A stretch of DNA of 64,000 bases, taken from NCBI GenBank assembly GCA_041661005.1, contig JBAZVG010000001.1, positions 735,515 through 799,514 on the forward strand, read 5' to 3'. Origin of the DNA: Minisyncoccota bacterium. Lineage in GTDB: Bacteria; Patescibacteriota; Minisyncoccia; Phycocordibacterales; UBA9973. Positions within the stretch are counted from its first letter, which is position 1; each line of letters opens with the position of its first letter. The position numbers and the translations under genes were made by a program. The notes beneath the pieces are model-generated. The model saw nothing but the letters and a program-made list of their open reading frames with translations. It searched no databases and was not told the DNA's origin. Shown one piece after another: positions 1 to 64,000 of this stretch.

Positions 1-204
1 AATGCCGGCATATTCCGATGAATTAGCATACAGAATTGGTCTTATAGATAATTCTGTTCCTCTAGAAACTTTGCGTGAAAAATATCACATAAACGAAAGG
101 GCCTTAAAATATGCTGATAGCTCTGATTTTTCAAAGATGATAAGGGAGTAAAGAGGACGTTTAAGAATATTGATTTTGTTTAGACGTTTGGATATAATAA
201 ACCC

Positions 205-735
205 ATGAAAAAAATACAAAATGGTGCAGCGTTTGTTTTTATTGTTTCTGTTTTTATTTTAACAGCTATTTCTATTTGTGGAGTCTGGAAAATATTTAGT
301 GACGATGTGATAACTAAATCTATTCAAACATTTGGCTTGCTTTCTATAGTCGCTGTTATTGTCATCATTGCTGGTAGATTTGTAGATTCTCGTGAGCAAC
401 TAGCTGTCTCTAGTACTGGTGCTGTTGAAACCGTGCCATTTTCTAACCCAGCTTTTACGACTACTAGAAAAATTACATTAGCAATTTTAATTATTTCCAT
501 TTCTCTTTTAGCGTTTCTGGGAGTGCTGGCGATTTGGGATGTTTTATCTGGAGAAATACTCAATAAATCTTTATCTAGTATTGCGATCATAGCATTTGCT
601 TCTGTCGTCGTTGTTATAACTTGTCTAGAGAGAGAAAAACATAAATTAATGCATCAAAAAATGTCTGGAGGAGTTATCCTTCTTATGTTGCTATTTGGTT
701 GGTTTTTTCTTTCCTTTCTTTTTAGGCTTTTTTAA
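205..735 (+). CDS. hypothetical integral membrane protein
   Basis: The 176-aa ORF has several hydrophobic helix-like segments. No motif was recognised. Confidence 0.4.
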   Translation: MKKIQNGAAFVFIVSVFILTAISICGVWKIFSDDVITKSIQTFGLLSIVAVIVIIAGRFVDSREQLAVSSTGAVETVPFSNPAFTTTRKITLAILIISISLLAFLGVLAIWDVLSGEILNKSLSSIAIIAFASVVVVITCLEREKHKLMHQKMSGGVILLMLLFGWFFLSFLFRLF

Positions 736-780
736 TCTAGAAGTGTAAAAACAAAGATTTTATGTTAAAATCAGCCAATA

Positions 781-3700
781 ATGGCTGAAAATGTAAATAA
801 TAGTAAATCAGACCCGCTTCGCCAAAGCAGAAGCGAGGCGAGTGTAGCACTTCCCGTCTCTGCTGGGAGCTCCGACGCGGCAAAGCGCGAAGAGGTGGTT
901 TTAGAATTTTGGCGTGAGAATAAAATTTTTGAAAAATCTGTAAAAGCCAGAGAAGGAAGAAAAGAATTTGTTTTTTACGATGGACCGGTTACGGCAAACT
1001 CTAAACCAGTTCTTCACACCATGGTGCCTTTTTCTTTTAAAGATGTAATCCCGAGATATAAAACCATGCGAGGTTATCACGTACGTCGTAAAGGTGGGTG
1101 GGATACACACGGTTTACCAGTAGAACTACAGATAGAAAAAAAACTAGGATTCAAGTCAAAAATAGATATTGAAAATTATGGTATTGCCGCTTTTAATAAA
1201 TTGTGCAAAGACAGTGTTTGGGAGTACATAGGGTTATGGAAAAGTTTTACTGAACGGATGGGTTATTGGGCTGATCAGGAAAATCCGTATGTGACATACC
1301 ACAATGATTATATTGAATCCGTATGGAACGTGGTAAAAAAAATAAATGATCGTAAATTGCTCTATAAAGATTACAAAGTTGTGCCTTGGTGTCCTAGATG
1401 TGGCACAGCTTTATCTTCGCATGAACTTGCGCAAGGGTATGAAGATGTAAAAGATTTGTCGGTGTATGTGAAATTCAAAATTATCGGATTTCCGAAAGCA
1501 TATTTCTTGGCTTGGACGACTACGCCGTGGACTCTGCCGGGAAATGTTGCTCTCGCTGTCGGTAAAGACATTATTTATGTGGAAGCGAAAGTAAAAGATG
1601 AAATTTTAGTGCTTGCCAAAGAACGACTTTCTGTAATCACTGATCCTTATGAAATTATTGCCGAGCATAAGGGAAGCGAAATGGTTGGTATGCAATATGA
1701 ACCGCTTTTTCCTTATCTCAATGAAACTATTTCGGGAAGCGAAAAATCAAAACTAGAAAAAGCATACAAAGTATATACTGCTGATTTTGTAAATACAGCA
1801 GATGGAACAGGCATTGTGCATACGGCTGTCATGTATGGTCAGGACGATTTTGTGCTTGGAACGCAAGTTGGCTTGCCAAAACATCACCTTGTGGATCTGG
1901 AAGGAAAATTTCTGAAGGGAGCTGGGTTTTTGGAAGCTAGATTTGTCAGAGAGACTGACCAGAATGGAAAACCGACTCTCGCGGTAGATATAATTGAGGA
2001 TTTAAAGAAAAGAAATTTATTTTTCAAGCAGGAAAATTACAAGCACTCTTATCCGCACTGCTGGCGCTGTCATACGGCGCTCATTTATTATGCGCGGGAT
2101 TCTTGGTATATCCGAATGTCTTCTCCCGCAATCAAAAAGCAATTAATCAGTGAAAATAAAAAAATAAATTGGGAGCCGGCGCATATTCGTGACGGACGTT
2201 TTGGCGAATGGCTACGGGAGATTAAAGATTGGGCGATATCGAGGGAGAGATATTGGGGGACGCCACTTCCGGTCTGGACATGTGAATCTTGCAAGGAGAT
2301 CAATGTTTTGGGAAGTCTGGATGAAATAAAATCAAAGACCAAAAAATCTGGCAATCAGTATTTTATCGCTCGTCATGGCGAGGCTATGAGTAACGTTAAA
2401 GGGGTTGTTGATTCAAAGGGTGACGAGAAGAACAATATGACTGAAAGGGGAATACAAGATGTAAAAAATAATATAAAAAGATGCAAGGAAACTCATTTTG
2501 ATTTCATTTTTAGCTCTCCGATGCTTCGCACTAGAGAAACAGCTTCAATCATTGCTGATACGATTGGTTTTGACAAAAATAAAATTATTTTCGATGAACG
2601 TTTATGGGAATTCAAAGTAGGAGATCTCGATGGAAAAAATATAGAAGAGTATTGTAAATATATCAAAACCATATCGGATTATTTTTCAACTCCGCTTCCA
2701 AGTGGAGAGAGTCGCCTCTCAGTGCATAAACGCATGGGAGATTTTATATATGAGTTGGAAAAGAAATATTCAAATAAAAAAATATTAATAATTTCTCATG
2801 GCGACCCTACTTTGGCAATGTTTTTAATTGCAAAGGGCTATACAAAAAGTGAGATAAAAAAAGAAGAAAATGATTTCAAATATTTACAGACAGGTGAGAT
2901 CAGAGAGCTTGATTTTGTCCCTCTTCCACACAATGAAGATTATGAATTGGATTTACATAAACCGTATATTGATGAGATTCCACTTACGTGTAAATGTGGT
3001 GGGAAATTAATTCGCACAAAAGAGGTGATGGACGTCTGGTTTGATTCCGGATGCATGCCTTTTGCGCAAGATCATTATCCCTTCGACTTCGCTCAGGGCG
3101 AGCCTTTTGAAAATGTGAAACTACCGTATCCGGCGGATTTTATTTGCGAAGCGATAGATCAGACTCGCGGTTGGTTTTACACTTTGCACGCTATTGGAAT
3201 TTTAATGGGGAAGGGTCAAGCATATAAGAATGTAATCTGCTTGGGGCACTTGCTCGATGCCAAAGGTAAAAAGATGTCTAAGTCTTTGGGTAATATCGTC
3301 GATCCTTGGAGCATGATAGAAAAATATGGTGTGGATACGCTTCGTCTGTGGATGTATTCAGTCAATCAGCCTGGAGAGTCAAAGAATTTTGATGAGAAAA
3401 CTGTCGCTCTGCTTTATAGTCAAGTTTTCGGGTTGCTTTACAATGTGCTTGCCTTTTATGAACTTTATAGAGATAAAAAAATAGAGACAAATGAACGGCC
3501 TAAGTCTAAAAATATTCTAGACAAATGGATTTTAGCTAGACTGGACGAACTAATAAAACTTTCTACGGAAAATCTGGACAATTATAAATTGCTTGAACCA
3601 GTGCGGGGAGTTAGGGATTTTATCAATGATCTGTCTACTTGGTATTTGCGTCGTTCACGCGAGCGAATTAAATCCGCCTCCGCTCAAGGCTCCGGCGAGA

Positions 3701-4866
3701 CAAGAGATGGAGACAATGCTAAAATGACACTTTATTTTGTATTGAAAACTTTGGCAAAAATTATGGCTCCTTTTGCTCCGTTTACAGCAGAGGATGTTTG
3801 GTCGAAATTGAGGAATGATGACGATAAAGAAAGTGTGCATCTGGAAAAATGGCCGACGGTGTCAAAGATGCCTTTTGACATATTTAGGAAGAAAAAAACA
3901 ACCATCTTGAAAGATATGAAAGTTGTTCGCGAAATCGTTACTCTCGGCTTAGAAGCTCGTCAAAGAGCGAAAATCCAAGTCCGTCAGCCACTCAACCAAT
4001 TACGGATTAAGAATCACGAATTAGGCGACGTCCATGTAGAATTAATAAAAGACGAATTGAATGTGAGAGAAGCTGTTTTTGATAATTCTATTTTAAGTGA
4101 AGTGGAGCTTGATACAAATATTACTCCGGCGCTCAAAGCAGAAGGAGAGTATCGAGAATTTATGAGAGAGCTTCAAGATGAAAGAAAAAAAATGGGTTTG
4201 AATCCGGGTGACAAAATGCCACTTAGTATTGATAAGATTTATAAAAAATATAAAATAATGCTCTCTTTGCAAAATCACATGCTTCGGGTGGCAGCGGTTG
4301 CGTCTCTCATCTGTGATAATTTTGACGAGCCTTTAAATAAAGAAGAAGTTGTTACTGCTTGTTTGCTTCATGATATGGGGAATATCATAAAATCAGACTT
4401 GAGTTACTTTCCTGAATTTTTAAAGCCTGAAGGTCTGGAATATTGGCAGAGCGTCAAAGATGAATATATCGCAAAATATGGAAATAACGAGCATGAGGCG
4501 ACAATAAAGATTATCAAAGAAATTGGTTTATCTGACCAAATGGTCAGACTTGCGGGTAAAATTGAATTTTCTCTTTTATGTATTCATCGAGATAGTGATG
4601 AGATGAGTATTAAGATAACTCACTATTGTGATTTACGGGTCGGCCCTCATGGAGTTTTGTCGTATGACGAGCGGATGGATGAAGGAAAAAAGAGATATGA
4701 GGGAAGAACTGACGTTTTTGCTGTTCAAGGACGTGAAGAACTCATAGTCTGCGGAAAAGAAATGGAAAAACAAATTTTCGAAAAATGCAAGATAAAACCG
4801 GAAGATATAAATGACGAAACAGTAACGCCTTTAATTTTAGAACTACGAGACTTCATGATAAAATAA
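781..4866 (+). CDS. ileS: isoleucyl-tRNA synthetase carrying an internal histidine-phosphatase (PGAM-like) domain and a C-terminal HD phosphohydrolase domain
   Basis: Class I aaRS signatures are present: PxxxxHxGH-like 'PVLHTM', KMSKS ('KMSKSLGN'), 'TTTPWTLPGN' (editing), 'DVWFDSG' and 'WYLRRSRER'. The insert at about 2330-2930 carries RHGE...SHGD histidine-phosphatase motifs. The C-terminus at about 4240-4866 has the H..HD..D motifs of an HD domain. Confidence 0.85.
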   Translation: MAENVNNSKSDPLRQSRSEASVALPVSAGSSDAAKREEVVLEFWRENKIFEKSVKAREGRKEFVFYDGPVTANSKPVLHTMVPFSFKDVIPRYKTMRGYHVRRKGGWDTHGLPVELQIEKKLGFKSKIDIENYGIAAFNKLCKDSVWEYIGLWKSFTERMGYWADQENPYVTYHNDYIESVWNVVKKINDRKLLYKDYKVVPWCPRCGTALSSHELAQGYEDVKDLSVYVKFKIIGFPKAYFLAWTTTPWTLPGNVALAVGKDIIYVEAKVKDEILVLAKERLSVITDPYEIIAEHKGSEMVGMQYEPLFPYLNETISGSEKSKLEKAYKVYTADFVNTADGTGIVHTAVMYGQDDFVLGTQVGLPKHHLVDLEGKFLKGAGFLEARFVRETDQNGKPTLAVDIIEDLKKRNLFFKQENYKHSYPHCWRCHTALIYYARDSWYIRMSSPAIKKQLISENKKINWEPAHIRDGRFGEWLREIKDWAISRERYWGTPLPVWTCESCKEINVLGSLDEIKSKTKKSGNQYFIARHGEAMSNVKGVVDSKGDEKNNMTERGIQDVKNNIKRCKETHFDFIFSSPMLRTRETASIIADTIGFDKNKIIFDERLWEFKVGDLDGKNIEEYCKYIKTISDYFSTPLPSGESRLSVHKRMGDFIYELEKKYSNKKILIISHGDPTLAMFLIAKGYTKSEIKKEENDFKYLQTGEIRELDFVPLPHNEDYELDLHKPYIDEIPLTCKCGGKLIRTKEVMDVWFDSGCMPFAQDHYPFDFAQGEPFENVKLPYPADFICEAIDQTRGWFYTLHAIGILMGKGQAYKNVICLGHLLDAKGKKMSKSLGNIVDPWSMIEKYGVDTLRLWMYSVNQPGESKNFDEKTVALLYSQVFGLLYNVLAFYELYRDKKIETNERPKSKNILDKWILARLDELIKLSTENLDNYKLLEPVRGVRDFINDLSTWYLRRSRERIKSASAQGSGETRDGDNAKMTLYFVLKTLAKIMAPFAPFTAEDVWSKLRNDDDKESVHLEKWPTVSKMPFDIFRKKKTTILKDMKVVREIVTLGLEARQRAKIQVRQPLNQLRIKNHELGDVHVELIKDELNVREAVFDNSILSEVELDTNITPALKAEGEYREFMRELQDERKKMGLNPGDKMPLSIDKIYKKYKIMLSLQNHMLRVAAVASLICDNFDEPLNKEEVVTACLLHDMGNIIKSDLSYFPEFLKPEGLEYWQSVKDEYIAKYGNNEHEATIKIIKEIGLSDQMVRLAGKIEFSLLCIHRDSDEMSIKITHYCDLRVGPHGVLSYDERMDEGKKRYEGRTDVFAVQGREELIVCGKEMEKQIFEKCKIKPEDINDETVTPLILELRDFMIK

Positions 4867-4870
4867 GAGG

Positions 4871-5509
4871 ATGAAAATAAGAAAACTCGGGCATTGTTGT
4901 TTGGTAATAGAAATAAATGGCAAAAAGATAATGACAGATCCGGGGTCTTATACTGTTGAGGAACAAAGTAGGGAATCCAATGTCGATCTGATTTTAATCA
5001 CACACGAACATCCAGACCATTTTCATTTGGAGTCTTTAAAAAAGATTTTGATAAATAATTCTAGTGCTATGGTCATTACAAACAACGGAGTAGGGAAATT
5101 ATTGAACGAGGTTGGAATTAAATATAAAGTTTTAGAAAATAAAATCCCAGAAGAATTTTTCGGGGTGGAGCTTGAGGCTCATGATTGCAAACATGAAGAA
5201 ATTTTTGAAGAGATAGGGCAGGTGCAGAATACTGGATACTTTATTGGTCAGAAATTATTTTATCCTGGGGACGCTTTTTATAATCCCGGTAAACCTGTTG
5301 AAATTTTAGCATTGCCGGTAGCTGGTCCATGGACTAGCATAAAAAATGCAATGAGATATGCTTTAGACATAAAACCAAAAGTTTGTTTTCCTGTGCACGA
5401 TGGAATGCTTAGATCATTTGGAACTTCTCACAGAGTGCCTGCGTTAGTTTTGCCAAAATTCAATATAATTTTTAAAAATTTCGAAGATAATAAAGAAGAA
5501 GAATTCTAA
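4871..5509 (+). CDS. MBL-fold metallo-hydrolase
   Basis: An HxHxDH motif ('ITHEHPDH') is present, and the beta-lactamase-fold hydrolase pattern follows. Confidence 0.7.
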   Translation: MKIRKLGHCCLVIEINGKKIMTDPGSYTVEEQSRESNVDLILITHEHPDHFHLESLKKILINNSSAMVITNNGVGKLLNEVGIKYKVLENKIPEEFFGVELEAHDCKHEEIFEEIGQVQNTGYFIGQKLFYPGDAFYNPGKPVEILALPVAGPWTSIKNAMRYALDIKPKVCFPVHDGMLRSFGTSHRVPALVLPKFNIIFKNFEDNKEEEF

Positions 5510-6090
5510 TGCACCACATTTATCACACAGAGGGAATAATATTGAGTAGCCGAAATTTTGGGGAAGCGGGGAAATATTATAGTGTTTTTACTCGTGATTT
5601 GGGGATGATTCATGCTTCCGCTCAGGGGGTGCGAAAAATGTCTTCAAAATTGCGTTTTGTGTTGCAAGATTTTTCTTATCTCAAGATTGATTTAGTCCAA
5701 GGCAAAAATATTTTTCGAATAACGAACGCGTCAAAGACAAACACACTTGAGCGCATCACCAGACAGCCTGAAAACTTTAAAGTCTTTGCGAATGTCGCGC
5801 GTTTATTGAAACGCTTGTTGGCCGGTGTCGAACCAAATGAAACTTTGTTCACAGATTTAGTGAATGGTTTGTTAATTTTAGAAAAGGCAAAGACTAAAGA
5901 AGATCTGAGCAACATCGAAGTAATCATAGTTCTGCGCATATTAAACAATCTAGGATATATCGGTGACAATGAAATATTGCAGAATCTTATAAAGTCTCCT
6001 TTCGAGGAAGATTTGATATTCGAAGTTTCGAAATCGAGAATTCATGTGTTACGTCAGATAAATAAAGCGCTCAAAGAGACGCATTTGTAA
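5509..6090 (+). CDS. recO: DNA repair protein RecO-like (short)
   Basis: The N-terminal OB-fold pattern 'EGIILSSRNFGEAGKYYSVFTRDLGMIHASAQGVRK' matches the RecO N-terminus. The start codon overlaps the upstream stop. Confidence 0.5.
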   Translation: MHHIYHTEGIILSSRNFGEAGKYYSVFTRDLGMIHASAQGVRKMSSKLRFVLQDFSYLKIDLVQGKNIFRITNASKTNTLERITRQPENFKVFANVARLLKRLLAGVEPNETLFTDLVNGLLILEKAKTKEDLSNIEVIIVLRILNNLGYIGDNEILQNLIKSPFEEDLIFEVSKSRIHVLRQINKALKETHL

Positions 6091-6160
6091 AAATAGCATA
6101 AATGATTTCAGATTCGTAGAAATTTTTTTAAATGCAATTTTGATGTTATAATGCTCCTAT

Positions 6161-8110
6161 ATGTCATTAAACGATAGGAATAAATTAAACAGGATAGAGG
6201 AGCTCAAAAGCAAACTTTTTAGTAAAAGTTACCAGACGAAAATGGAGCACCGAGACAGATTTACACCCTCGAGAAGGAATGATATTCCAGATGTTTGGGA
6301 AGGCGGGAAAAATATCGGGGCTAATTCTGTTTCAAATCGAGGCAGGTTTTTTATGAAGACCTCTGTATTCAAAAGTTTTTTCCTGTTTTCTTTGGTTTTT
6401 TTTGGTTTAACTCTTATTTATGCTTCTTACGTGTTTTTTGCCGGTGGCAATACTGTTTCGAGCGACAACATAGAGATCTCCATACTCGGAAATAATTTCA
6501 CTGCCGGTGGGGAAGATCTGTCGCTCATTGTGGGCATTGCAAATAAAAATAATTCCTCACTTGATTTAGTTGATCTTGTTGTGGAGTATCCCAAAGGCTC
6601 TTCCAATTCGGAAACGGGTTTGTCAACTGGGACAGAAAGGTTTCGAGAATCCTTGGGGGCGATTCCTGCTGGAGCGGTGCGTAATGAGAATATAAAAGTG
6701 GTGCTTTTTGGCGAACAAGGGGCTGTGCGTCCTATCAAAGTTTCTATTGAATATCGGGTGGAAGGTTCGAATGCTATTTTTGTGAAAGAAAAAAAATATG
6801 AAGTTACGATCAGTTCCACGCCCTTGAATCTTTCCATTGATGCTCCTCTTACAATAAGCCCAAATCAAGACATCACTCTGAACGTGAAGGCGACCCTGAA
6901 CGCTACTTATCCAGTTTCAAAAATACTTCTTAAGTTAGATTATCCGATCGGGTTCCAATTTGTATCATCTGTTCCAGCTCCTTCTCTCGGAAACAATGTC
7001 TGGAGTTTGGGAGATCTGGCTCCCGGCGCAGGGCGTAATATTTCTATAACTGGAAAAATGTTTGATGTTGTCGATGGAGAAGAAAAGACGTTTCACATAT
7101 CGAGCGGATCGCAGTCAGCGGGAGATAAGTCCATGATCGACATGGTTTTCAACTCCTTATCACATACTGTTGAAATAAAAAAACCTTTCATCGAAGCAAA
7201 GCTTTTTGTAAACGGCGCATATCAGAGAGAATATTCCACAAATGCGAAAACTCCATTTCGTGGAGAGATCAGGTGGACAAACAACCTAGACACCAAGGTG
7301 AACGATCTTGAAATCAGAGCGAAGATTTCTGGCAATGCCGTTGATCGTAGAACGATAAACTCTGATCAAGGTTTCTATAATTCATCGACTGACACAATAA
7401 TTTGGGACAAGAATTCCAAGGATGATTTCAGGGAAATAAATCCAGGAGATTCTGGTTCTGTAAGTTTTTCCATCTCTCCACTCTCATTGTTTTCTGTCGC
7501 GAGCGGGATGCTCACCGATCCTATTATCAGCGTCAATATTTCTATTTCTGGCAAACAGTTGTTGGCTGGCTATGCAACTACGGATTTGAATAATTCTGAT
7601 TCTTCGGTTATTAAAATTATTTCTGATGTTGGATTTGCGACTAAGGCGCTTTATTATTCTGGACCTTTTACAAATAATGGCCCTGTTCCTCCTAGAGTTG
7701 AACAGGAAACATCTTATACAATAGTCTGGTCTCTTTCGAATACTGCCAACAATATTTCAAAAGGCGTGGTTCGTTCCAGCATTCCTTCGTGGGTAAAATT
7801 TATGGATTCCGTCTCGCCAACCAGTGAAGACCTAGTTTTCAATTCCTCCACTAGAGAAATCACTTGGAATATAGGCAGGATTCCTAAAGGCACTGGCATC
7901 ACCGAAGCTCTACGCAGTGTCTCCTTTCAGATTGCGATTTCTCCTTCACTTTCTCAGGTCGGAACTATTCCAGTTATCATAAATGACAGTATTTTGACTG
8001 GACATGATGATTTTGCTAATGTAGACGTGAGAGTAAGTAAAAATGCGCTCCGCACGCAATTAGATAACGACCCTCAGTTTCCTCCTGCTGGAGGCACGAT
8101 AGTTGAATAA
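6161..8110 (+). CDS. hypothetical membrane-anchored extracellular protein
   Basis: It has a cytoplasmic N-terminus, a single TM helix (FFLFSLVFFGLTLIYASYVFF), and a ~550-aa Ser/Thr/Asn-rich ectodomain. No catalytic motif was recognised. Confidence 0.5.
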   Translation: MSLNDRNKLNRIEELKSKLFSKSYQTKMEHRDRFTPSRRNDIPDVWEGGKNIGANSVSNRGRFFMKTSVFKSFFLFSLVFFGLTLIYASYVFFAGGNTVSSDNIEISILGNNFTAGGEDLSLIVGIANKNNSSLDLVDLVVEYPKGSSNSETGLSTGTERFRESLGAIPAGAVRNENIKVVLFGEQGAVRPIKVSIEYRVEGSNAIFVKEKKYEVTISSTPLNLSIDAPLTISPNQDITLNVKATLNATYPVSKILLKLDYPIGFQFVSSVPAPSLGNNVWSLGDLAPGAGRNISITGKMFDVVDGEEKTFHISSGSQSAGDKSMIDMVFNSLSHTVEIKKPFIEAKLFVNGAYQREYSTNAKTPFRGEIRWTNNLDTKVNDLEIRAKISGNAVDRRTINSDQGFYNSSTDTIIWDKNSKDDFREINPGDSGSVSFSISPLSLFSVASGMLTDPIISVNISISGKQLLAGYATTDLNNSDSSVIKIISDVGFATKALYYSGPFTNNGPVPPRVEQETSYTIVWSLSNTANNISKGVVRSSIPSWVKFMDSVSPTSEDLVFNSSTREITWNIGRIPKGTGITEALRSVSFQIAISPSLSQVGTIPVIINDSILTGHDDFANVDVRVSKNALRTQLDNDPQFPPAGGTIVE

Positions 8111-9488
8111 AGATATGGCAGACAAAAATAAAAAAGAAGAAAAGAAAAATGATTTGATGGAAAAAATTGTCTCGCTATGCAAGAGGCGGGGGTTTGTTTA
8201 TCAAGGTTCAGAAATATATGGTGGACTAGGAGGGACTTACGATTGGGGGCATTTTGGCGTGGCGTTGAAAAATAATATCAAACAATCTTGGTGGAAAAAG
8301 TTTGTTGACTCTCGCAGAGACATGTATGGAGTGGATGCGGCTATTTTAATGCGCCAGGAAGTCTGGCAAGCGTCTGGGCACGTGGCGGGTTTTGCTGATC
8401 CGTTGGTTGAATGTAAAAAATGTGGAGAAATGTTTAGAATGGATGATGGTAAGTTATCAAAAGAAATGATGGATCACCAAGAAAAAAAACATCTTGGGTC
8501 GGTAAACTCTTATGAGTTGGTAGAATTAGTAAAACAGAATTTTACCAATGAGCGCAAATTCAACATGATGTTTCAGACGAAAGTTGGCGCTTCAGATGAT
8601 TCCAGCGCGATATCATACTTGCGTCCGGAAACGGCGCAAGGGATGTTTGTGAATTTCAAAAATACCGTCGATGCTTTTCATCCGAAACTTCCTTTTGGTA
8701 TGGCGCAGATCGGAAAGGCTTTTAGAAATGAAATAACTCCTCGTGATTTCCTTTTCCGTCAGCGTGAATTCGAGCAGATGGAAATAGAATACTTCATCAG
8801 ACCCGGCGATTGGGAAAAGTATTTTGAATATTGGAAGGATGAAATGTTGTCCTGGATGGAAGAAGTGGGTTTCGATATGGCAAAAGTCCACGAGCTCGAG
8901 GTGGCAAAGGAAGACAGGGCGCATTATTCCAGTCGAACGGTTGATTTTGAATTTGATTACCCGTTTGGGAAAAAAGAACTTTTCGGTCTCGCATATAGGA
9001 CGGATTTTGATTTAAAGAATCACAAACTTGAATATATAGATGAGGATGAGAAAGAAAAGATAATTCCACATGTCATAGAACCGACTTTTGGTGTGGACCG
9101 AGCTGTGCTCGCCTTGCTTCTTTCAGTTTATGTTGAAGACCAAAAAGGTGAAGAAATGCGTTCGTATTTAAAATTCAAACCCAGCATTGCGCCAATAGTT
9201 TGCGCCGTCTCGCCACTTCTAAAGAACAAGCCCGAACTTGTCGAATATGCAAATGTTAAAGTCTATGCGCCACTCAAGGCAGAATTTGGCAGGGTAGCAT
9301 GGGATGATAATGGCAACATCGGCAAGCGTTATCGCCGTCAAGATGAGATCGGCACGCCGTTTTGCATCGTGGTTGATTTTGATACATTGACTGATGACAC
9401 AGTAACCGTTCGTGACCGTGATACAGGCAAGCAGGAGAGAATAAAAGTGGCTGATTTACAAAATTATATAAAAGAGAAGATAAGTTAA
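8103..9488 (+). CDS. glyQS: glycyl-tRNA synthetase (alpha2 dimeric type)
   Basis: The GlyRS N-terminal signature 'RRGFVYQGSEIYGGLGGTYDWGHFG' is present, together with class II motif 2 'FRNEITPRDFLFRQREFEQME'. Confidence 0.85.
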   Translation: MNKDMADKNKKEEKKNDLMEKIVSLCKRRGFVYQGSEIYGGLGGTYDWGHFGVALKNNIKQSWWKKFVDSRRDMYGVDAAILMRQEVWQASGHVAGFADPLVECKKCGEMFRMDDGKLSKEMMDHQEKKHLGSVNSYELVELVKQNFTNERKFNMMFQTKVGASDDSSAISYLRPETAQGMFVNFKNTVDAFHPKLPFGMAQIGKAFRNEITPRDFLFRQREFEQMEIEYFIRPGDWEKYFEYWKDEMLSWMEEVGFDMAKVHELEVAKEDRAHYSSRTVDFEFDYPFGKKELFGLAYRTDFDLKNHKLEYIDEDEKEKIIPHVIEPTFGVDRAVLALLLSVYVEDQKGEEMRSYLKFKPSIAPIVCAVSPLLKNKPELVEYANVKVYAPLKAEFGRVAWDDNGNIGKRYRRQDEIGTPFCIVVDFDTLTDDTVTVRDRDTGKQERIKVADLQNYIKEKIS

Positions 9489-9562
9489 AATACACAATTC
9501 TTACTTAGTGAATCAATCTCAGTCTGGTTGATTTTGAAATAGTATAATTATATTATGTTTAT

Positions 9563-10888
9563 ATGTCGCTTTCAATCTTATTTTTCTCTTTATATATAAT
9601 CATTGTATTAATTATTGGTATCATCTCTTCCAAAAAAGAAACCGAAGAAGGTTTTATGATTGCTGAGAGAAATGTGGGAAGTATTCAACTATCGACTTCT
9701 ATGAGTGCGGGATTTTTTGATGGAGCTGTGCTTACTGCTTATACTGGGTATGTTTATCAGTATGGACTTTCAGCAGCGTGGCTTTTTGTTGGTTTTGCTC
9801 TTGGGTTTATCTTTCTTCGTAGATATTCAACTCGAATTAAACAAAAAGCTGACGAACTTAAGGTTTATTCAATGCCAGAATATTTTTATCGTCTACTTGG
9901 TAAACGTAATGGATTGATGTTTTCTTTATTTCTCATTACACAATTTTTTCTTTTTTTAATAATCGGGCTGATTGCTAGTGGTAAAGTCTTGTCAGGTATT
10001 TTCCCAATCCAATATTTTATATCTATTTTCATTGGAGGCGTAATTATTCTAACCTATCTTCTTTTGGCAGGATTCAAGGCGGTTGTGAAAACTGATTTTT
10101 TTCAGTTTCTTGTCATGATTTTAATGACTTTGATTGTTGGTATTTTTTTGTTTGGAAAAGTTGATTTTGATAGTTCAAATTTAAATCTTACTGCTATTGG
10201 AGTTGGAAACATAATTAGTTTTGTTATTCTTGGGGGTCTTGGTATTATGGTCGCGCCAGATATTTGGCAAAGAATGTTTGCAGCTAGAGATGTTAAAACA
10301 TTAAAACGAGGTCTTGGATATTCTGCCATATCCTTGGTTTTGCTTGGGTTGGTTATTAGTGTGTTGGGACTTGCAACCAAGCAATTTTTTCCTAATATTT
10401 TGCCGGAAGACGCTCTTGTTACTGGATTTAAAAATCTTTTACCATCTACGCTTGAAGCATTTGGCATGGTTCTACTGTATGCAGTAGCGCTTTCTTCTGC
10501 GGATACAGTTACATTTGTTATATCTTCAATATTCACTCGCGATTTACAAAATTATTCCACTAAGTATAGTCAAAAATCCATGAAAAACTTGAGTAGGTTT
10601 TTTATGGTTTTACTTGTTTTTGTGGCTATGCTTATTGCCATCTTTTATCAAAATATTATTCACCTAGGGCTGGCTCTTTTGAGTCTTAATCTCGCTCTTT
10701 TTCCAGTTGTTTTTGGAACACTTTATTGGACTCTAAAAAGGGTAGCTGTTTTTTGGAGCTTAATGTGTGCCTATGTCAGTGTAGTGGTATTATTTTTCTT
10801 AGGTAATCTTACTCCTGAAACTGCGATTATTTCTTTGCCTGTCGCTTTGTTTTCTTTATTAATTTTTCAGAAAATATTAAAAGGTTAA
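9563..10888 (+). CDS. sodium:solute symporter family transporter
   Basis: The polytopic membrane protein has an SSS-like N-terminus, and the AERNVG motif resembles the SSS signature. Confidence 0.55.
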   Translation: MSLSILFFSLYIIIVLIIGIISSKKETEEGFMIAERNVGSIQLSTSMSAGFFDGAVLTAYTGYVYQYGLSAAWLFVGFALGFIFLRRYSTRIKQKADELKVYSMPEYFYRLLGKRNGLMFSLFLITQFFLFLIIGLIASGKVLSGIFPIQYFISIFIGGVIILTYLLLAGFKAVVKTDFFQFLVMILMTLIVGIFLFGKVDFDSSNLNLTAIGVGNIISFVILGGLGIMVAPDIWQRMFAARDVKTLKRGLGYSAISLVLLGLVISVLGLATKQFFPNILPEDALVTGFKNLLPSTLEAFGMVLLYAVALSSADTVTFVISSIFTRDLQNYSTKYSQKSMKNLSRFFMVLLVFVAMLIAIFYQNIIHLGLALLSLNLALFPVVFGTLYWTLKRVAVFWSLMCAYVSVVVLFFLGNLTPETAIISLPVALFSLLIFQKILKG

Positions 10889-10892
10889 TTTT

Positions 10893-11324
10893 ATGCAAAA
10901 AGGAGTTGATTATATTGGAATTTCTGTTGTTTATTTTTGTCACGACGGCAATGGAAAGGTTTTATTAGCAAAAAGAAGTAAAAATGCTAGAGATGAGCAA
11001 GGCAATTGGGATATTGGTGGAGGTGGGGTAGAGTTTGGCGATACTGTCGTTAATACTTTAAAAAAAGAAATTAAAGAAGAATATTGTGCAGATGTTTTGG
11101 ATTATGAATTTCTTGGATACCGAGATGTGCACAGAGAACATAATGGCAAAAAAACCCATTGGATTACACTTGATTTCAAGGTGCTCATTGATAAAGAGAA
11201 AGTAAAAAATGGTGAGCCACACAAGTTTGATGCTGTTGAATGGTTTACACTAGAAAATCTACCTACCCCAATTCATTCTCAACTGCCAAATTTTTTAGAA
11301 AAATATAAAGATAATATTAAATGA
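10893..11324 (+). CDS. NUDIX hydrolase
   Basis: A Nudix box 'GGGVEFGDTVVNTLKKEIKEEYC' (Gx5Ex7REUxEExGU-like) is present. Confidence 0.75.
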   Translation: MQKGVDYIGISVVYFCHDGNGKVLLAKRSKNARDEQGNWDIGGGGVEFGDTVVNTLKKEIKEEYCADVLDYEFLGYRDVHREHNGKKTHWITLDFKVLIDKEKVKNGEPHKFDAVEWFTLENLPTPIHSQLPNFLEKYKDNIK

Positions 11325-12589
11325 AATTCTCAAAAAAAGTTTTAAAAAATGGGTTACGGGTTATCACTGTGCCGATGAAAGACAACCCGACGGTGACGGT
11401 TTTGGTCTTGGTGGAAGCTGGATCTAAATATGAAGATAAGAAAGTGAATGGCATTTCACATTTCTTGGAACATATGTGTTTTAAAGGAACTACAAAAAGG
11501 CCAAAAGCTATTGATATCTCGAAGGAACTTGATAGTTTAGGGAGTTTGTATAACGCTTTTACCGCGCAGGAGTATACGGGCTATTATGCCAAATCCGATG
11601 CCAGGCATTTCAAACAGATTTTTGATATTGTGTCGGATATTTATCTCAATTCTACTTTTCCAGACTCTGAAATGCAAAAAGAAAAAGGCGTAATAATCGA
11701 GGAGATAAATATGTATGAAGACATGCCCCAGAGGCACGTGCAGGATCTAATGATGAAATTGCTTTATGGGGATCAGCCGGCGGGATGGAACGTCGCGGGT
11801 GAAAAGAAAAATATTTTGAACATGAAACGCGAAGATTTTGTGGAATACAAAAATCAGCATTACTTGCCAGAGGCCACTGTGCTTATAGTCGCAGGGCAGG
11901 TTACTGAAAAAGAAGTTTTGCAAGAAGTAAATAAAATTTTTGGCAGAGTCTTGCGTGGTAAAAAGGGCGGTAAGGCGAAAGTGAAAGATGCGCAAAGTAA
12001 AACCGAAGTGTTGGTAAATTTCAAAAAGACAGACCAGACGCATTTTGTTTTGGGTGTGCGAACTTATGACCTATTCAATAAAAAAAACGCAGTCCTTTCC
12101 GTGCTCGGCGGGGTGCTCGGCGGGGGAATGAGTTCAAGACTTTTTGTAAAACTTCGCGAAGAAATGGGTGTTGGTTATTATGTTCGCGCATATAACGATT
12201 CTTATACCGACCACGGATTTTTTCAAATTTCGGCCGGAGTCGACAACAAGAGAATTGATGAAGTCTTGCTGGCTATTCTTCTTGAATGTCGTAAATTAAA
12301 AGAATTCAAGGTTTCTGAAGAAGAACTAAACAAGGTAAAAGAATACTTGGTGGGCACCATGAAATTATCTTTAGAATTGACTGATGATATGGCTAATTTT
12401 TATGGCGGGCAAGAGCTTTTGAAACGGGAAATTCTTGAAGCTGAAGAAAAAGCCGCAAAAATACGCAAAGTTACAGCAAAGCAGATTCAAGATTTAGCAA
12501 GAGATATTTTCAAAGACAATAAGCTTAATCTGGCGCTTATTGGGCCATTCAAGGAGAAGGATAAGTTCTTAAAACTGTTGAGATTTTAG
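11321..12589 (+). CDS. M16 family zinc peptidase (insulinase/pitrilysin-like)
   Basis: The inverted zinc motif HxxEH ('HFLEHMCFKGT') sits near the N-terminus. The ATGA overlap with the upstream gene indicates translational coupling. Confidence 0.8.
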   Translation: MKFSKKVLKNGLRVITVPMKDNPTVTVLVLVEAGSKYEDKKVNGISHFLEHMCFKGTTKRPKAIDISKELDSLGSLYNAFTAQEYTGYYAKSDARHFKQIFDIVSDIYLNSTFPDSEMQKEKGVIIEEINMYEDMPQRHVQDLMMKLLYGDQPAGWNVAGEKKNILNMKREDFVEYKNQHYLPEATVLIVAGQVTEKEVLQEVNKIFGRVLRGKKGGKAKVKDAQSKTEVLVNFKKTDQTHFVLGVRTYDLFNKKNAVLSVLGGVLGGGMSSRLFVKLREEMGVGYYVRAYNDSYTDHGFFQISAGVDNKRIDEVLLAILLECRKLKEFKVSEEELNKVKEYLVGTMKLSLELTDDMANFYGGQELLKREILEAEEKAAKIRKVTAKQIQDLARDIFKDNKLNLALIGPFKEKDKFLKLLRF

Positions 12590-12628
12590 GCGCTTTTTCT
12601 CTGTGCATTTTTATGGTATTATGTTTTT

Positions 12629-13705
12629 ATGTTTGAAAGAAGCACTTCCACTTCTGTTTATGTAACTACTGGGACAATGGTTCGAGCGGTTCTTGTCCTG
12701 CTTTGCGTATTTTTGTTCTGGTTTTTGCGAGATTTGGTTTTAGTAGTTTTGACCTCCATCGTGATTGCTTCTTTTGTAGAATCAGCAGTTTCTTACTTTA
12801 ACAAATTCAAAATCAATAGAGTGCTTGGGATTGTGATACTTTATGTTTTTGCGATTTCTATTTTTGCTGGATTATTTTATCTTTTTGCTCCGCTTCTGAT
12901 AACAGAAATTTACAATTTTTCCATTTTTATTTCAACGTATGTTCCAGGTGTTTCTTTCTTGAATTTTTTTCAAAATGAAGCATTTTCTGGCGCAAAAGAC
13001 ATAGTGAGTTCCTTGGGTGGCAGTTTCTCGATCACTACGTTGTTTTCGGTATCCAAGGCTTTTGTGTTGAATCTCTCGGGGGGATTTTTTCAGACCCTTT
13101 CTGTCGCTTTCGGAAGCGTCTTTAATTTTATATTAATTATTCTTATTTCTTTTTATCTTTCAATTCAAGAAAAGGGAATTGAAAATTTTCTCCGACTTAT
13201 TTTCCCGATTCAGCATGAGGATTATGTGGTGGATCTCTGGGAGCGTTCTCGTCGCAAAATCGCCCTTTGGATGAAAGGGCAAGTGGTTTTGGGAATAGTC
13301 GTGGCAGTTCTCATTTATTTGATTTTGTCACTTCTCGGTATAGATTATGCCCTTCTTTTGGCTATAATCGCAGGGATAATGGAGCTGGTTCCTTATGGCA
13401 TCTGGGTTGCTTTGATTCCGGCTTTTGCCTTTTCTTATCTTTCTGATGGGATTTCAAGCGCTTTGATGGTGGCTGGCGCTTACCTCATTATTCATCAATT
13501 TGAAGTTTTTCTTTTTGCTCCGCTTATTATCAAAAAAATAGTAGGTCTTTCTCCGATTGTCATAATCCTGTCTGTTCTGATTGGTTTTGAATTAGGCGGA
13601 ATATGGGGCGGAGTTCTCGCTATTCCAGTGGCTGTGATCGTGATGGAATTTTTGAGCGATATAGAAAAAAATAAGATCCTAGCTCGCACCAGTAGCAAAC
13701 AATGA
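12629..13705 (+). CDS. AI-2E family transporter (PerM-like)
   Basis: The ~8-TM architecture, length and hydrophobic pattern are typical of UPF0118/AI-2E proteins. Confidence 0.5.
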   Translation: MFERSTSTSVYVTTGTMVRAVLVLLCVFLFWFLRDLVLVVLTSIVIASFVESAVSYFNKFKINRVLGIVILYVFAISIFAGLFYLFAPLLITEIYNFSIFISTYVPGVSFLNFFQNEAFSGAKDIVSSLGGSFSITTLFSVSKAFVLNLSGGFFQTLSVAFGSVFNFILIILISFYLSIQEKGIENFLRLIFPIQHEDYVVDLWERSRRKIALWMKGQVVLGIVVAVLIYLILSLLGIDYALLLAIIAGIMELVPYGIWVALIPAFAFSYLSDGISSALMVAGAYLIIHQFEVFLFAPLIIKKIVGLSPIVIILSVLIGFELGGIWGGVLAIPVAVIVMEFLSDIEKNKILARTSSKQ

Positions 13706-15156
13706 TCAGTAAAGAAAAAAAACCTTTCTATATCACAACCACGCTTCCTTATGTAAATGCAGATCTTCACATGGGTCATGCTCTTGAGTTCGTGCGGGCA
13801 GACGTTATCGCTCGATATAAAAAACTTCAAGGGTTTGACGTGTTTTTCAATAGTGGGACGGATGAGCATGGAATGAAAATATATGAAAAGGCCACATCTG
13901 TTGGAAAAAATCCGCAGGAGTTTGTCGACGAAAATTTTCTAAAGTTCAAAGAATCAGTGAAAATTTTTGGTATGGATGAGAGTATTTTGCATTTTGTGCG
14001 CACTACAGATGAATGTCACATAAAATCAACGCAAGAATTTTGGAGACGAGTTGATAAAAATGGTTATATCTATAAAAAAAATTACGAAGCGAAATATTGT
14101 GTCGGTTGTGAGGAAAATAAAAATGATTCTGAGCTTGTAAACGGTGAATGCCCAGTTCATCCCGGTAAAAAAATAGAAATTATTAGTGAAGAAAATTATT
14201 TTTTCAAATACAGCGAATTTGCAGACAGGTTACTGAATTTTTATTCAGATAATCCAAATTTTGTAATACCAGATTTTCGTTTTAATGAAATAAAAGCCTT
14301 TGTGGCGGGGGGATTGCAAGATTTTTCCATATCACGGCTAAAAAGCAAAATGCCTTGGGGTATAGAAGTGCCGGGGGATAAAGATCATGTTATGTATGTG
14401 TGGTTTGACGCGCTTACAAACTATATATCCACCTTAGGTTGGCCGGAGAATCAGGAACAATTTGAAAGATTTTGGATAAATGGAAATCCTGTCCAATATT
14501 GCGGTAAAGATAATACTCGTTTCCAGTCTGCCATGTGGCAGGCCATGTTGATGGCGGCTGGTTTACCGAATTCTCGCCAGATAGTAGTGAATGGTTTTAT
14601 TACTGCAGATCATGGCATAAAAATGTCTAAGACACTAGGCAATGTGGTTGATCCCAAAGAAATTGTAAAAGAATATGGGACAGACGCTCTGCGATATTTT
14701 CTTTTGCGTGAGATTTCTTCGTTTGAAGATAGTCCATTTACAATAGAGCGCTTTAAGGATGCCTATAATTCCAATTTGGCCAATGGACTCGGGAATTTAA
14801 CTTCAAGAATTTTAACTCTTTCAGAAAAGTATTTAGACAAGTGCCCGGAGATTCCGGAAAAATCAGATTTTACCGAATACTTTAATTTTTTTGAAAAATT
14901 TGATATCAAACAAGCTGTTGATTTTATTTGGGATGAAATAGGAGGATTGGATAAATTTATTCAGGAGACAGAACCGTTTAAAGTAGTAAAAGCAGATGCA
15001 AAAAAAGGCAGAGTTTTAATTTCGGATATGGTTCTCCGTTTGTATAAAATTGCCAGAATGTCAAATCTAATAATACCGGAAACATCAGAAAAAATAAAAA
15101 AACTCATTCAAGAAAATAAAAAACCAGAGAAGCCATTATTCCCACGAAAAGACTAA
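13702..15156 (+). CDS. metG: methionyl-tRNA synthetase (short form)
   Basis: The HIGH-region 'TTLPYVNADLHMGHALE' and KMSKS ('KMSKTLGN') motifs are present. A CxxC...CPVH knuckle is also present. Confidence 0.85.
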   Translation: MISKEKKPFYITTTLPYVNADLHMGHALEFVRADVIARYKKLQGFDVFFNSGTDEHGMKIYEKATSVGKNPQEFVDENFLKFKESVKIFGMDESILHFVRTTDECHIKSTQEFWRRVDKNGYIYKKNYEAKYCVGCEENKNDSELVNGECPVHPGKKIEIISEENYFFKYSEFADRLLNFYSDNPNFVIPDFRFNEIKAFVAGGLQDFSISRLKSKMPWGIEVPGDKDHVMYVWFDALTNYISTLGWPENQEQFERFWINGNPVQYCGKDNTRFQSAMWQAMLMAAGLPNSRQIVVNGFITADHGIKMSKTLGNVVDPKEIVKEYGTDALRYFLLREISSFEDSPFTIERFKDAYNSNLANGLGNLTSRILTLSEKYLDKCPEIPEKSDFTEYFNFFEKFDIKQAVDFIWDEIGGLDKFIQETEPFKVVKADAKKGRVLISDMVLRLYKIARMSNLIIPETSEKIKKLIQENKKPEKPLFPRKD

Positions 15157-15157
15157 T

Positions 15158-16060
15158 ATGCCAAAATACATAGACATACACAGTCACGTTAATTTCCACG
15201 CCTTCGATGAAGACAGGGGAGAGGCCATAAAGCGCGCCCTGGATAGCGGAACTTGGATGATAAATGTCGGCACCCAAATAGATACTTCAAGGACGGCAGT
15301 GGAGATAGCGAATCAATATAAAGAAGGTGTCTATGCGATTATTGGATTACATCCGATACACACAGGTGTTTCATATCATGATGAAAAAGAATTGGGTGAG
15401 GGTGGTAAGGAATTTGCTTCTCGTGGAGAAATTTTCGATAAAGAATCTTATCGAAAACTCTTGCAAGATAAAAAAGTTGTCGGGATAGGTGAATGCGGAC
15501 TTGATTATTACAGATGCACAGAGGAATCAATAGCGAAACAAAAAAATGCTTTTATAGAACAGATAGAACTGGCGAATGAATTTGACAAGCCGTTGATGCT
15601 CCATATTCGCAACAACCCAAAAAAAATCCACCCCACTCCGACTAAAGTCGGAGCACCCCTCAACGAGGGGAATTTAAATGCTTATACTGATGCTCTTGAG
15701 ATTTTAAAAATTCATTCAAAAGTTAACCCACGCCATGGCGGGGCAAGAGGCAACGTGCATTTTTTTGCGGGGACTTCCGAAGAGGCAAGAGGTTTTCTTG
15801 ATTTCGGTTTCACTCTTTCTTTTACCGGAGTCATCACATTTACACATGATTATGATGAGGTTATAAAGAACACTCCGCTTGATATGATCATGTCGGAGAC
15901 GGATTCTCCTTATGTCGCTCCTGTTCCGCACAGGGGGAAACGCAACGAGCCGTTTTATGTAAGTGAAGTGGTTAAGAAAATTGCCAAAATTAAAAATTTG
16001 CCCGAAGCTGAAGTAGCCGAAGCTATCATGGCAAATGCTAGGCGACTGTTTAATATTTAA
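15158..16060 (+). CDS. tatD: TatD family deoxyribonuclease/hydrolase
   Basis: The N-terminal 'IDIHSHVNF' metal-binding motif is present, along with 'GECGLDYY' and a C-terminal TatD pattern. An internal insertion of about 45 aa is also present. Confidence 0.75.
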   Translation: MPKYIDIHSHVNFHAFDEDRGEAIKRALDSGTWMINVGTQIDTSRTAVEIANQYKEGVYAIIGLHPIHTGVSYHDEKELGEGGKEFASRGEIFDKESYRKLLQDKKVVGIGECGLDYYRCTEESIAKQKNAFIEQIELANEFDKPLMLHIRNNPKKIHPTPTKVGAPLNEGNLNAYTDALEILKIHSKVNPRHGGARGNVHFFAGTSEEARGFLDFGFTLSFTGVITFTHDYDEVIKNTPLDMIMSETDSPYVAPVPHRGKRNEPFYVSEVVKKIAKIKNLPEAEVAEAIMANARRLFNI

Positions 16061-16075
16061 TTAGAGTGTTCACCC

Positions 16076-16112
16076 CCACACCTTTCACAGAATGAAAGGT
16101 GTGGGGGTTTAC
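16076..16112 (+). terminator. rho-independent terminator after tatD
   Basis: A perfect 13-bp stem 'cccccacaccttt/aaaggtgtggggg' is followed by a T-rich tract. Confidence 0.7.
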
Positions 16113-16134
16113 TTTCTAGGGAGTTTTTGCTAAT

Positions 16135-16668
16135 ATGAAATTTATGCAGACAAGCGAACAAAACAGCGAAAAAGACATAATAATTGAAGAAAAAAAGGAA
16201 ATCTCAGGAGCAGGAGATTCTAAAGTTTATGAACTTGGCTATCTTTTAGTGCCTACGATCAAAGAAGAGGACTTGGGCGCTGTTTATGGCAATCTCAAAG
16301 AACTTGTTTCGTCTTTTAAAGGCGAGATTATTTCAGATGAAATGCCAAAGATGATCAATCTTGCCTATTCTATGCAAAAAGTAACGTCCAACGTGCGCAA
16401 TAAATTTAGCACAGCATACTTTGGTTGGATAAAATTTATTATGGATCCGCAAAAGATTTTAGAGATGAAGAAGAATCTTGATCTTGACTCTAATCTTGTC
16501 CGATTTTTAATTTTGAAGACTGTGAAAGAAAACACTATTGCCGCAAAGAGATTTGTGCGTGGAGAAACATACCGAAAACCAAAGTTTAAAGGCGCAGAAA
16601 ATGAAACAGTTACACCAATTAATAAAGAGGAAATTGATAAAGAAATAGATGCGCTAGTTGTAGCATAA
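16135..16668 (+). CDS. rpsF: 30S ribosomal protein S6 (extended)
   Basis: It sits in the conserved rpsF-ssb-rpsR arrangement. An S6-like 'VRFLILK' region is present. Confidence 0.65.
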   Translation: MKFMQTSEQNSEKDIIIEEKKEISGAGDSKVYELGYLLVPTIKEEDLGAVYGNLKELVSSFKGEIISDEMPKMINLAYSMQKVTSNVRNKFSTAYFGWIKFIMDPQKILEMKKNLDLDSNLVRFLILKTVKENTIAAKRFVRGETYRKPKFKGAENETVTPINKEEIDKEIDALVVA

Positions 16669-16672
16669 AGAT

Positions 16673-17125
16673 ATGTATTTAAATAAAGCAATTTTAATAG
16701 GGAACCTTACTCGAGATCCAGAGCTCAAGTCACTGCCTTCAGGGGTGAAAGTTTGCTCATTTTCTTTGGCAACTAATCGTGTCTGGAAAGACAAGAATGG
16801 CGCGCGTCAAGAATCTGCTGATTACCACAATGTCGTCGTCTTTGGTCGCCAAGCGGAGACTGTGGCTCAGTATATGAAAAAAGGAAGCTCGATCTTGGTG
16901 GAAGGCAGAATGCAAACGCGAAGTTGGGAAGACAAGACAAGCGGAGAAAAAAAATATCGCACAGAGGTTGTGGCAGATCGAACTCAGTTTGGTCCTAGAC
17001 CCAACAATACTGGAGGATCAAGTCCAAACAAAATAGTGGAGAACGCAAGTCCAAAGAATTCCGAAGAAGTAGACAGTATAGAATATCCCGAGGAAGACAT
17101 TAATCCCGAAGACATACCATTCTAG
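16673..17125 (+). CDS. ssb: single-stranded DNA-binding protein
   Basis: The OB-fold 'NKAILIGNLTRDPELK...HNVVVFGRQAE...GRMQTRSWED' is present, and the acidic tail ends in DIPF. Confidence 0.9.
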   Translation: MYLNKAILIGNLTRDPELKSLPSGVKVCSFSLATNRVWKDKNGARQESADYHNVVVFGRQAETVAQYMKKGSSILVEGRMQTRSWEDKTSGEKKYRTEVVADRTQFGPRPNNTGGSSPNKIVENASPKNSEEVDSIEYPEEDINPEDIPF

Positions 17126-17149
17126 TTATAAAGTAAATAAAAAAAATAC

Positions 17150-17350
17150 ATGAAACAAGATTATTTTTCAGCTAATAATATAAAATATATAGACTATAAG
17201 GATGTTGAAATTCTAAAGAAATTCGTGAATCCTAATGGCAAAATCATAAGCCACAAGAGGACTGGTGTGACTTCCAAAAATCAGCGCCAACTGGCTAATG
17301 CCATCAAACACGCAAGGTTTCTAGGTTTGCTTCCCTTTGTAGTTAAATAA
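17150..17350 (+). CDS. rpsR: 30S ribosomal protein S18
   Basis: The S18 signature '[50 protein letters not shown]' is present. Confidence 0.85.
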
Positions 17351-17932
17351 TTAAACTCTCTCGACGTATTCTCCAGTTTCTGTGTTGATGCTGACAACAT
17401 CACCTTCTGCTATGAACATGGGGGCATTCAAGGTTGCTCCATTTTCAAGAGTTATGACTTTCACTCCGCCTTTGGAAGTATCTCCGCGCACAGCCGGAGG
17501 AGCTTCTTTAACTTTAAAATTCATTTTGATTGGCAGGGTGACTTTTATAATCTGTTCAATTTCATCTTCATTTTCCCAAACCAAAGCTTCTACGTCACCA
17601 TTTTGTTTCAAGAATTTTATTCCATTACCGATAAGCGTAGCATCTAATTTAAATCTTTTACTTTTATCGCTTGGATCACAGAACCAGTATTCACCCCTGT
17701 TGTGATATAGAAAGGTGATGGGTTTTTTCGTGATGTCTGCTTCATCTGCTGATTCAGAAACGTGAAAGGTGGCATTGATAGTCTTGCCAGAAATTAAAGT
17801 TTTGAGTTTTACCTGATTTTGCGGTTTTCTTTGCTGGGTCCTGGCGACATGGGACTCGATGACCTCGCACGGTTCGCCATCATAAATGATTATTTTCTTC
17901 TCGCGAATTTCGCTGTATTCTAATTTTGCCAT
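17351..17932 (-). CDS. efp: elongation factor P
   Basis: The 193-aa ORF has the N-terminal KOW-like pattern 'IIIYDGEPCEVIESHVARTQQRKPQNQVKLKTLISGK'. Confidence 0.85.
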   Translation of the reverse strand: MAKLEYSEIREKKIIIYDGEPCEVIESHVARTQQRKPQNQVKLKTLISGKTINATFHVSESADEADITKKPITFLYHNRGEYWFCDPSDKSKRFKLDATLIGNGIKFLKQNGDVEALVWENEDEIEQIIKVTLPIKMNFKVKEAPPAVRGDTSKGGVKVITLENGATLNAPMFIAEGDVVSINTETGEYVERV

Positions 17933-17995
17933 GGGGATATACTAACAAAAAATCTTTAAAACATCAACTTGTAAAATAAAAAGATATTTTTTATT

Positions 17996-19093
17996 TTACG
18001 CTTCTTCCGCAAATTTTTTAGATATCTCTTTTAAGATTTTGTCTGCGATTTTTTTGTCTTCCTTCAAAAACTTACGTGTTGCATCGTATCCTACGCCCAG
18101 TTTCGTTTTTTCTTTCCCTTCACCCTCCTCTGCAAAGAAATATGAATTTCCAGTTTTTTCTATTATTTTGAATTTCTCCCCGAGCGCCATTATCTCGCCC
18201 TCTTTTGAAATGCCTTCATTGTAAATAATGTCAAATTCCGTTTGTTTGAACGGGGCAGCGACTTTATTTTTCACTATTTTTACACGAGTGCGTGAGCCCA
18301 CGACTTCTTCTCCTTTTTTGATTTGGGCGATTTTACGAATATCCAGACGCACAGAAGTGTAGAATTTTAAAGCCTTACCTCCTGGAGTAGTTTCTGGATT
18401 GCCGAACATTACTCCGATTTGCATTCTGATTTGGTTTATAAAGATGACGACAGTTTTACTTCTAGCGACGATGGCTGTGAGCTTGCGAAGCGCCTGAGAC
18501 ATCAAGCGGGCTTGCTTGCCTACATGATATGCGCCCATGTCGCCCTCGATCTCGTCTTTTGGGGTGAGTGCCGCCACAGAGTCGACGACGATGACGTCAA
18601 TCTTGCCTGTTCGCACCAGAGACTCTACGATCTCGAGCGCCTGTTCGCCATTGTCTGGCTGGGATATAAGCAAATTGTTTATATTGACTCCGAGCTTTTT
18701 AGTATATTCTGGATCCATGGCATGTTCAGCATCTATATACGCGCAGACACCTCCGAGTTTTTGCGCTTCCGCTACGATGTGGAGCGAAAGGGTGGTCTTT
18801 CCAGAAGATTCAGGTCCAAATATTTCAATAATTCTTCCTCGCGGTATTCCGCCGACTCCGAGCGCCATATCTAGGCCGATAGAGCCGGTAGGGATGACGT
18901 TGACGTCCACTTTCGGCGAATCGCCAAATTTCATTATTGATCCCTCGCCAAATTTTGTTTGGATTGCTTTTAAAGTGTCTTCTAGCACAGCTATCCCCAA
19001 AGTTTTGTCTTCTTTCTTGTCTTTTTTCTTTTGCATGATTTTCTTTAGAATCAAAAAACTCTTTCTTGGCATAAGTTTCCGCTCAACACGCAT
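17996..19093 (-). CDS. recA: recombinase RecA
   Basis: Walker A '[10 protein letters not shown]', '[11 protein letters not shown]' and loop L2 '[20 protein letters not shown]' are present. The 5' end (first ~13 codons) lies inside an inverted repeat; the true start may be an internal Met. Confidence 0.9.
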
Positions 19094-19170
19094 AATTTTC
19101 TGCTGAAAATTTGCTATGCTCGGCTACCCGCCTGCGCAATGTTTCTCAGAAACTACGCCTGCGACGAGTT
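19054..19170. repeat. left arm of a ~115-bp inverted repeat (recA leader and first codons)
   Basis: Its reverse complement is about 93% identical to 21935-22052. Confidence 0.8.
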
Positions 19171-19535
19171 TATTGATTCTGATTACTCTCGTATATTAAC
19201 TTATAATTCTTCTCATCAATATATCCAAATTTGTCTTTGGCTGTTATATTAATAACATTATACCCCGGAAGTAGGGCTATTGTCTCGTTGAAATCACCGG
19301 CTTGATTTACTGATATTTCTCGACCATTTAAGACTAGATTTATGGCATTCTGCGCATTGCCTGTTATCTCAATGACACTATTTTCAACCCTTGTGCCGTC
19401 AGATATGTTCACGTTCTTTATTTTCACCCCAAAGATCAAATTATGAGAACCCCAAAAAGCATAGATAACAAGAAAAAGGAAAAAGATGACAAGCGCGCTG
19501 GTTTGTAATATTTTTTTAGATAACGTTTTCTCCAT
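19170..19535 (-). CDS. hypothetical membrane-anchored protein
   Basis: It lies downstream of ftsK on the same strand, has an N-terminal TM helix, and the likely start is an internal Met. Confidence 0.4.
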   Translation of the reverse strand: MEKTLSKKILQTSALVIFFLFLVIYAFWGSHNLIFGVKIKNVNISDGTRVENSVIEITGNAQNAINLVLNGREISVNQAGDFNETIALLPGYNVINITAKDKFGYIDEKNYKLIYESNQNQ

Positions 19536-21747
19536 TCTCGTTGCGGTTAATTTTTTCCAGCACCTCTCTCGGTTTGGCGCCATCTCCCGGTCCTATTATT
19601 CCACGTTCTTCTAGTTTATCCATCAAACGAGCCGCGCGCGCGTAGCCTAATTTTAATTTTCTTTGCAAGTAAGAAGTTGATGCTTTGCCGGCTTCGATCA
19701 CGCACAGTCTGGCTTCCTCATACATTTCATCATCATCGTCCGCATCTTCATCTTCAAGTGTGCTTTCAAAGATGCTTTTATCAGCCGATATAGATCCTGA
19801 AGTCAGCGTTATTTCTCCCAATATCTCGTCTTTATACGCATCCGCTAAATAGTTGACGACTTTTTTAACTTCCACCTCCGAAATGAATGCGCTCTGCAAA
19901 CGTTCTGGTTGAGCGTCGCCCGAGGAATACAGCATGTCGCCGGCACCCAAGAGCTTTTCAGCTCCGCCAGCATCGAGAATAGTGCGTGAATCTACCTGCG
20001 AGGACACCTTTAATGCGACACGGGCGGGGATGTTTGCCTTGATTAGCCCAGTGATGACGTTTACTTCCGGACGTTGTGTAGAGAGTATGAGGTGTATACC
20101 CACAGCTCTCGACATCTGCGCCAGACGGACGATAGCGGATTCGAGTTCTCGCGGATAGGAGCTCATTATATCTGCCAGTTCGTCTATAATGATGACTATA
20201 TAAGGCAAGCGGTCGATATTTGTCTCCTCAGTAGAGGTGCCGTCTTCGTTTGTTTTAGCCTTGCTCTTTACTTTGCCAAAGACGTTATTGTGATAAGATT
20301 CTATGTCTCGTACTGATTCTGCTTCTAATATGTCATAACGGCGGTCCATCTCTTTGGCCGCCCATTTTAGAGCCAGAATTGTCTTTTTAGCCTCAGTTAT
20401 TACCGGGGTCAACAAGTGTGGAATGTTGTTATACAGGGTTAGTTCTACACGTTTTGGATCGATCAATATAAATTTTAAATCATCCGGTCCGTTTCTGTAT
20501 AGAAGGGAAGTAATCATAGAATGAATAGTAACTGACTTTCCAGAACCAGTCGTGCCGGCGACGAGACAATGAGGCATTTTGGCGAGGTTGCCGAACACTG
20601 ATCTGCCTCCGATGTTGCGACCGAGGGCGATAGTAAGTGGTTTAGGAGAATTTCGAAACTTATCGTCGGAAAGGAGAGTAGCGAGGCCGACTAGAGATTT
20701 TGTTTTATTTGGAATTTCGATGCCGACTAGAGATTTTCCTGGAATCGGCGCTTCTATACGTATAGGATGCGCGGCGAGCGCGAGCGATAGATCATTTTGC
20801 AGGGCAATAATGCGCGACAGTTTCATCCCTTCTGCTGGTTTGAGCGCGTAACGTGTGACCGTCGGTCCGATTGTTATTTCATCCATCTCCACTTCAATGC
20901 CGAAGTTTAATAGCGTGCGTTTTATAATATTTGCATTAGCTTTTATGTCGCCAGTGTTCGGCTTGCCTTGATCTTCTTCTAATAGAGAGATGGGAGGGGG
21001 GATATAGGTGGAGATTAGTCCACTCCTTCTTGTTTTGATTGGCATCTCTTCCTCTTCTTCTTTTTTATCTATACCTAGCGCTTTTTTAATTTTTTCTTTA
21101 GCGCTTTCTTTTTCTCCCGATTCTTCCTCTTCTTCAGGCTCAGGTTCCTCGATCTCCGATTCTTTTGAAGAATTTTCTGCAGGGACACTTAGAGTATCAT
21201 CGAGGGGTTTTTTTCTTGTTATCAAGTCCCAGATTTTTTTAATAAACGGACTGAGGTCTGGTTTTGTATCAAACATCGCCAGGATGGAAATTATTAAAAT
21301 TGCTCCGAGGAAGATGGTGCTGGCATATACATCAAATAAGGAGACGAAAGGTGTCGATAAAATTTCTCCCAATAATCCGCCTGCATGCCTATATACTCCC
21401 GCAGAGTTTACACCTGAAGCAATGTCGATTATTCCCAGACTCGAAAGCAGAAACATTACCCCGCTCCCCATACTTCTCCATCCGATGTTTGGAGTTTCGG
21501 ATTTGATAAATGAGATTCCAAGTAAAATAAAAAGAGCGGGCAGGAGGATATCGCCAATGCCGAGCAAGAGGTGAAGTTTTTCATTTACAAAGACACCCGC
21601 AACTCCAGCCATGCTGAATTTGGACATTAAAAAAAATAACGCAAAAACAAAAAAAACTATTGCTAAAATTCCGTATTTAGTTTGAGTTTTTAGTCCTAAA
21701 GAATTTTCTTTCTCGTCATCTTTTTTCTTATTTGCATTTTTCGCCAT
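19516..21747 (-). CDS. ftsK: DNA translocase FtsK/SpoIIIE
   Basis: The domain order is N-terminal TM helices, an acidic linker, a motor with Walker A 'GTTGSGKS', and a C-terminal gamma winged-helix domain 'TSYLQRKLKLGYARAARLMDKLEERGII'. Confidence 0.9.
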   Translation of the reverse strand: MAKNANKKKDDEKENSLGLKTQTKYGILAIVFFVFALFFLMSKFSMAGVAGVFVNEKLHLLLGIGDILLPALFILLGISFIKSETPNIGWRSMGSGVMFLLSSLGIIDIASGVNSAGVYRHAGGLLGEILSTPFVSLFDVYASTIFLGAILIISILAMFDTKPDLSPFIKKIWDLITRKKPLDDTLSVPAENSSKESEIEEPEPEEEEESGEKESAKEKIKKALGIDKKEEEEEMPIKTRRSGLISTYIPPPISLLEEDQGKPNTGDIKANANIIKRTLLNFGIEVEMDEITIGPTVTRYALKPAEGMKLSRIIALQNDLSLALAAHPIRIEAPIPGKSLVGIEIPNKTKSLVGLATLLSDDKFRNSPKPLTIALGRNIGGRSVFGNLAKMPHCLVAGTTGSGKSVTIHSMITSLLYRNGPDDLKFILIDPKRVELTLYNNIPHLLTPVITEAKKTILALKWAAKEMDRRYDILEAESVRDIESYHNNVFGKVKSKAKTNEDGTSTEETNIDRLPYIVIIIDELADIMSSYPRELESAIVRLAQMSRAVGIHLILSTQRPEVNVITGLIKANIPARVALKVSSQVDSRTILDAGGAEKLLGAGDMLYSSGDAQPERLQSAFISEVEVKKVVNYLADAYKDEILGEITLTSGSISADKSIFESTLEDEDADDDDEMYEEARLCVIEAGKASTSYLQRKLKLGYARAARLMDKLEERGIIGPGDGAKPREVLEKINRNENGENVI

Positions 21748-21799
21748 ATAGTTATTCTAACATATTCAACGATTTTTGAAACTCTTCATCGGCACTAAC

Positions 21800-21935
21800 T
21801 CTTCTCCGGTACGGATTTTTTTAAGCTTAAAAAATCCTGCCTAGCCCGTGCTGGTACGGCCAAGGGAAGTTTTCGCGCCGTCGCGCTCAAAACCCCTGCG
21901 AAGAGTTGTGCCTCAACGAGTTTCATAATTTAAAA
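21800..21935 (+). repeat. repeat family X copy 1 (hairpin GGATTTTTT-AAGCTT-AAAAAATCC element)
   Basis: The 'ccggtacggattttttaagcttaaaaaatcctg...aaacccctgcgaagagttgt' motif is shared with the copies at 47221 and 48727. This copy has an internal insertion. Confidence 0.7.
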
Positions 21936-22052
21936 AACTCGTCGCAGGCGTAGTTTACAAGAGACATTGCGCAGGCTGGCGAGCCGAGCATAGCAAATTT
22001 TCAGCAGAAAATTATGCGTGTCGATTGGAAACTTATGCCAAGAAAGAGTTTT
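21935..22052. repeat. right arm of the ~115-bp inverted repeat
   Basis: It is the reverse complement of 19054-19170. It includes a duplicated 'atgcgtgt..cttatgccaagaaagagtttt' recA-like start. Confidence 0.8.
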
Positions 22053-22133
22053 TTAAAAAAATATGCCCTTGCCTTTTTCTACGTCCGACCCACCTAGACT
22101 TGCGTCTACGCGAGGCTGGTATATAATGGACAT

Positions 22134-23012
22134 ATGTTATCCATGAATAAGGACATGAATAAAAACCTCAAAGACTCCGAAGGAAAGCTCTCGGCTTCCT
22201 ACTCGCCTCGCTTACGCTCCGGCGAAGCGGGCGAGGAAGGCAACTATTCCATGTCCGTTATGAGTTATACAAAAACTCAGAAACTCATTACAGCTTTGTA
22301 TATGGTAACGGACGTAATGGACAACGAAGAGCCAATAAGAAATAAATTAAGGACATTGGGGACAGAAATAGTATCAGACTCCTCGACTACGCTCGGGGCA
22401 AACATGTCCATTAGAAGAATAGAGCAAATAATGTCCTTTTTAGATATTGCTTCTGCTATGAATTTTATCTCTGAAATGAATTGTGCTGTTTTGAAAAAAG
22501 AATTTTTTGGACTAAAAATGTCTCTGCAAGAATCAATGCAAGTAAAGCCAGTGTGGCTCGAAGAATTTTTAAATTCTCCTCTTGAGGAGTACTCCGACAT
22601 GGGGTCGGAGGGAGGTGGAAAGAATTTATCCACCCCGGCCTTTGGCCACCCCTCAAGAGGGGAATCAAAACACAAGGGATATTCTAACGGACATCAAACA
22701 AGTACCAGAATTGGTGTCCAAAAGGGAAGTACTCTTATGCAAGCCCTGGGAGAGATAAAAATGTCCGATAGAAGTCCTTTTGATATGAAAAATGATTTTT
22801 ATGTTCTTAAGAAACAAAGACGAGATGAAATAATAAATACTGTAAAGACAAATCCAAATGGTACTACTATAACGGACATTAAAACAAGAGCCACTGGGGT
22901 ACTTGTTTCTTGTAGTGAAAAGACACTGCAGAGAGAATTGGTGTCCATGACGAAAGATGGTGTCCTTAATAAAACAGGGGAGAAACGTTGGACTCGATAT
23001 TTCGTTAAATAA
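22134..23012 (+). CDS. hypothetical protein with a C-terminal winged-helix-like region; carries an in-frame copy of repeat family Y
   Basis: The 292-aa ORF has a C-terminal 'TITDIKTRATGVLVSCSEKTLQRELVSMTKDGVLNKTGEKRWTRYFV' region that resembles a wHTH. The internal GC-rich element at 22575-22662 is translated as NSPLEEYSDMGSEGGGKNLSTPAFGHPSRGES. Confidence 0.45.
   Translation: MLSMNKDMNKNLKDSEGKLSASYSPRLRSGEAGEEGNYSMSVMSYTKTQKLITALYMVTDVMDNEEPIRNKLRTLGTEIVSDSSTTLGANMSIRRIEQIMSFLDIASAMNFISEMNCAVLKKEFFGLKMSLQESMQVKPVWLEEFLNSPLEEYSDMGSEGGGKNLSTPAFGHPSRGESKHKGYSNGHQTSTRIGVQKGSTLMQALGEIKMSDRSPFDMKNDFYVLKKQRRDEIINTVKTNPNGTTITDIKTRATGVLVSCSEKTLQRELVSMTKDGVLNKTGEKRWTRYFVK
22575..22662. repeat. repeat family Y copy A (TIR-bounded ~90-bp GC-rich element, inside CDS)
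   Basis: It has terminal inverted repeats 'ctcctcttgaggagtac ... ccacccctcaagagggg', plus internal ggtgga/tccacc and ccgac/gtcgg hairpins. Confidence 0.75.
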
Positions 23013-23020
23013 TCCCTTAT

Positions 23021-23115
23021 TGAGCCTATTCTCCTCTTGAGGAGTACCCCGACTTTGGTCGGGGAGAGGTGGAATATCCACCCCGTCTCGCAAGCGAGCC
23101 ACCCCTCAAGAGGGG
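23021..23115. repeat. repeat family Y copy B
   Basis: It shares the TIRs and internal hairpins of copy A and lies immediately after the stop of ORF 22134-23012. Confidence 0.75.
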
Positions 23116-23548
23116 GATAAAGGGGGTTGCAATTTGCATTTTAACTCAAATATGATAGTATTGATATGTGGGTTATATCCCGCCGTTGGCGGGATCCTCA
23201 AATTCTATAGGCGCTTTTGCTTCTTAGAATTTGGGAGTTATCCACATAGTATGTTGCTCTACTATGGAGCTATGTATTATAATATTTTAGTTAGTATATT
23301 TGTTTTCTTTTTGTCGTCGCTTTTTATTTCGTCGAAAAAATTCTAAGCGAAGCTTTGAGAAAATAAATGCCCATTGAAAACTGAATAGCTATGTTTTTAA
23401 TGGTTTAGTTTACATCTGTTCGCCATTTGATTATTTGCCACATTATTAATTATTATTATTTATTGGCGAAGAAAAAATAGCGATAGAAAAAAATACGCTT
23501 TTAGTTTTGTCGAAACTTATTAATGGCGTAAAAGTTAGAAAAAAATTT

Positions 23549-25561
23549 ATGAGTAATTTATTAAAATCAAAATTCCTTCTTGGAGTTATGACTGTTGCGA
23601 TCATGTTCGTAGGCGCAGTTGCAGTTGCAACTACAGCTTCCGCTGACTGTACGGTCACTCCTACAGTAAAAGTTGGTTCTACGGGTGTGAACGTACAATG
23701 CGTTCAGACTATAGTAGGAGCAACAGCAGACGGTAGTTTTGGTCCTTTGACCAAAGCTGCAGTTATGGCTTGGCAATCAGGTCACAACTTGACCGCTGAC
23801 GGAGTAGTTGGCCCTATGACCGCTACTGCAATGAATAGCGGATCAACCAGTGCTAATCTCCCAGCAGGATGTCAAACTGGTGACTTGTTTAGTGGAACAA
23901 CCGGACTTTCATGTTCTGGAGGTTCTTCTAATCTTCCAGCAGGATGTCAAACTGGCGACTTGTTTAGTGGAACAACCGGACTTTCATGTTCTGGTGGTTC
24001 AACACCTTCAACACCTTCAAACACTGGTCCTCTAGTGGGAACAGACGGAACAATTTCTGACATTAATCAACTTTCTTCTTTTAACAATGAAGAAGTTGGT
24101 GATGGTGCAAACGATGTTAAAGTTATGGGATTTGATCTTGTGACTTCAAATGATGGAGATGTCGCTGTTAAATCAATCAAATTGACTTTTGATGGTGCAG
24201 ACAGTTCAGGTTCAACTCGTGTTGCTGATTATCTAGATTCTGTTAAAATCCTTATGGGTTCAACAGAAGTTGGAGTAGCAGATATGTCTGATTTCAACAA
24301 AGATAGTACAGGAGTATATTCAAAGACCATCACTCTTAGTGGTGCAGTCCTAAGAGCTGATACTACTACAAAGTTTTATGTAGCAGTTGATGCAGTATCA
24401 AATCTTGATTCAGGAGATATTGCGACAACAGCTGATAACTGGGAAGTAGGTATTAACAATATCCGTTATGAAGATGGATCAGGAGTTGTAACAACTGAAT
24501 CTGATTTAATGCCAGCTGCTATTGAATATAATTCAACAGGAGATGGTGTAAATATTTCATTTGTTTCTTACTCAACTTCAGCTGATACTGAACTTAAGAT
24601 TTCCTTAAACAGTACTCCAGTTGCACAAGTTGTTAAAGTAAGTGCTACAGCAGATTCTGTTTCACCGCTTGTTATCTTAAAGGGTAAATTAAAATTGGAA
24701 GGTACGTCTGACGTTTTGTTAGATTCATTCCCAATTTTGTTTACTACTACTGAATCAGATCTTGTTGAAGTAACACCAACTGTATATCTTACACTTGGAA
24801 CAGAAGAATTTTCAGAGTCAGTAACAGGAGGTGCTTCAACAGAGACAGTTGCTTTTGACAATCTTGATTACACCATTGATGCTGGTTCAACTGTAAACTT
24901 CACTGTTTCCGTAGATCTAAATGATATACAATCTTCAACATTTGATGAAGGAACAACTTTGAAGGCAGAGTTAACAACCACACTTCGTGATGGTGCAAGC
25001 TTTGTTGCTGAAAATGCACAAGGTGATGCCTTGGTAGATGCGACAGAAAAAACTGGTTCTGCTCTAGGTGAAGTTCAGACATTCCGTTCTACAGGTATCA
25101 ATGTTGTATTAGTAGGTACCACTGCCGATGTGGCAAAGGGACTTACTACTGCTCCAGATGTTGGAACATATACAATTACATTTGATGTAACTGCATTTGG
25201 TGCTGATATGTATATTGATGGTACTAAGCCAACTCTAACAGGCGAAGATTCAACCACTTTGACTATCAATGATCCTGGTACATCTACTCAAACTGCAGTT
25301 ATAACTTCACCAACAGGTGCAACTATGACTGGAACAGTAGATACTACTTCTAGATTCTTAGTCACAGAAGGTGAAACTGAAAGATTTACTATTACTTCTA
25401 TAGTTACTCCTACTGTTACAGGTGGACTAACTGCTGTATCACTCACAAGTCTTGCTTACGATGATGCTGATATAGATCTAGTAGATGCTACAAATATAGA
25501 ATACACAACAAATCTTACTCAGTTCATTACATCATACAAAAACTTGGTGTTAACAAACTAG
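23549..25561 (+). CDS. secreted Thr/Ser-rich surface protein with a peptidoglycan-binding (PG_binding_1-like) domain and Cys-containing tandem repeats
   Basis: It has a signal peptide/TM 'FLLGVMTVAIMFVGAVAVATTASA' and a PG-binding-like 'DGSFGPLTKAAVMAWQSGHNLTADGVVGPMT'. A 2 x 25-aa repeat 'NLPAGCQTGDLFSGTTGLSCSGGS' follows, then a long beta-rich T/S/D/V region. Confidence 0.6.
   Translation: MSNLLKSKFLLGVMTVAIMFVGAVAVATTASADCTVTPTVKVGSTGVNVQCVQTIVGATADGSFGPLTKAAVMAWQSGHNLTADGVVGPMTATAMNSGSTSANLPAGCQTGDLFSGTTGLSCSGGSSNLPAGCQTGDLFSGTTGLSCSGGSTPSTPSNTGPLVGTDGTISDINQLSSFNNEEVGDGANDVKVMGFDLVTSNDGDVAVKSIKLTFDGADSSGSTRVADYLDSVKILMGSTEVGVADMSDFNKDSTGVYSKTITLSGAVLRADTTTKFYVAVDAVSNLDSGDIATTADNWEVGINNIRYEDGSGVVTTESDLMPAAIEYNSTGDGVNISFVSYSTSADTELKISLNSTPVAQVVKVSATADSVSPLVILKGKLKLEGTSDVLLDSFPILFTTTESDLVEVTPTVYLTLGTEEFSESVTGGASTETVAFDNLDYTIDAGSTVNFTVSVDLNDIQSSTFDEGTTLKAELTTTLRDGASFVAENAQGDALVDATEKTGSALGEVQTFRSTGINVVLVGTTADVAKGLTTAPDVGTYTITFDVTAFGADMYIDGTKPTLTGEDSTTLTINDPGTSTQTAVITSPTGATMTGTVDTTSRFLVTEGETERFTITSIVTPTVTGGLTAVSLTSLAYDDADIDLVDATNIEYTTNLTQFITSYKNLVLTN
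23860..24009 (+). repeat. 2 x 75-bp tandem coding repeat
   Basis: The two units are near-identical and in-frame within the surface protein gene. Confidence 0.8.
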
Positions 25562-25689
25562 TAGATGGTTGTTTAGTCTAAATTATAATCTGGTCAATAC
25601 ACCTTAAAAAGTATTACGTTTAATCTCTTTAATCCTTCGATGCCAATATATGGTCACGGATGGAAACAAAAGAGAAAAAACGGTAAACA

Positions 25690-25722
25690 AAAAACCACCC
25701 CGACGGGGGTGGTTTTTTGTTG
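25690..25722 (+). terminator. rho-independent terminator
   Basis: The stem 'ccaccccgacgggggtgg' is followed by 'ttttttgttg'. Confidence 0.75.
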
Positions 25723-25755
25723 TGTATTTTTATGGTATTATTATGTATATTTTAG

Positions 25756-27870
25756 ATGACTAAAATTATAAAAATATGTCTTTTAGCGCTTGCTTTCGCA
25801 CCTCTGATCTTTGATTTGAATGTTTTTTTCCCTTATATATCCAGTAAGAGTCTTTTTATACAGTTTTTTTTGCTTTTGGCTACTCTTTTATTTGCTGGTT
25901 ATTTTATTTATTCTAGAAGTTTCAGACAGGAAATCAGTGATAAGATTTCCATACATCTAAAGCATCCGCTTGTCCTTTCTATTCTATCTTTCATTCTTGT
26001 GTTCGCAGTGAGTGCTATTTTTGCTGTAGATAAGTATGGCGCTTTTTGGGGAAATATAGAACGGGCAGAAGGATTAGCTAACACGATGTTTTTCTTCGTT
26101 TTCTTTATTTTAAGTTTACTAGTATTTAAAAAAAAGGATTGGGTGTGGTTTTTAAAGTTGAGTTTGTTAACAACTTTGATTTTATTGGGCAAAGAATTTT
26201 TTGAGTTTTTCAATGGGGTACCACGACCAGGGTCATTTGCTGGCAACCCGACATTTTTGGCTGGATACTTACTTTTTTCAATCACTGCGTCAATAATTGT
26301 GTTTAGGGAGTCAATCCCGTTAGAGATCACGAGGGTTCGCAGTGGGCGTCTATCTCTAATGGGATGGAAATCTTTATCTGTAATTGTCGTTATTTTTTCG
26401 GTTTTAGGCATATTTATCGCTCAGACTAGGGGTACAATATTAGGGCTTGCTTTTGGTGTTTTAGGCTCTCTAATTTATTGTGTTTTCAGGGGTAAAAATA
26501 TTGTTTACAAAGGTCTTAATTTACGTAAAATATCGGCTGGCATTCTTTTTTTCTTTGTTCTTTTTTCTATAATCTTTATTTTAACCAGAGAGAATGATAT
26601 ATGGCAAAAAGTTCCCGGTTTATCCAAAGTGGCGTTAATAAATATTAATAACATTGAAGATGGTTCAATGAAGGACAGATTGCTTGCCTATAAGCCAAGC
26701 ATAGAAGCCGTCAATCCAACACAGAATGGATGGAAAAAATTTTTAATCGGCTGGGGTCCGGATAATTTTATTCTTGCTTATGGTGAGTATTTCAGTCCAG
26801 CGCAAGCGCAACATGACTCAACCTGGCTTGACAGAGCTCACAATCAACTCTTGGATGTTTTAGTGATGAGTGGGCTTCTGGGGCTTTTAGCATATTTGTC
26901 AATATGGTTTTTATTTTTTCGTTCCATTCTGAATAGAAAAACGGATTTCTCTTTAATCAATATGGGGTTTCTTCTTTTTGGTATTTCATTTTTCGTTCAC
27001 CTTTTATTTGTTTTTGAACAAACAACATCATCTATAGCATTTTTTACCGTTCTTGCTTTTGCCGTCTATTCTACCACTGACGATGTCTCCAAAGAGTCAA
27101 GGAATGATTCAAAAAAATCTAAAACAAGTGGTAGGGGGACATTGATAATGGGAAGTTTTTTTGTATTTTCGACATTTTTCTTGTGTTTTATTTTTTTTAG
27201 AAATACTTTACCCTCCTATTTTCAAATGAGGAATTATTTTTCTATAATAAAAAATCCAAGTCCTACCACTTTTGAAAGTATTGATTCAGTTTTTTTTCCG
27301 TTTACCACTGCCCAAATGGATATTAGAGAGAACTTTTTGAAATGGGTTGGTGATAATTACTACAAAATAGACGCTAAAATAGCCAAACCGTTATTTGAAA
27401 AGGCGCTCATTAGAGCGGAAGAATATATAGCGAAAAGACCACAGAATTTTTTATTTCTAGCTTCTCTGGCTGATGTCTATACAAATAAGGGCGACTCTTT
27501 AAAGAGTATTGCATATGTTGAGAAAGGGGAGGAATATTTCAGGCAAATGCTTTTATTTGCTCCAAACAAGTCAGATATTAATTATGGCTTGGCTATAAAT
27601 TTAGCTTACCAGAAAAAGTTTGAAGAATCTTTTAGTTTTTTTGAAAAAGTATTTTTTATGAACCCAAAATTTTTCTCGCAACACAGAAAGGTAGCCGAAA
27701 GTATTTATACTAATTTTATTAAATATTTTTACGAAAAAAGAGACAAAAAAAATTTTTTAAGAACAGTTGAAAGACTGAAGAAAAATAACTATACCAATTC
27801 AGCTCCCCTCGATAAAATTCTTGAGTATTTAGAAAAAAATAACACTTGGCCAAGGGTTGATTTTGAATAA
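25756..27870 (+). CDS. O-antigen ligase/polymerase-like membrane protein with C-terminal TPR-like region
   Basis: The N-terminal half has about 10 TM helices, and 'GWGPDNFILAYGEYF...WLDRAHNQLLDVLVMSGLLGLLAYL' matches the Wzy_C/WaaL signature. The C-terminal soluble region is helical-repeat-rich. Confidence 0.65.
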   Translation: MTKIIKICLLALAFAPLIFDLNVFFPYISSKSLFIQFFLLLATLLFAGYFIYSRSFRQEISDKISIHLKHPLVLSILSFILVFAVSAIFAVDKYGAFWGNIERAEGLANTMFFFVFFILSLLVFKKKDWVWFLKLSLLTTLILLGKEFFEFFNGVPRPGSFAGNPTFLAGYLLFSITASIIVFRESIPLEITRVRSGRLSLMGWKSLSVIVVIFSVLGIFIAQTRGTILGLAFGVLGSLIYCVFRGKNIVYKGLNLRKISAGILFFFVLFSIIFILTRENDIWQKVPGLSKVALININNIEDGSMKDRLLAYKPSIEAVNPTQNGWKKFLIGWGPDNFILAYGEYFSPAQAQHDSTWLDRAHNQLLDVLVMSGLLGLLAYLSIWFLFFRSILNRKTDFSLINMGFLLFGISFFVHLLFVFEQTTSSIAFFTVLAFAVYSTTDDVSKESRNDSKKSKTSGRGTLIMGSFFVFSTFFLCFIFFRNTLPSYFQMRNYFSIIKNPSPTTFESIDSVFFPFTTAQMDIRENFLKWVGDNYYKIDAKIAKPLFEKALIRAEEYIAKRPQNFLFLASLADVYTNKGDSLKSIAYVEKGEEYFRQMLLFAPNKSDINYGLAINLAYQKKFEESFSFFEKVFFMNPKFFSQHRKVAESIYTNFIKYFYEKRDKKNFLRTVERLKKNNYTNSAPLDKILEYLEKNNTWPRVDFE

Positions 27871-28856
<986 letters not shown>

Positions 28857-28873
<17 letters not shown>

Positions 28874-29834
28874 AAAAAGAGCGTTAGTGTGTGGTGCCGG
28901 TGGTTTTATCGGCAGTCACTTAGTCAAAAGATTAAAAAAAGAGGGATATTGGGTGCGTGGAGTTGATTTAAAAAATCCGGATTTTAGTCCGACCGAAGCT
29001 GACGAATTTGTTATTGGCGATTTGCGGGATCAGGCAGTATGTAGGAAAGTTCTTGATCAATCATTTGAAGAAGTATACCAATTGGCCGCTGATATGGGTG
29101 GCGCAGGATACATTTTTACCGGAGAACATGATGCAGATGTTATGCACAATTCGGCAACTATAAATTTAAACATTGTAGACCTAGCTCATAAAAATAAAGT
29201 TGGTAAAATATTCTATTCTTCATCTGCTTGTATATATCCAGCTTATAATCAAGAAGATCCGAACAATCCGAAATGTTCCGAAGATTCTGCATATCCAGCT
29301 GCACCAGATTCAGAATATGGTTGGGAAAAGCTTTTTAGCGAACGTCTTTATCTTAGTTATTTTCGTAACTATGGTTTACAAGTGCGAATAGCTCGATTTC
29401 ATAATATTTTTGGTCCCGAAGGGACATGGAAGGGCGGTAAAGAAAAGGCTCCCGCCGCTATTTGTCGAAAAATAGCTGAAGCAAAAGAAGAAGATGAAAT
29501 TGAGATTTGGGGTGATGGTGAACAAACCAGATCTTTTCTTTATATTGATGAGTGTGTTGAGGGCGTTAGACGTCTTATGGATTCTGATTTTACTGGTCCT
29601 GTAAACATTGGTTCTGATGAAATGGTTACAATTAATCAATTGGCTGAGGTGGCAATGAGTGTGGCAAACAAAAAACTTTCAATAAAACATATTTCAGGCC
29701 CACTCGGAGTTAGGGGCAGGAATTCTGATAATGCTCTTATTAAACAAAAGTTAAATTGGGCTCCCAATGCACCGCTTACCGAAGGGATAGAGAAAACTTA
29801 TACCTGGATTGAAAAGCAGGTTGCGAAAAAATAA
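28857..29834 (+). CDS. GDP-mannose 3,5-epimerase (GME-like SDR)
   Basis: It is near-colinear with plant/bacterial GME: 'LAADMGG.G.I', 'FYSSSACIYP', 'YG.EKL', 'RIARFHNI.GP.GTWKGG.EKAPAA.CRK', 'WGDG.QTRSF..IDECVEG', 'NIGSDEMV', 'RGRNSDN'. Confidence 0.8.
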
Positions 29835-29939
29835 TTGTTTTTCATATTATTTTATGATATAAATAAGAAGCAATGAAAAAGGTTATAATCACCTCTGGAT
29901 TTTTTGGTTTTTAGCAAATGGCAAATAAGCTTAAAAAAT

Positions 29940-30701
29940 ATGAAAACAATTATACTTTGCGGGGGTATGGGTACTCGTATGAAAGAAGAAACTGAATTTA
30001 AGCCAAAACCAATGGTTTTGATAGGTGGCAAGCCGATTTTGTGGCACATAATGAAAATATACAGCCATTACGGGCATAACAATTTTGTTTTGGCTTTAGG
30101 ATATAAAGGGGATATGATTAAAAACTATTTTTTGGATCAAAGGGCTTTCCTTAATGATTTCACCATAAATGTTTTAAACGGAAAAACAGATTTTCATAAC
30201 AATGAGGGAGATGATTTTAATGTTACCTTAGCTGAAACTGGCCAGGAGTCAGAAACAGGAGAAAGGATATTGAAATTAAAAAAGTATATTACAGAGGATG
30301 AATTTATGGTGACTTTCGGAGATGGGGTTTCCGATATTGATATTAATAATCTTGTGGATTTTCATAGAAAACAAGGAACCGTCGGGACAATAAGCGGCTT
30401 CCACCCATATAGTAAATATGGATTAGTCAAGATAGATGAAAACAGCAACAAAGTTATTAATTTTGAACAAAAGCCAATTCTTTTTGATTATACAAGCGGA
30501 GGATTTATGATTTTTAATAAAAAGGCATTTGATTATTTTGATAATGGCCCCATGGAAAACGGATTGATAAAAATGGTTAAAGATGGTCAATTATCTATGT
30601 ATAAACACGAAGGGTTCTGGAAACCGATGGATACATACAGAGAAGTGGAGGAATTAAATAAGCTTTGGGAAGAAGACCCAAAGTGGAAAATATGGAAATA
30701 A
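29940..30701 (+). CDS. rfbF: glucose-1-phosphate cytidylyltransferase
   Basis: 'KTIILCGGMGTRMKEETEFKPKPMVLIGGKPILWHIMKIYSHYG' matches the RfbF/DdhA N-terminus. Confidence 0.8.
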   Translation: MKTIILCGGMGTRMKEETEFKPKPMVLIGGKPILWHIMKIYSHYGHNNFVLALGYKGDMIKNYFLDQRAFLNDFTINVLNGKTDFHNNEGDDFNVTLAETGQESETGERILKLKKYITEDEFMVTFGDGVSDIDINNLVDFHRKQGTVGTISGFHPYSKYGLVKIDENSNKVINFEQKPILFDYTSGGFMIFNKKAFDYFDNGPMENGLIKMVKDGQLSMYKHEGFWKPMDTYREVEELNKLWEEDPKWKIWK

Positions 30702-31627
30702 AAAGAAAAAAAATTTTAGTTACAGGAGGAGCTGGTTTCATTGGTTCCAATTTGGTTAATGAATTGATAAGGCGGGGCAATAAAGTTGTTGTAGTAGACG
30801 ACCTGTCTTCGGGTAGAAGAGAAAATATAAATAAAAAGGTTAAATTTTATAAAGTCGATGTCAGAAGTAAAAAAATTGTTGAAATATTTAAAAAGGAAAA
30901 ACCAAAAATAGTTTTTCATCTTGCTGCAAAGGCATTAGTTGAAGACGTTTTTAAAAACCCCCAAGAAGCGATTGATGTTAATGTTATGGGTACAGTAAAC
31001 GTTTTGGAAGCTTGCAGACAGCAAAAGGGCATAGAATCAATTATAGTAGCCTCTTCTGATAAAGCATATGGTAAGTCAAAAAATCTTCCCTATGCAGAGC
31101 ATTATTCTTTAATGGGGGATCATCCTTATGACGTCTCAAAAGCATCGGCTGATTTAATAGCTAAAACATATTTTTCAACATATGGTTTACCGGTTAAAAT
31201 TACAAGATTTTCAAATGTTTTCGGTCAAGGGGATTATTCTTTTTCAAGAATAATCCCGGCTATAATGGAAGCCGTAGCGAGAAATAAGATATTGCTTATA
31301 AGAAGCGATGGAAAAATGATTAGAGAATATACTCACGTTAAAGACATTGTGGAAGGTTGCATAAGGCTTGCCGAGCATAAAGAAAATTATGGCGAAGCTT
31401 TTAACTTTGGAAGCAAAAATATTTTTAGCGTTATAGAATTAGTTGAAAAATCAGGACACATTCTCGGGGCGAAAATCAATTGTAAAATATTAAACACGAC
31501 AAAAAATGAGATTCCCGAACAATACCTTGATTGGACCAAAGCAAAAACAATATTAAATTGGGAGCCAAAAATAAGTTTTGATCAAGGAATTAAAGAAACT
31601 TTTAACTGGTTTATAAATGAATTGTAA
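30692..31627 (+). CDS. NDP-sugar 4,6-dehydratase/epimerase (extended SDR; CDP-glucose 4,6-dehydratase-like)
   Basis: 'TGGAGFIGS', 'SSDKAYG' and YxxxK 'YDVSKAS' motifs are present. The start overlaps the rfbF stop. Confidence 0.6.
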   Translation: MEIKRKKILVTGGAGFIGSNLVNELIRRGNKVVVVDDLSSGRRENINKKVKFYKVDVRSKKIVEIFKKEKPKIVFHLAAKALVEDVFKNPQEAIDVNVMGTVNVLEACRQQKGIESIIVASSDKAYGKSKNLPYAEHYSLMGDHPYDVSKASADLIAKTYFSTYGLPVKITRFSNVFGQGDYSFSRIIPAIMEAVARNKILLIRSDGKMIREYTHVKDIVEGCIRLAEHKENYGEAFNFGSKNIFSVIELVEKSGHILGAKINCKILNTTKNEIPEQYLDWTKAKTILNWEPKISFDQGIKETFNWFINEL

Positions 31628-32834
31628 AAATTGTGAAAATGAATTAAAAGAATTTCTTTCTTTGGGGCAGATGCCTTTGATTAATTCTTTTTTAAAGGAA
31701 GAGGATATTGCAAAGGAAAAGAAATTCAATCTTAGCGTGGGGTTTTGCCCAAAATGTTTTTTAGTACAACTTATGGATATAATTCCGCCGGAAGAACTTT
31801 TTAGAGACTATATTTATTTTTCTTCCACCTCTCAATACTTTTTAGATCATTGTAAAGAAGTTGCTGATGACATGGTTAAAAGATTTAATCTTAATAAAGA
31901 CAGTTTGGTTTTGGAAATCGCCAGCAACGACGGAGCACAACTACAATATTTTAAAGAATTAGGAGTGTCCGTGTTGGGCGTTGACCCTGCAAAAAATATT
32001 GCAAAGGTTGCAAACGAAAAAGGAATAGAAACTATTACAGAATTTTTTAATTTTGATTTTGCTAAAAAGTTAAAAACGAAAAAAAAGATACAAGCAGATT
32101 TGATTTTTGGTGCCAATGTTTTAGCTCATGTGCCAGAAATTGTTGATTTTGTAAAAGGCGTAAAAGAAATTTTAAAACCAAAAGGCACTGCTGTTTTTGA
32201 ATTTCCTTATGTAAAAGGCTTGATGGATAATAAATTCGACACCATTTATCACGAGCATGTTTTTTATTATTCTTTATTGGCTTTGATAAATTTATTCAAA
32301 TCTGTGGATCTGGAAATTTATGATGTAAAGCTTACGCCAATGCAAGGCGGTTCGCTTATGATTTTTATCTCTAATTCTGGAGTTTTTCAAATAAGTGAGA
32401 ATATAGTAAATCTTAAAGCAGAAGAACTTAAAAGTGGATTTGATAAATTTGAAACCTACCAAAAAATGAATGAGAATATTCTAAAATTAAAAAATGAATT
32501 GATTAGTTTTTTAGAAAAAATTAAAAAAGACGGTAAAAAAATTGCAGCTTATTCAGCTCCAGCAAAAGGAAATATTTTATTAAATTATTTTGGGATTAAT
32601 GAAAATTATTTAGATTTTATTGTCGACAAGTCAAAAGCAAAGCAAGGTTTATATACACCAGGAACTCATTTGTTGGTATATCCTTTAGAGAAGATATATC
32701 AAGGAAAGCCAGACTATCTTTTGATTCTGTGTTGGAACATTACTCAAGAAGTAATGGATATGATAGAATTACAAGAATATAAGAATAAAGGAGGGAAGTT
32801 TATTACACCAATACCAAATATAAAAATATTATGA
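31617..32834 (+). CDS. NDP-hexose C-methyltransferase (TylC3/NovU-like; zinc-ribbon plus SAM-MT plus C-MT C-terminal domain)
   Basis: The N-terminal CxxC...CxxC ('CKNCENEL...CPKCFLV') is followed by SAM-binding 'LEIASNDG'. The C-terminal domain and the ~405-aa length are typical of sugar C-3/C-5 methyltransferases. Confidence 0.7.
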   Translation: MNCKNCENELKEFLSLGQMPLINSFLKEEDIAKEKKFNLSVGFCPKCFLVQLMDIIPPEELFRDYIYFSSTSQYFLDHCKEVADDMVKRFNLNKDSLVLEIASNDGAQLQYFKELGVSVLGVDPAKNIAKVANEKGIETITEFFNFDFAKKLKTKKKIQADLIFGANVLAHVPEIVDFVKGVKEILKPKGTAVFEFPYVKGLMDNKFDTIYHEHVFYYSLLALINLFKSVDLEIYDVKLTPMQGGSLMIFISNSGVFQISENIVNLKAEELKSGFDKFETYQKMNENILKLKNELISFLEKIKKDGKKIAAYSAPAKGNILLNYFGINENYLDFIVDKSKAKQGLYTPGTHLLVYPLEKIYQGKPDYLLILCWNITQEVMDMIELQEYKNKGGKFITPIPNIKIL

Positions 32835-33355
32835 TTTTTAAAGAAACAAAAATTAAAGATCTATATATAATTAAGCCTGAGTTGAAGATTGATGAAAGGG
32901 GAAATTTTGCAAGAACTTTTTGCAAGGAAGAATTGAAAAAACAAGGCTTGGTTTTTGATATTGTGCAGGCAAACCAATCATTGACAGTTAAAAAGGGAAC
33001 GATTAGGGGGATGCATTTTCAAAAAGAGTCTAAAGCAGAGGGGAAAATTGTTCAATGTTTAAAGGGGAAAATTTATGATGTGGCTGTTGATTTGAGAAAA
33101 AATTCTTTAACTTATGGGCAATGGGTAGCCGAGAAGTTAACAGAGGAAAATAAAAAAATGTTTTTTTTGCCAAAGGGATTTGCTCACGGCTTTCAAACTT
33201 TAAGTGGTGATTGCATTGTCCAATATTTTATGTCGGAATTCCATTTTCCAGAATATGGCTCTGGGGTAAGATACAATGACCCATTTTTAAATATAGCTTG
33301 GCCGATTAAAAACCCTAATCTTTCAGAAAAAGATAAGAATTGGCCTTTATTATAA
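32831..33355 (+). CDS. NDP-4-keto-6-deoxyhexose 3,5-epimerase (RmlC-like cupin)
   Basis: 'IKDLYIIKP....DERG.F.....K......G......Q.N.S....G..RG.HFQ' is the RmlC pattern. Confidence 0.7.
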   Translation: MIFKETKIKDLYIIKPELKIDERGNFARTFCKEELKKQGLVFDIVQANQSLTVKKGTIRGMHFQKESKAEGKIVQCLKGKIYDVAVDLRKNSLTYGQWVAEKLTEENKKMFFLPKGFAHGFQTLSGDCIVQYFMSEFHFPEYGSGVRYNDPFLNIAWPIKNPNLSEKDKNWPLL

Positions 33356-33369
33356 TTATGAGAAATAAA

Positions 33370-34431
33370 ATGATGAGCGAAATTAATATAATTGAACAAG
33401 ATTGGAAAGAAGTCATTTTAAATGTCGGCTCAAAAAGGCTGAAAAATTTTAGTAAAAAGACAATATTAATAACCGGGGCAAATGGCTTTATTGGCAGGTC
33501 TTTAGTTTATTTTTTTATATATTTAAATGAAAATTTTTCAACAAATATTAAACTTATTTTAATTGCTAAAGAAGCAAAATTTGATTCAAAGATAAGCAAT
33601 TTGATAAAAAACAAAAAATTAAAATTTATTAAACATGATATCTTAAAAAAAACTAGCATTAATGAAAAAATTGATTATGTTTTTCATTTGGCAGCTGTAA
33701 TTTCTCCTAAATTTAATTCAACAAACCCTGTGGAGGCTTTAAAAATAAATGTTATTGGAACGGAAAATATATTAGATGCTTTAAAAAATATAAAAATTAC
33801 CAAATTCTTATATTTTAGTAGTGCTGGAGTTTATGGTAATCCAGATAAAAAAAATATTCCTACTAAAGAAGAATTTAATGGAAATGTGTCTCCAGTTTCT
33901 TTTAGGTCTTGTTATGCTGAGGGCAAACGAGCTGGAGAAGCTTGCACTATGGCTTATTTTAGGCAATATAATCTTCCTATAAATATAGTGCGCCCAGCTC
34001 ATATGTATGGTCCATTAATGAGGCTTAATGAAGATGTTACTATAAATTATTTCTTAAACTGCGGTTTAGCAAAAAAAGATATTGTTTTGCAGACCAAAGG
34101 CCAAGATACAAGATCTTTTTGCTATATAACAGATGTTTTATCAATTGTTTTGTTAGTTTCTTTAATGGCAAAATCTGGAGAAATTTTTAATATTAGTAAT
34201 GAAAAAGCAGAAGTTAAAATAATAGATTTGGCTGAATTAATATGTAAAATTTTTGATAATAAAATTAAGGTTAAAATTCAAGAGAAAAGCAAGACAAATT
34301 TTTTTAAGTCGCCCATGACAAGAAATGTTCCCAGTATGGAAAAAGTTAAAAATGTTTTAAAATTTACTCCAAAAATTACTTTAAATGATGGATTAGTGAG
34401 AATAATTAATAATTTAAAATTAAATAAATAA
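33370..34431 (+). CDS. NAD(P)-dependent sugar epimerase/reductase (SDR)
   Basis: 'ILITGANGFIGRS' and a YxxxK motif ('YAEGKRAGE') are present. It is probably the 4-ketoreductase of the pathway. Confidence 0.6.
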   Translation: MMSEINIIEQDWKEVILNVGSKRLKNFSKKTILITGANGFIGRSLVYFFIYLNENFSTNIKLILIAKEAKFDSKISNLIKNKKLKFIKHDILKKTSINEKIDYVFHLAAVISPKFNSTNPVEALKINVIGTENILDALKNIKITKFLYFSSAGVYGNPDKKNIPTKEEFNGNVSPVSFRSCYAEGKRAGEACTMAYFRQYNLPINIVRPAHMYGPLMRLNEDVTINYFLNCGLAKKDIVLQTKGQDTRSFCYITDVLSIVLLVSLMAKSGEIFNISNEKAEVKIIDLAELICKIFDNKIKVKIQEKSKTNFFKSPMTRNVPSMEKVKNVLKFTPKITLNDGLVRIINNLKLNK

Positions 34432-34437
34432 AAATAA

Positions 34438-36033
34438 ATGATTGTTTTAGGACTACATAAAAATCCATGGCACGACACAGGAGCTTGCATTATATCTGAT
34501 AAAAGCGGTTCTTTTGAAGTGTGCTCTATAAGCGAAGAAAGGCTAAATAGAGAGAAAGATTCAAGAGTTTTCCCGGAAAGAGCCATAAAGGCTTGTATGG
34601 AAAAGCTGGATATTAAAAGTTATGCTGAAATTGATTTTGTGGTAATGGACTATATTGAAGATAAAGATTGGCGCAAAGACAACATTGAACATAAAGAAAG
34701 AATCCATGAAATTTTAAAAGAATTTCCTGAAGATAAAATAATTGTTATTAATCACCATTTGGCTCATGCCTCTGCGACATACTTTTCATCACCTTTTAAT
34801 AGCGCATCAGTTTTAGTGATAGATGGGAGAGGGTCGAATAAAGAAACTCAAAGCATTTTTATTGCCAAAGATAATCAAATAAAACCCTTGGAATCAACAA
34901 GTAAAATGGGAATTGGGCTGTTATATTCGACTGTAACTAGAAAGATTGGATTTAAGGTTTTAGAGGAAGGAAAAGTAATGGGACTGGCTCCGTATGGAAA
35001 GGAATATAATCGAAAGATTTTTAATTTTCCCGAAAGATTCAGTGGCATAGAAACTGACTTTGAAGATGTTATGGTTTTAGGCAAATATGAATTAACAAAG
35101 GAATATGATAAAAATATAGAAACACTTGAGGATAAAAAAGTAGCAGCCTTTGAAATCCAAGACTTGTGTGAAAAAGTATTTTTGCACTTGGCAAATTATG
35201 CTAAAAAAATAACCAATGAAGATTATTTATGTCTTTCTGGGGGAAGTTCTTTAAACTCAGTCTCAAATTACAAAGTATTAAAATCAGGGTTTTTTAAAGA
35301 TGTTTTTATTAATCCCGCAGCTTCAGATACAGGAATTCCGTTGGGGTGCGCGCTTTATGGTTACCATGTTTTAGGAAATAAACCTAAAACATATAAAGAG
35401 ATAAGCCCTTACTTGGGACCAGAATATACAATTAATGATATAAAAAAAGCTATTAAAGAATTTAGCGGTTATAAAATAGTACGCAAAGATGCAAAACCCG
35501 AGGCAGTTAAAATGCTTTTAGAAAATAAAATTATTTCAATATTTTGGGGAAGGTCTGAAACAGGTCCTAGGGCTTTGGGAAATAGATCCATTGTGATGAG
35601 TCCAATGATTGCTGAAAATAAAGATGTTTTAAACGCTAGAGTAAAACACAGAGAATCTTTTAGGCCTTTTGCTCCAGCAATATTAGTAGAACATTTGCAA
35701 GAATATTTTGATATACCAAGACCAGAGCCATATATGCTTACTGTTCCTATGGTTAAAGAAGATAAAAAAAAGTTAATTCCAGCTGCCACTCATTATGACG
35801 GCACAGGCAGAGTGCAAAGTGTTTCCAAAGAATTAAATAAAAATTTTTATGAATTAATTGAATTATTTTATAAAAAAACTAAAGTGCCTGTATTGATTAA
35901 TACGTCATTTAATGTGGCGGGAGAACCAATAGTTGAAAGCCCCAAAGATGCTATTAAGTGTTTTTTGGGAACTGATATTGATGCTTTATTATTTGAAAAT
36001 ATTTTATTGATAAAAAATAAACTTGCTAATTAA
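34438..36033 (+). CDS. carbamoyltransferase (NodU/CmcH/NovN family)
   Basis: The N-terminal 'ILGL...HD..A........E.ER..R.K' is present, along with 'INHHLAHASATYF' and 'LVIDGRGS'. The ~530-aa length fits the family. Confidence 0.8.
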   Translation: MIVLGLHKNPWHDTGACIISDKSGSFEVCSISEERLNREKDSRVFPERAIKACMEKLDIKSYAEIDFVVMDYIEDKDWRKDNIEHKERIHEILKEFPEDKIIVINHHLAHASATYFSSPFNSASVLVIDGRGSNKETQSIFIAKDNQIKPLESTSKMGIGLLYSTVTRKIGFKVLEEGKVMGLAPYGKEYNRKIFNFPERFSGIETDFEDVMVLGKYELTKEYDKNIETLEDKKVAAFEIQDLCEKVFLHLANYAKKITNEDYLCLSGGSSLNSVSNYKVLKSGFFKDVFINPAASDTGIPLGCALYGYHVLGNKPKTYKEISPYLGPEYTINDIKKAIKEFSGYKIVRKDAKPEAVKMLLENKIISIFWGRSETGPRALGNRSIVMSPMIAENKDVLNARVKHRESFRPFAPAILVEHLQEYFDIPRPEPYMLTVPMVKEDKKKLIPAATHYDGTGRVQSVSKELNKNFYELIELFYKKTKVPVLINTSFNVAGEPIVESPKDAIKCFLGTDIDALLFENILLIKNKLAN

Positions 36034-36634
36034 TATGGAAAAAAAATTGGATAAAATATTTTATTTTTACACTCGGCCAATATTTTTTTGGGCAAAAATT
36101 AAAACTCAGTTTTTTTATAAATTATTTTTTGGAAAAATTGGCAGTGGCACAATGATTGTTAAAGCTGATTTAATTTTAAATCCGTCAAATATTTTTATTG
36201 GTAAAAATACAGTTATTCATAGTAATGCTAGGATTTTATGTATTACAAAGCACCGTGGCGGGCAAAAATTTAATCCTAAAATTGATATTGGAGATGATGT
36301 AAAAATTCAGCAAGGATCTCATATTTCTTGCACCAATGAAATAACTATTGAAAGTGGTGTCTCTATTGCTCCGAATGTAAAAATACTAGATAGTGACCAC
36401 ATGTATACTAACACATCAACGCCTATTCATAATCAAAAACTTTCGATAGGTTCAATTTTTATTGGTGAAAATTCTTTGATTGGAGCAGGGGTGGTTATTT
36501 TAAAAGCTAAAATAGGTAAAAATTGCATAGTGGGAGCGAATGCAGTAGTTAAAGGAGATTTCCCTGATTACTGTATTATAGCTGGTGTGCCAGCTAAAAT
36601 TATTAAATATATAAATGAAGGAGCTAATAAGTAA
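36023..36634 (+). CDS. hexapeptide-repeat acyl/acetyltransferase (TTG start)
   Basis: It has left-handed beta-helix repeats '[LIV]G.N..IG.G..I' and a C-terminal 'IIAGVPAKIIK'. Confidence 0.7.
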   Translation: MLINMEKKLDKIFYFYTRPIFFWAKIKTQFFYKLFFGKIGSGTMIVKADLILNPSNIFIGKNTVIHSNARILCITKHRGGQKFNPKIDIGDDVKIQQGSHISCTNEITIESGVSIAPNVKILDSDHMYTNTSTPIHNQKLSIGSIFIGENSLIGAGVVILKAKIGKNCIVGANAVVKGDFPDYCIIAGVPAKIIKYINEGANK

Positions 36635-36638
36635 GATT

Positions 36639-38153
36639 ATGTCAAAACTCTCACGAAATATTATTTATAATTTACTTGGTCAAGGGTCATTATTGATAAT
36701 CAGTTTTTTGGCGGTTAAATATATTTTTCATCAATTAGGCGCCGAGGCCTTGGGCATAATATATTTTACAATAGCCATGAATACAATCTTGGCTGTGGCC
36801 CTTGAAATGGGAGTTTCTTCTGCTTTAGTTAGAGAAATTTCAAGCCATTTTGATTCTGATAAAGAATATATCAAGAAACTCATACATACTTTTTCATTTT
36901 TTTATTGGGGTATTTATTTAGTAGCTGCTTTGATAATTTTTTTTATGGCGCCATTTTTTGTTCAAAAATGGATTCATTTAAGCTCAATAAGTCCTGATCT
37001 TGCTATAAATATTATTAGAATTTTAGGTATTACATCTGTCACAACTTTATTAGTTTCTTTTTATTCTAGTTTAATACGTGGGTTGCAAAAGATGAAATTT
37101 AATAATTTAATTGATGTAGTTTCTGGCATATTGCAACAGGGCGGGGCTCTTTTGATTTTGATTTTAAATGGAAGTTTGATGTTGGTAATTTATTGGTTTG
37201 CTATAAGTTATATTTTAAAAGTATGTATTTATTTTCTAGTTTCTGGTTATTTATTTTCCTTTCCAGCTCTTACGCCCAAATTTTCAAGTGCAGTTATTAA
37301 AAGAAATTTTAAATTTATTTTAAACACAACTTTTATTTCTATTTTTTCCACTATTCATATCCAGGCAGATAAAATTTCTATTAGTAAGTTTTTACCTATT
37401 TCAACCTTAGGATATTACAGTTTAGCTTATACTGCTGTTTCGCAGGCCACTTTGCTTACTGATTCAGTTAGCATGGCAGCTTATCCTTCTTTTTCTTCTT
37501 TGGCAAAAGAAAAAGATAAAAATGAGTTAATGTCGCAGTATTACAAATTGCAAGATTTACTTTGTTTTGGTATTCTGCCAATATTTGCAGCTATTCCCTT
37601 TGCTCTGGTGCCGGTATTTTCTTTTCTTTTTAATGCTCAGATTGCTAACTTATTACTGTTGCCAACAACTTTCCTATGTTTGGGTATTTATATGAATGGA
37701 ACAGTAACAATACCTTATGTGTTTTCCCTTGCTGTTGGTAAACCAAATATTACTGCAAAGATGAATTTTTACGCTTTATTTATTGTTTTGCCTCCGTCGG
37801 TGATTTTAATTTATTTTTTTGGTTTGCCTGCTGCTGGTTTATATTTAGTGTTTTATCATATCTTTGCTTATTTTTATAGCATACCCAAAATATGTAAAGA
37901 ATGTTTGGGCATTAAAGTAAAAGATTGGTATTTTCATATTTTTAGAATTTTTATTCTTGCAATTTTAACTTATGGCACGTCTTGGTTTATTTTAGGAGTA
38001 ATCAACAACCATTCAATTTTTGCGTTAATTTTAGCTTATTTACTTTCCTCAGTTGTTTATTTATATTTTTCTTATTTTTTAATTACAAAAGAGCTTAAAA
38101 AAACACTTTTTTATTATGTGCAATTATTATTAAATATTAAAAAATCAAAATGA
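36639..38153 (+). CDS. oligosaccharide flippase (Wzx/MOP superfamily)
   Basis: It has ~12-14 TM helices and starts with the typical 'LSRNIIYNLLGQGSLLIISFLAVKYI'. Confidence 0.65.
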   Translation: MSKLSRNIIYNLLGQGSLLIISFLAVKYIFHQLGAEALGIIYFTIAMNTILAVALEMGVSSALVREISSHFDSDKEYIKKLIHTFSFFYWGIYLVAALIIFFMAPFFVQKWIHLSSISPDLAINIIRILGITSVTTLLVSFYSSLIRGLQKMKFNNLIDVVSGILQQGGALLILILNGSLMLVIYWFAISYILKVCIYFLVSGYLFSFPALTPKFSSAVIKRNFKFILNTTFISIFSTIHIQADKISISKFLPISTLGYYSLAYTAVSQATLLTDSVSMAAYPSFSSLAKEKDKNELMSQYYKLQDLLCFGILPIFAAIPFALVPVFSFLFNAQIANLLLLPTTFLCLGIYMNGTVTIPYVFSLAVGKPNITAKMNFYALFIVLPPSVILIYFFGLPAAGLYLVFYHIFAYFYSIPKICKECLGIKVKDWYFHIFRIFILAILTYGTSWFILGVINNHSIFALILAYLLSSVVYLYFSYFLITKELKKTLFYYVQLLLNIKKSK

Positions 38154-39310
38154 ACGAGAATCAAAATTCAAAGCCTTTAATTTCTTTAATTATCCCAACC
38201 CGAGAGCGAGCTGATACTCTGTTGTTTGCTATAAAAACTGCGCTGGATCAAGACAGTAATTCTTATGAGGTAATTATTAGTGATAACTTTAGTCAGGATA
38301 ACACAAAAGAAATTGTTCAAGGTTTTAATGATTCGCGTTTGGTTTATATTAACACTGGTAAGCGTTTATCAATGTGTGATAATTTTGAATTTGCTCTAAA
38401 CCATGCCAAAGGGGAATATACAATTTTTATTGGAGACGATGATGCCATTATGCCACATGCTATAGACAAATTGCAGAATACCATTAAAAATAAATCTGAT
38501 TATTCTGTATTTTGTTGGCACAAACCAATTTATCTTTGGCCAAAAGGCGGGCAGGATGCTTCTATTTGGATTTTACCTTTTAACACGCGATTATATGAAG
38601 TTGATTTAAAAAAGCGAGCAAAGTTTGTAATTAGCATGGGTGGAACTGGCTGCGGTCTTTTACCCTCAATATATCATTGCGCTGTTAAGAAATCTGTCTT
38701 AGAAAAAATAAAAAACCAGACTGGTCGGGTTTTTCATTCCACAACTCCAGATATTGGTACAGCTTTTGCTTTACCGGTTTTTTTAGATAAAGCTCTTAAC
38801 GTTGATTATTTAGTAACCATTACTGGTCAATCTCCTAAATCAAATAGCGTGACAACATACACAAAGGGTGATCAATTAAATACAAGAAAATTTCTTGAAG
38901 AATACAAAGGTTATAAAATTCATAAATCCTTATTCCCTGGGATAGATCCAGTGGCTAATTTAATGCCAGATACTATTTTAGTTGCAATGGATAAGTTTCC
39001 TAAATTCTATAGTGGCATGAAGTTTAATTATAATGCTATGTGGTCCAGGTTGCTTAAATCATCAAACGATTATAATTTAGGGCTTACTATTACTAAAATT
39101 ATTCAGAAAAGAAAACAAATAAATCAGTATCATAATTTTAACTCAATTAAGTTCTTGTTTTATTGTATTTTCTGGAAATTACCTGATTTGTATAGGCAGT
39201 TATCTCATAAAACTGTGGAACTGGGGCCTTTTGCAAAAAAAGTACCAGATAATATTAGTGACTTTGTTAAACAACTCGCTATTTATGAAAAATCGCGTAA
39301 AATAAAATAA
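38150..39310 (+). CDS. family 2 glycosyltransferase
   Basis: 'ISLIIPTRERADTL..AI.....Q.....EVIISDNFSQDNT' is the GT-A DxD-type N-terminus. Confidence 0.7.
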   Translation: MNENQNSKPLISLIIPTRERADTLLFAIKTALDQDSNSYEVIISDNFSQDNTKEIVQGFNDSRLVYINTGKRLSMCDNFEFALNHAKGEYTIFIGDDDAIMPHAIDKLQNTIKNKSDYSVFCWHKPIYLWPKGGQDASIWILPFNTRLYEVDLKKRAKFVISMGGTGCGLLPSIYHCAVKKSVLEKIKNQTGRVFHSTTPDIGTAFALPVFLDKALNVDYLVTITGQSPKSNSVTTYTKGDQLNTRKFLEEYKGYKIHKSLFPGIDPVANLMPDTILVAMDKFPKFYSGMKFNYNAMWSRLLKSSNDYNLGLTITKIIQKRKQINQYHNFNSIKFLFYCIFWKLPDLYRQLSHKTVELGPFAKKVPDNISDFVKQLAIYEKSRKIK

Positions 39311-39325
39311 AGTAATATAAAAAAT

Positions 39326-40240
39326 ATGAATGTTAAAAATAAAAGAATTTTAGTAACTGGAGGAGCTGGGTTTATTGGATCACATGTTACAGATGCGCTT
39401 ATTAAAGCTGGAGCTATTGTAAGTATAATTGATAATTTGTCTACTGGCAGGAAAGAAAACATAAATCCAAATGCTACATTTTATGAAATAAATATTGCTG
39501 ACTTAAAAATTAAAGATATTTTTGAAAAAGAAAATTTCGAGATAATTTATCATTTTGCTTTTAATGTTTTAGTTCCTAAATCGGTTGAAAATCCTTTAAT
39601 TGATATGGACAGTATTGCGGGGTCTCTTAATGTTTTGATTAATGCGCAAAAATATGGAGCAAAGAAAATTATTTTTTCTTCTTCGGGTTTTATATATGGC
39701 AATACACAGAATTTACCAGCCAAAGAATCAGAACCAGTTGATCCAATTTCTCCGTATGTTGTTTCAAAATATGCAGTTGAAAATTATTTAAAATTCTTTA
39801 ATAAAGCCTATAATTTGCCTTATGTAGTTTTTAGAAATGCAGCGGTTTATGGTCCAAGGCAAATAACAGGAGCAATGGCAGATTATATCAGAAAATTAAA
39901 GGCAGACAAGCAAGCTGACATTTGGGGAGATGGAAACAAGACAAGGGATTATGTTTTTATTGATGATGTTGTAAATGCCAATATTTTAGCTCTGGATTTA
40001 CCAGATGATTTTTCAGATCCAGTTTTTAATTTAGGAAGTGGCAAAGAAACAACTTTAAATGATTTATACAAAGGCATTGCTAAACTGCTGGGCAAAGAGG
40101 CAAAACCCATTTATCATCCCGAAAGGCCAGGAGAGCAAATTAGATATTGTCTTGACAATTCAAAGGCAAAAAGAGAACTTGGATGGAAGATTAAATATAA
40201 TCTAGATGAAGGATTAAAAATTTTAATATCTAAACAATGA
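39326..40240 (+). CDS. NAD-dependent sugar epimerase/dehydratase (SDR)
   Basis: '[13 protein letters not shown]' and YxxxK 'YVVSKYAVE' motifs are present. Confidence 0.7.
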   Translation: MNVKNKRILVTGGAGFIGSHVTDALIKAGAIVSIIDNLSTGRKENINPNATFYEINIADLKIKDIFEKENFEIIYHFAFNVLVPKSVENPLIDMDSIAGSLNVLINAQKYGAKKIIFSSSGFIYGNTQNLPAKESEPVDPISPYVVSKYAVENYLKFFNKAYNLPYVVFRNAAVYGPRQITGAMADYIRKLKADKQADIWGDGNKTRDYVFIDDVVNANILALDLPDDFSDPVFNLGSGKETTLNDLYKGIAKLLGKEAKPIYHPERPGEQIRYCLDNSKAKRELGWKIKYNLDEGLKILISKQ

Positions 40241-41079
40241 AGAAATTATTTTTTAACGCGTATAGAATATTTTTGATTGGTATGTCTTTGCCTATTATTT
40301 TATCTGGTTTTTTTAATAAAAGAACTGGTCAAGAATATGGGATTACATTTTTTAGCAAAATTCGTCTTCTCCTACAGATGGTGAGAAATAACTTTAAAAT
40401 AAAGACGGCATCACGATTTGTAGAACATATTTTAATGGCTGAGGCGATATTTAGAGTTCCTAAATCTGTTGAAGGAGCCGTAGTTGAGGCAGGTGTTTTT
40501 AAAGGGGGAAGCGCAGCAAATTTATCATTAGCATGTGCAATGTGCTCCAGAGAGTTGCTACTCTTTGATTCGTTTAAGGGTCTTCCTGAGCCAGATTTGA
40601 AAGACAAAAAGCATATAATTTTAAGTAATAAAGAAACGCACGCCTACCAGAAGGGTGCTTGGACCGGAACATTGAGCGAAGTCAAGAAAAATATTTCTAA
40701 CTATGGGAATATAAATGTCTGTAAATTCTATGAAGGATTTTTTGATCAGACTCTGCCCTTGTTTGAAGATGATGTAATTTTAGTTTTTTCTGACGCAGAC
40801 CTTAAAAAATCCACTGAAACGTGCTTGAAATATTTGTGGCCATTGTTGAATGATAACGGACTGTTTTTTATACATGAGGCGGCTCACAATGATTTGGTTT
40901 CTTTATTCTTTGATAAATTATGGTGGAGAGATAATTTAAATTCAGAGGTGCCATGTTTGATAGGGGCGGGCAACGGGTTAGGTTTGTATCCTAGCGACGG
41001 AGGATACAAAAGCAGTCTAGCTTACACAATAAAGAATCCAGATGTTTCTAAATTCAAGGAGATGCCGCCTGAAGTATGA
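40237..41079 (+). CDS. TylF/MycF/NovP-family sugar O-methyltransferase
   Basis: 'GAVVEAGVFKGGSAANLSLA' and 'LLLFDSFKGLPEPD....DADL..ST...L' match the macrocin-O-methyltransferase fold. Confidence 0.65.
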   Translation: MKKLFFNAYRIFLIGMSLPIILSGFFNKRTGQEYGITFFSKIRLLLQMVRNNFKIKTASRFVEHILMAEAIFRVPKSVEGAVVEAGVFKGGSAANLSLACAMCSRELLLFDSFKGLPEPDLKDKKHIILSNKETHAYQKGAWTGTLSEVKKNISNYGNINVCKFYEGFFDQTLPLFEDDVILVFSDADLKKSTETCLKYLWPLLNDNGLFFIHEAAHNDLVSLFFDKLWWRDNLNSEVPCLIGAGNGLGLYPSDGGYKSSLAYTIKNPDVSKFKEMPPEV

Positions 41080-42347
41080 AAAATTTAAAAATGACTTCAA
41101 ATAACAAAATTAAAGTTTTGGTTTGCGCATTTGCGTGCTTAAAGAACCCTGACACAAGGTTTGGTTTTGGCGATGGCGGGGAAGGAGTTTTGGGTTGGAA
41201 CATAGTTTTACAATTAAACAGGTTTTTTGATGTTTCGGTTTTAACCCATTCTGACAATAGGGCAGCCATAGAAGAAAAAATTGCAGTTAGTAAGGTTACG
41301 GGAATAGATTTTTATTACTTAAAACTCCCTGCATTTTTAAATTTTACAAAAAGAGTAATGCAGATTTATGCTTATCTTTGGCAAATAAAAGCTTATTTTG
41401 TTGCAAGAAAACTGAATAAAGGGAATGGGTTTGACGTTTTTCATCACGTTACATATGCAAACGATTGGATGGCCAGTTTTATTGGAGCGCTTTTGCCCAT
41501 TCCTTATGTAAGGGGCCCGGGAGGAGGCGCCCATAGAGTGCCAAAACGATTTGTTGACGAATATTCTATCAAGCAGCGGGCGGCAGAAAAAATTAGAAGT
41601 ATTGGGCAGTGGGTTTTTAAACGAGATTTTTTTTTTATAATTGGAAACAATCGAGCGAAAGCTATTTTGGTTTGCAATAAAGAGGCCTTTGATGCCTTGC
41701 CTAGAAAATGGCAAAAAAAATCATACTTTTTCCCTGTTAACGGGATTTCTGCCGAGGATTTAAAACTGCTTGATTTGCATAAGGAAAAAATAAGATATGG
41801 TTTTTCTGTTTTGACTGTTGGGAAATTGGTCAAATTAAAGGGATTTGATATGGCGATAAAGGCTTTTAAAATTTTCAGTGACAAAGTTCTAGAAGCAAAA
41901 TTAGTTATTGTCGGCAAAGGGCCTGAAATAAATAATTTGGAAAATTTAGTGGCAGAATTTGATATAAAAGATAAGGTCGTTTTTGAGGGCTGGCTTTCTC
42001 GTGAGGAAGTTTTAAAAAAGATGTCCCTTTCAGATGTTTTTTTGTTTGCGAGTTTAAGGGATGGCGGAGGCGCAGTTGTTGTGGAGGCTATGGCGGCAGG
42101 CAAGCCAGTCATTTGTTTTGATCTGGCCGGACCGGGTCTTCATATTGATGAAAAGTGTGGGATAAAAATAAGGCCTGATAGTCCTGGCCAGGCAGTTAGA
42201 GACATGGCGACGGCTTTAGAAAAATTGTATTTTAGTGAAGACTTAAGATTAAGTCTTGGTAAAGAAGCAAGAAAGAAAGCGGAAAGGGAATATGATTTGG
42301 ATAAGCTGGGCAATAAGTTAAATGAAATTTACAAAAATATTTTATGA
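41076..42347 (+). CDS. family 4 (GT-B) glycosyltransferase
   Basis: A C-terminal 'E..G......VV.EAMAAGKPVI' motif is present. Confidence 0.75.
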   Translation: MKNLKMTSNNKIKVLVCAFACLKNPDTRFGFGDGGEGVLGWNIVLQLNRFFDVSVLTHSDNRAAIEEKIAVSKVTGIDFYYLKLPAFLNFTKRVMQIYAYLWQIKAYFVARKLNKGNGFDVFHHVTYANDWMASFIGALLPIPYVRGPGGGAHRVPKRFVDEYSIKQRAAEKIRSIGQWVFKRDFFFIIGNNRAKAILVCNKEAFDALPRKWQKKSYFFPVNGISAEDLKLLDLHKEKIRYGFSVLTVGKLVKLKGFDMAIKAFKIFSDKVLEAKLVIVGKGPEINNLENLVAEFDIKDKVVFEGWLSREEVLKKMSLSDVFLFASLRDGGGAVVVEAMAAGKPVICFDLAGPGLHIDEKCGIKIRPDSPGQAVRDMATALEKLYFSEDLRLSLGKEARKKAEREYDLDKLGNKLNEIYKNIL

Positions 42348-44554
42348 TAGGATTTATTTTAGAAAAAATTAAAAAAAATTGGGAGTGGTTTTTTTCAGGA
42401 TTTTTATGGCTTTGTATCTGGGGCGGTTACTCCACCGATGTGAGTCGTTTTTTTGCTCCCGGATTCCCGCATAATACGCTTGATTTGATACATGCTTTGC
42501 GCGCGCTCTTACCCCTTTTTGCATTGGCCGTTTCCTCCTTCATTCTTGTCAGGAAAAAAAACCTGTCTAGGAAATTTTTTGCAACTCCGCTTGGGTTGCT
42601 TTGCTTTTTTGCATTTATAGGCTTGTTTTCTTCCATATTCTCGGAAGACCCATTAAAAGCTTTTTATTGGGGTATTCTGTACATGTCTGTTATATCCGTC
42701 CTTCTTGTTTTTTTAGATAATAAAAGTTTTTTGAAAAATATCATAATAATTAATTGGATAATAGCGGGTATCTTAGCGGTTGGCTTGACCGCATTCTTTT
42801 TCCTGCAACCTGGTGCGCTAAATTCTTTAACTTTTAATTATTTGGTGTGCATACAAAGACCATATGAAAGTCTTGCCAATATACCAGCGGGAATTGATAC
42901 GTTTGGAATAATGGGCACGAGACCCACCGGACTGGGCAGGTATGCGGGAGTTGTCGCAATAGCCGCCTTGGCGGGCTTCTTGCTAGCGGAAAAAAGAAAC
43001 AAAAAGAAAATTATTTGGGCTCTTATTTTTACTGTTTTCTTACTTATTTTTATGTTTACCAAGGGTAAAGCCAACATCGTAGCTTTTTTAGCGGCCGCAT
43101 CTTTTTTATTTTTTATGGTAAAAAGAATAAGTAAGCCCATGATTTTGGTCATGTGCTGTATAGTCTCGCTGTCCGTTTTTGTTGTGTTTTATAATATTCC
43201 ATGCACCAACTCGCTGAGCTTAATAGAATCACCATTTTCTAAAATTTTCGGTGCTAAAAATTCTGTAACGTCAGTCATGAGCTCTGCTTTAAGCGAGCCA
43301 TCAATTAAAACCGAAATCGCGCAGGCGCCTGCCGTGGAAGTCAAACATAAACTTGCTTTTAATACAAATAATTATACGTTGAGCGGAAGGACTATTATTT
43401 GGCGTGACGCGTGGCGTCTTTTTCTGAAAAATCCTTTATTTGGCTATGGATTCCAGGCAGACAGGATTATGCTAGATGGACGCAATGCGCAAAATTCTTT
43501 TATTCAAGCTTCCTTGGAAGCCGGAGTTTTGGGGGTTGTTTCTTTTACTTTTGCTTTTATCTTGGTTTTTATATATTTAATCAGACTTTTTAATTCTCCG
43601 CAAAATGAATTTTATGCGGCAGGATCATTTGAAAGAACATTTTTAATAATGGTTTCTGCAGTTTTGGTTTTTTTTGCGGTAAACAGTATGAGTGATTCTG
43701 TTGCTGTGGTATTTCAACCCGGCTGGTTTTTCATAGCTCCGATAGTAGCTTACATACAAAGCTTAAATGGGGACTTGGTAAATAAGAAGAATCATTTCGG
43801 GAAAAAAAGCTTTAAGTTTTTTGGAAATGAAATAAGCGTTGTTACAGTTGAAGATACCGTGGAAAACATGTCCGAATGGATTAAGCGCGATCCTACCAAA
43901 TTGCATTGGATGGTTGGCAAGGATATGAACGGAGCTGTACAAGGAGAAAAGCAAGCTGATTTTAAATACATACTTAAATTTGTAGATTTATTTACTCCCG
44001 ACGGGATTCCTTTTGTTTGGATCGCCAGATTGAAAGGTTTTAACATCAAAAAAAGGGTTCCAGGCCCGGATATTATGGCTGGATTTTTTAAAATTGCCGA
44101 AAAAGAGGGGTTCAGCAACTATTTTTATGGCGATACAGCAGATACTCTGCAAGCTCTGAAAATAAAATTATTAGAAAAATTTCCCAATTTAAGAATTGCA
44201 GGAAGTTATTCTCCGCCGTTCAGAAACATATCCGAAGAAGAAGATAAAGAAATAATTGAAAAAATAAACCAGGCTAGGTCTGATGTCCTGTGGGTGGGAT
44301 TGGGGGTCCCGAAGCAGGAAAAATGGATTTTTGAGCATAGGGATAAATTGAAAGTTCCGGTTGTGATGGGGGTTGGAGCGGCATTTAAATTTTTGAGTGG
44401 TGAGATTAAAAGAGCCCCTGAATGGATTGGAGATTTAGGATTTGAGTGGCTTTGGAGACTTTTTCGTGAGCCAAAAAGAATGTGGAAAAGAGTTTTTATT
44501 GACGGGCCGATTTTCTTCTGGCTCATGGTAAAACATTTTATTCAAAATAAATAG
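42344..44554 (+). CDS. fusion protein: Wzy/WaaL-like O-antigen polymerase/ligase membrane domain plus C-terminal WecB/TagA/CpsF (GT26) glycosyltransferase
   Basis: The N-terminal ~470 aa is polytopic with a Wzy_C-like 'GRTIIWRDAWRLFLKNPLFGYGFQ......NAQNSFIQASLEAGVLG'. The C-terminus has 'VLWVGLGVPKQEKWI' and 'PVVMGVGAAF', which are the GT26 signature. Confidence 0.7.
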   Translation: MIGFILEKIKKNWEWFFSGFLWLCIWGGYSTDVSRFFAPGFPHNTLDLIHALRALLPLFALAVSSFILVRKKNLSRKFFATPLGLLCFFAFIGLFSSIFSEDPLKAFYWGILYMSVISVLLVFLDNKSFLKNIIIINWIIAGILAVGLTAFFFLQPGALNSLTFNYLVCIQRPYESLANIPAGIDTFGIMGTRPTGLGRYAGVVAIAALAGFLLAEKRNKKKIIWALIFTVFLLIFMFTKGKANIVAFLAAASFLFFMVKRISKPMILVMCCIVSLSVFVVFYNIPCTNSLSLIESPFSKIFGAKNSVTSVMSSALSEPSIKTEIAQAPAVEVKHKLAFNTNNYTLSGRTIIWRDAWRLFLKNPLFGYGFQADRIMLDGRNAQNSFIQASLEAGVLGVVSFTFAFILVFIYLIRLFNSPQNEFYAAGSFERTFLIMVSAVLVFFAVNSMSDSVAVVFQPGWFFIAPIVAYIQSLNGDLVNKKNHFGKKSFKFFGNEISVVTVEDTVENMSEWIKRDPTKLHWMVGKDMNGAVQGEKQADFKYILKFVDLFTPDGIPFVWIARLKGFNIKKRVPGPDIMAGFFKIAEKEGFSNYFYGDTADTLQALKIKLLEKFPNLRIAGSYSPPFRNISEEEDKEIIEKINQARSDVLWVGLGVPKQEKWIFEHRDKLKVPVVMGVGAAFKFLSGEIKRAPEWIGDLGFEWLWRLFREPKRMWKRVFIDGPIFFWLMVKHFIQNK

Positions 44555-45865
44555 TCAATGTGTAAAAATAATTTGGATTGTTCGAAGAATAATACCAAAA
44601 TCCATAAAAATATTTCTGTTTTTTATGTAATATAAATCGTATTCAAATTTTTCTTTTGATTCTTCTATCCCTCTTGCATTTCTAAATTTTATTTGCGCCC
44701 AGCCGGTAAATCCGGGTGTAATTATATGACGCAATCCGTAATGAGGTATTTCTTTGCTGAGTTTTTCTTCGAAAGAGATAATTTCCGGCCTTGGTCCCAC
44801 TAAGGACATTTCGCCTTTTATCACATTCCAAAGTTGCGGAACTTCATCAATGTGAAGTTTACGAATAATTTTACCCACTTTTGTAATTCTCTGGTCATTT
44901 TTTTCAGTCCACTCTGCTCCATTTTTATCGGCATTTACAAACATTGAACGGAATTTGTAAAGCTTGAAAATTTTACCGTTCTTTCCAACTCGGAGTTGAG
45001 TATAAAATACAGGACCCCTGTCATTGAGTTTGATAAATAAAGCAACAATAAGAAGAAAAGGAAAGGTAGCTAAAAGAATAATAAAAGCAACAACGACGTT
45101 CATAAGATGACTAATTATTTTGTGAAAAATTGTAGTTGTGTTTTGGATATTATGCAGGAACCATGTTTCATCGATAGAGTCGACTGGAATTTTTCCAAGG
45201 ATGTTTTCGTATGCATATGTTAAATCCAAGATATTTTTTGCCACACTATATATTAGTATTAAATCCTTTGTTTCCTTCAATGAATTTTTAGATATTATAA
45301 GCGTATCAACTTGTTTTTGGTCTTGTCTTGTCATAAATTCTTCTAAAGAAGAATATGTACCCAAAACGTAAAAACCGGATTGTGGGCAAATTTTTATGTA
45401 ATTTATAATCTTTCTTATGCAATTACTGTCTTTGTTTTGTTCCACAACAAAAGCTATTTCTTTACGAAAATATACCGAGAAAATATTGTAAAAAATTCTT
45501 CTCCAAATTAGAAAGAAAAGAACAAAGATCGCGCTGAATATAACTAAATTGGTTTTTGGCGTAATGCCGAAAGATGGAACCAAATAAAACAAAATAGTAC
45601 TTGTAGCTAAAGCTACCATAGAAGCAATGCCGATTATTCTTAGGTGGGGGATGGTTGGTTTTACCGACTCTGTTTCGTATAAATTAAAAAGGAAAAAAAC
45701 CAAAAGCCATATACCAAAGACAAGCAAGAAAGGAAAAAAGTGGTCACTGATGACATCATGCGAAATTCTATTAGGGAACCTTATTACAAGCATCAAAAAA
45801 AATGCTACAACTAACATTATTATGTCGCCAAGGAGAAGTAGTACTGTTCGAACCTTATTTCTCAT
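44555..45865 (-). CDS. polyprenyl-phosphate sugar phosphotransferase (bacterial sugar transferase, WbaP-like)
   Basis: The C-terminal 'DEVPQLWNVIKGEMSLVGPRPE' is present, with N-terminal TM helices. Confidence 0.8.
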   Translation of the reverse strand: MRNKVRTVLLLLGDIIMLVVAFFLMLVIRFPNRISHDVISDHFFPFLLVFGIWLLVFFLFNLYETESVKPTIPHLRIIGIASMVALATSTILFYLVPSFGITPKTNLVIFSAIFVLFFLIWRRIFYNIFSVYFRKEIAFVVEQNKDSNCIRKIINYIKICPQSGFYVLGTYSSLEEFMTRQDQKQVDTLIISKNSLKETKDLILIYSVAKNILDLTYAYENILGKIPVDSIDETWFLHNIQNTTTIFHKIISHLMNVVVAFIILLATFPFLLIVALFIKLNDRGPVFYTQLRVGKNGKIFKLYKFRSMFVNADKNGAEWTEKNDQRITKVGKIIRKLHIDEVPQLWNVIKGEMSLVGPRPEIISFEEKLSKEIPHYGLRHIITPGFTGWAQIKFRNARGIEESKEKFEYDLYYIKNRNIFMDFGIILRTIQIIFTH

Positions 45866-45930
45866 GCCTTTATGATACTTTTTTAAAGACGAAAAAACAA
45901 GTTGATATTTTTTATGTTTTTTGTGCTAGA

Positions 45931-47208
45931 ATGCCAAATATGAAATACGAAATTAAAGATATAAGCTTGGCAGACAGGGGGTTGATCAAAATTGAATGGG
46001 CGGGCAAAGATATGCCGGTGCTTGCTGGTATTAGGGATACTTTCAAGAAATCAAAACCATTTAAAAATCTCACCATTGGAGCTTGTTTGCATGTTACAGC
46101 AGAGACAGCTAATTTGATGATTGCCCTAAAAGAAGCTGGCGCGGAAGTTTCGCTTTGCGCTTCAAATCCTCTTTCCACCCAAGATGACGTGGCGGCGGCT
46201 TTGGTAAAAAAATTTAACATTTCTGTCTTCGCTAAAAAAGGCGAGAGCAAAGAAGAATATTTTTCACACCTAAAAGCGGTGCTCGATACAAACCCAGATA
46301 TGACTATGGATGATGGCGCTGATCTAGTCGGGGAGTTGCATTCTTTGCGTCTTGATCAAGCTAAAAAAATACTTGGCGGAACGGAGGAGACCACTACCGG
46401 TGTTACTCGGCTAAAATCAATGGCAAAAGAGGGGAAACTTCTTTTCCCGGTTATTGCAGTAAATGATTCTATGACCAAGCATTTCTTTGATAACCGTTAT
46501 GGCACTGGCCAATCTACACTAGACGGTATAATTCGCGCTACGAATAAATTGATCGCTGGCTCGGTGTTTGTCGTCGCGGGATATGGATGGTGTGGAAAGG
46601 GGCTGGCGATGCGCGCTCGCGGGATGGGAGCGAATGTCATAGTTACTGAGATTGACGCTGTCAAAGCGCTCGAAGCGTTGATGGATGGATTTCGGGTTAT
46701 GCCGATGGTGCAGGCAGCTCGTGAGGCTGATTTTATTTGCACTGTCACTGGGAACACCAGTGTCGTGGGATTGGATGCATTTAAGGTTATCAAAGACGGA
46801 TGTATAATTTCTAATTCCGGACATTTTGATGTGGAGATCGATCTTGTCGCGCTTCAGAAGATTACCAAGACTAGAAAAGTCTTACGCGATTTCGTTGAAA
46901 GCTACCAGATAAAAATCGGGAAAAATGAAAAGACCGTGTTTGTGTTGGCTGGCGGGAGATTAGTAAATTTGGGTAGCGCTGAAGGGCATCCAGCTTCGGT
47001 GATGGATATGAGTTTTGCCAATCAAATATTGTCAGCGGAATTTGTGTTAAAGAATAAGGGTAAACTCTCTAATTCAGTTCATACATTGCCCGAAATTCTT
47101 GATAGAAAAATTGCTATTTTGAAATTAAAAAGCTTGGGAGCAAAAATAGATACTTTATCAAAAAAACAAACAGAATATATGGCTGGTTGGAAGGAAGGCA
47201 CAAATTAA
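45931..47208 (+). CDS. ahcY: S-adenosyl-L-homocysteine hydrolase
   Basis: 'KDISLADRG...IEWA...MP.L', 'CLHVTAETANL' and an NAD-binding 'VVAGYGWCGKGLA' are present. Confidence 0.85.
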   Translation: MPNMKYEIKDISLADRGLIKIEWAGKDMPVLAGIRDTFKKSKPFKNLTIGACLHVTAETANLMIALKEAGAEVSLCASNPLSTQDDVAAALVKKFNISVFAKKGESKEEYFSHLKAVLDTNPDMTMDDGADLVGELHSLRLDQAKKILGGTEETTTGVTRLKSMAKEGKLLFPVIAVNDSMTKHFFDNRYGTGQSTLDGIIRATNKLIAGSVFVVAGYGWCGKGLAMRARGMGANVIVTEIDAVKALEALMDGFRVMPMVQAAREADFICTVTGNTSVVGLDAFKVIKDGCIISNSGHFDVEIDLVALQKITKTRKVLRDFVESYQIKIGKNEKTVFVLAGGRLVNLGSAEGHPASVMDMSFANQILSAEFVLKNKGKLSNSVHTLPEILDRKIAILKLKSLGAKIDTLSKKQTEYMAGWKEGTN

Positions 47209-47220
47209 TTTAGGTATAAC

Positions 47221-47305
47221 TTTTTTCCGGTACGGATTTTTTGAAGCTTAAAAAATCCTGAAGTTCTCGGCTCGTCAGCCTCGAAACCCCTACAAAAAGT
47301 TTACC
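47221..47305 (+). repeat. repeat family X copy 2
   Basis: It is near-identical to copy 3 at 48727-48815. Confidence 0.8.
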
Positions 47306-47332
47306 TCAATTAATTTCTTTATTTTAAATTAT

Positions 47333-47848
47333 ATGAAAATTGTAATTATTGGCGCTCAAGGTGTAGGTAAAACTACTTTAGCCAAACAAATTAATAAGCA
47401 TTACCCTGATTTTAAAATCTTGCCCGAAGCGGCACGACTGGCCTTGGAGGCAGGGTATAAACTTGACCAAACGGCAACAATAGAGACAGAACACTGGTTA
47501 ATTGCGAAGCAAATTGAGTTAGAAAGTGGAGAGGGTAAATGGGTGGCTGACCGTTCCTGCATAGATTTGCTCGCATATATACATCATTTATTTTCCGAGG
47601 AATCGGCTCTGATTGAATTTGCTACTAAAACCTTAGTGCCAAGATTTGATAAATATGATTTAGTTTTATATTTACCTAGTGGAGAATTTGATATTGAAGA
47701 TGATGGTGTGCGTTCAACTGATATTGAATTTCAACGAGCTATAGACGAGCGTTTTAAGGATGTTCTCAAAAAACACAAAATTCCATTTGTTAAGATAGTT
47801 GGTTCACCAGGAGAACGGTTAGCCAGGGTTAAAGATTTGCTTGCTTGA
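47333..47848 (+). CDS. P-loop NTPase (AAA_28/NadR-like kinase domain)
   Basis: Walker A 'IGAQGVGKTTLAKQ' is present. The small size is similar to the NadR ribosylnicotinamide kinase domain. Confidence 0.45.
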   Translation: MKIVIIGAQGVGKTTLAKQINKHYPDFKILPEAARLALEAGYKLDQTATIETEHWLIAKQIELESGEGKWVADRSCIDLLAYIHHLFSEESALIEFATKTLVPRFDKYDLVLYLPSGEFDIEDDGVRSTDIEFQRAIDERFKDVLKKHKIPFVKIVGSPGERLARVKDLLA

Positions 47849-47882
47849 CTTTAAAAATTACTTTGTATATACTTTAGGTATT

Positions 47883-48152
47883 ATGAAAACATCAGCATTA
47901 AGCATTAAAATAGATCCAAAAGTAAAAAAGGGAGCCCAGAAAGTTGCCGATGAACTTGGTTTTTCTCTTTCTGCGATAGTCAATGCTTCTTTGAAAAATC
48001 TAATGCGAAGTAAAACTGTTTCATACTCTGTGCTCGAACCTTCCCCGATGCTGAAACACGCTATTAGATCCGCTCGTCAAGACAGGGTGCAAGGTAAATC
48101 TTACGGACCTTTTTCCCTTAAGGATTCTATTGCTTTCTTGAAGTCAAAATAA
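47883..48152 (+). CDS. dinJ: DinJ/RelB-family antitoxin
   Basis: It shows the ribbon-helix-helix-like pattern 'LSIKIDPKVKKGAQKVADELGFSLSAIVNASLKNLM'. It lies immediately upstream of the toxin gene. Confidence 0.55.
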   Translation: MKTSALSIKIDPKVKKGAQKVADELGFSLSAIVNASLKNLMRSKTVSYSVLEPSPMLKHAIRSARQDRVQGKSYGPFSLKDSIAFLKSK

Positions 48153-48156
48153 ACTA

Positions 48157-48417
48157 ATGCACTTTAGTTACAGTAAAAAGTTCATCAAGCAGTATACTAA
48201 AAAGTCTATCGACATTAAGAATAAATTTATTGAACGTCAGACCTTACTAGCTACTGATTTTTTTAGTCCGATTCTTAATAATCATAAATTAACCGGAGAA
48301 TATGAAGGTTGTAAAAGTATAAACATAACGGGCGACATACGCGCCGTCTTTGAAGAGATTTCTGAATACCATGTTGAATTCGTTGCTATCGGCACACACA
48401 GTGAACTTTATTCTTAG
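48157..48417 (+). CDS. yafQ: YafQ/RelE-family mRNA interferase toxin
   Basis: 'HKLTGEYEGCKSINITGDIRAVFE.....V.FVAIGTHSELY' matches the YafQ C-terminus. Confidence 0.6.
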   Translation: MHFSYSKKFIKQYTKKSIDIKNKFIERQTLLATDFFSPILNNHKLTGEYEGCKSINITGDIRAVFEEISEYHVEFVAIGTHSELYS

Positions 48418-48496
48418 ATTTCTTGCATTTGCAAAATAGATTTGTTACAGTTTACCTACCTGCCTTCGCACGATGCTACGGCAAGGCAAGTAATTA

Positions 48497-48642
48497 AATA
48501 TATCAAGAGTGGCGACGATCCTCCTTCGTAAAACTACGGACGGAGAACGAGAATTGGCTCGTATGACTCGCCCAGCAACCTTTTTAAACAAGGTGCTAAA
48601 TCCAACCAAGTGCTGATGAATCAGCACGAGGAAAGATAAGTA
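48497..48642 (+). ncRNA. candidate SAM-I (S-box) riboswitch in the metK leader
   Basis: Ordered consensus blocks are present: 'TATCAAGAG.GGC', 'CAGCAACC', 'GGTGCTAAATCC', a P4-like hairpin gtgctga/tcagcac, then 'GAAAGATAAG' closing P1 against the 5' 'CTTATC'-like strand. Confidence 0.55.
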
Positions 48643-48663
48643 TGTCTAGTCCACATAAAATCT

Positions 48664-48692
48664 TTCCTCATTATTTGAGGAATTTTTTGTTT
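48664..48692 (+). terminator. putative riboswitch expression-platform terminator
   Basis: The stem ttcctca/tgaggaa is followed by 'attttttgtttt'. Confidence 0.5.
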
Positions 48693-48726
48693 TAATGGTA
48701 GATTACGAAATTCACAAAAATACGAA

Positions 48727-48815
48727 CTTTTTTTCGGTACGGATTTTTTGAAGCTTAAAAAATCCTGAAGTTCTCGGCTCGTCAGCCTCGAAACCCCTTC
48801 AAAAAGTTGTATTTT
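48727..48815 (+). repeat. repeat family X copy 3 (between riboswitch and metK start)
   Basis: The sequence is 'cggtacggattttttgaagcttaaaaaatcctgaagttctcggctcgtcagcctcgaaaccccttcaaaaagttg'. Confidence 0.8.
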
Positions 48816-48846
48816 AGCGAATTTCGTAATTCACAGAGTAAAATAT

Positions 48847-49911
48847 ATGTTTTACAAACACAACAATAATTATACAGTGGAGAGCGTAACCTCTGGACAT
48901 CCAGACAAAGTCTGTGATCAAATATCGGATGCTATCTTGGATGCGTATTTGAAGTTAGATCCAAAGAGTCGAGTGGCAGTGGAAACTTTCGGTGGACACG
49001 GTAAACTCGTCATCGGTGGGGAAGTGACTTCCAAGGGCGACGTTGATTATGTAAAAATTGCTCGTGAAATTTACAAAAATATTGGCTATAAAGGGGAACT
49101 CGAAATTTCTGCTAACATTGTCAAACAATCTCCAGATATTGCTATGGGGGTAGATACCGGTGGAGCGGGGGACCAAGGCATCATGTATGGATTTGCGACT
49201 GATGAAACACCAGAATTCTTGCCGAAGGGTGTGGTGCTTGTTCACAAATTAGCTAAACGTTTAGAGGAGATGAGAAAAAGTGGAAAAATAAAATGGCTTG
49301 GAGCTGATGGAAAAACTCAAGTAACTTATACAAATGGAAAATTACACACGGTATTGGTCAGCACCCAACATGCGTCAAATATAAAGCTGGAACAAATTAA
49401 AAAAGAAATTACTAAAAAAATAATTAACCCCCTCCTGTCTCCCGCAGAGAGAAAAACAGTTAAAATTCTTGTAAATCCAACAGGGCAATTTATTACTGGT
49501 GGTTTCGAAGCGGATACTGGATTGACCGGACGAAAATTAATGGTGGATACTTATGGCGGATTGATTCCGCATGGTGGAGGATGTTTTTCTGGAAAAGATG
49601 CGACGAAGGTAGATCGCTCAGCAGCTTATATGTGTCGCTATGTTGCAAAGAGTTTGGTAGCTTCCGGATATGGCAAGGAAGCGCTGGTGTCGGTGGCTTA
49701 TGCTATTGGCATGGCTGAACCTTTAATGATAGAAGCGATAAATGAAAAGGGTGAAGATTTGGCAAAAATTGTCCGAGACAATTTTGATTTCAAGCCACTT
49801 GCCATTATCGAACGCTTGGGGCTTCGTAAACCTATCTTCAATCAGACTGCCACTTATGGACACTTTGGCAAGAAAAATCTTCCGTGGGAGAAAATTAAGA
49901 AGATAAAGTAA
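48847..49911 (+). CDS. metK: S-adenosylmethionine synthetase
   Basis: 'ESVTSGHPDKVCDQISDAILDA', 'GGGAFSGKD' ('HGGGCFSGKD') and 'DTYGG' are present. Confidence 0.9.
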   Translation: MFYKHNNNYTVESVTSGHPDKVCDQISDAILDAYLKLDPKSRVAVETFGGHGKLVIGGEVTSKGDVDYVKIAREIYKNIGYKGELEISANIVKQSPDIAMGVDTGGAGDQGIMYGFATDETPEFLPKGVVLVHKLAKRLEEMRKSGKIKWLGADGKTQVTYTNGKLHTVLVSTQHASNIKLEQIKKEITKKIINPLLSPAERKTVKILVNPTGQFITGGFEADTGLTGRKLMVDTYGGLIPHGGGCFSGKDATKVDRSAAYMCRYVAKSLVASGYGKEALVSVAYAIGMAEPLMIEAINEKGEDLAKIVRDNFDFKPLAIIERLGLRKPIFNQTATYGHFGKKNLPWEKIKKIK

Positions 49912-49971
49912 TTATTTTCTAGCAACTTAAGAAAAATGTTCTGAACCAGCACAATTTCCTGACTTCCTTTT

Positions 49972-50826
49972 TTGGTGTATACTATATGTATGTTTAAAAA
50001 ACTACTTCTATTTTCGATTATCTTAGGAATCTATTTTGTAGCAAATAGCGCATTTGCTACTGTCGGCGGACCGACTTATATTTCTGAGATCGCTTTTAGT
50101 GCTGTTAATAATTCTATCTATTACAAAGTGCATGATGGAGGTGGCAGGGGGTGCCCGCCGATTATCCACCGGATTGATTTAGTTACTCTCAAAGATTCGG
50201 AAGTGAAATCATGCAATCAAGTGGAGCGAGAATTTCCATATAGTGAAACAAACACACAAAAGTATAACCAATTTATCGCAGATACTTATGAGAGTCTTTC
50301 TTATCTCGGAAGTGTCAGTCTAAAAAAGAATAATATCGATGTTCAGGTTGAATTTCTATCCGAAAATAAATTAGAAGGAGAAGATAATTGGATTATTTCG
50401 CGCAATTTTCGCGCGACCATCACTCAAGATGATAAAGAAATTGGCGCAATAAATTTTAAGGGGTGTGATAAAGATCAGCCACATGTTTTCGAAGGATATA
50501 TGATTCCAAATTCTGATAAAATGGCTATGTTAATTTCTAACAAAGGAGATTGTTTTGAAGGTGGATATTTAGGGGAAAGTTTACATATTGTGAAAGGTGT
50601 AAAATATTATGATAAAAATATAGTGAGAGGTTTTAAACAAGCATCAGCAACAGAACCGAATATGGGTAATGTCGTGGTGTATGCTGGGGTGGCTAATAAT
50701 CCAGAGCGGGAAGCACCAGCACCTGGAGAGGCTACTACCCCTAATAAAAATAGTAACTATATTCTATATATTATAGTGATTGCTCTAGGATTAGGACTAG
50801 GGTATTTCTTTGGAAGAAAAAGATAG
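49972..50826 (+). CDS. hypothetical secreted protein with C-terminal membrane anchor
   Basis: It has an N-terminal signal/TM and a C-terminal 'YILYIIVIALGLGLGYFFGRKR' TM plus basic tail. Confidence 0.4.
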   Translation: MVYTICMFKKLLLFSIILGIYFVANSAFATVGGPTYISEIAFSAVNNSIYYKVHDGGGRGCPPIIHRIDLVTLKDSEVKSCNQVEREFPYSETNTQKYNQFIADTYESLSYLGSVSLKKNNIDVQVEFLSENKLEGEDNWIISRNFRATITQDDKEIGAINFKGCDKDQPHVFEGYMIPNSDKMAMLISNKGDCFEGGYLGESLHIVKGVKYYDKNIVRGFKQASATEPNMGNVVVYAGVANNPEREAPAPGEATTPNKNSNYILYIIVIALGLGLGYFFGRKR

Positions 50827-50852
50827 ATAATAACTTCTTGACACAGGATTAT

Positions 50853-50937
50853 TCTCCTCTTGAGGAGTACCCTTTAGGGGGAGGTGGATTGAATTTATCC
50901 ACCCCGTCTCGCAAGCGAGCCACCCCTCAAGAGGGGA
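50853..50937. repeat. repeat family Y copy C
   Basis: It has the same TIRs and internal hairpins as copies A and B and lies directly after the stop of ORF 49972-50826. Confidence 0.75.
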
Positions 50938-50979
50938 ATTATGGTTGCAAAATCTAAGGATAAGTTATAAAATAGACGT

Positions 50980-51204
50980 ATGAAGATAAGTTACGATAAA
51001 GAGGCAGATGCCCTAAATATAGAATTTAAAACTGGTCCAGTAGAAAAAACTGTGGAACTTTCTCCTTTGGTTTTTATGGATTTGGATAAAAAAGGGAATC
51101 CGCTTTATTTGGAAATAATTGGCGCTAGTGAAAAATTTGGTAAGAAAAATTTTGGGAAAATAATGATTGGTAAAAAACTTATTGGCTTGCCAGCATTTGC
51201 GTAA
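50980..51204 (+). CDS. DUF2283-like small protein
   Basis: 'MKISYDKEADALNIEF......VE....' is the DUF2283 N-terminal pattern. Confidence 0.5.
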   Translation: MKISYDKEADALNIEFKTGPVEKTVELSPLVFMDLDKKGNPLYLEIIGASEKFGKKNFGKIMIGKKLIGLPAFA

Positions 51205-51699
51205 TTATAATCAATCGAAATTATTAAAGTTGAAATATAAAATTTATACCAGGTGACAAAGTTCCAGGTAGCCAACCAGAAAATATTTCCAAACCTCTTT
51301 CAATAGAGGAATTTGAAAAGCTTAAAGCAGGAGTTACTTTTTGGGCTATTTCAAATCCTGCTGGGAATCCAGATAAGAGTATGGATACAACCCCCATGGA
51401 AATTTATAAGTTTTATAATCTAAACTCTGTGAAAGTGAGAGTGCCTAAATTTAAATTTCCTCTTGATTTCCTTACCGCAGATTTTCTAAATAAGTATAAG
51501 GTTTTTCGCAGTGAAAGTGACGCTAAAGAAGAATTAGAAAGGCAAATAAAATTAAACTAAAAATAAGAAAAAGATGTCCCCAAGTTATCCCCGAATGGAC
51601 CTATTTGACATCATATTTCCTTTCGTATATACTCTCCTAATCAGTATGAATATAACAAGAAACAGTTTAAAAGGCAGGCCTTAATAGACTATTTCTTTT

Positions 51700-51730
51700 G
51701 TCTGTAGGCCGCCTCGAAGGCGGTTTTTTG
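51700..51730 (+). terminator. rho-independent terminator
   Basis: The stem ggccgcctcg/cgaaggcggc is followed by 'ttttttgttt'. Confidence 0.7.
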
Positions 51731-52470
51731 TTTACCCTGAGCTTAGTCGAAGGGTTTAAAAATCAGGACGAATGACACTTTGAAAATTTAATTCTTATCC
51801 TAAATTTGCTGGAGATACAATCTGTATGTCCGGGGTCTTTTTTGGAGATAAGAAAAAGCCAAAAGGTATTCTAGGTAGCGAGCGGTCGCAAACAGAATAT
51901 CTGTTAATTTTTTGGCTTAAAAATTCCCCGCCTATTTCAAGGACGGGGTAAAGTGGTTTTCAAATTTCTTAACAGGAAATTTAAGGGCGTACGGTGGATG
52001 CCTTGACTTTAAGAGGCGATGAAGGACGTGGCGTTGCTGCGATAAGCTTCGGGGAGGTGCTTAGCAACCTTTGATCCGGAGATTTCCGAATGGGGAAACC
52101 CTGTTGAGTATCCCTCAACAATTTTTATCTTTATGATAAAAGAGCGCACCCTGGGAAGTGAAACATCTCAGTACCAGGAGGAGTAGAAACAAATATGCAT
52201 TTCCCCAGTAGCGGCGAGCGAAAAGGAAGAAGCCCAAACTTTAGTCGCAAGACTAAGGGGTTGTAAGGTAGCAGTTTAGAATTTAATTTTTAGAAGAGTC
52301 AAAAAATAAGTTATTAGCTTAAGTTGCTGGAAAGCAACACCATAGGAGGTGATAGTCCCGTGAGCGAAAATAATTTATCTCTTTTATTGCTATTCTTGAG
52401 TACCCCAGGACATGAATGGCCGGGGGGAATCTAGCGGAACTAACCGCTAAGGCTAAATACTCTTAAAGAT

Positions 52471-52507
<37 letters not shown>

Positions 52508-54053
52508 CAGCCCGATTAGGGCGGTGAAATAGACCTGAAACCGTATGTCTACAAGGAGTCGATGCTCCGCTTCGGCGGGGCTACGGCGTGCCTATTGAAG
52601 AATGAGCCAACGAGTTTATTCATGTTGCTGGCAAAGCTGGCTAAAACAGCAGAGCCATAGGGAAACCGAGTGTTAATAGCGCGACCAGCCTCGCGTAGAC
52701 GCAAGTCTAGGCGGGCATTATAGTAACATGCATAAGACCCGAAACTAGGTGAGCTTGCCATGAGCAGGTTGAAGTAGGTCGAAAGACTTATGGAGGACCG
52801 AACCGGTAGATCGTACAACGTCTTCGGATGACTTGTGGTAAGGAGTGAAAAGCTAATCGAACCTAGTAATAGCTGGTTCTCTCCGAAATAGCTTTAGGGC
52901 TAGCGTCGTGTGTTTCTTTTGGGGGTAGAGCACTGGAAGGTTCGGACAGACCGCAAGGCCGCTGAACCTATCAAACTCCGAATACCAGAAGTAAGAACAC
53001 GGCAGTTAGGCTATGGGGGCGAAGCTCCATTAGCCAAAAGGGAAACAGCCCAGATCTCAAAATAAGGTCCCTAAATATATACTAAGTGTAAGACAAGAAG
53101 GTGAAGTTTCTTAAACAATGAGGAGGTTGGCTTAGAAGCAGCCATCCTTTAAAGATAGCGTAACAGCTCACTCATCTAGAGATTTTGCGTCGAAAATAAT
53201 TGGGGCTAAGTATATTACCGAATTTGAGGATTTTAATTCTGTTTACAGAACTAAAGTGGTAGGAGAGTGTTCCACTCTGCTGTGAAGGAAGACCCGTGAG
53301 GGCTTCTGGAGCGTGTGGAAGTAAGAATGTTGGCACAAGTAACCGCAATGATGCTGAGAACGCATCACGTCGAAAGATCAAGGTTTCCTTGGTAATGTCA
53401 ATCAGCCAAGGGTTAGTCGGGCCTAAGGGAATGGCGAAAGCCGTACTCGATGGACACAGGGTTAATATTCCCTGACTTCTGTATTTTGTGATGGGATGAC
53501 GGAGGGTAGTATGTATCGCTCATTATTGGATTTGAAGTTTGTGTCTTGATTGTGCTCTGTAGGAAAATCCGCAGAGTGCCTTAAATGGCGCATGAAAGAG
53601 AAGCAAAAAGTTTTATTCTTCGGGATAGGACAATGATACAAAGCACGCTTCCAAGAAAACTCTCTAAACTTATGAATATAGAATCCGTACCGCAAACCGA
53701 CACAGGTGATCAGGTCGATTAGACCAAGACGAACGAGTGAGTGGTCCCCAAGGAACTCGGCAAAAAAGCAGCCGTAACTTCGGGATAAGGCTTCCCTTCG
53801 ATTCGATACTGCGTATCTCACTCAGGGCAGGCCCCATTTAAGATTTCAATTTCTTATTGGGGTTTACCCTGAGCGAGGTGCTTAGCACCGAGTCGAAGGG
53901 CGCAGTGAAAGTATCTCTGGCAACTGTTTACCAAAAACACAGCTCCCTGCGAACTCGCAAGAGGATGTATAGGGGGTGACACCTGACCAATGCCAGAAGG
54001 TCAAATATCGCCGTTGGTAGTAGCAATATTATTAGTGAGTGATATAAGCCCTG

Positions 54054-54096
<43 letters not shown>

Positions 54097-54752
54097 ACCT
54101 TGTCGGGTAAGTTCCGACGCGCACGAATGGTGTAATGACTGGAGAACTGTCTCGGGGACCAGCTCGGTGAAAATACAATACCGGTGAAGATGCCGGTTAA
54201 GTGCAGTTAGACGAAAAGACCCTATGAAGCTTTACTATAACTTTATATTGAGCATGTTTTTGGACTGCGTAGAATAGATGGGAGAGGTCTGATGGATTCG
54301 TTCTTGGATGAATTCTACTCAACAGTGAAATACCATTCTTTTTGAAGGCATGTTCTAACCAAAACGGCAAAAACGTTTTGAGACAGTATATGGTGGATAG
54401 TTTTACTGGGGCTGTACCCTCCTAAAGAGTAAAGGAGGGGTTTAAAGGTCAGCTAGGCGCGAATGGAAACCGTGCCGATAGTGTATGAGCACAAGCTGGC
54501 TTGACTGTAAGAGGTACATCTCAAGCAGGTGGGAAACCAGAATCAAGTGAACCGACCACCCGTGTTAGACGCGGTGGAAGATTAACGGATAAAAGCTACT
54601 CTAGGGATAACAGGCTAGTTCCGCCCAAGAGTTCATATCGACGGCGGAGTTCGGCACCTCGATGTCGGCTCACCTTAGCGCGGCGGCGGAGAAGCTGCCA
54701 AGCGTTTGGCTGTTCGCCAATTAAAAAGGTACGCGAGCTGGGTTCAGACCGT

Positions 54753-55289
54753 TAAAATTATAAATTTATTTTTGTAGTTTTGACAGTTTGAACCCTCAGA
54801 GGAAAGTTTTGAACTTATGTTATAAAAATTAGTGAGGAGTAAAACAAAATTTATTTTTATTTTGTCCGAGCGAAATTTTTATATGAAATGTTTACATTTC
54901 ATATTTAAAATTGTTTTGTTTATGAAATTGAAAGATAGAACCAATCAAATCACGGCGGTCGCATAAAGTAATTTATGTAGATCAAGCTAATGAAATCGGT
55001 GAAGTCCACATGAAAGGGATAATACCGAGGGGTTTATTGTGTGCTAGTTAGTGGGGGAATATCATAGAAGACTCCAACCAAGGAAGTCTCGAGAACGACA
55101 CACTGTTCCGTGCCAAATCCTAGGAATGTACAGAGTACATGGAGCGCCTACCACTGTTGGTGACGATGCGAAAGCGTGTCGTCACCTCCACTAATCAGCA
55201 CATAATAAATTTCCGTAGAGACTAACAATTAGCCATCCTAGAATGGATGAAGATATAGTCCAATGCACAAAGTAATTTGTGATATCATG
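54753..55289 (+). other. intron 1 in 23S rRNA (ORF-less, ~537 nt) at the GAACGU|CGUGAGACAG site of domain V
   Basis: The flanking exons join to the conserved 'gaccgt|cgtgagacagg'. The upstream exon ends in U and the insert ends in G (group I-like). The 3' terminal ~45 nt are similar to those of intron 2. Confidence 0.6.
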
Positions 55290-55352
55290 CGTGAGACAGG
55301 TTGGTCTCCTATCTACTGCACTCGTTGATTCTTGAAAAGATTTGCGCTTAGT

Positions 55353-56176
55353 AAACCCGCAAGGGTTATTGCTACTTCCTGTAGAAATACAGGATGACAA
55401 TGTGGCTAATAACGGTGGAGTCTTCATCTATGTTTCTAGTCCGATGAAAAATAATATCGAACGGTCTTTGGTGTTATGGTTCGCTTGAGGACCAGAAATG
55501 TGATAAGATAATACCGTGGGAAGTCAATCTAAAATCAAATTAGCGTATATTGCCGGTTTTCTTGATGGAGATGGTAGTCTGATGCTTCAGCTTAAAAAGC
55601 GAAGCGATAGTAAACGAGCAATTCGTTTTATGACTACAATTTGTTTTTATCAAGACACTAGGCATGAAAAAACTTTGTATTGGATAAAAGAAGTTTTAGG
55701 TATCGGTTATATTTCCCATAGAAATGATGGAATGACTGAACTGCGAATAAATGGTTATAAACAAATAAGAGATATTCTTACAAGTTTGTTGCCATATATT
55801 CAATTCAAAAAACTTCAAGCTTATGCGCTTTTACAAGCATGTAAGGTGTTATCTGAAACAAAGTTCAGTAAGCTAACAAAAAGGCAACTATTTAAACTTG
55901 TCGATCTAATTTTAGTTATTCAAAGTGAGAACTATGTGACTAAAAAGAAGAAAACAATAGAAGAGTTGCATAAAGTTTTAGGTTTGACCCCGTAACGACT
56001 TATCTCTGACATGTGTCAGAGTGGACTTGCATGACGCTGGAAAGTTTCTTTCAGAAATTTTTTTTGAGAAACAGGCTTATGCTTGTAATACGCCAACATC
56101 CTCCTTCAGCATTATTTATTTTGTTGAAAAGGATGAAGATATAGTCTGCACTCCTAGAAATAGGGGATATAATGTG
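55353..56176 (+). mobile_element. intron 2 in 23S rRNA (~824 nt) inserted in the sarcin-ricin loop region (CUAGU|ACGAGAGGACC) and encoding a LAGLIDADG endonuclease
   Basis: The exons join to 'cttagt|acgagaggaccgg'. The upstream exon ends in U and the insert ends in G. It shares the 3' block 'ggatgaagatatagtc...gatata.atg' with intron 1. Confidence 0.6.
55516..55995 (+). CDS. LAGLIDADG homing endonuclease (single-motif, GTG start)
   Basis: 'KLAYIAGFLDGDGSL' is the LAGLIDADG motif. The 159-aa ORF lies inside the 23S insert. Confidence 0.85.
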   Translation: MGSQSKIKLAYIAGFLDGDGSLMLQLKKRSDSKRAIRFMTTICFYQDTRHEKTLYWIKEVLGIGYISHRNDGMTELRINGYKQIRDILTSLLPYIQFKKLQAYALLQACKVLSETKFSKLTKRQLFKLVDLILVIQSENYVTKKKKTIEELHKVLGLTP

Positions 56177-56457
56177 ACGAGAGGACCGGCGTGAACTGAC
56201 CTCTGGTGTACGAGCTGTCCTGCCAAGGGCACTGCTCGGTAACTATGTCGGGATTGGATAACCTCTGAAAGCATCTAAGAGGGAAGCCAGCTTTAAGATT
56301 AGGAATCGTTAAGAACCGTGAGAGATGATCACGTTGATAGGCTTTAAGTGTAAGGCGAGTAATCGCTTGAGCTGAGAAGTACTAATGTTTCGATTCCTGT
56401 TAAGAAATTTGGAAACCACAACTTGCCTCGCCGAAACCTCGGTGTAGGCGGGAAAAA

Positions 56458-56630
56458 TTGAAAACTGAGTATTGGGAGTGTTTGTGTATTAATGCGAGCT
56501 GTATTAAAGCTTTAAGGACGTGATCCTGCAATACACTGCACCCCCATTATGCTCTTTTTGCACTTTTGTAGCGCAAATATCGATCCGGTTTCAGCTGAAT
56601 TTCTCACTGAAACCCAATACTCAGTTTTCA
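56458..56630. repeat. ITS element bounded by 19-bp perfect inverted repeats
   Basis: 'ttgaaaactgagtattggg' at 56458-56476 is the reverse complement of 'cccaatactcagttttcaa' at 56612-56630. It lies between 23S and 5S. Confidence 0.7.
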
Positions 56631-56650
56631 ATGATTTTAGTGAGGATGTT

Positions 56651-56771
<121 letters not shown>

Positions 56772-56811
56772 AAAGTGTTTAAAACCTTATGTATGTTATA
56801 ATAATAAAGTT

Positions 56812-57102
56812 ATGACAATTATAATTTCTCTTGTTTATCTTCTCTCTTTTGCTGGTATCTTTATGGCCGTAGGATTATCAGGTTCTTCTTCAGTTGTAGA
56901 AAGTATTATTCAGGAACCAATGCTGGGTCTAGTTTTAGTATTTTTATTATTTGGATTTTTTGCAACCATTATGTGGCATAGAAAATCGCAAAGACAAGAA
57001 AATTATAAAATTTGGTTTTATTTTTCTGTTGGCGTTATTTTGTTGCTACTCCTTGTTCCGATGGCTATGAATTGGCAAGTATTTTTAAGGGGTCTATCAT
57101 AA
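56812..57102 (+). CDS. small hypothetical membrane protein
   Basis: The 96-aa ORF has three predicted TM helices. Confidence 0.35.
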   Translation: MTIIISLVYLLSFAGIFMAVGLSGSSSVVESIIQEPMLGLVLVFLLFGFFATIMWHRKSQRQENYKIWFYFSVGVILLLLLVPMAMNWQVFLRGLS

Positions 57103-57279
57103 TTTTAATATCTTAAATTGTCGCAAGTTGTCCCGCCTTTGGAGGGCACCGAGCATGCCCCGTAGTGAAATGAAGTTTCTACTACTGGGGTACTTGATTC
57201 TAGAATTACCAGTAAACAAATTGCTGGTTTTTTGTGCTATAATTTATTTATTACTATAATAGTACAAAAATAAAATTTT

Positions 57280-57528
57280 ATGTCATCAGAAGAAAACCCT
57301 TTTAATCTTACTGGAGCTGAAACCGAAGAAGGTCGCAGACTTGCCAACTCTCCTGAAATTAAAGCAATGATGGAAAGAGCTCGGGAACAAGATGTTGTCG
57401 AGGAGGTAGAAAGTAGGAGGAAATTTGAGGAAGTTGAAATGTTGCTAAAGGAAGTTGAAACCTTAGAAGAAAGGGTAATAGAAATTGACACTAAATTAGC
57501 CGAATTAGGCCATCCTAGAATAAAATAA
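57280..57528 (+). CDS. small acidic coiled-coil hypothetical protein
   Basis: The 82-aa ORF has an E/K-rich heptad-like pattern. A -10-like 'tataat' lies upstream. Confidence 0.35.
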   Translation: MSSEENPFNLTGAETEEGRRLANSPEIKAMMERAREQDVVEEVESRRKFEEVEMLLKEVETLEERVIEIDTKLAELGHPRIK

Positions 57529-57647
57529 TAAATATTTGCTGGTTTTTTGGAGTTGATTTGACTTATCCCCAACTCTTGACTTTTTAGGTAAAAAAAGAGT
57601 ATAATAGCCGTATCAATACGAAAAAGGATCCGAAAGGTGCTAGTGCC

Positions 57648-58280
57648 TTAGGAGCCTTTTTCATTTATGGGCCCAATTTCTTCTGTTGGTTTATCAACTG
57701 CATCATTATTTTTAACTTTTTCAATATAGCTTTTTATGTTGTCTAGGTAGTCGTAATGCTCAGATCCTAGAGCCTTATATAAAGAAGAAGCAAATTTCTT
57801 ATTAGGAAATAGTATTTTCTTGAATTTATTCTTACCTACTAAGTAATATATCAATTTTTTATAATCTCCATCCCCCGAAACTATAATTACTTTATCAAAG
57901 CTATTCTCAATTAAGCTTCTCATTACTTCAAATACAATGTCGGTATCAACATTTCCTTTCTTTAATGATTTTGCTTTACTGTTGTGTTCTTTAAATAAAA
58001 TAATAAAACCTGCTTTTTGAATCTCTTTATATAACTCATCATGTTTCTCATTGAAATATCCCAAAACATAATAAGCTTCTTTTACAGCATAATTTTCAGC
58101 TAAATAGATACGAAATTTCTCTAAGTCTACCTCCCAAGCGTCAGAACAAGTGCAGTCTGTAAGTTGCATTTGTTTTAATTCTATACCAAGCGCTTTTGCA
58201 CATGAGTCGCATTTTGTAGTACCAAAGTATAGGTTTTGAGCATCTATGAGAGCAAATTTTTTTTCGTTTTCCGTGTCCAT
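57648..58280 (-). CDS. NYN-domain (LabA-like) protein
   Basis: 'FALIDAQNLYF...GNVDTDIVFEVM...VIIVSGDGDY' is the PIN-like NYN signature. The likely start is the internal Met 'MDTENEKK'. Confidence 0.6.
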   Translation of the reverse strand: MDTENEKKFALIDAQNLYFGTTKCDSCAKALGIELKQMQLTDCTCSDAWEVDLEKFRIYLAENYAVKEAYYVLGYFNEKHDELYKEIQKAGFIILFKEHNSKAKSLKKGNVDTDIVFEVMRSLIENSFDKVIIVSGDGDYKKLIYYLVGKNKFKKILFPNKKFASSLYKALGSEHYDYLDNIKSYIEKVKNNDAVDKPTEEIGPINEKGS

Positions 58281-58428
58281 GTTGCAATTATAGTATTTTT
58301 GAGCTTTTTTCCAAAAAATAAAACAGCGAAAGCACATGCCCAGCACTAAGCTATGCTTTAGTGCTGGGGTAGGTAGGCGCCAGAACAATGTATTTGAGAA
58401 ATCTCTTGTATAATGATAAAATATTCTC

Positions 58429-59220
58429 ATGGCACTCATGACATGGGCTTTAAAGAGACAGATTTTTTATGTGTTAATACTTGTTTCATTTCTTGCAATT
58501 TTTGGGTTTTTAATAGTCTATCCAAAAATAAATAAAGCGCCGAGTTGCGCTGATAATAAACAGAATGGAAATGAAACTGGCATAGATTGCGGAGGATCGT
58601 GTCTGAATGCGTGTATTGCAGAAGTAAGTCCTGTTTCAATTCTCTGGTCTCGCGCCTTCAAAGTCATTCCAGGACGCTACAATGCTCTAGCTTATCTCGA
58701 AAATCAAAATGGAAATGTGGCCATCAGTAAAATAAATTACAAATTTCGTTTTGCTGATGGAAATAATGTTTATATTGGCAAACGTGAAGGTAGCGCATAC
58801 GTGCCTCCTTCGGGTCGTTTTGCTATCTTTGAACCGGGCATAGACATTGGCAATTCTGTTCCCGTCTATACTACTTTCGAGTTTACGCAAACACCGCAAT
58901 GGATCACAGTTCCGCAAGAGAAGATCAATCAGTTGAAAGTGTTGGTTTCAAATATAAATCTTATAAATGAGGAAACAAATCCAGCACTCTCTGCTGTTAT
59001 AAGAAACAATTCTCTTTATTCTATACCAAAAATAGACGTGATTGCTATTTTATATGACGCCGACAACAATGCCGTCTCTGCCAGTCGCACTTATTTAGAA
59101 ACGCTGGCAGGCGAAGAAAGCAAAGAGGTAAATTTCACTTGGCCGGAACCTTTTTCAGGTAAAGTTATCGCCAAGGAAATAATACCCATGTATAACATTC
59201 TCTCGGTGCAATTAAGGTAA
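58429..59220 (+). CDS. hypothetical membrane-anchored protein upstream of rodA
   Basis: It has an N-terminal TM helix, a Cys-rich 'CADNKQNGNETGIDCGGSCLNAC' segment, and a beta-rich ectodomain. Confidence 0.4.
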   Translation: MALMTWALKRQIFYVLILVSFLAIFGFLIVYPKINKAPSCADNKQNGNETGIDCGGSCLNACIAEVSPVSILWSRAFKVIPGRYNALAYLENQNGNVAISKINYKFRFADGNNVYIGKREGSAYVPPSGRFAIFEPGIDIGNSVPVYTTFEFTQTPQWITVPQEKINQLKVLVSNINLINEETNPALSAVIRNNSLYSIPKIDVIAILYDADNNAVSASRTYLETLAGEESKEVNFTWPEPFSGKVIAKEIIPMYNILSVQLR

Positions 59221-59222
59221 TT

Positions 59223-60353
59223 ATGATAGAGAAAGCTGTCAATAGAATAGATTGGCTCTTGGTTTTTTTTATGCTTCCAATAATCTCGGCAGGGCTAGTT
59301 ACGATGAAATCATTTGCTCCGCTCGAAGACTATGGCGAGTTTTTCAATAAACAGATCATCTGGATTTTGGTTGGTTTTTCAGTCTTTTTTATTTTTTCTT
59401 TCATGGATTTTCGTTTTTTGAAACGTACCGAAGTACTAGTGTTTATATTTCTTTTGAATTCGTTGATCCTGCTCGCACTCTTTGTTTTAGGAAATGTTTC
59501 TCATGGCGCAAAGAGCTGGTTTAGTTTCGGACTTTTTTCCTTTCAGCCGGTTGATATGATGAAGCTAGTCTTGGTTCTTATCTTGGCGAAATATTTTTCT
59601 CGTCGGCATGTGGAGATCGGAGACATAAAACATATTTTCATTTCCGGTTTTTATGCGTTTGTGCCTTTTATCTTGGTGTTATTCCAGCCGGATTTCGGTT
59701 CGGCGATGATTATATTTTTTATATGGCTTGGCATGGTGCTTGTTTCAGGGATTTCTAAAACGCATCTATTTACAGTGTTTGCGATTGGTCTTGTCGTTTT
59801 TGCATCGTTCTGGTTTTTAGTTTTTGCTCCATATCAGAAGGCTCGTATTGTTAATTTTATCCATCCACTCACTGACATACATGGAACAGGCTATAATGCA
59901 TTCCAATCCACCATTGCTGTAGGTTCTGGAGAAATTGTCGGTAAAGGTTTAGGATTTGGCACGCAGTCGCGGTTGAAGTTCTTGCCACAGCCTCAAGCTG
60001 ATTTCGTTTTTGCTGCGTATTCCGAAGAGTGGGGGTTCATAGGATCTTTCTTAATCTTGCTACTTTACTTAGCCATTATTTGGAGGATTCTCTATTCTGC
60101 CACTCTTGGAGCGTATAATTTTGAAATACTTTTTGGTATAGGCATTGCTATTTTGTTTATGAGTCATATACTCATAAATATCGGCATGAATTTAGGATTG
60201 ATGCCGGTGACTGGAATACCACTACCTTTCATGAGTTATGGCGGGTCACATCTTTTGTTTGAATTTGCGGGTTTAGGAATTTTAATGAGTATGAGGAAAT
60301 ATGCAAGATCAGTGCATCGAGATGACACAAAGAATGAATTTTTAGGAGTCTGA
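59223..60353 (+). CDS. SEDS-family peptidoglycan polymerase (RodA/FtsW)
   Basis: It has 10 TM helices and 'PDFGSAMI', plus the C-terminal 'GGSHLLFEFAGLGILMSM' pattern. Confidence 0.8.
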   Translation: MIEKAVNRIDWLLVFFMLPIISAGLVTMKSFAPLEDYGEFFNKQIIWILVGFSVFFIFSFMDFRFLKRTEVLVFIFLLNSLILLALFVLGNVSHGAKSWFSFGLFSFQPVDMMKLVLVLILAKYFSRRHVEIGDIKHIFISGFYAFVPFILVLFQPDFGSAMIIFFIWLGMVLVSGISKTHLFTVFAIGLVVFASFWFLVFAPYQKARIVNFIHPLTDIHGTGYNAFQSTIAVGSGEIVGKGLGFGTQSRLKFLPQPQADFVFAAYSEEWGFIGSFLILLLYLAIIWRILYSATLGAYNFEILFGIGIAILFMSHILINIGMNLGLMPVTGIPLPFMSYGGSHLLFEFAGLGILMSMRKYARSVHRDDTKNEFLGV

Positions 60354-60355
60354 AA

Positions 60356-60399
60356 ATACACAGGCGTTGCCTAGGTATCCTAGGCAACGCCTGTGTATA
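60356..60399. promoter_or_regulatory. perfect 20-bp inverted repeat (3-nt spacer) between rodA and folD
   Basis: The sequence is 'atacacaggcgttgcctagg tat cctaggcaacgcctgtgtat'. It is GC-rich in AT-rich surroundings. Confidence 0.6.
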
Positions 60400-60405
60400 A
60401 ACTTT

Positions 60406-61296
60406 ATGCAAATAATTGACGGAAAAAAATTACGAGTAAAAATTTTGGAAAAAGTAAAAAGTGAAGTAGCTTCACTTGCTTTTCAGCCAGTTTTTTGCGA
60501 TGTCTTGGTGGGTGGTGATCCGTCCTCGGCGCAGTATGTCAAAATGAAAGCTAAAACAGCAGAATCAGTTGGTATTAAGTTCCATAACGCGGATTTTCCC
60601 GAGTCTATAACTACTGACGAACTCATAAAAGAAATAAAGATTTTGAATAAAGTAAAAAATATGTGCGGAATTATAATCCAGCTTCCATTGCCGGAACATT
60701 TAGATAAAAGTAAAATACTGAACAGCATTGATTCGCATCTAGATGTAGATTGTTTAGGAGATGTTGCGAGCGAGAAATTTTACAATGACTATAATATTCA
60801 AACAGATCTAGGATATCCCACAGCTTTGGCTTGTATGGCGCTTCTTGATTCTATCGATTTGGATTTGGACCCCTCGACTCCGCTCGGGGCAGGCAAAAAA
60901 ATAGTAGTTCTGGGGCAGGGGATGTTGGTCGGTAAACCCGTTTCTGCTTTGTTGAAGTATAGAGGATTAAATCCGATCATTATTAGAAGTAAAACTCCTG
61001 ACAAAGAACAGCTCATCAAAGAAGCAGACATTATAATTTCAGGCATGGGTAGTGGAAAATATTTGACAGGCAATATGGTCAAGAAGGGCGTGGTTATTAT
61101 TGACGCTGGAACTTCTGAAGAAGTAAGTGGCTCACTCTCAGGACAGGGACGAGTAAACATAGTCGGTGATGTTGATTTGGAATCCGTGAAAGATGTTGCT
61201 GGGTATGTTTCACCCGTTCCGGGAGGTGTCGGACCAGTGACTGTCGCAATGCTTCTCAGTAATGTATTAAAAGTTGCAAAGAGTTTGAATAAATAA
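60406..61296 (+). CDS. folD: bifunctional methylenetetrahydrofolate dehydrogenase/cyclohydrolase
   Basis: 'IIDGKKLRVKILEKVK', 'VGGDPSSAQYVKMKAK' and 'GVGP.T.AML' are present. Confidence 0.8.
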   Translation: MQIIDGKKLRVKILEKVKSEVASLAFQPVFCDVLVGGDPSSAQYVKMKAKTAESVGIKFHNADFPESITTDELIKEIKILNKVKNMCGIIIQLPLPEHLDKSKILNSIDSHLDVDCLGDVASEKFYNDYNIQTDLGYPTALACMALLDSIDLDLDPSTPLGAGKKIVVLGQGMLVGKPVSALLKYRGLNPIIIRSKTPDKEQLIKEADIIISGMGSGKYLTGNMVKKGVVIIDAGTSEEVSGSLSGQGRVNIVGDVDLESVKDVAGYVSPVPGGVGPVTVAMLLSNVLKVAKSLNK

Positions 61297-61297
61297 C

Positions 61298-61834
61298 ATG
61301 AACGAAACAATTTTTTATTTTTTTTATAATTTAGCGCATCAGTCAGTTTGGCTGGATAAGTTTATTATTTTCACGGCTGTTTATTTTCCGTTCGCTGTGG
61401 TCTTTTTGGCAGGGATATTTATTATCATGCATCATGAAGTTTTTAGAAGCAGAGAGCCTTTTAAAGTTTTTATGCAGAAGAAGAAAGAAATACTTGAGGT
61501 ATTTTTGTCTGCTTTTTCGGCTTACTTTCTAGCTGTAATTTTAAAACTTTTAATTCATACCCCAAGACCATTTTTAGCGCTTACTAATGTTAAGGCACTT
61601 TTTCCTGAAACTGGTTTTGCTTTTCCATCAGGCCATGCTGCTTTTTTTGCGGCACTCAGTATTTCTATATTTTTTAGTCACAAAAAAGCTGGTTACTTAT
61701 TTATGTTTTTTGCGTTTTTGATAGGTCTTGCGCGCATCATGGCTGGTGTTCATTTTCCGATTGATATTTTAGGCGGGTTTATATTGGGTGCTTTAGTTTC
61801 TTATCTGGTTGCTTATTTTGTAAAAAAGATATAA
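61298..61834 (+). CDS. PAP2 family phosphatase (possible undecaprenyl-diphosphate phosphatase)
   Basis: PAP2 motifs 'KLLIHTPRP', 'PSGHA' and 'ARIMAGVHFPID' are present. It is a multi-TM protein. Confidence 0.65.
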   Translation: MNETIFYFFYNLAHQSVWLDKFIIFTAVYFPFAVVFLAGIFIIMHHEVFRSREPFKVFMQKKKEILEVFLSAFSAYFLAVILKLLIHTPRPFLALTNVKALFPETGFAFPSGHAAFFAALSISIFFSHKKAGYLFMFFAFLIGLARIMAGVHFPIDILGGFILGALVSYLVAYFVKKI

Positions 61835-61849
61835 TATACTCCTATCTTT

Positions 61850-63220
61850 ATGAAGAAGAGAATAATTTTGGCACTGATAATACTTATTTTAGGCTCCGGC
61901 GTAGCCTTTTTTGTTTTCAAAACCGAATCTAAATTGAATAAGAATTTTGAGACGCAGAGTTCATTTTTTAAGAAATTTCCTTTTCGCTTAGGTCTTGATT
62001 TGTCTGGAGGTACTCATTTGATATACAAAGCTGATGTTAGCGCGGTGGCCTCTGGTGAAATATCGAGTTCGATGGAAGCGCTTCGCGATGTCATAGAACG
62101 TAGGGTGAATCTTTTCGGAGTTTCCGAGCCGGTAATCCAAGTGCAACATGGTGGATTAATTTCCGGCAAAGATGAACAATTGATAGTTGATTTGCCGGGC
62201 GTGACTGATGTAAAGCAAGCGATAGAAATGATTGGTCAGACTCCAGTTTTGGAATTTAAAACTGAAGCTCCTGAAGATGCGCCCAAAACAGTGAAAGTTG
62301 GCAAAGATGGGAAAGTAGATCTGGGTAGTATAGACTTAGCACAGCAATTTATCGCGACAGAGCTGACAGGTAGATATTTAAAAAAGGCTACTTTGGAATT
62401 TAATCCAAATACTCGCGAGCCTATGGTAAATTTGCAGTTTGACGAAACAGGTACAAAACTTTTCGCGCAAATCACAAAAGACAATATAGGAAAAATGGTG
62501 GCTATATATTTGGATGGCGCGCCAGTATCCACTCCTAGAGTTAATGAAGAAATTCCGAACGGTCAAGCTGTGATTTCCGGCAATTTTACTCCTAATGAGG
62601 CAAAGCTTTTAGTGGGTAGATTGAATTCCGGCGCTCTTCCTGTGCCTATCACCCTTCTCTCCACACAAACCATCGGGGCTACTTTAGGGGAGTCGGCTGT
62701 CAATGCTGGAGTCAAGGCAGCCGTTATAGGATTCTTGCTAGTAGCTCTTTTCTTGATTCTTTGGTATCGCTTGCCTGGCCTCATAGCAACCCTTGCGCTT
62801 GTTTTCTACACCAGCATTCTTTTGGCCATTTTTAAACTTTTGCCTGTCACTTTGACGGCTGCTGGGATTGGCGGATTTATCATTTCACTCGGTATGGCAG
62901 TTGATGCAAATGTGCTTATTTTTGAAAGAATGAAGGAAGAAATAAGAAATGGACACAACATTTTCGAAGGCATTCATGCTGGTTTTGCTAGAGCTTGGCC
63001 TTCAGTTCGAGATTCGAATACTTCCAGCATCATCACTTCAATAATTTTATTTTGGCTAGGTACCCCGCTCATAAAAGGCTTCGCGCTCGCATTTGGCTTG
63101 GGTGTCTTGGTGTCAATGTTTTCCGCAATTACCGTTTCTCGCATTTTTCTTTACGCTCTCGGCATTGAAAGAAATAATTCATTTACGAAATTTCTTTTCG
63201 GCAGCGGTTTTTCTAAATGA
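61850..63220 (+). CDS. secD: protein translocase subunit SecD
   Basis: 'LGLDLSGGTHLIYKAD' and a C-terminal RND-like TM bundle 'LILWYRLPGLIATLALVFYTSILLAIFKLL' are present. Confidence 0.85.
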   Translation: MKKRIILALIILILGSGVAFFVFKTESKLNKNFETQSSFFKKFPFRLGLDLSGGTHLIYKADVSAVASGEISSSMEALRDVIERRVNLFGVSEPVIQVQHGGLISGKDEQLIVDLPGVTDVKQAIEMIGQTPVLEFKTEAPEDAPKTVKVGKDGKVDLGSIDLAQQFIATELTGRYLKKATLEFNPNTREPMVNLQFDETGTKLFAQITKDNIGKMVAIYLDGAPVSTPRVNEEIPNGQAVISGNFTPNEAKLLVGRLNSGALPVPITLLSTQTIGATLGESAVNAGVKAAVIGFLLVALFLILWYRLPGLIATLALVFYTSILLAIFKLLPVTLTAAGIGGFIISLGMAVDANVLIFERMKEEIRNGHNIFEGIHAGFARAWPSVRDSNTSSIITSIILFWLGTPLIKGFALAFGLGVLVSMFSAITVSRIFLYALGIERNNSFTKFLFGSGFSK

Positions 63221-63258
63221 TTTTTGATTTTATAAACTTTATAACTTTTAACTAAATT

Positions 63259-64000
63259 ATGTTTATTGTAAAATACAAAAAAATATTTCTTTATCTCTCG
63301 ACTGCTCTGGTTGTTATTTCTGTTATTTTTATTTTTACTTTTGGTCTTAAACCCGGTATTGATTTCAAAGGAGGCGCTTTACTTGAAGTTTCTTATTCTG
63401 GTGGCCGTCCGGAAATATTAATGATTCAGGGGAGCATTGAGACGCTTGATATGGGTCAAGCTCTTGTCCAGCCGACTGGAGAAAATGATTACATAATTAA
63501 AACTCGCGATTTGAGCCAATCAGAACACGAAACACTTTTTGATTCTTTGTCACTTGGGGGCAAATATCCCGTTTCAGAAAAGAGTTTCAATTCGATTGGT
63601 CCATCTGTCGGAAGTGAACTTGCGCGAAAGGCTATTGTTTCTATAGTTGTGGTCATACTGGCTATCATCCTTTTTATAACTTATGCTTTTCGCAAAGTCT
63701 CTCAACCGGTGGCGTCTTGGAAATATGGAGTTATTACCGTCGTGACTCTTCTTCACGACATTATTATTCCGACGGGAATTTTTGCACTGATGGCTCATTA
63801 TACCGGCGCAGAAGTTGACACGCTTTTCGTTTTAGCGCTTCTGACCATTTTAGGCTTATCAGTTCATGATAAGATTGTGGTTTTCGATAGAATCCGAGAA
63901 AATCTAAGAGAAGGAGATAAGAAAAGTTTTGAAGAAACAGTCGGCATGAGCACCAGCCAGACCATTGTCCGCTCAATCAATATCACTCTCACCATTATTT
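63259..64000 (+). CDS. secF: protein translocase subunit SecF (3' truncated by window end)
   Basis: 'KPGIDFKGGALLEVSYSGGRPE' matches the SecF N-terminus. There is no stop before the window end, and the ORF track omits it for that reason. Confidence 0.75.
   Translation, partial: MFIVKYKKIFLYLSTALVVISVIFIFTFGLKPGIDFKGGALLEVSYSGGRPEILMIQGSIETLDMGQALVQPTGENDYIIKTRDLSQSEHETLFDSLSLGGKYPVSEKSFNSIGPSVGSELARKAIVSIVVVILAIILFITYAFRKVSQPVASWKYGVITVVTLLHDIIIPTGIFALMAHYTGAEVDTLFVLALLTILGLSVHDKIVVFDRIRENLREGDKKSFEETVGMSTSQTIVRSINITLTII

What the first reader, a model, noticed from the sequence alone, without database searches (positions are those of the whole stretch)
29940..41079. Noviose-like, heavily tailored NDP-deoxyhexose pathway embedded in a surface-glycan locus
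The block is near-colinear with the pathway order: rfbF-type cytidylyltransferase, a 4,6-dehydratase-like SDR, a TylC3/NovU-type sugar C-methyltransferase, an RmlC-type 3,5-epimerase, an SDR reductase, a NodU/NovN-type carbamoyltransferase, a hexapeptide acetyltransferase and a TylF/NovP-type O-methyltransferase. That enzyme set reproduces the logic of L-noviose biosynthesis and tailoring in aminocoumarin antibiotics, namely 4,6-dehydration, 3,5-epimerisation, C-methylation, 4-ketoreduction, O-carbamoylation and O-methylation. Here it is wired to a flippase, GTs, a Wzy-like polymerase and the priming phosphotransferase. That points to a cell-envelope polymer rather than a secondary metabolite. 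A C-methylated, O-methylated, O-carbamoylated and possibly O-acetylated deoxysugar in a cell-surface glycan of a putative CPR-type bacterium would be unusual. The chemical identity of the sugar is an inference from the domain families.
Basis: partly seen in the sequence, partly recalled or inferred. Interest (0 to 1): 0.85.

Follow-up and report, generated by a model that had tools for sequence, protein, structure and literature searches.

The report
CDP-linked C-methyl, carbamoylated deoxysugar glycan locus
A candidate-phyla-radiation bacterium carries an intact surface-glycan gene cluster predicted to build a branched (C-methylated), carbamoylated 6-deoxysugar; the same core gene set also occurs in several other phyla, so it is an uncharacterised but widespread sugar pathway, not a one-off oddity.

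Summary
Window 29940-41079 is a gap-free, same-strand run of intact genes whose family assignments all hold. They are a glucose-1-phosphate cytidylyltransferase (PDB 1tzf, E 1e-63), a CDP-glucose-4,6-dehydratase-type SDR, a TylC3/TcaB9-type sugar C-methyltransferase (MtmC, E 8e-80), RmlC, an SDR, an O-carbamoyltransferase (NovN/GdmN/TobZ relatives, E 1e-71 to 1e-75), a hexapeptide acetyltransferase and a TylF-family methyltransferase. A flippase, a GT2 and a GalE-like epimerase sit among them. A GT4, two Wzy_C proteins and a priming phosphotransferase flank the block. The host is a Candidatus Paceibacterota (CPR) bacterium.

The enzyme logic matches noviose, but activation is by CDP rather than dTDP, and C3 versus C5 methylation cannot be decided. 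The TylF-like and acetyltransferase targets are also unproven. The pathway is not rare. The C-methyltransferase core is very common in Parcubacteria glycan loci. This carbamoyltransferase subfamily sits beside the same cytidylyltransferase/dehydratase/C-methyltransferase/RmlC module in 8 of 12 loci from several phyla, one next to flagellin genes in Paenibacillus. None of 73 loci with distant carbamoyltransferases has that module.

Verdict: a new variant of a known kind, of moderate interest.

The parts
25756..27870 (+). 704-aa membrane protein with a Wzy_C (O-antigen ligase/polymerase family) domain. It is the first gene of the tightly packed + strand block.
   Evidence: Pfam PF04932, 50.5 bits. 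There is 0 nt to the next gene.
27871..28873 (+). galE (UDP-glucose 4-epimerase) split by a frameshift in an A8 tract at 28047-28054.
   Evidence: The C-terminal 258 aa match TIGR01179 positions 74-331 with 264.8 bits. The N-terminal 71 aa form a separate ORF.
28857..29834 (+). GDP-mannose 3,5-epimerase homologue. It probably supplies a second, L-series sugar to the same glycan.
   Evidence: PDB 2c59 (Arabidopsis GME), E 4e-103 over residues 9-324.
29940..30701 (+). Glucose-1-phosphate cytidylyltransferase (RfbF/DdhA type).
   Evidence: PDB 1tzf, E 1e-63, full length; the next best hit is 5.5e-16. TIGR02623, 271 bits, covering profile positions 1-255 of 255.
30692..31627 (+). Short (about 311-320 aa) extended SDR, a probable CDP-glucose 4,6-dehydratase.
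   Evidence: The best NCBIfam hit is TIGR02622, 196 bits, below its cut-off. D132-K133-x-Y135 and Y155xxxK159 are invariant with L008's RfbG, which matches 1wvg and 1rkx at E 1e-119. Orthologues at 61-63% identity sit next to rfbF in L002 and L004.
31617..32834 (+). NDP-hexose C-methyltransferase (TylC3/TcaB9/MtmC family).
   Evidence: Methyltransf_13 (67.5 bits) plus Methyltransf_14 (168.3 bits). PDB MtmC 4rv9 at 7.7e-80, KijD1 at 4.9e-70 and TcaB9 at 2.8e-67, all full length. The CxxC...CxxC and YHEH motifs are kept.
32831..33355 (+). RmlC-type NDP-4-keto-6-deoxyhexose 3,5-epimerase.
   Evidence: TIGR01221, 193 bits against a cut-off of 155.75. PDB 1ep0, E 8e-51. The residues aligned to His, Lys73 and Tyr133 of 1ep0 are conserved.
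33358..34431 (+). Extended SDR, the probable 4-ketoreductase (assigned by position).
   Evidence: It has the Epimerase/GDP_Man_Dehyd fold. Its nearest solved relatives are UDP-glucuronate decarboxylases, but the dehydratase/decarboxylase Glu is missing (SSAGVYG) and YxxxK is kept. It is 55% identical to the SDR that directly precedes the carbamoyltransferase in L007 and L091.
34438..36033 (+). O-carbamoyltransferase (NodU/CmcH/NovN/TobZ family).
   Evidence: Carbam_trans_C (215.6 bits) plus Carbam_trans_N (122.6 bits). PDB 7xb6 at 1.6e-75, GdmN at 5.6e-73, NovN 9s2t at 1.3e-71 and TobZ at 3e-49. The subfamily is linked to the C-methyltransferase module.
36035..36634 (+). Hexapeptide-repeat O-acetyltransferase (WbbJ-like).
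   Evidence: Pfam Hexapep. NF007240 WbbJ, 87 bits, below its cut-off. A hexapeptide gene also precedes the carbamoyltransferase in L090.
36615..38153 (+). MOP-family (Wzx-type) flippase.
   Evidence: Polysacc_synt (59.8 bits) and Polysacc_synt_3 (52.9 bits).
38150..39310 (+). GT2 glycosyltransferase, a candidate transferase for the C-methyl sugar.
   Evidence: PF00535, 79.9 bits. It is 57% identical to the GT2 domain encoded just downstream of the C-methyltransferase and its reductase in L004 and L005.
39326..40240 (+). GalE-type UDP-hexose 4-epimerase.
   Evidence: PDB 4zrm (Thermotoga UDP-glucose 4-epimerase), E 2.1e-75.
40237..41079 (+). Divergent TylF-family O-methyltransferase with a hydrophobic N-terminus.
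   Evidence: PF05711, 60.8 bits against a cut-off of 23. PDB 5i10 at 4.5e-9, MycF at 2.8e-8 and NovP at 4.6e-7. The DxD motif is kept. It is only 25% identical to the TylF genes of related cassettes.
41076..42347 (+). GT4 glycosyltransferase.
   Evidence: Glycos_transf_1, 102 bits.
42344..44554 (+). Fusion of a Wzy_C membrane domain with a WecG/TagA-family glycosyltransferase.
   Evidence: PF04932 (residues 229-401) plus PF03808 (residues 548-716, 207.6 bits). TIGR00696, 158.8 bits.
44555..45865 (-). Polyprenyl-phosphate glycosylphosphotransferase (the priming enzyme), convergent with the block.
   Evidence: Bac_transf, 222.6 bits. TIGR03025, 318.5 bits against a cut-off of 295.55.

Best explanation
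The block is the nucleotide-sugar and tailoring core of a Wzx/Wzy-type envelope-glycan locus in a Candidatus Paceibacterota (CPR) bacterium.

Proposed pathway:
1. Glucose-1-phosphate plus CTP gives CDP-glucose (cytidylyltransferase).
2. CDP-glucose gives CDP-4-keto-6-deoxy-D-glucose (SDR with the CDP-type Asp-Lys dehydratase motif).
3. SAM-dependent C-methylation occurs next to the 4-keto group (TylC3/TcaB9-family enzyme). C3 is the more likely position.
4. The RmlC-type enzyme epimerises the sugar to the L-series.
5. The adjacent SDR reduces the 4-keto group, giving a CDP-6-deoxy-C-methyl-L-hexose.

An ATP- and carbamoyl-phosphate-dependent O-carbamoyltransferase then decorates this sugar, either as the CDP-sugar or after transfer to the lipid-linked oligosaccharide on the cytoplasmic face. 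A hexapeptide O-acetyltransferase and a TylF-family O-methyltransferase add further groups, to this sugar or to a neighbouring one.

The repeat unit is started by the Bac_transf phosphotransferase and extended by the GT2, GT4 and WecG/TagA-type transferases. Other sugars come from the GalE-type epimerases and the GDP-mannose 3,5-epimerase homologue. The unit is flipped by the MOP flippase and then polymerised or ligated by the Wzy_C proteins.

Shown here: the enzyme families, the conserved catalytic motifs, the gene packing, and the recurrent linkage of the same genes in other genomes. Inferred: substrate identities, order of steps, regiochemistry and stereochemistry, and which residue each tailoring enzyme modifies.
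For: CDP activation:
- 1tzf matches at E 1e-63, against 5.5e-16 or weaker for other nucleotidyltransferases.
- The SDKxY Asp-Lys motif is shared with 1wvg and 1rkx.

C-methyltransferase: the zinc-binding Cys pairs and the YHEH motif are conserved against MtmC and KijD1.

RmlC: the residues aligned to the His, Lys and Tyr of 1ep0 are present.

The other two SDRs in the block are accounted for as a GalE-type epimerase and a GDP-mannose 3,5-epimerase homologue. That leaves the SDR at 33358-34431 as the only reductase candidate.

Packing: overlaps or gaps of 15 nt or less from 25756 to 44554, except one 105-nt gap.

Module conservation:
- A cytidylyltransferase homologue (40-67% identical), an SDR and the C-methyltransferase, with or without RmlC, recur in CPR loci L002, L004 and L007.
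- The same set recurs in Paenibacillus, Pyrinomonadaceae, Bacteroidia and two further metagenomic loci.

The close carbamoyltransferase subfamily (53% identity or more) lies within 10 kb of a C-methyltransferase in 8 of 12 distinct loci. The figure is 0 of 73 for loci with distant carbamoyltransferases (Fisher p 1e-8).

The SDR-carbamoyltransferase gene pair is conserved in L007 and L091.
Against: - No biochemical or expression data exist.
- The cytidylyltransferase and dehydratase both score below NCBIfam's equivalog cut-offs (271 against 300.25; 196 against 278.45).
- The dehydratase is a short form, only 32-34% identical to canonical RfbG.
- The reductase is not orthologous to the reductases at the same slot in other loci. 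Its role rests on position alone.
- The window shows no source of carbamoyl phosphate, and CPR genomes are metabolically reduced (my own knowledge).
- Characterised O-carbamoyltransferases (NovN, TobZ, NodU) act on assembled acceptors, not NDP-sugars (my own knowledge). The modified residue could therefore be another sugar.
- The window's TylF-like gene is not orthologous to the TylF genes of the related cassettes.
Confidence: 0.62

Rival explanations
1. True noviose chemistry. The C-methyltransferase methylates C5, as NovU does, giving a 5,5-gem-dimethyl L-lyxo sugar. This sugar is then O-carbamoylated and O-methylated exactly as in aminocoumarins, but on a CDP carrier.
For: The gene content (dehydratase, RmlC-like epimerase, C-methyltransferase, ketoreductase, NovN-family carbamoyltransferase, NovP/TylF-family methyltransferase) is the same as for noviose. 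NovN (9s2t, E 1.3e-71) and NovP (2wk1, E 4.6e-7) are among the solved relatives. Identity to the solved C3 enzymes is only 33-37%, lower than the 40% between MtmC and KijD1. A different regiochemistry is therefore not excluded.
Against: All solved relatives of the C-methyltransferase are C3 enzymes. The RmlC here is much closer to bona fide 3,5-epimerases (E 8e-51) than to NovW (E 2e-25). No NovU, CloU or CouU sequence was available to me for a phylogeny.
Confidence: 0.15
2. The C-methyl sugar is made as proposed, but the carbamoyl, acetyl and/or O-methyl groups go onto other residues of the repeat unit (hexoses, ManNAc-type or L-galactose-type sugars). No single heavily tailored sugar exists.
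For: The locus supplies other sugars: two GalE-type genes, a GDP-mannose 3,5-epimerase homologue and a WecG/TagA transferase. The TylF-like gene is separated from the sugar genes by the flippase, GT2 and GalE-like genes, and is only 25% identical to cassette TylF genes. Some close carbamoyltransferases occur without any C-methyltransferase nearby, as in L009/L011 and L015.
Against: Subfamily-specific linkage of the carbamoyltransferase to the C-methyltransferase/RmlC module holds in 8 of 12 loci against 0 of 73. It is directly adjacent to the reductase here and in L007 and L091.
Confidence: 0.3
3. The product is not a free cell-wall polymer. It is a protein-linked glycan on an S-layer protein, pilin or other surface protein. 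One of the two Wzy_C (O-antigen-ligase family) proteins would act as an O-oligosaccharyltransferase.
For: Pfam Wzy_C is the O-antigen ligase family, and two large Wzy_C proteins are present. No chain-length regulator (Wzz) domain was found in any ORF scanned. In Paenibacillus the homologous cassette lies next to flagellin and an MptE/Maf-like gene, which is a protein-glycosylation context.
Against: No acceptor protein gene was identified in the window. Wzy_C domains also occur in true polymerases. This reading changes the destination of the glycan and not the sugar pathway.
Confidence: 0.3
4. The pathway runs on dTDP or another nucleotide and not on CDP, as automated annotation of the RmlC gene as 'dTDP-4-dehydrorhamnose 3,5-epimerase' would imply.
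For: RmlC passes the dTDP equivalog cut-off. The dehydratase scores almost equally for TIGR01181 dTDP-glucose dehydratase (190 bits) and TIGR02622 (196 bits). L006 pairs a similar C-methyltransferase with an unrelated nucleotidyltransferase, 21% identical.
Against: The only nucleotidyltransferase in the locus matches the solved glucose-1-phosphate cytidylyltransferase at E 1e-63 and RmlA models only at about 40 bits. The dehydratase has Asp-Lys (CDP type), not the Asp-Glu seen in the aligned dTDP-glucose dehydratase 6bi4 (STDEVYG against SSDKAYG).
Confidence: 0.08

Closest known systems
L-noviose biosynthesis and tailoring in aminocoumarins (NovV/T/W/U/S, NovN, NovP)
   Same: It has the same enzyme families and the same logic: 4,6-dehydration, RmlC-type epimerisation, SAM C-methylation, 4-ketoreduction, O-carbamoylation and TylF-type O-methylation. 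NovN and NovP are recovered as solved relatives.
   Different: Activation here is by a cytidylyltransferase, not a thymidylyltransferase. C5 regiochemistry is unproven. There is no GT1 or aglycone machinery. The product goes to a Wzx/Wzy-type glycan. An acetyltransferase is added.
C3-branched deoxysugar pathways (L-mycarose TylC3/TylK/TylC2; MtmC, TcaB9, KijD1)
   Same: The C-methyltransferase is a full-length homologue of the solved C3 enzymes with the same three-domain layout and conserved motifs. The gene order C-methyltransferase, then epimerase, then reductase mirrors the order of the mycarose steps (my own knowledge).
   Different: No 2- or 3-deoxygenation or amination genes are present. 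The carrier is CDP. Identity to the solved enzymes is only 33-37%.
Virenose (6-deoxy-3-C-methyl-gulose) in Coxiella burnetii LPS, with the TylCIII homologue CBU_0691
   Same: It is a C-methylated 6-deoxyhexose made by a TylC3-family enzyme and placed in a surface glycan (PMC3539893).
   Different: The virenose pathway is proposed to run on GDP or dTDP. No carbamoylation is involved. The organism is a diderm proteobacterium.
CDP-vinelose (CDP-6-deoxy-3-C-methyl-2-O-methyl-L-talose) of Azotobacter vinelandii (recalled from the 1960s literature; not found in the searchable library)
   Same: It is a CDP-activated, C-methylated, O-methylated 6-deoxy-L-hexose. This is exactly the core predicted here before carbamoylation.
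   Different: To my knowledge no genes are assigned to vinelose, so no sequence comparison was possible. No carbamoyl or acetyl groups have been reported.
O-carbamoylation of surface glycans (WapO on LPS core heptose in Pseudomonas; NodU/NolO on Nod factors)
   Same: A NodU-family carbamoyltransferase decorates a glycan destined for the cell surface or for export (PMC8005017; NF041651 NodU partial match).
   Different: It is a different subfamily (NodU model 132 bits against a cut-off of 1000). The predicted acceptor is a branched deoxysugar, not heptose or GlcNAc.
CDP-3,6-dideoxyhexose pathways of Salmonella and Yersinia (RfbF/RfbG/RfbH/RfbI)
   Same: The first two steps use homologous enzymes.
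   Different: There is no PLP-dependent E1/E3 3-deoxygenation. The pathway branches into C-methylation instead.

Membership tests
TylC3/TcaB9-type NDP-hexose C-methyltransferase | N-terminal four-Cys zinc domain (Methyltransf_13) | tested here: met
   PF08421, 67.5 bits against a cut-off of 31.3. C3, C6, C44 and C47 align with the Cys pairs of MtmC and KijD1.
TylC3/TcaB9-type NDP-hexose C-methyltransferase | Class I SAM-binding domain plus the C-terminal Methyltransf_14 domain, with a full-length match to solved members | tested here: met
   PF08484, 168.3 bits. MtmC at 7.7e-80 over residues 3-402, KijD1 at 4.9e-70 and TcaB9 at 2.8e-67.
TylC3/TcaB9-type NDP-hexose C-methyltransferase | Conserved Tyr-x-Glu-His active-site stretch | tested here: met
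   Query FDTIYHEH aligns with MtmC FDTIYHEH and KijD1 FDQIYDEH. The catalytic role of these residues is from my recollection of the TcaB9 literature.
TylC3/TcaB9-type NDP-hexose C-methyltransferase | Regiochemistry (C3 as in TylC3, or C5 as in NovU) | not testable with these tools
   No NovU, CloU or CouU sequence was obtainable. Identities to the C3 enzymes are 33-37%.
NodU/CmcH/TobZ O-carbamoyltransferases | Two-domain architecture of Carbam_trans_N (ASKHA/Kae1-like) plus Carbam_trans_C (YrdC-like) | tested here: met
   122.6 and 215.6 bits, both above their cut-offs. GdmN aligns over residues 11-524.
NodU/CmcH/TobZ O-carbamoyltransferases | Conserved HHxxH and DGRG metal-site motifs and the GPRALGxRS motif | tested here: met
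   H106, H107, H110, D129-G132 and G376-R383 are invariant in 12 subfamily members. The functional role is from my recollection of the TobZ structure.
NodU/CmcH/TobZ O-carbamoyltransferases | Distinct from the HypF and TsaD carbamoyl/threonylcarbamoyl enzymes | tested here: met
   TsaD scores only 21.3 bits (cut-off 24.8). There is no HypF hit. The top solved relatives are all O-carbamoyltransferases.
CDP-glucose pathway entry (RfbF + RfbG) | Glucose-1-phosphate cytidylyltransferase equivalog | tested here: inconclusive
   TIGR02623 gives 271.2 bits, below the cut-off of 300.25, although the match is full length. 1tzf matches at E 1e-63 and is separated from the other nucleotidyltransferases by 47 orders of magnitude.
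CDP-glucose pathway entry (RfbF + RfbG) | CDP-glucose 4,6-dehydratase with the Asp-Lys pair and YxxxK | tested here: inconclusive
   The motifs are present. TIGR02622 gives 196 bits against a cut-off of 278.45, and the protein is about 35 aa shorter than RfbG.
L-noviose pathway (aminocoumarin type) | dTDP activation by an RmlA-type thymidylyltransferase | tested here: not met
   The only nucleotidyltransferase is the cytidylyltransferase type. The rmlA_long model gives 39.8 bits against a cut-off of 320.
L-noviose pathway (aminocoumarin type) | Transfer to an aminocoumarin aglycone by a GT1 enzyme within a secondary-metabolite cluster | tested here: not met
   Only GT2, GT4 and WecG/TagA transferases were found, together with a flippase, Wzy_C proteins and a priming transferase. 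No aglycone genes are present.
L-noviose pathway (aminocoumarin type) | NovN-type carbamoyltransferase and NovP-type O-methyltransferase present | tested here: met
   NovN 9s2t at E 1.3e-71. NovP 2wk1 at E 4.6e-7 within Pfam TylF.
Wzx/Wzy-dependent glycan assembly locus | Polyprenyl-phosphate priming transferase, MOP flippase and a Wzy-type membrane protein | tested here: met
   TIGR03025 at 318.5 bits against a cut-off of 295.55. Polysacc_synt at 59.8 bits. Two Wzy_C domains at about 50 bits each. Polymerase and ligase roles are not distinguishable.
Wzx/Wzy-dependent glycan assembly locus | Chain-length regulator (Wzz/PCP) | tested here: not met
   No Wzz domain was found in any window ORF scanned.
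TylF/NovP/MycF sugar O-methyltransferases | Pfam TylF match above the gathering score, with metal-binding Asp residues | tested here: met
   PF05711 at 60.8 bits against a cut-off of 23, although it covers only profile positions 89-231 of 264. DSFxG and DxD align with 5i10.

The most novel reading that the evidence does not exclude
The cassette makes a monosaccharide that has not been described chemically: a CDP-activated 6-deoxy-L-hexose that is C-methylated, O-carbamoylated and O-methylated, and here possibly also O-acetylated. Bacteria of several phyla would display this 'noviose-like' sugar on envelope glycans and, in Paenibacillus, probably on flagellin. The phyla seen are Patescibacteria, Acidobacteriota, Bacteroidota and Bacillota. 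If so, the aminocoumarin noviose tailoring set (NovN/NovP-type enzymes) would have a widespread primary surface-glycan counterpart. The CPR version would give a first chemical handle on CPR cell-surface glycans.
Probability: 0.35. Interest if true: 0.6.

Novelty: new variant of a known kind. Interest (0 to 1): 0.45.

Why it matters
Almost nothing is known chemically about the cell surface of CPR/Patescibacteria, which live attached to host cells. The surface glycan is therefore a likely determinant of host and phage recognition.

This locus predicts a concrete and unusual residue: a branched, carbamoylated deoxysugar on a CDP carrier. All of the enzymes are soluble and could be expressed.

The finding that the carbamoyltransferase-bearing cassette is shared with cultivable bacteria, including a Paenibacillus strain where it sits in a flagellin-glycosylation context, makes the chemistry testable without culturing a CPR organism.

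The result also cautions against calling such clusters 'antibiotic-like'. The same enzyme families serve ordinary surface-glycan diversification.

Tried and rejected
- **Promoter and terminator scan** of 27500-47400. It found 69 promoter-like sites against 78.9 expected, and 20 terminator-like sites against 12.8 +/- 4.3. It is uninformative for operon structure.
- **Literature searches.** Queries for vinelose, TylC3 with O-antigen, 3-C-methyl with carbamoyl and glycan, carbamoyl with deoxyhexose and flagellin, and C-methyltransferase with carbamoyltransferase and polysaccharide gave nothing relevant. Only the virenose and WapO precedents were retrieved.
- **Genome-contig scan** with a carbamoyltransferase alignment. 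Only 7 close loci came back, but the distant ones served as a control set.
- **Metagenome-contig scan** with the single protein. It returned only 4 loci, two of them fragments, and was not useful.
- **C3 versus C5 by identity to solved enzymes.** Identities of 33-37%, against 40% between two C3 enzymes, do not discriminate. No NovU-type sequence was obtainable.
- **Other SDRs as the 4-ketoreductase.** I considered 39326-40240 and 28857-29834 and rejected both. They are close homologues of a UDP-glucose 4-epimerase and of GDP-mannose 3,5-epimerase respectively.
- **A secondary-metabolite cluster.** I considered and rejected this because no PKS, NRPS, GT1 or aglycone genes occur anywhere in the window.
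- **A source of carbamoyl phosphate in the window.** None was found.
- **Not run.** Structure prediction, fold search, the third homologue search and the representative-library search were judged unable to settle the open points (regiochemistry and acceptor identity).

Full report
**1. What is in the sequence**

Between 25756 and 44554 the + strand carries sixteen genes, counting the frameshifted galE as one. They either overlap or lie 15 nt or less apart; five of the overlaps are 4-nt ATGA junctions. The single larger gap is 105 nt, in front of the cytidylyltransferase ATG at 29940. The finding's limits (29940-41079) fall exactly on gene limits.

Proteins identical to the window's C-methyltransferase and carbamoyltransferase are on record. 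They lie on an 813 kb contig named Candidatus Paceibacterota bacterium. An assembly of run SRR18595301 is 100% identical over 17 kb. The window also holds a 23S rRNA with no adjacent 16S.

The promoter and terminator scan was no different from shuffled sequence. The case for one transcript therefore rests on packing alone.

**2. The sugar pathway genes**

- **29940-30701, cytidylyltransferase.** It matches the solved Salmonella glucose-1-phosphate cytidylyltransferase 1tzf over its whole length at E 1e-63. The next nucleotidyltransferase scores 5.5e-16. TIGR02623 aligns end to end with 271 bits, just under its cut-off of 300.
- **30692-31627, probable dehydratase.** This is a short extended SDR. 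Its best curated model is CDP-glucose 4,6-dehydratase (196 bits, below the cut-off), almost tied with dTDP-glucose dehydratase (190 bits).
  - Where the aligned dTDP-glucose dehydratase 6bi4 has STDEVYG and the epimerase 4zrm has SSTGGAIYG, this protein has SSDKAYG.
  - A canonical RfbG from the related Paenibacillus locus matches 1wvg and 1rkx at E 1e-119 and has TSDKCY at the same place.
  - In a five-sequence alignment, D132, K133, Y135 and the Y155xxxK159 motif are invariant.
  - I take this as good but not conclusive evidence for a CDP-type 4,6-dehydratase.
- **31617-32834, C-methyltransferase.** It has the three-domain layout of sugar C-methyltransferases: Methyltransf_13, a class I SAM domain, and Methyltransf_14.
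  - It aligns end to end with MtmC (7.7e-80), KijD1 (4.9e-70) and TcaB9 (2.8e-67).
  - It keeps both Cys pairs and the YHEH stretch.
- **32831-33355, epimerase.** It passes the RmlC equivalog cut-off (193 against 155.75). It keeps the residues aligned with the His, Lys73 and Tyr133 of 1ep0. It is far closer to true 3,5-epimerases (E 8e-51) than to NovW (E 2e-25) or EvaD-type enzymes (E 2e-17).
- **33358-34431, probable reductase.** This is an SDR whose nearest solved relatives are UDP-glucuronate decarboxylases. It lacks their Glu (SSAGVYG) and keeps YxxxK. I assign it as the 4-ketoreductase by elimination and position.
  - The other two SDRs of the locus are a close homologue of Thermotoga UDP-glucose 4-epimerase (39326-40240, E 2.1e-75) and of GDP-mannose 3,5-epimerase (28857-29834, E 4e-103).
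  - This SDR is 55% identical to the SDR that directly precedes the carbamoyltransferase in two other CPR loci.

**3. The tailoring genes**

- **34438-36033, carbamoyltransferase.** It has both carbamoyltransferase domains.
  - Its solved relatives are O-carbamoyltransferases of small molecules: 7xb6 at 1.6e-75, GdmN at 5.6e-73, NovN at 1.3e-71 and TobZ at 3e-49.
  - The TsaD match is sub-threshold.
  - The HHxxH, DGRG and GPRALGxRS motifs are invariant in twelve subfamily members.
- **36035-36634, acetyltransferase.** This is a hexapeptide acyltransferase closest to WbbJ-type O-acetyltransferases.
- **40237-41079, methyltransferase.** It passes the Pfam TylF threshold (60.8 against 23) over the catalytic core only.
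  - Its solved relatives are weak: 5i10 at 4.5e-9, MycF at 2.8e-8 and NovP at 4.6e-7, with the DxD motif kept.
  - It has a hydrophobic N-terminus.

**4. The assembly genes**

The assembly set comprises:
- a MOP flippase, a GT2 and a GT4;
- a fusion of a Wzy_C membrane domain with a WecG/TagA transferase;
- a second 704-aa Wzy_C protein;
- a convergent Bac_transf priming enzyme that passes TIGR03025.

No Wzz domain, and no PKS, NRPS, GT1 or aglycone gene, was found in any window ORF scanned. This is an envelope-glycan locus. Pfam Wzy_C is the O-antigen-ligase family, so 'polymerase' is only one reading. A ligase or an O-oligosaccharyltransferase is equally possible.

**5. Evidence from other genomes**

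*The C-methyltransferase is common in CPR.* It has more than 5000 relatives at E 1e-20 or better among the candidates scored. The best 120 clusters are 69-80% identical, and several are named Staskawiczbacteria or Parcubacteria.
- In two CPR loci (L002/L003, L004/L005) it sits in glycan clusters beside a homologous cytidylyltransferase (59-67% identical), the same short dehydratase (61-63%) and a small SDR, without RmlC.
- L006 has RmlC, but its nucleotidyltransferase is only 21% identical to this one.
- None of these three loci has a carbamoyltransferase.

The C-methyl deoxysugar core is therefore common in this group.

*The carbamoyltransferase belongs to a tight subfamily.* Members are 53-62% identical across phyla and 78-80% identical in three CPR contigs.

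*Loci that carry cytidylyltransferase, dehydratase, C-methyltransferase, RmlC, an SDR and the carbamoyltransferase:*
- a CPR genome (L007);
- Paenibacillus sp. LMG 31461 (L008);
- two Pyrinomonadaceae (L010, L013), although in L010 no reductase-type SDR was detected;
- a Bacteroidia MAG (L012);
- two further metagenomic contigs (L096, L097).

A CmcI-type methyltransferase is present in all seven. A methyltransferase of about 370 aa and a TylF gene are present in some of them.

*Statistics.* Counting distinct loci, 8 of 12 with a close carbamoyltransferase have a C-methyltransferase within the fetched flanks. None of 73 loci with distant (34-41%) carbamoyltransferases does (Fisher p 1e-8). This is the main support for the carbamoyl group going onto the C-methyl sugar.

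*Context in Paenibacillus.* There the cassette follows a flagellin gene and an MptE/Maf-like gene. This suggests use in flagellin glycosylation in that organism.

*The window's version is a variant.* It lacks the CmcI-type and 370-aa methyltransferases. It has instead a hexapeptide acetyltransferase and a divergent TylF gene.
- A hexapeptide gene also precedes the carbamoyltransferase in L090 (33.6% identical).
- The TylF gene is only 25% identical to the cassette TylF genes.

*The reductase slot varies.* It is filled by at least four unrelated SDR types across loci. The C4 configuration probably differs between them.

**6. Most likely mechanism**

1. Glc-1-P plus CTP gives CDP-glucose.
2. CDP-glucose gives CDP-4-keto-6-deoxy-D-glucose.
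3. C-methylation occurs next to the keto group.
4. Epimerisation converts the sugar to the L-series.
5. 4-keto reduction gives a CDP-6-deoxy-C-methyl-L-hexose.
6. The sugar is O-carbamoylated, either before or after transfer.
7. O-acetylation and O-methylation follow, on this residue or a neighbouring one.
8. The unit is assembled on a polyprenyl carrier, flipped, and then polymerised or ligated.

Families, motifs and linkage are shown. Substrates, order, regiochemistry, stereochemistry and acceptor residues are inferred.

If methylation is at C3, that carbon becomes quaternary. The RmlC enzyme could then act only at C5 once methylation has occurred, as in mycarose biosynthesis (my own knowledge). 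A fully decorated residue would have all hydroxyls occupied and would have to be terminal (inference).

**7. Comparison with known systems**

Membership in that pathway fails on two tested features. There is no thymidylyltransferase, and there is no GT1 or aglycone context.

The C-methyltransferase is 37% identical to MtmC and 33% to KijD1, while those two C3 enzymes share 40%. I could not obtain NovU-type sequences. C3 is therefore favoured only because all solved relatives are C3 enzymes.

The closest precedents in surface glycans are:
- virenose in Coxiella LPS, with the TylCIII homologue CBU_0691 (PMC3539893);
- O-carbamoylated core heptose in Pseudomonas, made by WapO (PMC8005017).

From memory, CDP-vinelose of Azotobacter (CDP-6-deoxy-3-C-methyl-2-O-methyl-L-talose) is the nearest chemical analogue of the uncarbamoylated core. 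The searchable library holds nothing on it. I found no paper describing a glycan residue that combines C-methyl, O-carbamoyl and O-methyl groups.

**8. Verdict**

The locus is a new variant of known kinds of pathway. It is made entirely of known enzyme families and belongs to a cassette that is widespread in genomes but seemingly uncharacterised chemically.

It does offer a concrete, testable prediction about CPR surface chemistry, and the shared cassette in Paenibacillus offers a cultivable route to test it.

Caveats:
- The window shows no carbamoyl-phosphate source.
- Two entry enzymes score below the equivalog cut-offs.
- The reductase assignment is positional.
- The methyltransferase and acetyltransferase targets are unknown.

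Noticed in passing
window 27871-28873: galE is split into a 71-aa ORF and a 258-aa ORF by a frameshift inside an A8 homopolymer (28047-28054). Read with a one-base shift in that run, it gives a normal GalE sequence (…[26 protein letters not shown]…). The Logan assembly of SRR18595301 shows the same sequence. It could be an assembly error, a pseudogene or slipped-strand phase variation of the glycan.
   Followed up: partly
window 28857-29834: The SDR immediately upstream of the finding is a close homologue of plant GDP-mannose 3,5-epimerase (PDB 2c59, E 4e-103), although NCBIfam ranks it only as a weak GDP-fucose-synthase match. It suggests GDP-L-galactose or GDP-L-gulose as a further building block of the same glycan. 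A 54% identical copy lies in the Staskawiczbacteria locus L002.
   Followed up: partly
window 42344-44554 and 25756-27870: There are two large Wzy_C (O-antigen ligase family) membrane proteins. One is fused at its C-terminus to a WecG/TagA-type glycosyltransferase. No Wzz was seen. One of the two may be a ligase or O-oligosaccharyltransferase and not a polymerase.
   Followed up: no
window 45802-47208 and 48847-49911: Adenosylhomocysteinase (TIGR00936, 594 bits) and SAM synthetase lie directly downstream of a locus that has two SAM-dependent methyltransferases. This may be coincidence or local provision of the methyl cycle. A RelB/YafQ-type toxin-antitoxin pair (47841-48417) sits between them.
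   Followed up: no
window 31617-40240: The centre of the locus is markedly AT-richer than the window mean of 0.37. Gene GC ranges from 0.255 to 0.328, with the reductase lowest at 0.255. This is typical of horizontally exchanged glycan cassettes.
   Followed up: partly
window 54600-56770: In a local scan the 23S rRNA match stops at model position 2639 (window 54796). Two sub-threshold group I intron matches follow (54897-55282, E 1e-8; 56037-56167, E 7.6e-6). They flank a LAGLIDADG endonuclease ORF (55516-55995), and the 5S gene follows at 56663. The 23S gene probably carries an intron with a homing endonuclease. No 16S gene is adjacent.
   Followed up: partly
window 781-4866: A 1361-aa class I aminoacyl-tRNA synthetase (tRNA-synt_1 plus Anticodon_1) has a histidine-phosphatase (His_Phos_1) domain inserted at residues 528-694 and an HD domain near the C-terminus. 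This is an unusual fusion.
   Followed up: no
L008 1-15954 (Paenibacillus sp. LMG 31461, GCA_013141695.1): The homologous cytidylyltransferase, RfbG, C-methyltransferase, RmlC, SDR, CmcI-methyltransferase, carbamoyltransferase and methyltransferase cassette lies directly after a flagellin gene and an MptE/Maf-like gene. This suggests flagellin glycosylation with this sugar in a cultivable organism.
   Followed up: partly
L090 451-2130; L004 12101-14026: Related CPR contigs show domain fusions: RmlC fused to a Methyltransf_21 domain, and GT2 fused to Methyltransf_21. These hint at channelling between epimerisation or transfer and methylation.
   Followed up: no
L007 16623-21584: The CPR locus most like the window's also carries a B12-binding radical SAM enzyme, DegT-type aminotransferases and a GFO/IDH oxidoreductase. 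That glycan would be even more heavily tailored.
   Followed up: no

Follow-up and report, generated by a model that had tools for sequence, protein, structure and literature searches.

Family X, a probable MITE-like foldback DNA element with a conserved folded core, in the metK leader and at other intergenic sites of Patescibacteria

Between a SAM-I riboswitch and the start codon of metK, this 64,000-nucleotide stretch of DNA (the window) contains a structured repeat that recurs at two other places, each time upstream of a gene on the + strand. Is this repeat a leader that controls the genes it precedes, or something that has merely come to lie there? An earlier note on this DNA, made from its letters alone, described the repeat as a ~90-bp element in three copies, upstream of metK, an ATPase gene and ORF 22134, and offered three readings: a conserved cis-regulatory RNA, a binding site for a regulator, or a dispersed REP-like element. 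The three copies are borne out, and all lie on the + strand. The 32-mer GGTACGGATTTTTTNAAGCTTAAAAAATCCTG matches the window at 21808, 47229 and 48736 only (chance expectation, 0 in 100 shuffles), and a covariance model built from 51 distinct cores likewise finds only three copies within the window. Copies 2 and 3 are indeed near-identical (98% over 84 nt, 47218-47301 versus 48725-48808). Copy 1 does have an internal insertion, of 27 nt after TCCTG, and differs from the other two at several further positions. The hairpin GGATTTTTT/AAAAAATCC with its AAGCTT-containing loop and the location of the third copy between the riboswitch terminator and the metK ATG (48847) are also as described. All three copies lie upstream of a + strand start codon, with distances from core to start of 41, 48 and 236 nt. 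The size of ~90 bp does not hold: because each copy sits within a much longer hairpin, the real units are ~115-145 nt and include flanking arms that had been overlooked. These flanks are unrelated among the three copies, yet mutually complementary inside each copy.

The full unit of copy 3, which lies in the metK 5' UTR, extends from 48696 to 48838 (+ strand) and is made up of outer arms, an inner stem and a core. The 64-nt core (48735-48798, + strand) is found both by a structure-aware sequence pattern and by the covariance model (105.8 bits). The 5' arm (48699-48734) pairs with its inverted-repeat partner, the 3' arm (48799-48835), which ends in ...GCGAATTTCGTAATTCACA; within them a 30-nt inverted repeat (I2, 48702-48731/48801-48830) is 83% complementary. 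The terminus of the 5' arm, GGTAGATTACGAAATTC, is a degenerate form of TGTGAATTACGAAACTC, and the T3 terminus is matched at 48821-48835 with 1 mismatch. The whole unit folds into one hairpin (-44 kcal/mol, z = -6.6). Copy 2 (47209-47332, + strand; 102.9 bits) takes up the spacer from the ahcY stop codon to the start of the AAA_28 ATPase gene; it has a 64-nt core at 47228-47291 and arms at 47202-47224 and 47294-47316 (inverted repeat I10). Copy 1 (21785-21930, + strand; 50.4 bits) lies between ftsK (- strand) and ORF 22134 (+ strand). Its core is 91 nt long (21807-21897) and is flanked by inverted-repeat arms at about 21785-21806 and 21898-21930; an extra hairpin (21840-21866) stands between the two hairpins, P2 and P3, of the core.

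All copies share one layout. From 5' to 3', an inner A/T stem, AACTTTTT/AAAAAGTT, encloses CGGTAC, P2, TGAAG, P3 and ACCCCT. P2 consists of GGATTTTTT, the loop GAAGCTT and AAAAAATCC; P3 consists of TTC-tc-GGCT, the loop CGTC and AGCC-tc-GAA. Covariation strongly supports both hairpins: 9 pairs show double-sided change, and the observed score is reached by 0 of 500 shuffles. In the P2/P3 alignment 88% of cells are paired and 105 are doubly changed, and controls in which the pairing is slid collapse. Compared with copies 2 and 3, copy 1 itself has changed in a compensatory way, both in the inner stem (AACTCTTC/GAAGAGTT) and in P3 (GCGC/GCGC), and its four-way variant is also found at two other loci (L067, L082). 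The most conserved part of the core consists of the unpaired positions, which are at least 95% conserved (consensus CGGTACGGAtTTTTtgAAGcTTaAAAAaTCCTGAAnTTnncnnnnCGnCnnncncnAAACCCCT). An internal loop within P3, CTCG/CTCG, is kept in two different registers; on the - strand it reads as tandem G·A. Extra hairpins are tolerated only peripherally, within either hairpin loop or in the stretch that joins P2 to P3. As a single strand, the whole unit would form a Y- or T-shaped three-way junction, with the two hairpins as its core. The near-invariant junction and loop nucleotides, the peripheral placement of insertions and the near absence of decayed copies (below) can be argued to imply that a putative protein reads the folded core in a sequence-specific manner.

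The arms behave quite differently from the core. Inverted repeats of 22-40 bp (typically 22-28 bp) are present in every copy, and cognate flanks form a mean of 31.6 pairs versus 12.9 for swapped flanks. Over all arms there are 2197 Watson-Crick positions, 28 G/T, 51 A/C and 171 other mismatches; within the core, P2 has 2 G/T and 0 A/C, and P3 has 6 of each. RNA selected on one strand is expected to show an excess of G·U pairs on that strand. Wobble pairs are enriched on neither strand, which argues for complementarity at the level of DNA, either as ssDNA or a cruciform or through one arm serving as the template for the other, over selection of an RNA from one strand. At one pair of orthologous sites (L132 and L136), where the flanks are 83% identical, the 64-nt cores are identical, as are other cores at orthologous sites with flanks of ~83% identity; the arms of this pair differ by three fully compensated double substitutions in ~15 bp. 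The outermost 5 nt of the arms are 52% A on the 5' side and 58% T on the 3' side. Copies 2 and 3 in the window have the same 84-nt centre on unrelated outer arms, and thus simple transposition of the whole unit fails as an explanation.

How widespread is the element? The structure-aware pattern, which is based on the unpaired segments, matches at least 118 loci in species-representative genomes. Among the matches listed, ~94 are genuine; these are 63-66 nt long, or 91 nt with an insertion like that of copy 1, and every one is from a Patescibacteria MAG (with labels such as Nomurabacteria and Paceibacterota), one of which is mis-binned and labelled "Burkholderiales". The pattern also matches DNA of Actinobacteria and other phyla; those matches are GC-rich and of odd length and are ascribed to chance. 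Applied to 625 kb of loci, the covariance model reports ~100 copies at 61 bits or more and 5 weak hits. The scores are thus bimodal, and decayed copies are all but absent. Among the weak hits is a sister family, which has a like layout but different junction sequences (L022:7108-7258, L042:1580-1731, L041:2472-2620); the others are variants with extra hairpins. Altogether the core of the family, here called X, is present in at least ~130 copies in more than 40 Patescibacteria (Paceibacteria/Nomurabacteria) genomes, with several copies per genome: 3 in the 64-kb window and at least 7 in some MAGs. For the element, searches with Rfam 15 (both strands, gathering thresholds and E up to 10) return only spurious miRNA-like matches to long hairpins, and ARAGORN reports no tRNA or tmRNA in the window. 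A scan of a viral collection gives one chance match only, and a scan of metagenomes for the exact 84-mer gives 0 matches. The literature searched holds no description of such elements in Patescibacteria.

The X core is non-coding, with stop codons in all three + strand frames. Among the 83 scorable copies, 80 are intergenic and 73 lie in a gap that includes the 3' end of a gene. The gaps are co-directional for 53 copies (38 sense, 15 antisense), convergent for 20 and divergent for 10. The core is usually 9-38 nt from the stop codon and ~40 nt from the next start; thus the unit fills the spacer. The neighbours are unrelated housekeeping genes such as efp, rplJ, rpsI, yidC, gap and a dnaE-like gene. 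Orientation is biased 72:28, and the + strand of the element is the G-rich strand at 62 of 86 loci (p = 5e-5), including 22 of the 29 in convergent or divergent gaps. This last bias could come from the replication strand or from the direction in which most genes of a region are transcribed.

The metK locus itself shows what the element has added. The SAM-I riboswitch (region 48497-48692) lies upstream of copy 3 and outside the element, with its aptamer at 48497-48642 and its terminator at 48664-48682 plus a T-run, all on the + strand; the aptamer scores 32 bits against a gathering score of 44, and a relative's homologue passes at 45 bits. In three relatives whose MetK is 88-92% identical (L120, L122, L126), 16-25 nt separate the riboswitch terminator from the ATG. 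The window leader is longer by ~143 nt (48696-48838, arms included), and the last 8 nt before the ATG are the same as in the relatives. From this comparison copy 3 is read as an insertion between the riboswitch terminator and the metK ATG. No promoter-like site is seen between terminator and ATG. Copy 3 is thus placed within the transcribed metK 5' UTR, where it must allow read-through, and a local effect on metK expression or translation is possible. At the junction of ahcY and the ATPase gene, the two genes overlap or abut (TGAtATG) in two relatives (L124, L126), with no element; L120 has an X copy there too, on arms unrelated to those of copy 2. Copy 2 splits this pair of genes, whose overlap in relatives indicates translational coupling. 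The gap that holds copy 1 is divergent, and ORF 22134 is 236 nt away. Since a conserved TATAAT (22122-22127) stands 6 nt before the ATG, ORF 22134 is probably leaderless, and copy 1 would then lie outside its transcript.

This pattern of presence and absence is general. At orthologous junctions overall, 56 are occupied and 52 apparently empty, the latter including a few false empties with variant cores; at one site (L078), 1 genome has the element and 4 lack it. The arms tell of dispersal as well. Arms of one subfamily, TGTGAATTACGAAACTC...GAGTTTCGTAATTCACA, turn up at sites that are not orthologous: L015 and L115, both in one MAG, are examples, and so is copy 3, whose arm is homologous to those of L015, L115, L139 and L153, all at non-orthologous sites. 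One arm subfamily has defined termini, TGTGAATTACGAAAC...GTTTCGTAATTCACA (TGTG...CACA). Direct repeats of 6 bp are found at L015 (TTTGTA), L153 (TAATAA) and L139 (TAAGCA); the three share a 1-nt offset from TGTG...CAC(A/G), for which the chance is 1.7% per site, and belong to one arm subfamily. A generic scan for target duplications over all subfamilies finds 17, not above the control of 12.7 +/- 2.1, and no target duplication is demonstrable at copy 3. A second structured foldback repeat, family Z, abuts copy 1 (21927-22062, + strand) and is present in other genomes (L060:1537-1675; L134:8986-9124; L113:~6377-6500), where it has the termini TGTGAATTAYGAAAC...GTTTCRTAATTCACA in common with long-arm X copies. 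The same discrete variants of P3 are found side by side in each genome, and orthologous sites often have different ones. Concerted evolution of the cores in genomes was considered and rejected: there are 7.71 differences within versus 7.99 between genomes (permutation p = 0.29).

An X copy can also be turned around at its site. Orthologous pairs defined by flanking proteins are flipped in 10 of 25 cases, and diverged pairs defined by flank DNA in 16 of 63. The site of copy 1 is occupied in one other genome (L050) and occupied by an inverted copy in a further one (L106). When these two are compared, the flanks match in one relative orientation, and an arm bulge, the inner arms and the core match in the opposite one. 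Their common arm sequence is distinctive and absent from all other copies examined. Thus, with shared arms and opposite alignments, a single insertion has been inverted where it stood, presumably through arm-to-arm recombination or template switching. Inversion is not fast. All 15 locus pairs with 100% identical flanks are alike in orientation, and rapid switching of the phase-variation type is consequently not supported.

Dispersal of X as DNA to unrelated intergenic sites, gain or loss at orthologous sites and inversion in place are thus observed, and they answer the question with which the copies were introduced: X copies are not dedicated leaders. The claim of a cis-regulatory RNA is contradicted by the unrelated neighbours, by copies that are convergent or antisense and by sites at which the element is present, absent or inverted among orthologs; the same evidence of placement and orientation speaks against a regulator binding site for metK, the ATPase gene and ORF 22134. 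The dispersed REP-like element is the sole survivor of the three readings. The two checks that the earlier note had proposed come out on opposite sides, since covariation strongly supports a structure, but position and orientation are not leader-like.

Family X is therefore probably a non-autonomous, non-coding, MITE-like foldback DNA element of Paceibacteria/Nomurabacteria genomes, closest in kind to the Correia elements and to REPINs. In its unit of 115-145 bp, the 64-nt core and a short A/T stem stand between two arms of 22-40 bp, and mobilisation would be in trans. A DDE-type transposase that makes 6-bp target duplications would be the probable enzyme in the case of the TGTG...CACA subfamily; no transposase gene with matching ends of the TGTG...CACA type is present in the ~1 Mb of locus DNA searched. 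One backbone may carry alternative structured cores, X or Z. Copies 2 and 3 would be insertions that are co-transcribed as stable hairpins, in the ahcY-ATPase operon and in the metK 5' UTR, respectively, and that act as passengers or at most as modulators. Several observations sit awkwardly with such a picture. The termini of X are its least conserved part and the centre its most conserved, the reverse of a classical MITE, and target duplications are demonstrated in one arm subfamily only. Against a purely selfish repeat, the scarcity of decayed copies and the identical cores at orthologous sites look more like purifying selection on each resident copy, and so like a function at the level of the host.

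The strongest competitor takes up that last point. X might be a module domesticated by the host, in which the core is a protein-binding element of gene ends, recognized as RNA or as ssDNA/cruciform, and the arms are a mere carrier; 3'-end stabilisation or processing, operon insulation, or a site for a nucleoid or replication factor are conceivable uses. This is a real but lesser possibility. It would account for an unpaired core that is nearly invariant in more than 40 genomes while the flanking coding DNA is ~75-83% identical, for the bimodal scores with almost no decayed copies and for extra hairpins at peripheral positions only; the sister family of like layout, the 73 of 83 copies in gaps with a gene 3' end (core typically 9-38 nt from the stop) and the 72:28 orientation bias also agree with it. 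However, a host module is hard to reconcile with presence and absence that vary freely at orthologous sites, even among close relatives, or with cores that are equally intact in both orientations. Only 24% of co-directional copies have a U-tract, there is no RNA-like enrichment of wobble pairs, and copies 2 and 3 lie inside an operon and in a 5' UTR, where a terminator would do harm.

A more speculative idea, and a rather doubtful one, is that X, its sister family and Z represent a novel kind of module. Their cores would be folded single-stranded three-way junctions, read by a putative protein, that move or convert independently of the arms, home to the apices of intergenic palindromes and toggle in orientation (flip/flop). 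Identical centres on unrelated arms, different cores between identical termini, discrete P3 alleles that genomes share and near-invariant unpaired nucleotides with hardly any decayed copies are compatible with such a module and are unexplained by plain MITE biology. If it were so, reduced CPR genomes would have gained a portable, invertible signal for gene ends or insulation.

An ssDNA-hairpin element of the REP/REPIN or IS200/IS605-PATE type, in which a Y1 HUH (RAYT-like) enzyme would recognize the folded core on the lagging-strand template, is unlikely. Three element-bearing genomes (L075, L106, L059) do encode RAYT-like Y1 transposases, the one in L106 at 7215-7886. These were found with Y1/RAYT consensus probes, which served as leads only and whose matches were verified with Pfam and NCBIfam; the proteins pass the Pfam cut-off for Y1_Tnp (PF01797), and their best NCBIfam match, REP_Tyr_transpos, is below its cut-off. 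IS200/IS605 elements show a strand bias of the kind seen here, where the + strand of X is on the G-rich strand at 62 of 86 loci, but the orientation of genes in a region is a confounder of that GC-skew bias. The pairing is of the Watson-Crick kind only, and X persists for long times at orthologous sites in the manner of REPINs (10.1101/2021.07.10.451892; PMC3116915). Yet each RAYT-like gene is flanked by its own simple, private palindromes and not by X, and no RAYT is found in the window. P2 and P3 are dissimilar, unlike paired REPs or left-end/right-end hairpins, X is without a GTAG-type motif, and the 6-bp duplications and TG...CA ends of one subfamily are foreign to Y1 transposition.

Still less probable is that the copies are intrinsic, possibly bidirectional, terminators with an elaborate hairpin. 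Long, stable hairpins do follow directly upon stop codons, many have a foot in which A predominates on the 5' side and T on the 3' side, and convergent gaps outnumber divergent ones (20 versus 10, p = 0.10). However, a T-run at the 3' foot (6 or more T in 8 nt) is present in just 24% of co-directional copies and 45% of convergent ones, and none of the three window copies is called by a terminator scan. Copy 3 stands between a riboswitch and its gene, copy 2 stands in an operon, ten copies are in divergent promoter regions, and termination would leave the invariant junction sequence unexplained. As for the leader RNA or regulator site at metK, the ATPase gene and ORF 22134, the + strand placement of all three window copies upstream of + strand genes, the two copies that flank SAM-cycle genes and the strongly supported structure weigh little against at least ~130 copies beside unrelated genes, many of them convergent or antisense, close relatives that keep the metK riboswitch without X, a copy 1 that precedes the promoter of what is probably a leaderless gene, and flips at orthologous sites, so that this reading is highly improbable and a leader role is already refuted as a general function.

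Other candidates were tried and rejected. An attC site is suggested by AAC...GTT at the inner stem, but only in some copies; the reference boxes R'' and R' (RYYYAAC and GTTRRRY) are not conserved in X, the outer stems are not conserved, and the copies are dispersed, with no cassette array. Motifs reminiscent of a hammerhead (CUGA.../GAAAC, seen by eye) depart from it at positions that are essential, often with A in place of G8 and with U at A9, and there is no Rfam ribozyme match. An origin of AAGCTT and GTAC in restriction-modification is not supported, since the rest of the window shows no avoidance of either site (28 observed versus 39 expected and 54 versus 90, respectively).

Family X has likenesses among known repeats and is distinct from each of them. 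The Correia elements (CREE/NEMIS) of Neisseria are also non-coding units of ~100-155 bp with terminal inverted repeats around a conserved core, and they too are intergenic, multi-copy, strain-variable and co-transcribed as long hairpins (PMC2649163, PMC2229807). However, the inverted repeats of CREE are conserved and define the element, which duplicates TA, whereas the arms of X are hypervariable and its core is conserved; the X core is moreover a covariation-supported three-way junction, and the host phylum is different. REPINs resemble X as long imperfect hairpins that persist at orthologous positions, in tens per genome, in intergenic DNA near gene ends (PMC3116915, PMC3337134, 10.1101/2021.07.10.451892). 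Conversely to X, REPINs have conserved arms, the REP sequences, around a variable spacer, and the RAYT-REPIN pairing differs from X in that the RAYTs of the X clade are flanked by other palindromes and an X subfamily has TG...CA ends with 6-bp duplications. Among bacterial intergenic repeats, those of the ERIC/IRU, BOX, RUP and MIRU type are likewise short, structured and dispersed, and many are transcribed along with their neighbours; BOX has a modular make-up, and MIRU copies can occupy the space from a stop codon to a start codon (PMC2229807, PMC3049150, PMC10969869). X has no sequence similarity to these and differs in its deeply conserved junction, its locus-specific arms and a backbone in common with Z. 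By analogy only, X may also be likened to foldback transposons and to the ITRs of parvoviruses, with a T- or Y-shaped three-way junction and a cap found in both orientations. The terminal repeats of parvoviruses (AAV) consist of a long stem and two small hairpins and exist in flip and flop orientations. An ITR is the terminus of a replicon, whereas X is chromosomal and internal. What sets X apart is the combination of a conserved centre with variable ends, a covariation-supported junction, a backbone common to a second core, and inversion in place.

Patescibacteria have tiny, dense genomes from which repeats are expected to be purged; this lineage nonetheless keeps several elaborately structured repeat families in the spacers between its genes, across many genera. 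Recognition of X avoids its mis-annotation as a riboswitch-associated leader or an sRNA and provides a marker of insertion and inversion polymorphism at the strain level. The element also raises the question of which protein reads a near-invariant junction whose stems vary freely. Because its centre is conserved and its ends variable, and because the arms evolve with full compensation and free of wobble, X is a useful case for telling DNA-templated maintenance of palindromes from selection on RNA when covariation is read.

One further trace of the family may be present in the window. The segment 17938-18002 looks like what a deletion has left of an X copy that another genome (L099) still carries.

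Copies 2 and 3 of family X (47209-47332 and 48696-48838), the non-coding foldback element, bracket a toxin-antitoxin gene pair, RelB-like/YafQ, located at 47841-48417, with the AAA_28 ATPase gene on one side and the SAM riboswitch on the other. The syntenic region of three loci from other genomes (L120, L124, and L126) lacks this pair, which is therefore a lineage-specific insertion. The SAM-I aptamer that follows (48497-48642) carries an insertion of 55 nt, compared with 19 nt in the Rfam model, and scores under Rfam's threshold. The relative L124 lacks a riboswitch altogether; there, ahcY and the ATPase gene are joined with metK in a tight operon whose gap measures 23 nt (L124:3978-4001).

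The two strands of the X core differ in coding potential and in predicted stability. The + strand has stops in all three frames (TAA, TGA, and TGA), whereas two frames of the - strand are open. The predicted fold is, on average, ~3 kcal/mol more stable on the - strand (-47.1 versus -44.2), and in this fold the internal loop of hairpin P3 becomes a tandem G·A. A sister family of X, present in other genomes at L022:7108-7258, L042:1580-1731 (- strand), and L041:2472-2620, has, on long locus-specific arms, an A/T hairpin plus another hairpin of the form CTCGnnn-CGTC-nnnCTC; however, its junction sequences (CACGGATA... and ...CGTAGCC) differ from those of X. At L082:7227-7361, which is orthologous to the X-bearing site of L026 and L095, the long A/T arms are similar, but the core at their apex is GC-rich and unrelated (gagccttcgccctcggggacataagggcaggggaccaacacgactc).

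X copy 1 directly adjoins a member of another structured foldback repeat, family Z (21927-22062), whose unit of ~135 nt (AAACTCGTCGCAGGCGTA...TATGCCAAGAAAGAGTTT) is also found in other genomes at L060:1537-1675, L134:8986-9124, and L113:~6377-6500. The Z copies in other genomes and the long-arm X copies have TGTGAATTAYGAAAC termini in common. Downstream lies the promoter of ORF 22134 (22100-22136), a conserved TTGCGT-16 nt-TATAAT arrangement that ends 6 nt before the ATG and is present in two other genomes, L050 and L106 (alignment A5); this arrangement suggests that the mRNA is leaderless. The mechanical ORF, 22134-23012, contains one copy of a third structured repeat, the GC-rich family Y (22568-22670, 23027-23119, and 50848-50942), in which a TTCTCCTCTTGAGG/CCTCAAGAGGGGAA closing stem encloses three small hairpins; the predicted structure is a four-way junction of -49 to -57 kcal/mol.

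RAYT-like Y1 transposase genes are present in Patescibacteria at L075:6021-6665 (- strand), L106:7215-7886 (+ strand), and L059:~7769-7999, and each gene has its own private pair of perfect palindromes flanking it (CCCCATAGGATTATCCTATGGGG for L075, ACTAGCAAGGACnGTCCTTGCTAGT for L106).

Within the 64-kb window there is no tRNA gene anywhere, and 1.8 kb (54824-56663) separate the end of the 23S rRNA from the 5S rRNA. Just upstream of the 5S, this gap contains a perfect 20-nt inverted repeat (56457-56476/56613-56632). Other strong palindromes lie at 60356-60398, 16062-16118, and 25686-25721; they are one perfect 20-bp hairpin (ATACACAGGCGTTGCCTAGG...), one GC-rich hairpin of 26 bp, and one classic bidirectional terminator (AACAAAAAACCACCCC/GGGGTGGTTTTTTGTT).

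Follow-up and report, generated by a model that had tools for sequence, protein, structure and literature searches.

What are the two large insertions that interrupt the 23S rRNA gene of this locus, and is one of them a copy of the other? A sequence-only reading of the window (the whole stretch of DNA analysed, 64,000 nucleotides) had described a 537-nt insert without an ORF in domain V and an 824-nt insert in the sarcin-ricin loop encoding a 159-aa single-motif LAGLIDADG protein, each following a U and ending in G, in a CPR bacterium with group I rRNA introns. That description holds, and the boundaries it gave are exact for both inserts. The host is a Nomurabacteria-like CPR bacterium whose 23S gene is interrupted by two group I introns; the window's exons and endonuclease are closest to Nomurabacteria/Patescibacteria genomes.

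The interrupted 23S gene

The gene runs from 51970 to about 56393 on the + strand, as do all features described below, and contains two inserts when E. coli K-12 rrlB is used as the position ruler (GAACGTCGTGAGACAG begins at 2588 and AGTACGAGAGGACCGG at 2654). Insert 1 (intron 1; 54753-55289, 537 nt) lies between E. coli U2593 and C2594, with junctions reading ...CAGACCGT/TAAAATT...ATATCATG/CGTGAGACAG. Insert 2 (intron 2; 55353-56176, 824 nt) lies between U2656 and A2657, with junctions reading ...GCGCTTAGT/AAACCCG...ATAATGTG/ACGAGAGGACC. Since intron 2 and its 3' exon both begin with A, this boundary is ambiguous by 1 nt, which explains the difference between our 2656 and the catalogued 2657. 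Each insert is preceded by U and has G as its last base. The Rfam LSU model sees the same two large inserts in this 23S, and in a global alignment to E. coli the first falls precisely on 2593/2594.

Three exons result. Exon 1 (51970-54752, E. coli 1-2593) is defined by the Rfam LSU_rRNA_bacteria match and the alignment to rrlB; exon 2 is a 63-nt mini-exon (55290-55352, C2594-U2656) located by the LSU model, the rrlB ruler and relatives; and exon 3 (56177-56393, A2657 to the 3' end) is followed by the LSU model to position 2912 of 2925 and has 93-96% identity to Nomurabacteria/Patescibacteria genomes. Insert 1 disrupts helix 93, and insert 2 disrupts the sarcin-ricin loop, which is universally conserved. 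A 1263-nt ENA contig of identical sequence covers the 3' part of intron 1, the 63-nt exon and intron 2, and the same two-intron arrangement occurs in many independent genomes, so it is no assembly artefact.

Both positions are familiar. In the survey of Tsurumaki et al. [quoted passage not shown] The insertions described here coincide with these catalogued positions (2593/2594 and 2656/2657). Insertion within the sarcin-ricin loop, which had been singled out as notable, is in this light a dated surprise, 23IS14 being a frequent CPR site (PMC11270868).

Architecture of the introns and the encoded endonuclease

Both inserts can be recognised as group I introns: their guides pair with the exons, their last base is G, their core is conserved, and 27-28 relatives of each show compensatory changes. 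In both, the splice-site U pairs with a G of the internal guide (P1), and a P3-P9 core with the P3/P7 pseudoknot is backed by covariation in both families. The terminal G (G55289 in intron 1, G56176 in intron 2) is found in 28/28 relatives at 2656 and, at 2593, in 27/27 distinct introns of the intron 1 lineage. Covariance models had been expected to fix the boundaries, and the LSU model did so, while the generic intron model scored low: the Intron_gpI matches are 41.8 bits for intron 1 (54897-55282, E=9e-9) and 32.2 bits for intron 2 (56037-56167, E=7e-6), both under the RF00028 gathering threshold of 50 bits. On intron 2, the model aligned the 3' 130 nt only and mis-assigned P1/P2. Under the cut-off of E<=1e-5 applied to CPR in PMC11270868, both introns would count as matches, and RF00028 has been reported to miss IA3/IB4 introns, the generic model overlooking subtype-specific ones (PMC6125680).

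Intron 1, an ORF-less group I intron at L2593 delimited by the LSU model, the rrlB alignment, Intron_gpI and its family alignment, has its internal guide at 54950-54959, where the sequence can be read directly as UCACG (P10) followed by GCGGU (P1). GCGGU (54955-54959) pairs with the 5' exon ACCGU over 5 bp, including a U2593-G wobble, and UCACG pairs with the 3' exon CGUGA, also over 5 bp; the latter pairing is invariant and so gives no covariation signal. The guide is placed about 200 nt into the intron, with an expanded L1, and is invariant in 7/7 genome-derived relatives that were not chosen on this motif. P2 (GUAA loop), the P3 5' strand GCUAAU, P4, P5 and the P4 3' strand follow at 54961-55030, assigned from the alignment and its compensatory changes. 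An extended, branched P6 arm (55029-55214; -75.8 kcal/mol, z=-6.1) was outlined by folding and by comparison of loci; it carries a 146-nt insert of 50% GC that is unique to this window, being unmatched in all related loci except the duplicate contig L003. The L1 insert is common to L004 only and is present in part in L005, L009, L010 and L012. The 3' half of the core (55215-55289), identified by model match and alignment, comprises J6/7, P7 (GACUA/UAGUC), the P3 3' strand AUUAGC, P8, J8/7, P9 (GUAA loop), the tail and the terminal G. Within the family, covariation is seen in P2, P3, P5, P6, P8 and P9, and P7 has one compensatory change (A-U to G-C in L022). The ORF list contains nothing longer than 47 aa within intron 1, and a tblastn search for a degraded endonuclease gene with five LAGLIDADG proteins gave nothing below E=0.1.

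The lineage of intron 1 has at least 27 members, with or without a 2656 intron alongside, the shortest being 267-285 nt. A metagenome pattern scan with CAATCNNATCACGGCGGT returned 120 loci, 21 of them complete introns. Neither flanking 23S exon was found at 94 of the 120, and the examples inspected were chance matches in GC-rich DNA.

Intron 2, at L2656 in the sarcin-ricin loop, was delimited by the LSU model, the rrlB ruler, relatives and Intron_gpI. All 28 introns at the identical site follow UAGU, begin with A and end with G, and across these 28 members 87.8% of cells are paired in the drawn fold, against 37-47% with shifted partners. Its first element (55353-55394), drawn from family pairing and RNAalifold, consists of P1 with a GCAA-capped hairpin extension and P2 with a GAAA loop. 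In P1, the guide GCUA (55371-55374) pairs with the exon UAGU through 4 exon bp and is invariant in 28/28; P2 has up to six pair types per position. The family alignment then gives the P3 5' strand, P4, P5 with an extension of about 90 nt, the P4 3' strand and the P6 5' strand (55402-55527). Within the P5 extension, CUUGAGGACCAGAA is invariant at 55484-55497; a first register for the extension helix was paired in 0/28 at two positions, and that helix is not claimed. The 3' portion (55984-56176), based on the alignment and pair counts, contains the P6 3' strand, J6/7, P7 (GACU/AGUC), two extra hairpins (56004-56021 and 56029-56082), the P3 3' strand (56092-56096), P8, J8/7, P9 (GAAA loop), the tail and the terminal G. 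RNAalifold recovered P1, P2, P4 and P5 unaided. Compensatory changes occur in P2, P3, P5, P8, P9 and both extra hairpins, and P4, P6 and P7 are conserved. By inspection, P10 has 1-3 bp at most. Extra hairpins between P7 and P3' define the IA type; intron 2 has two and is IA-like in this respect, and intron 1 has none.

The P6 loop of intron 2 is filled by the endonuclease ORF (55516-55995; 159 aa, single LAGLIDADG motif; ORF list and Pfam), whose GTG start (GUG in the RNA) lies in the P4 3'/P6 5' strands and whose UAA stop lies in J6/7. Pfam LAGLIDADG_1 matches once, over residues 12-94, with 43.7 bits against a cut-off of 23.1 (E=5.6e-11), and PDB matches are to I-CvuI (4e-18), I-MsoI (1e-11 or better) and I-CreI (4e-12). 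By homology, it is a member of the I-CreI/I-MsoI family of single-motif, homodimer-type LAGLIDADG enzymes. The motif reads IAGFLDGDGS, and its Asp and the equivalents of two further residues are conserved in the alignment, corresponding to what we take to be D20, Q47 and K98 of I-CreI. Identity to I-CreI is about 29%, measured against an approximate I-CreI sequence; the homology itself is confirmed by the PDB match. The ORF is intact in 28/28 related introns; homologues number more than 3200, the best 120 being 79-100% identical, and Nomurabacteria/Patescibacteria are among the few source names given for those 120. A hand comparison of half-sites suggests that the predicted sarcin-ricin-loop DNA target is poorly palindromic, with about 2-3 of 11 positions symmetric, against the 7 of 11 that we take to be symmetric in the I-CreI site. 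Such poor palindromy in a predicted target would be unusual for a homodimeric enzyme.

A second exon pairing can be drawn in intron 1. The L1 segment UUGAACCC (54788-54795), an 'anti-exon' element, is complementary to the 5' exon sequence GGGUUCAG (E. coli 2581-2588) and is found in 27/27 distinct family members. Among the 24 members counted, 97.4% of cells in the helix are paired, and the pair with exon position 2588 is G-C in 16, A-U in 6, G-U in 2 and unpaired in none; the covariation gives a Fisher p of 1.4e-4 across 27 members, uncorrected for phylogeny. This single covarying position suggests a conserved L1-exon pairing next to the 5-bp P1. The exon bases concerned belong to the peptidyl-transferase loop and adjoin those paired in P1, and the order of the segments along the RNA would make the two pairings a pseudoknot. 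As far as checked, the L1 pairing lies outside the standard group I model. In the 2656 family, no intron column truly covaries with exon positions -12 to -5, where there is trivial Y-G compatibility only. That the ORF-less 2593 lineage binds its 5' exon with two segments, the 5-bp P1 and the L1 element CUGAAYCC, in a possible exon-holding or assembly-switch role, is offered tentatively, as the less likely outcome.

Splicing, homing and the relation between the introns

Very probably, this single 23S gene carries two independent group I introns, each predicted to fold as a ribozyme in the pre-rRNA. The case is built on the boundaries, guide pairings, covarying core helices, intact endonuclease with conserved catalytic residues and same-site occurrence; splicing, endonuclease activity and the endonuclease target are inferred from these. 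The guide would pair with the last exon bases and hold the splice-site U in a U-G wobble (GCGGU/ACCGU at U2593 and GCUA/UAGU at U2656), exogenous guanosine would cut after that U, and the released exon end would attack after the terminal G to ligate the exons. In this way, both the sarcin-ricin loop and helix 93, a part of the peptidyl-transferase region, would be restored. The intron 2 enzyme is expected to cut an intron-less 23S gene at its sarcin-ricin-loop site (GCGCTTAGT/ACGAGAGGACC; GCGCTTAGT/ACGAGAGGACCGG), whereupon repair would copy the intron in. Intron 1, which has no endonuclease, would be kept by inheritance, possibly with help from reverse splicing or from enzymes that related 2593 introns encode. 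According to PMC11270868, which cites Brown et al. 2015, the insertions in CPR rRNA genes are taken out of the transcripts.

The weaker points of the group I case are Rfam scores below 50 bits, a P10 of 1-3 bp and a P1 of 4 exon bp in intron 2, and the poorly palindromic target.

It is conceivable, though unlikely, that the inserts are group I in origin and no longer self-splice, being removed with the help of a protein cofactor (for instance the LAGLIDADG protein in a maturase role) or of some host factor. In its favour, maturases of the LAGLIDADG type occur in organelles, both introns have a short P1 (4-5 exon bp), intron 2 has a weak P10, folding could be slowed by the bulky peripheral inserts in L1 and P6 of intron 1, and intron 1 encodes no protein itself. 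The strongly conserved, covarying core helices and joining segments are what an active ribozyme should show and fit self-splicing and protein-assisted splicing alike, but the catalytic residues kept by the endonuclease favour DNA cleavage over a purely RNA role.

Less probable again is the proposal that intron 1 arose from intron 2 by copying and loss of the ORF, a single family having spread to a second site. The sequence-only reading had taken this view from a shared 3' block and similar tails, and the observation itself is sound: the window has exactly two copies of the 16-mer GGATGAAGATATAGTC (55245-55260 and 56131-56146), where 0.02 would be expected with up to 2 mismatches allowed, and the introns end in GATATCATG and GATATAATGTG. 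The P3-J3/4-P4-P5 and J6/7-P7 segments also look alike by eye (GCUAAUGAAAUCGGUGAAGUCC versus GCUAAUAACGGUGGAGUCU), and P8 and J8/7 of intron 1 are nearer to the 2656 consensus than those of its own closest kin are, a likeness that could reflect local gene conversion between co-resident introns. The family reading is not supported. All 16 shared bases are the Rfam Intron_gpI consensus aggaUgAAGAUAUAGUC, and the 16-mer is shared by numerous introns in these genes that are unrelated; a single related locus can contain the 12-mer GAAGATATAGTC at as many as five places, and L004 and L010, the nearest relatives of intron 1, have GAACGTATAGTCC at the position of the 16-mer. A sequence profile of the 2656 family matches only the last ~48 nt of intron 1 (13.5 bits) and leaves its 5' half unmatched, and the notion of a paired ORF-less copy is likewise unsupported; against an endonuclease-bearing 2593 intron from a Kazan bacterium, this profile scores 51.7 bits over ~150 nt. 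The architectures differ too: intron 1 has its guide ~200 nt in, an expanded L1, a long P6 arm and no P7-P3' hairpins, and intron 2 has two such hairpins and a short P1. Intron 1 moreover belongs to its own lineage, which exists with or without the 2656 intron, and holds no endonuclease remnant. The two introns are very probably independent, and the shared 16-mer is generic group I core consensus. The likeness of the 2656 intron to the endonuclease-bearing 2593 intron would fit a jump between sites.

An insert retained, or a break left unligated, at helix 93 or the sarcin-ricin loop would be expected to destroy function. It is highly improbable that RNase III cuts the inserts out as intervening sequences and leaves the 23S fragmented and unligated, or that they are retained expansion segments: such intervening sequences exist in some bacterial 23S, short ones being proposed for CPR 23IS2 and 23IS4 (PMC11270868), but those are simple extended hairpins at helix tips at other sites, a form that neither insert takes, whereas the present inserts hold a complete group I core with guides matching both exons and interrupt helix 93 and the sarcin-ricin loop, a universally conserved element.

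Known relatives and meaning for CPR rRNA genes

The closest known systems differ in detail. The chloroplast intron Cr.LSU of Chlamydomonas reinhardtii, which encodes I-CreI, occupies the same site as intron 1 (U2593/C2594), and the homodimeric I-CreI, I-MsoI and I-CvuI are homologous in sequence to the intron 2 protein. In Cr.LSU, too, the endonuclease ORF is located in the P6 loop. Unlike in Cr.LSU, the 2593 intron here is ORF-less and the I-CreI-like gene resides in the other intron, at the sarcin-ricin loop. Coxiella, a proteobacterium, has introns at L1917 and L1951 in domain IV. As far as the 2007 Coxiella study is cited in PMC11270868, these are two close group I introns in the 23S that leave a mini-exon, which here measures 63 nt. 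IA3 is the subtype usual at L2593. Archaeal (DPANN) LSU/2593 introns of type IA3 (Nawrocki et al. 2018, PMC6125680) share the site of intron 1 in archaeal hosts; many are ORF-less and ~300 nt, like the shortest intron 1 relatives, and are missed by the generic Rfam model. I-ShaI, a CPR LAGLIDADG enzyme that dimerises and cuts its own insertion site in vitro (PMC11270868), is like the intron 2 enzyme a single-domain LAGLIDADG_1 protein from a CPR 23S group I intron but is encoded at 23IS7 rather than 2656. A literature search for L2656 or sarcin-ricin-loop introns outside CPR bacteria found nothing relevant.

Because 2593 and 2657 are already catalogued as CPR hot spots, and numerous public Nomurabacteria genomes share this intron pair, the finding, though correct, is an ordinary one. 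Compared with the hot spots of Tsurumaki et al. 2024 (PMC11270868), the host group and the two positions are the same, the introns are likewise group-I-like, and nothing is fundamentally different. Secondary structures and splice-site pairings are absent from that survey; what is added here is the helices, the placing of the 2656 enzyme in the I-CreI family and the L1 exon-pairing element, and neither the enzyme nor the L1 element changes the general picture of CPR rRNA introns. With its helices and splice-site pairings spelled out, the locus can serve as a worked example of two CPR hot spots for which only positions had been catalogued.

The main importance of both introns lies in annotation. 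An Rfam scan at the gathering threshold reported no intron and its 23S match ended early, at 54824, the introns being visible in E-value mode only; routine annotation could therefore truncate this 23S and report the endonuclease as an independent gene. The intron 2 enzyme, which may represent a natural I-CreI-like scaffold with a new predicted target, could interest specialists. So could the extra exon-pairing element of the 2593 lineage: if the pairing is real, its role could be to fix the exon in place for ligation, or to keep the ribosomal strand unfolded until splicing and so couple splicing to large-subunit assembly.

Boundaries of the 23S gene and its inserts

A default Rfam scan at the gathering threshold reports the 23S gene (51970-54824) as full model length, with the bacterial LSU rRNA match ending at 54824, and the 5S rRNA at 56663-56770. 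In a rescan of 54400-56500 the LSU model extends to 56393, so the true 3' end lies near this position and the default scan misses both introns. The extended match contains two large inserts, printed in the alignment as 541 and 834 nt, the second of which spans 10 model positions. With E. coli K-12 rrlB as the ruler (GAACGTCGTGAGACAG begins at 2588 and AGTACGAGAGGACCGG at 2654), insert 1 (54753-55289, plus strand, 537 nt) falls between U2593 and C2594, and insert 2 (55353-56176, plus strand, 824 nt) between U2656 and A2657, in the sarcin-ricin loop. The latter boundary has a 1-base ambiguity because intron and 3' exon both start with A. Global alignment to E. coli places insert 1 exactly at 2593/2594 and reveals only one other sizeable insertion, 74 nt near position 1704.

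These boundaries and lengths are those of the sequence-only reading, whose factual statements are all correct: both inserts are preceded by U and terminate in G, they have in common a 16-mer, GGATGAAGATATAGTC, with exactly two occurrences in the window, and the ORF at 55516-55995 (159 aa, GTG start) is LAGLIDADG_1 by Pfam, above cut-off. Its interpretation also holds, except for the proposed kinship of the two introns. As a separate observation, a ACCCTGAGC...GTCGAAGGG motif occurs twice in the window (0 expected). One copy (53866-53900) starts directly after the 74-nt insertion (53792-53865) and continues into conserved 23S sequence; the other (51734-51754), a short way before the 23S 5' end, equals the internal copy without its inner hairpin.

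Group I folds of the two introns

Both inserts match Rfam Intron_gpI below its 50-bit gathering score, intron 1 with 41.8 bits (E=9e-9) and intron 2 with 32.2 bits (E=7e-6), the latter aligning sensibly only over its last 130 nt. Since this generic model is known to miss introns found by subtype models (Nawrocki et al., PMC6125680), the fold was tested against relatives. A protein-guided scan, with one genome per species, gave 34 loci, labelled almost all Nomurabacteria, Paceibacteria or other Patescibacteria. In 28 of the 34, an intron of 745-853 nt sits exactly at U2656|A2657, in every case preceded by UAGU, with A as its first base and G as its last. When P1 to P9 were hand-drawn on the alignment of these introns and pairs were counted per cell, 87.8% of cells were paired, versus 37-47% with partners shifted by 1-2 columns. 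Compensatory changes occur in P2, P3, P5, P8, P9 and two extra hairpins, and P4, P6 and P7 are essentially invariant. Independently of the drawing, RNAalifold on the 5' part recovered P1 (exon UAGU with guide GCUA), P2, P4 and P5. The same loci supplied seven relatives of intron 1. Among them the guide AUCACG|GCGGU is invariant and P2, P3, P5, P6, P8 and P9 covary; one relative has P7 as GACUG/CAGUC in place of GACUA/UAGUC. Judged by model matches and comparative folding, both inserts are group I introns with the boundaries originally assigned.

The P1 of intron 2 uses only four exon bases, its intron side being prolonged by a GCAA-capped hairpin. P2, with a GAAA loop, is followed by P3, P4 and P5, the last bearing an extension of ~90 nt. 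The P4 3' strand ACCGU (55513-55517, plus strand) overlaps the GUG start codon (55516). The two ends of the ORF, codons GGGAAGUCAA at its start and UUGACCCC at its end, form the P6 strands, so the ORF occupies the P6 loop; its stop codon falls within J6/7. Two extra hairpins (56004-56021 and 56029-56082, plus strand) lie between P7 (GACU) and the P3 3' strand, an arrangement we take to be of IA type in the Michel-Westhof scheme. The 159-aa protein is homologous to the homodimeric I-CvuI, I-MsoI and I-CreI and has equivalents of I-CreI D20, Q47 and K98. Its ORF is intact in 28/28 relatives, and it has >3200 homologues, the best 120 being 79-100% identical.

Two side observations concern the 2656 introns. 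An invariant CUUGAGGACCAGAA in the P5 extension (window 55484-55497) is kept in 28/28 of them and resembles the 3' exon strand GAGAGGACCGG; the intron partner CGGUCY may in principle pair with either. The exon is invariant. In L012, a Nomurabacteria contig, exon 2 (the mini-exon between the two sites) joins the P4/P5 region of a 2656 intron directly (446-540, CTATCTACTAC|GGTGAAGTCTTCATC), which is either an rRNA-destroying deletion or an assembly error.

Intron 1 and a candidate exon-pairing element

The guide of intron 1 is predicted to form a P10 of 5 bp (UCACG with 3' exon CGUGA) and, directly after the P10 segment, a P1 of 5 bp (GCGGU with 5' exon ACCGU, U2593 on G). The guide lies ~200 nt from the intron start, making L1 (22% GC) very large; even in the shortest relatives found (267-284 nt), ~85-118 nt precede it. 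P6 is a long, branched, very stable arm (z=-6.1) with a strongly structured 146-nt insert (window 55054-55200; 50% GC in an otherwise AT-rich intron) that occurs in none of the fetched relatives. Between P7 and P3' intron 1 lacks hairpins, and it contains neither an ORF >47 aa nor a detectable LAGLIDADG remnant.

Every member of the intron 1 lineage, which a metagenome scan enlarged by 20 distinct members, carries ACAGUCUGAAYCC in L1. Within it, an element of consensus CUGAAYCC (54788-54795, plus strand, reading UUGAACCC) is complementary to exon bases 2581-2588 (window 54740-54747), directly upstream of the five bases paired in P1. Members with A in place of G at exon 2588 all carry U opposite it in the intron: across 27 distinct members there are 17 G-C, 3 G-U and 7 A-U pairs with 0 mismatches (Fisher p=1.4e-4, phylogeny ignored). 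In the 24-member subset used for the pair count (G-C 16, A-U 6, G-U 2, none unpaired), 97.4% of the helix is paired versus 26-46% when shifted. The base after GCGGU does not change alongside exon 2588, so P1 stops at 5 bp and directly adjoins the second helix. Given the segment order, this helix would either form a pseudoknot or be an alternative to P1. As covariation is seen at one position only, pairing of the L1 element with the 5' exon is a lead, not a result. Other 2593 lineages begin directly with UCUGA, which would give a hairpin whose loop contains the splice site; two of these lineages have an uncompensated mismatch there. No comparable element was found in the 2656 family.

Kinship of the introns and their place in a known class

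The shared 3' block had been read as a sign of one intron family, a view the comparison does not bear out. All 16 of 16 bases of the 16-mer equal the generic Rfam consensus aggaUgAAGAUAUAGUC, its 12-mer core occurs up to five times per related locus, and the nearest kin of intron 1 have GAACGTATAGTCC at the same place. A 2656-family profile matches intron 1 only over the last ~48 nt (13.5 bits), compared with 51.7 bits over ~150 nt for the endonuclease-bearing 2593 intron of L023, a Kazan bacterium. The window's enzyme is 37% identical to the L023 enzyme versus ~29% to I-CreI. On these sequence comparisons, introns 1 and 2 are not one family; intron 2 appears related to the endonuclease-bearing 2593 lineage, not to the adjacent ORF-less intron 1.

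Both sites are readable in 25 loci, and a 2593 intron of one lineage or another (276-744 nt) is present in 18 of these and absent from 7; co-occurrence is common, not obligatory. The fetched loci also include CPR 23S genes (L023, L035 and L031) in which the group I core 12-mer is present four or five times, which suggests as many introns. The L023 2593 intron (2038-2781) combines an I-CreI-like gene with RNA resembling the 2656 family, and L031 has an insert after ~position 2605.

Insertions occur in 82% of CPR 23S genes, where LAGLIDADG_1 genes cluster at 1917, 1931, 1952, 2593, 2604 and 2657 and 222 ORF-less group I introns are known; CPR intron enzymes are mostly single-domain, and one cleaves its insertion site in vitro (Tsurumaki et al. 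2024, PMC11270868). Checked against this catalogue, 2593 and 2657 are both described LAGLIDADG_1 positions. Archaeal IA3 introns also use site 2593, that of intron 1, which is the classic I-CreI site. A literature search of incomplete coverage turned up no 2656 intron described outside CPR. The class is known and the observation confirmed, the window's intron pair being a further member, and the apparent kinship of intron 2 with the endonuclease-bearing 2593 lineage fits the ectopic transposition proposed by Tsurumaki et al. (PMC11270868).
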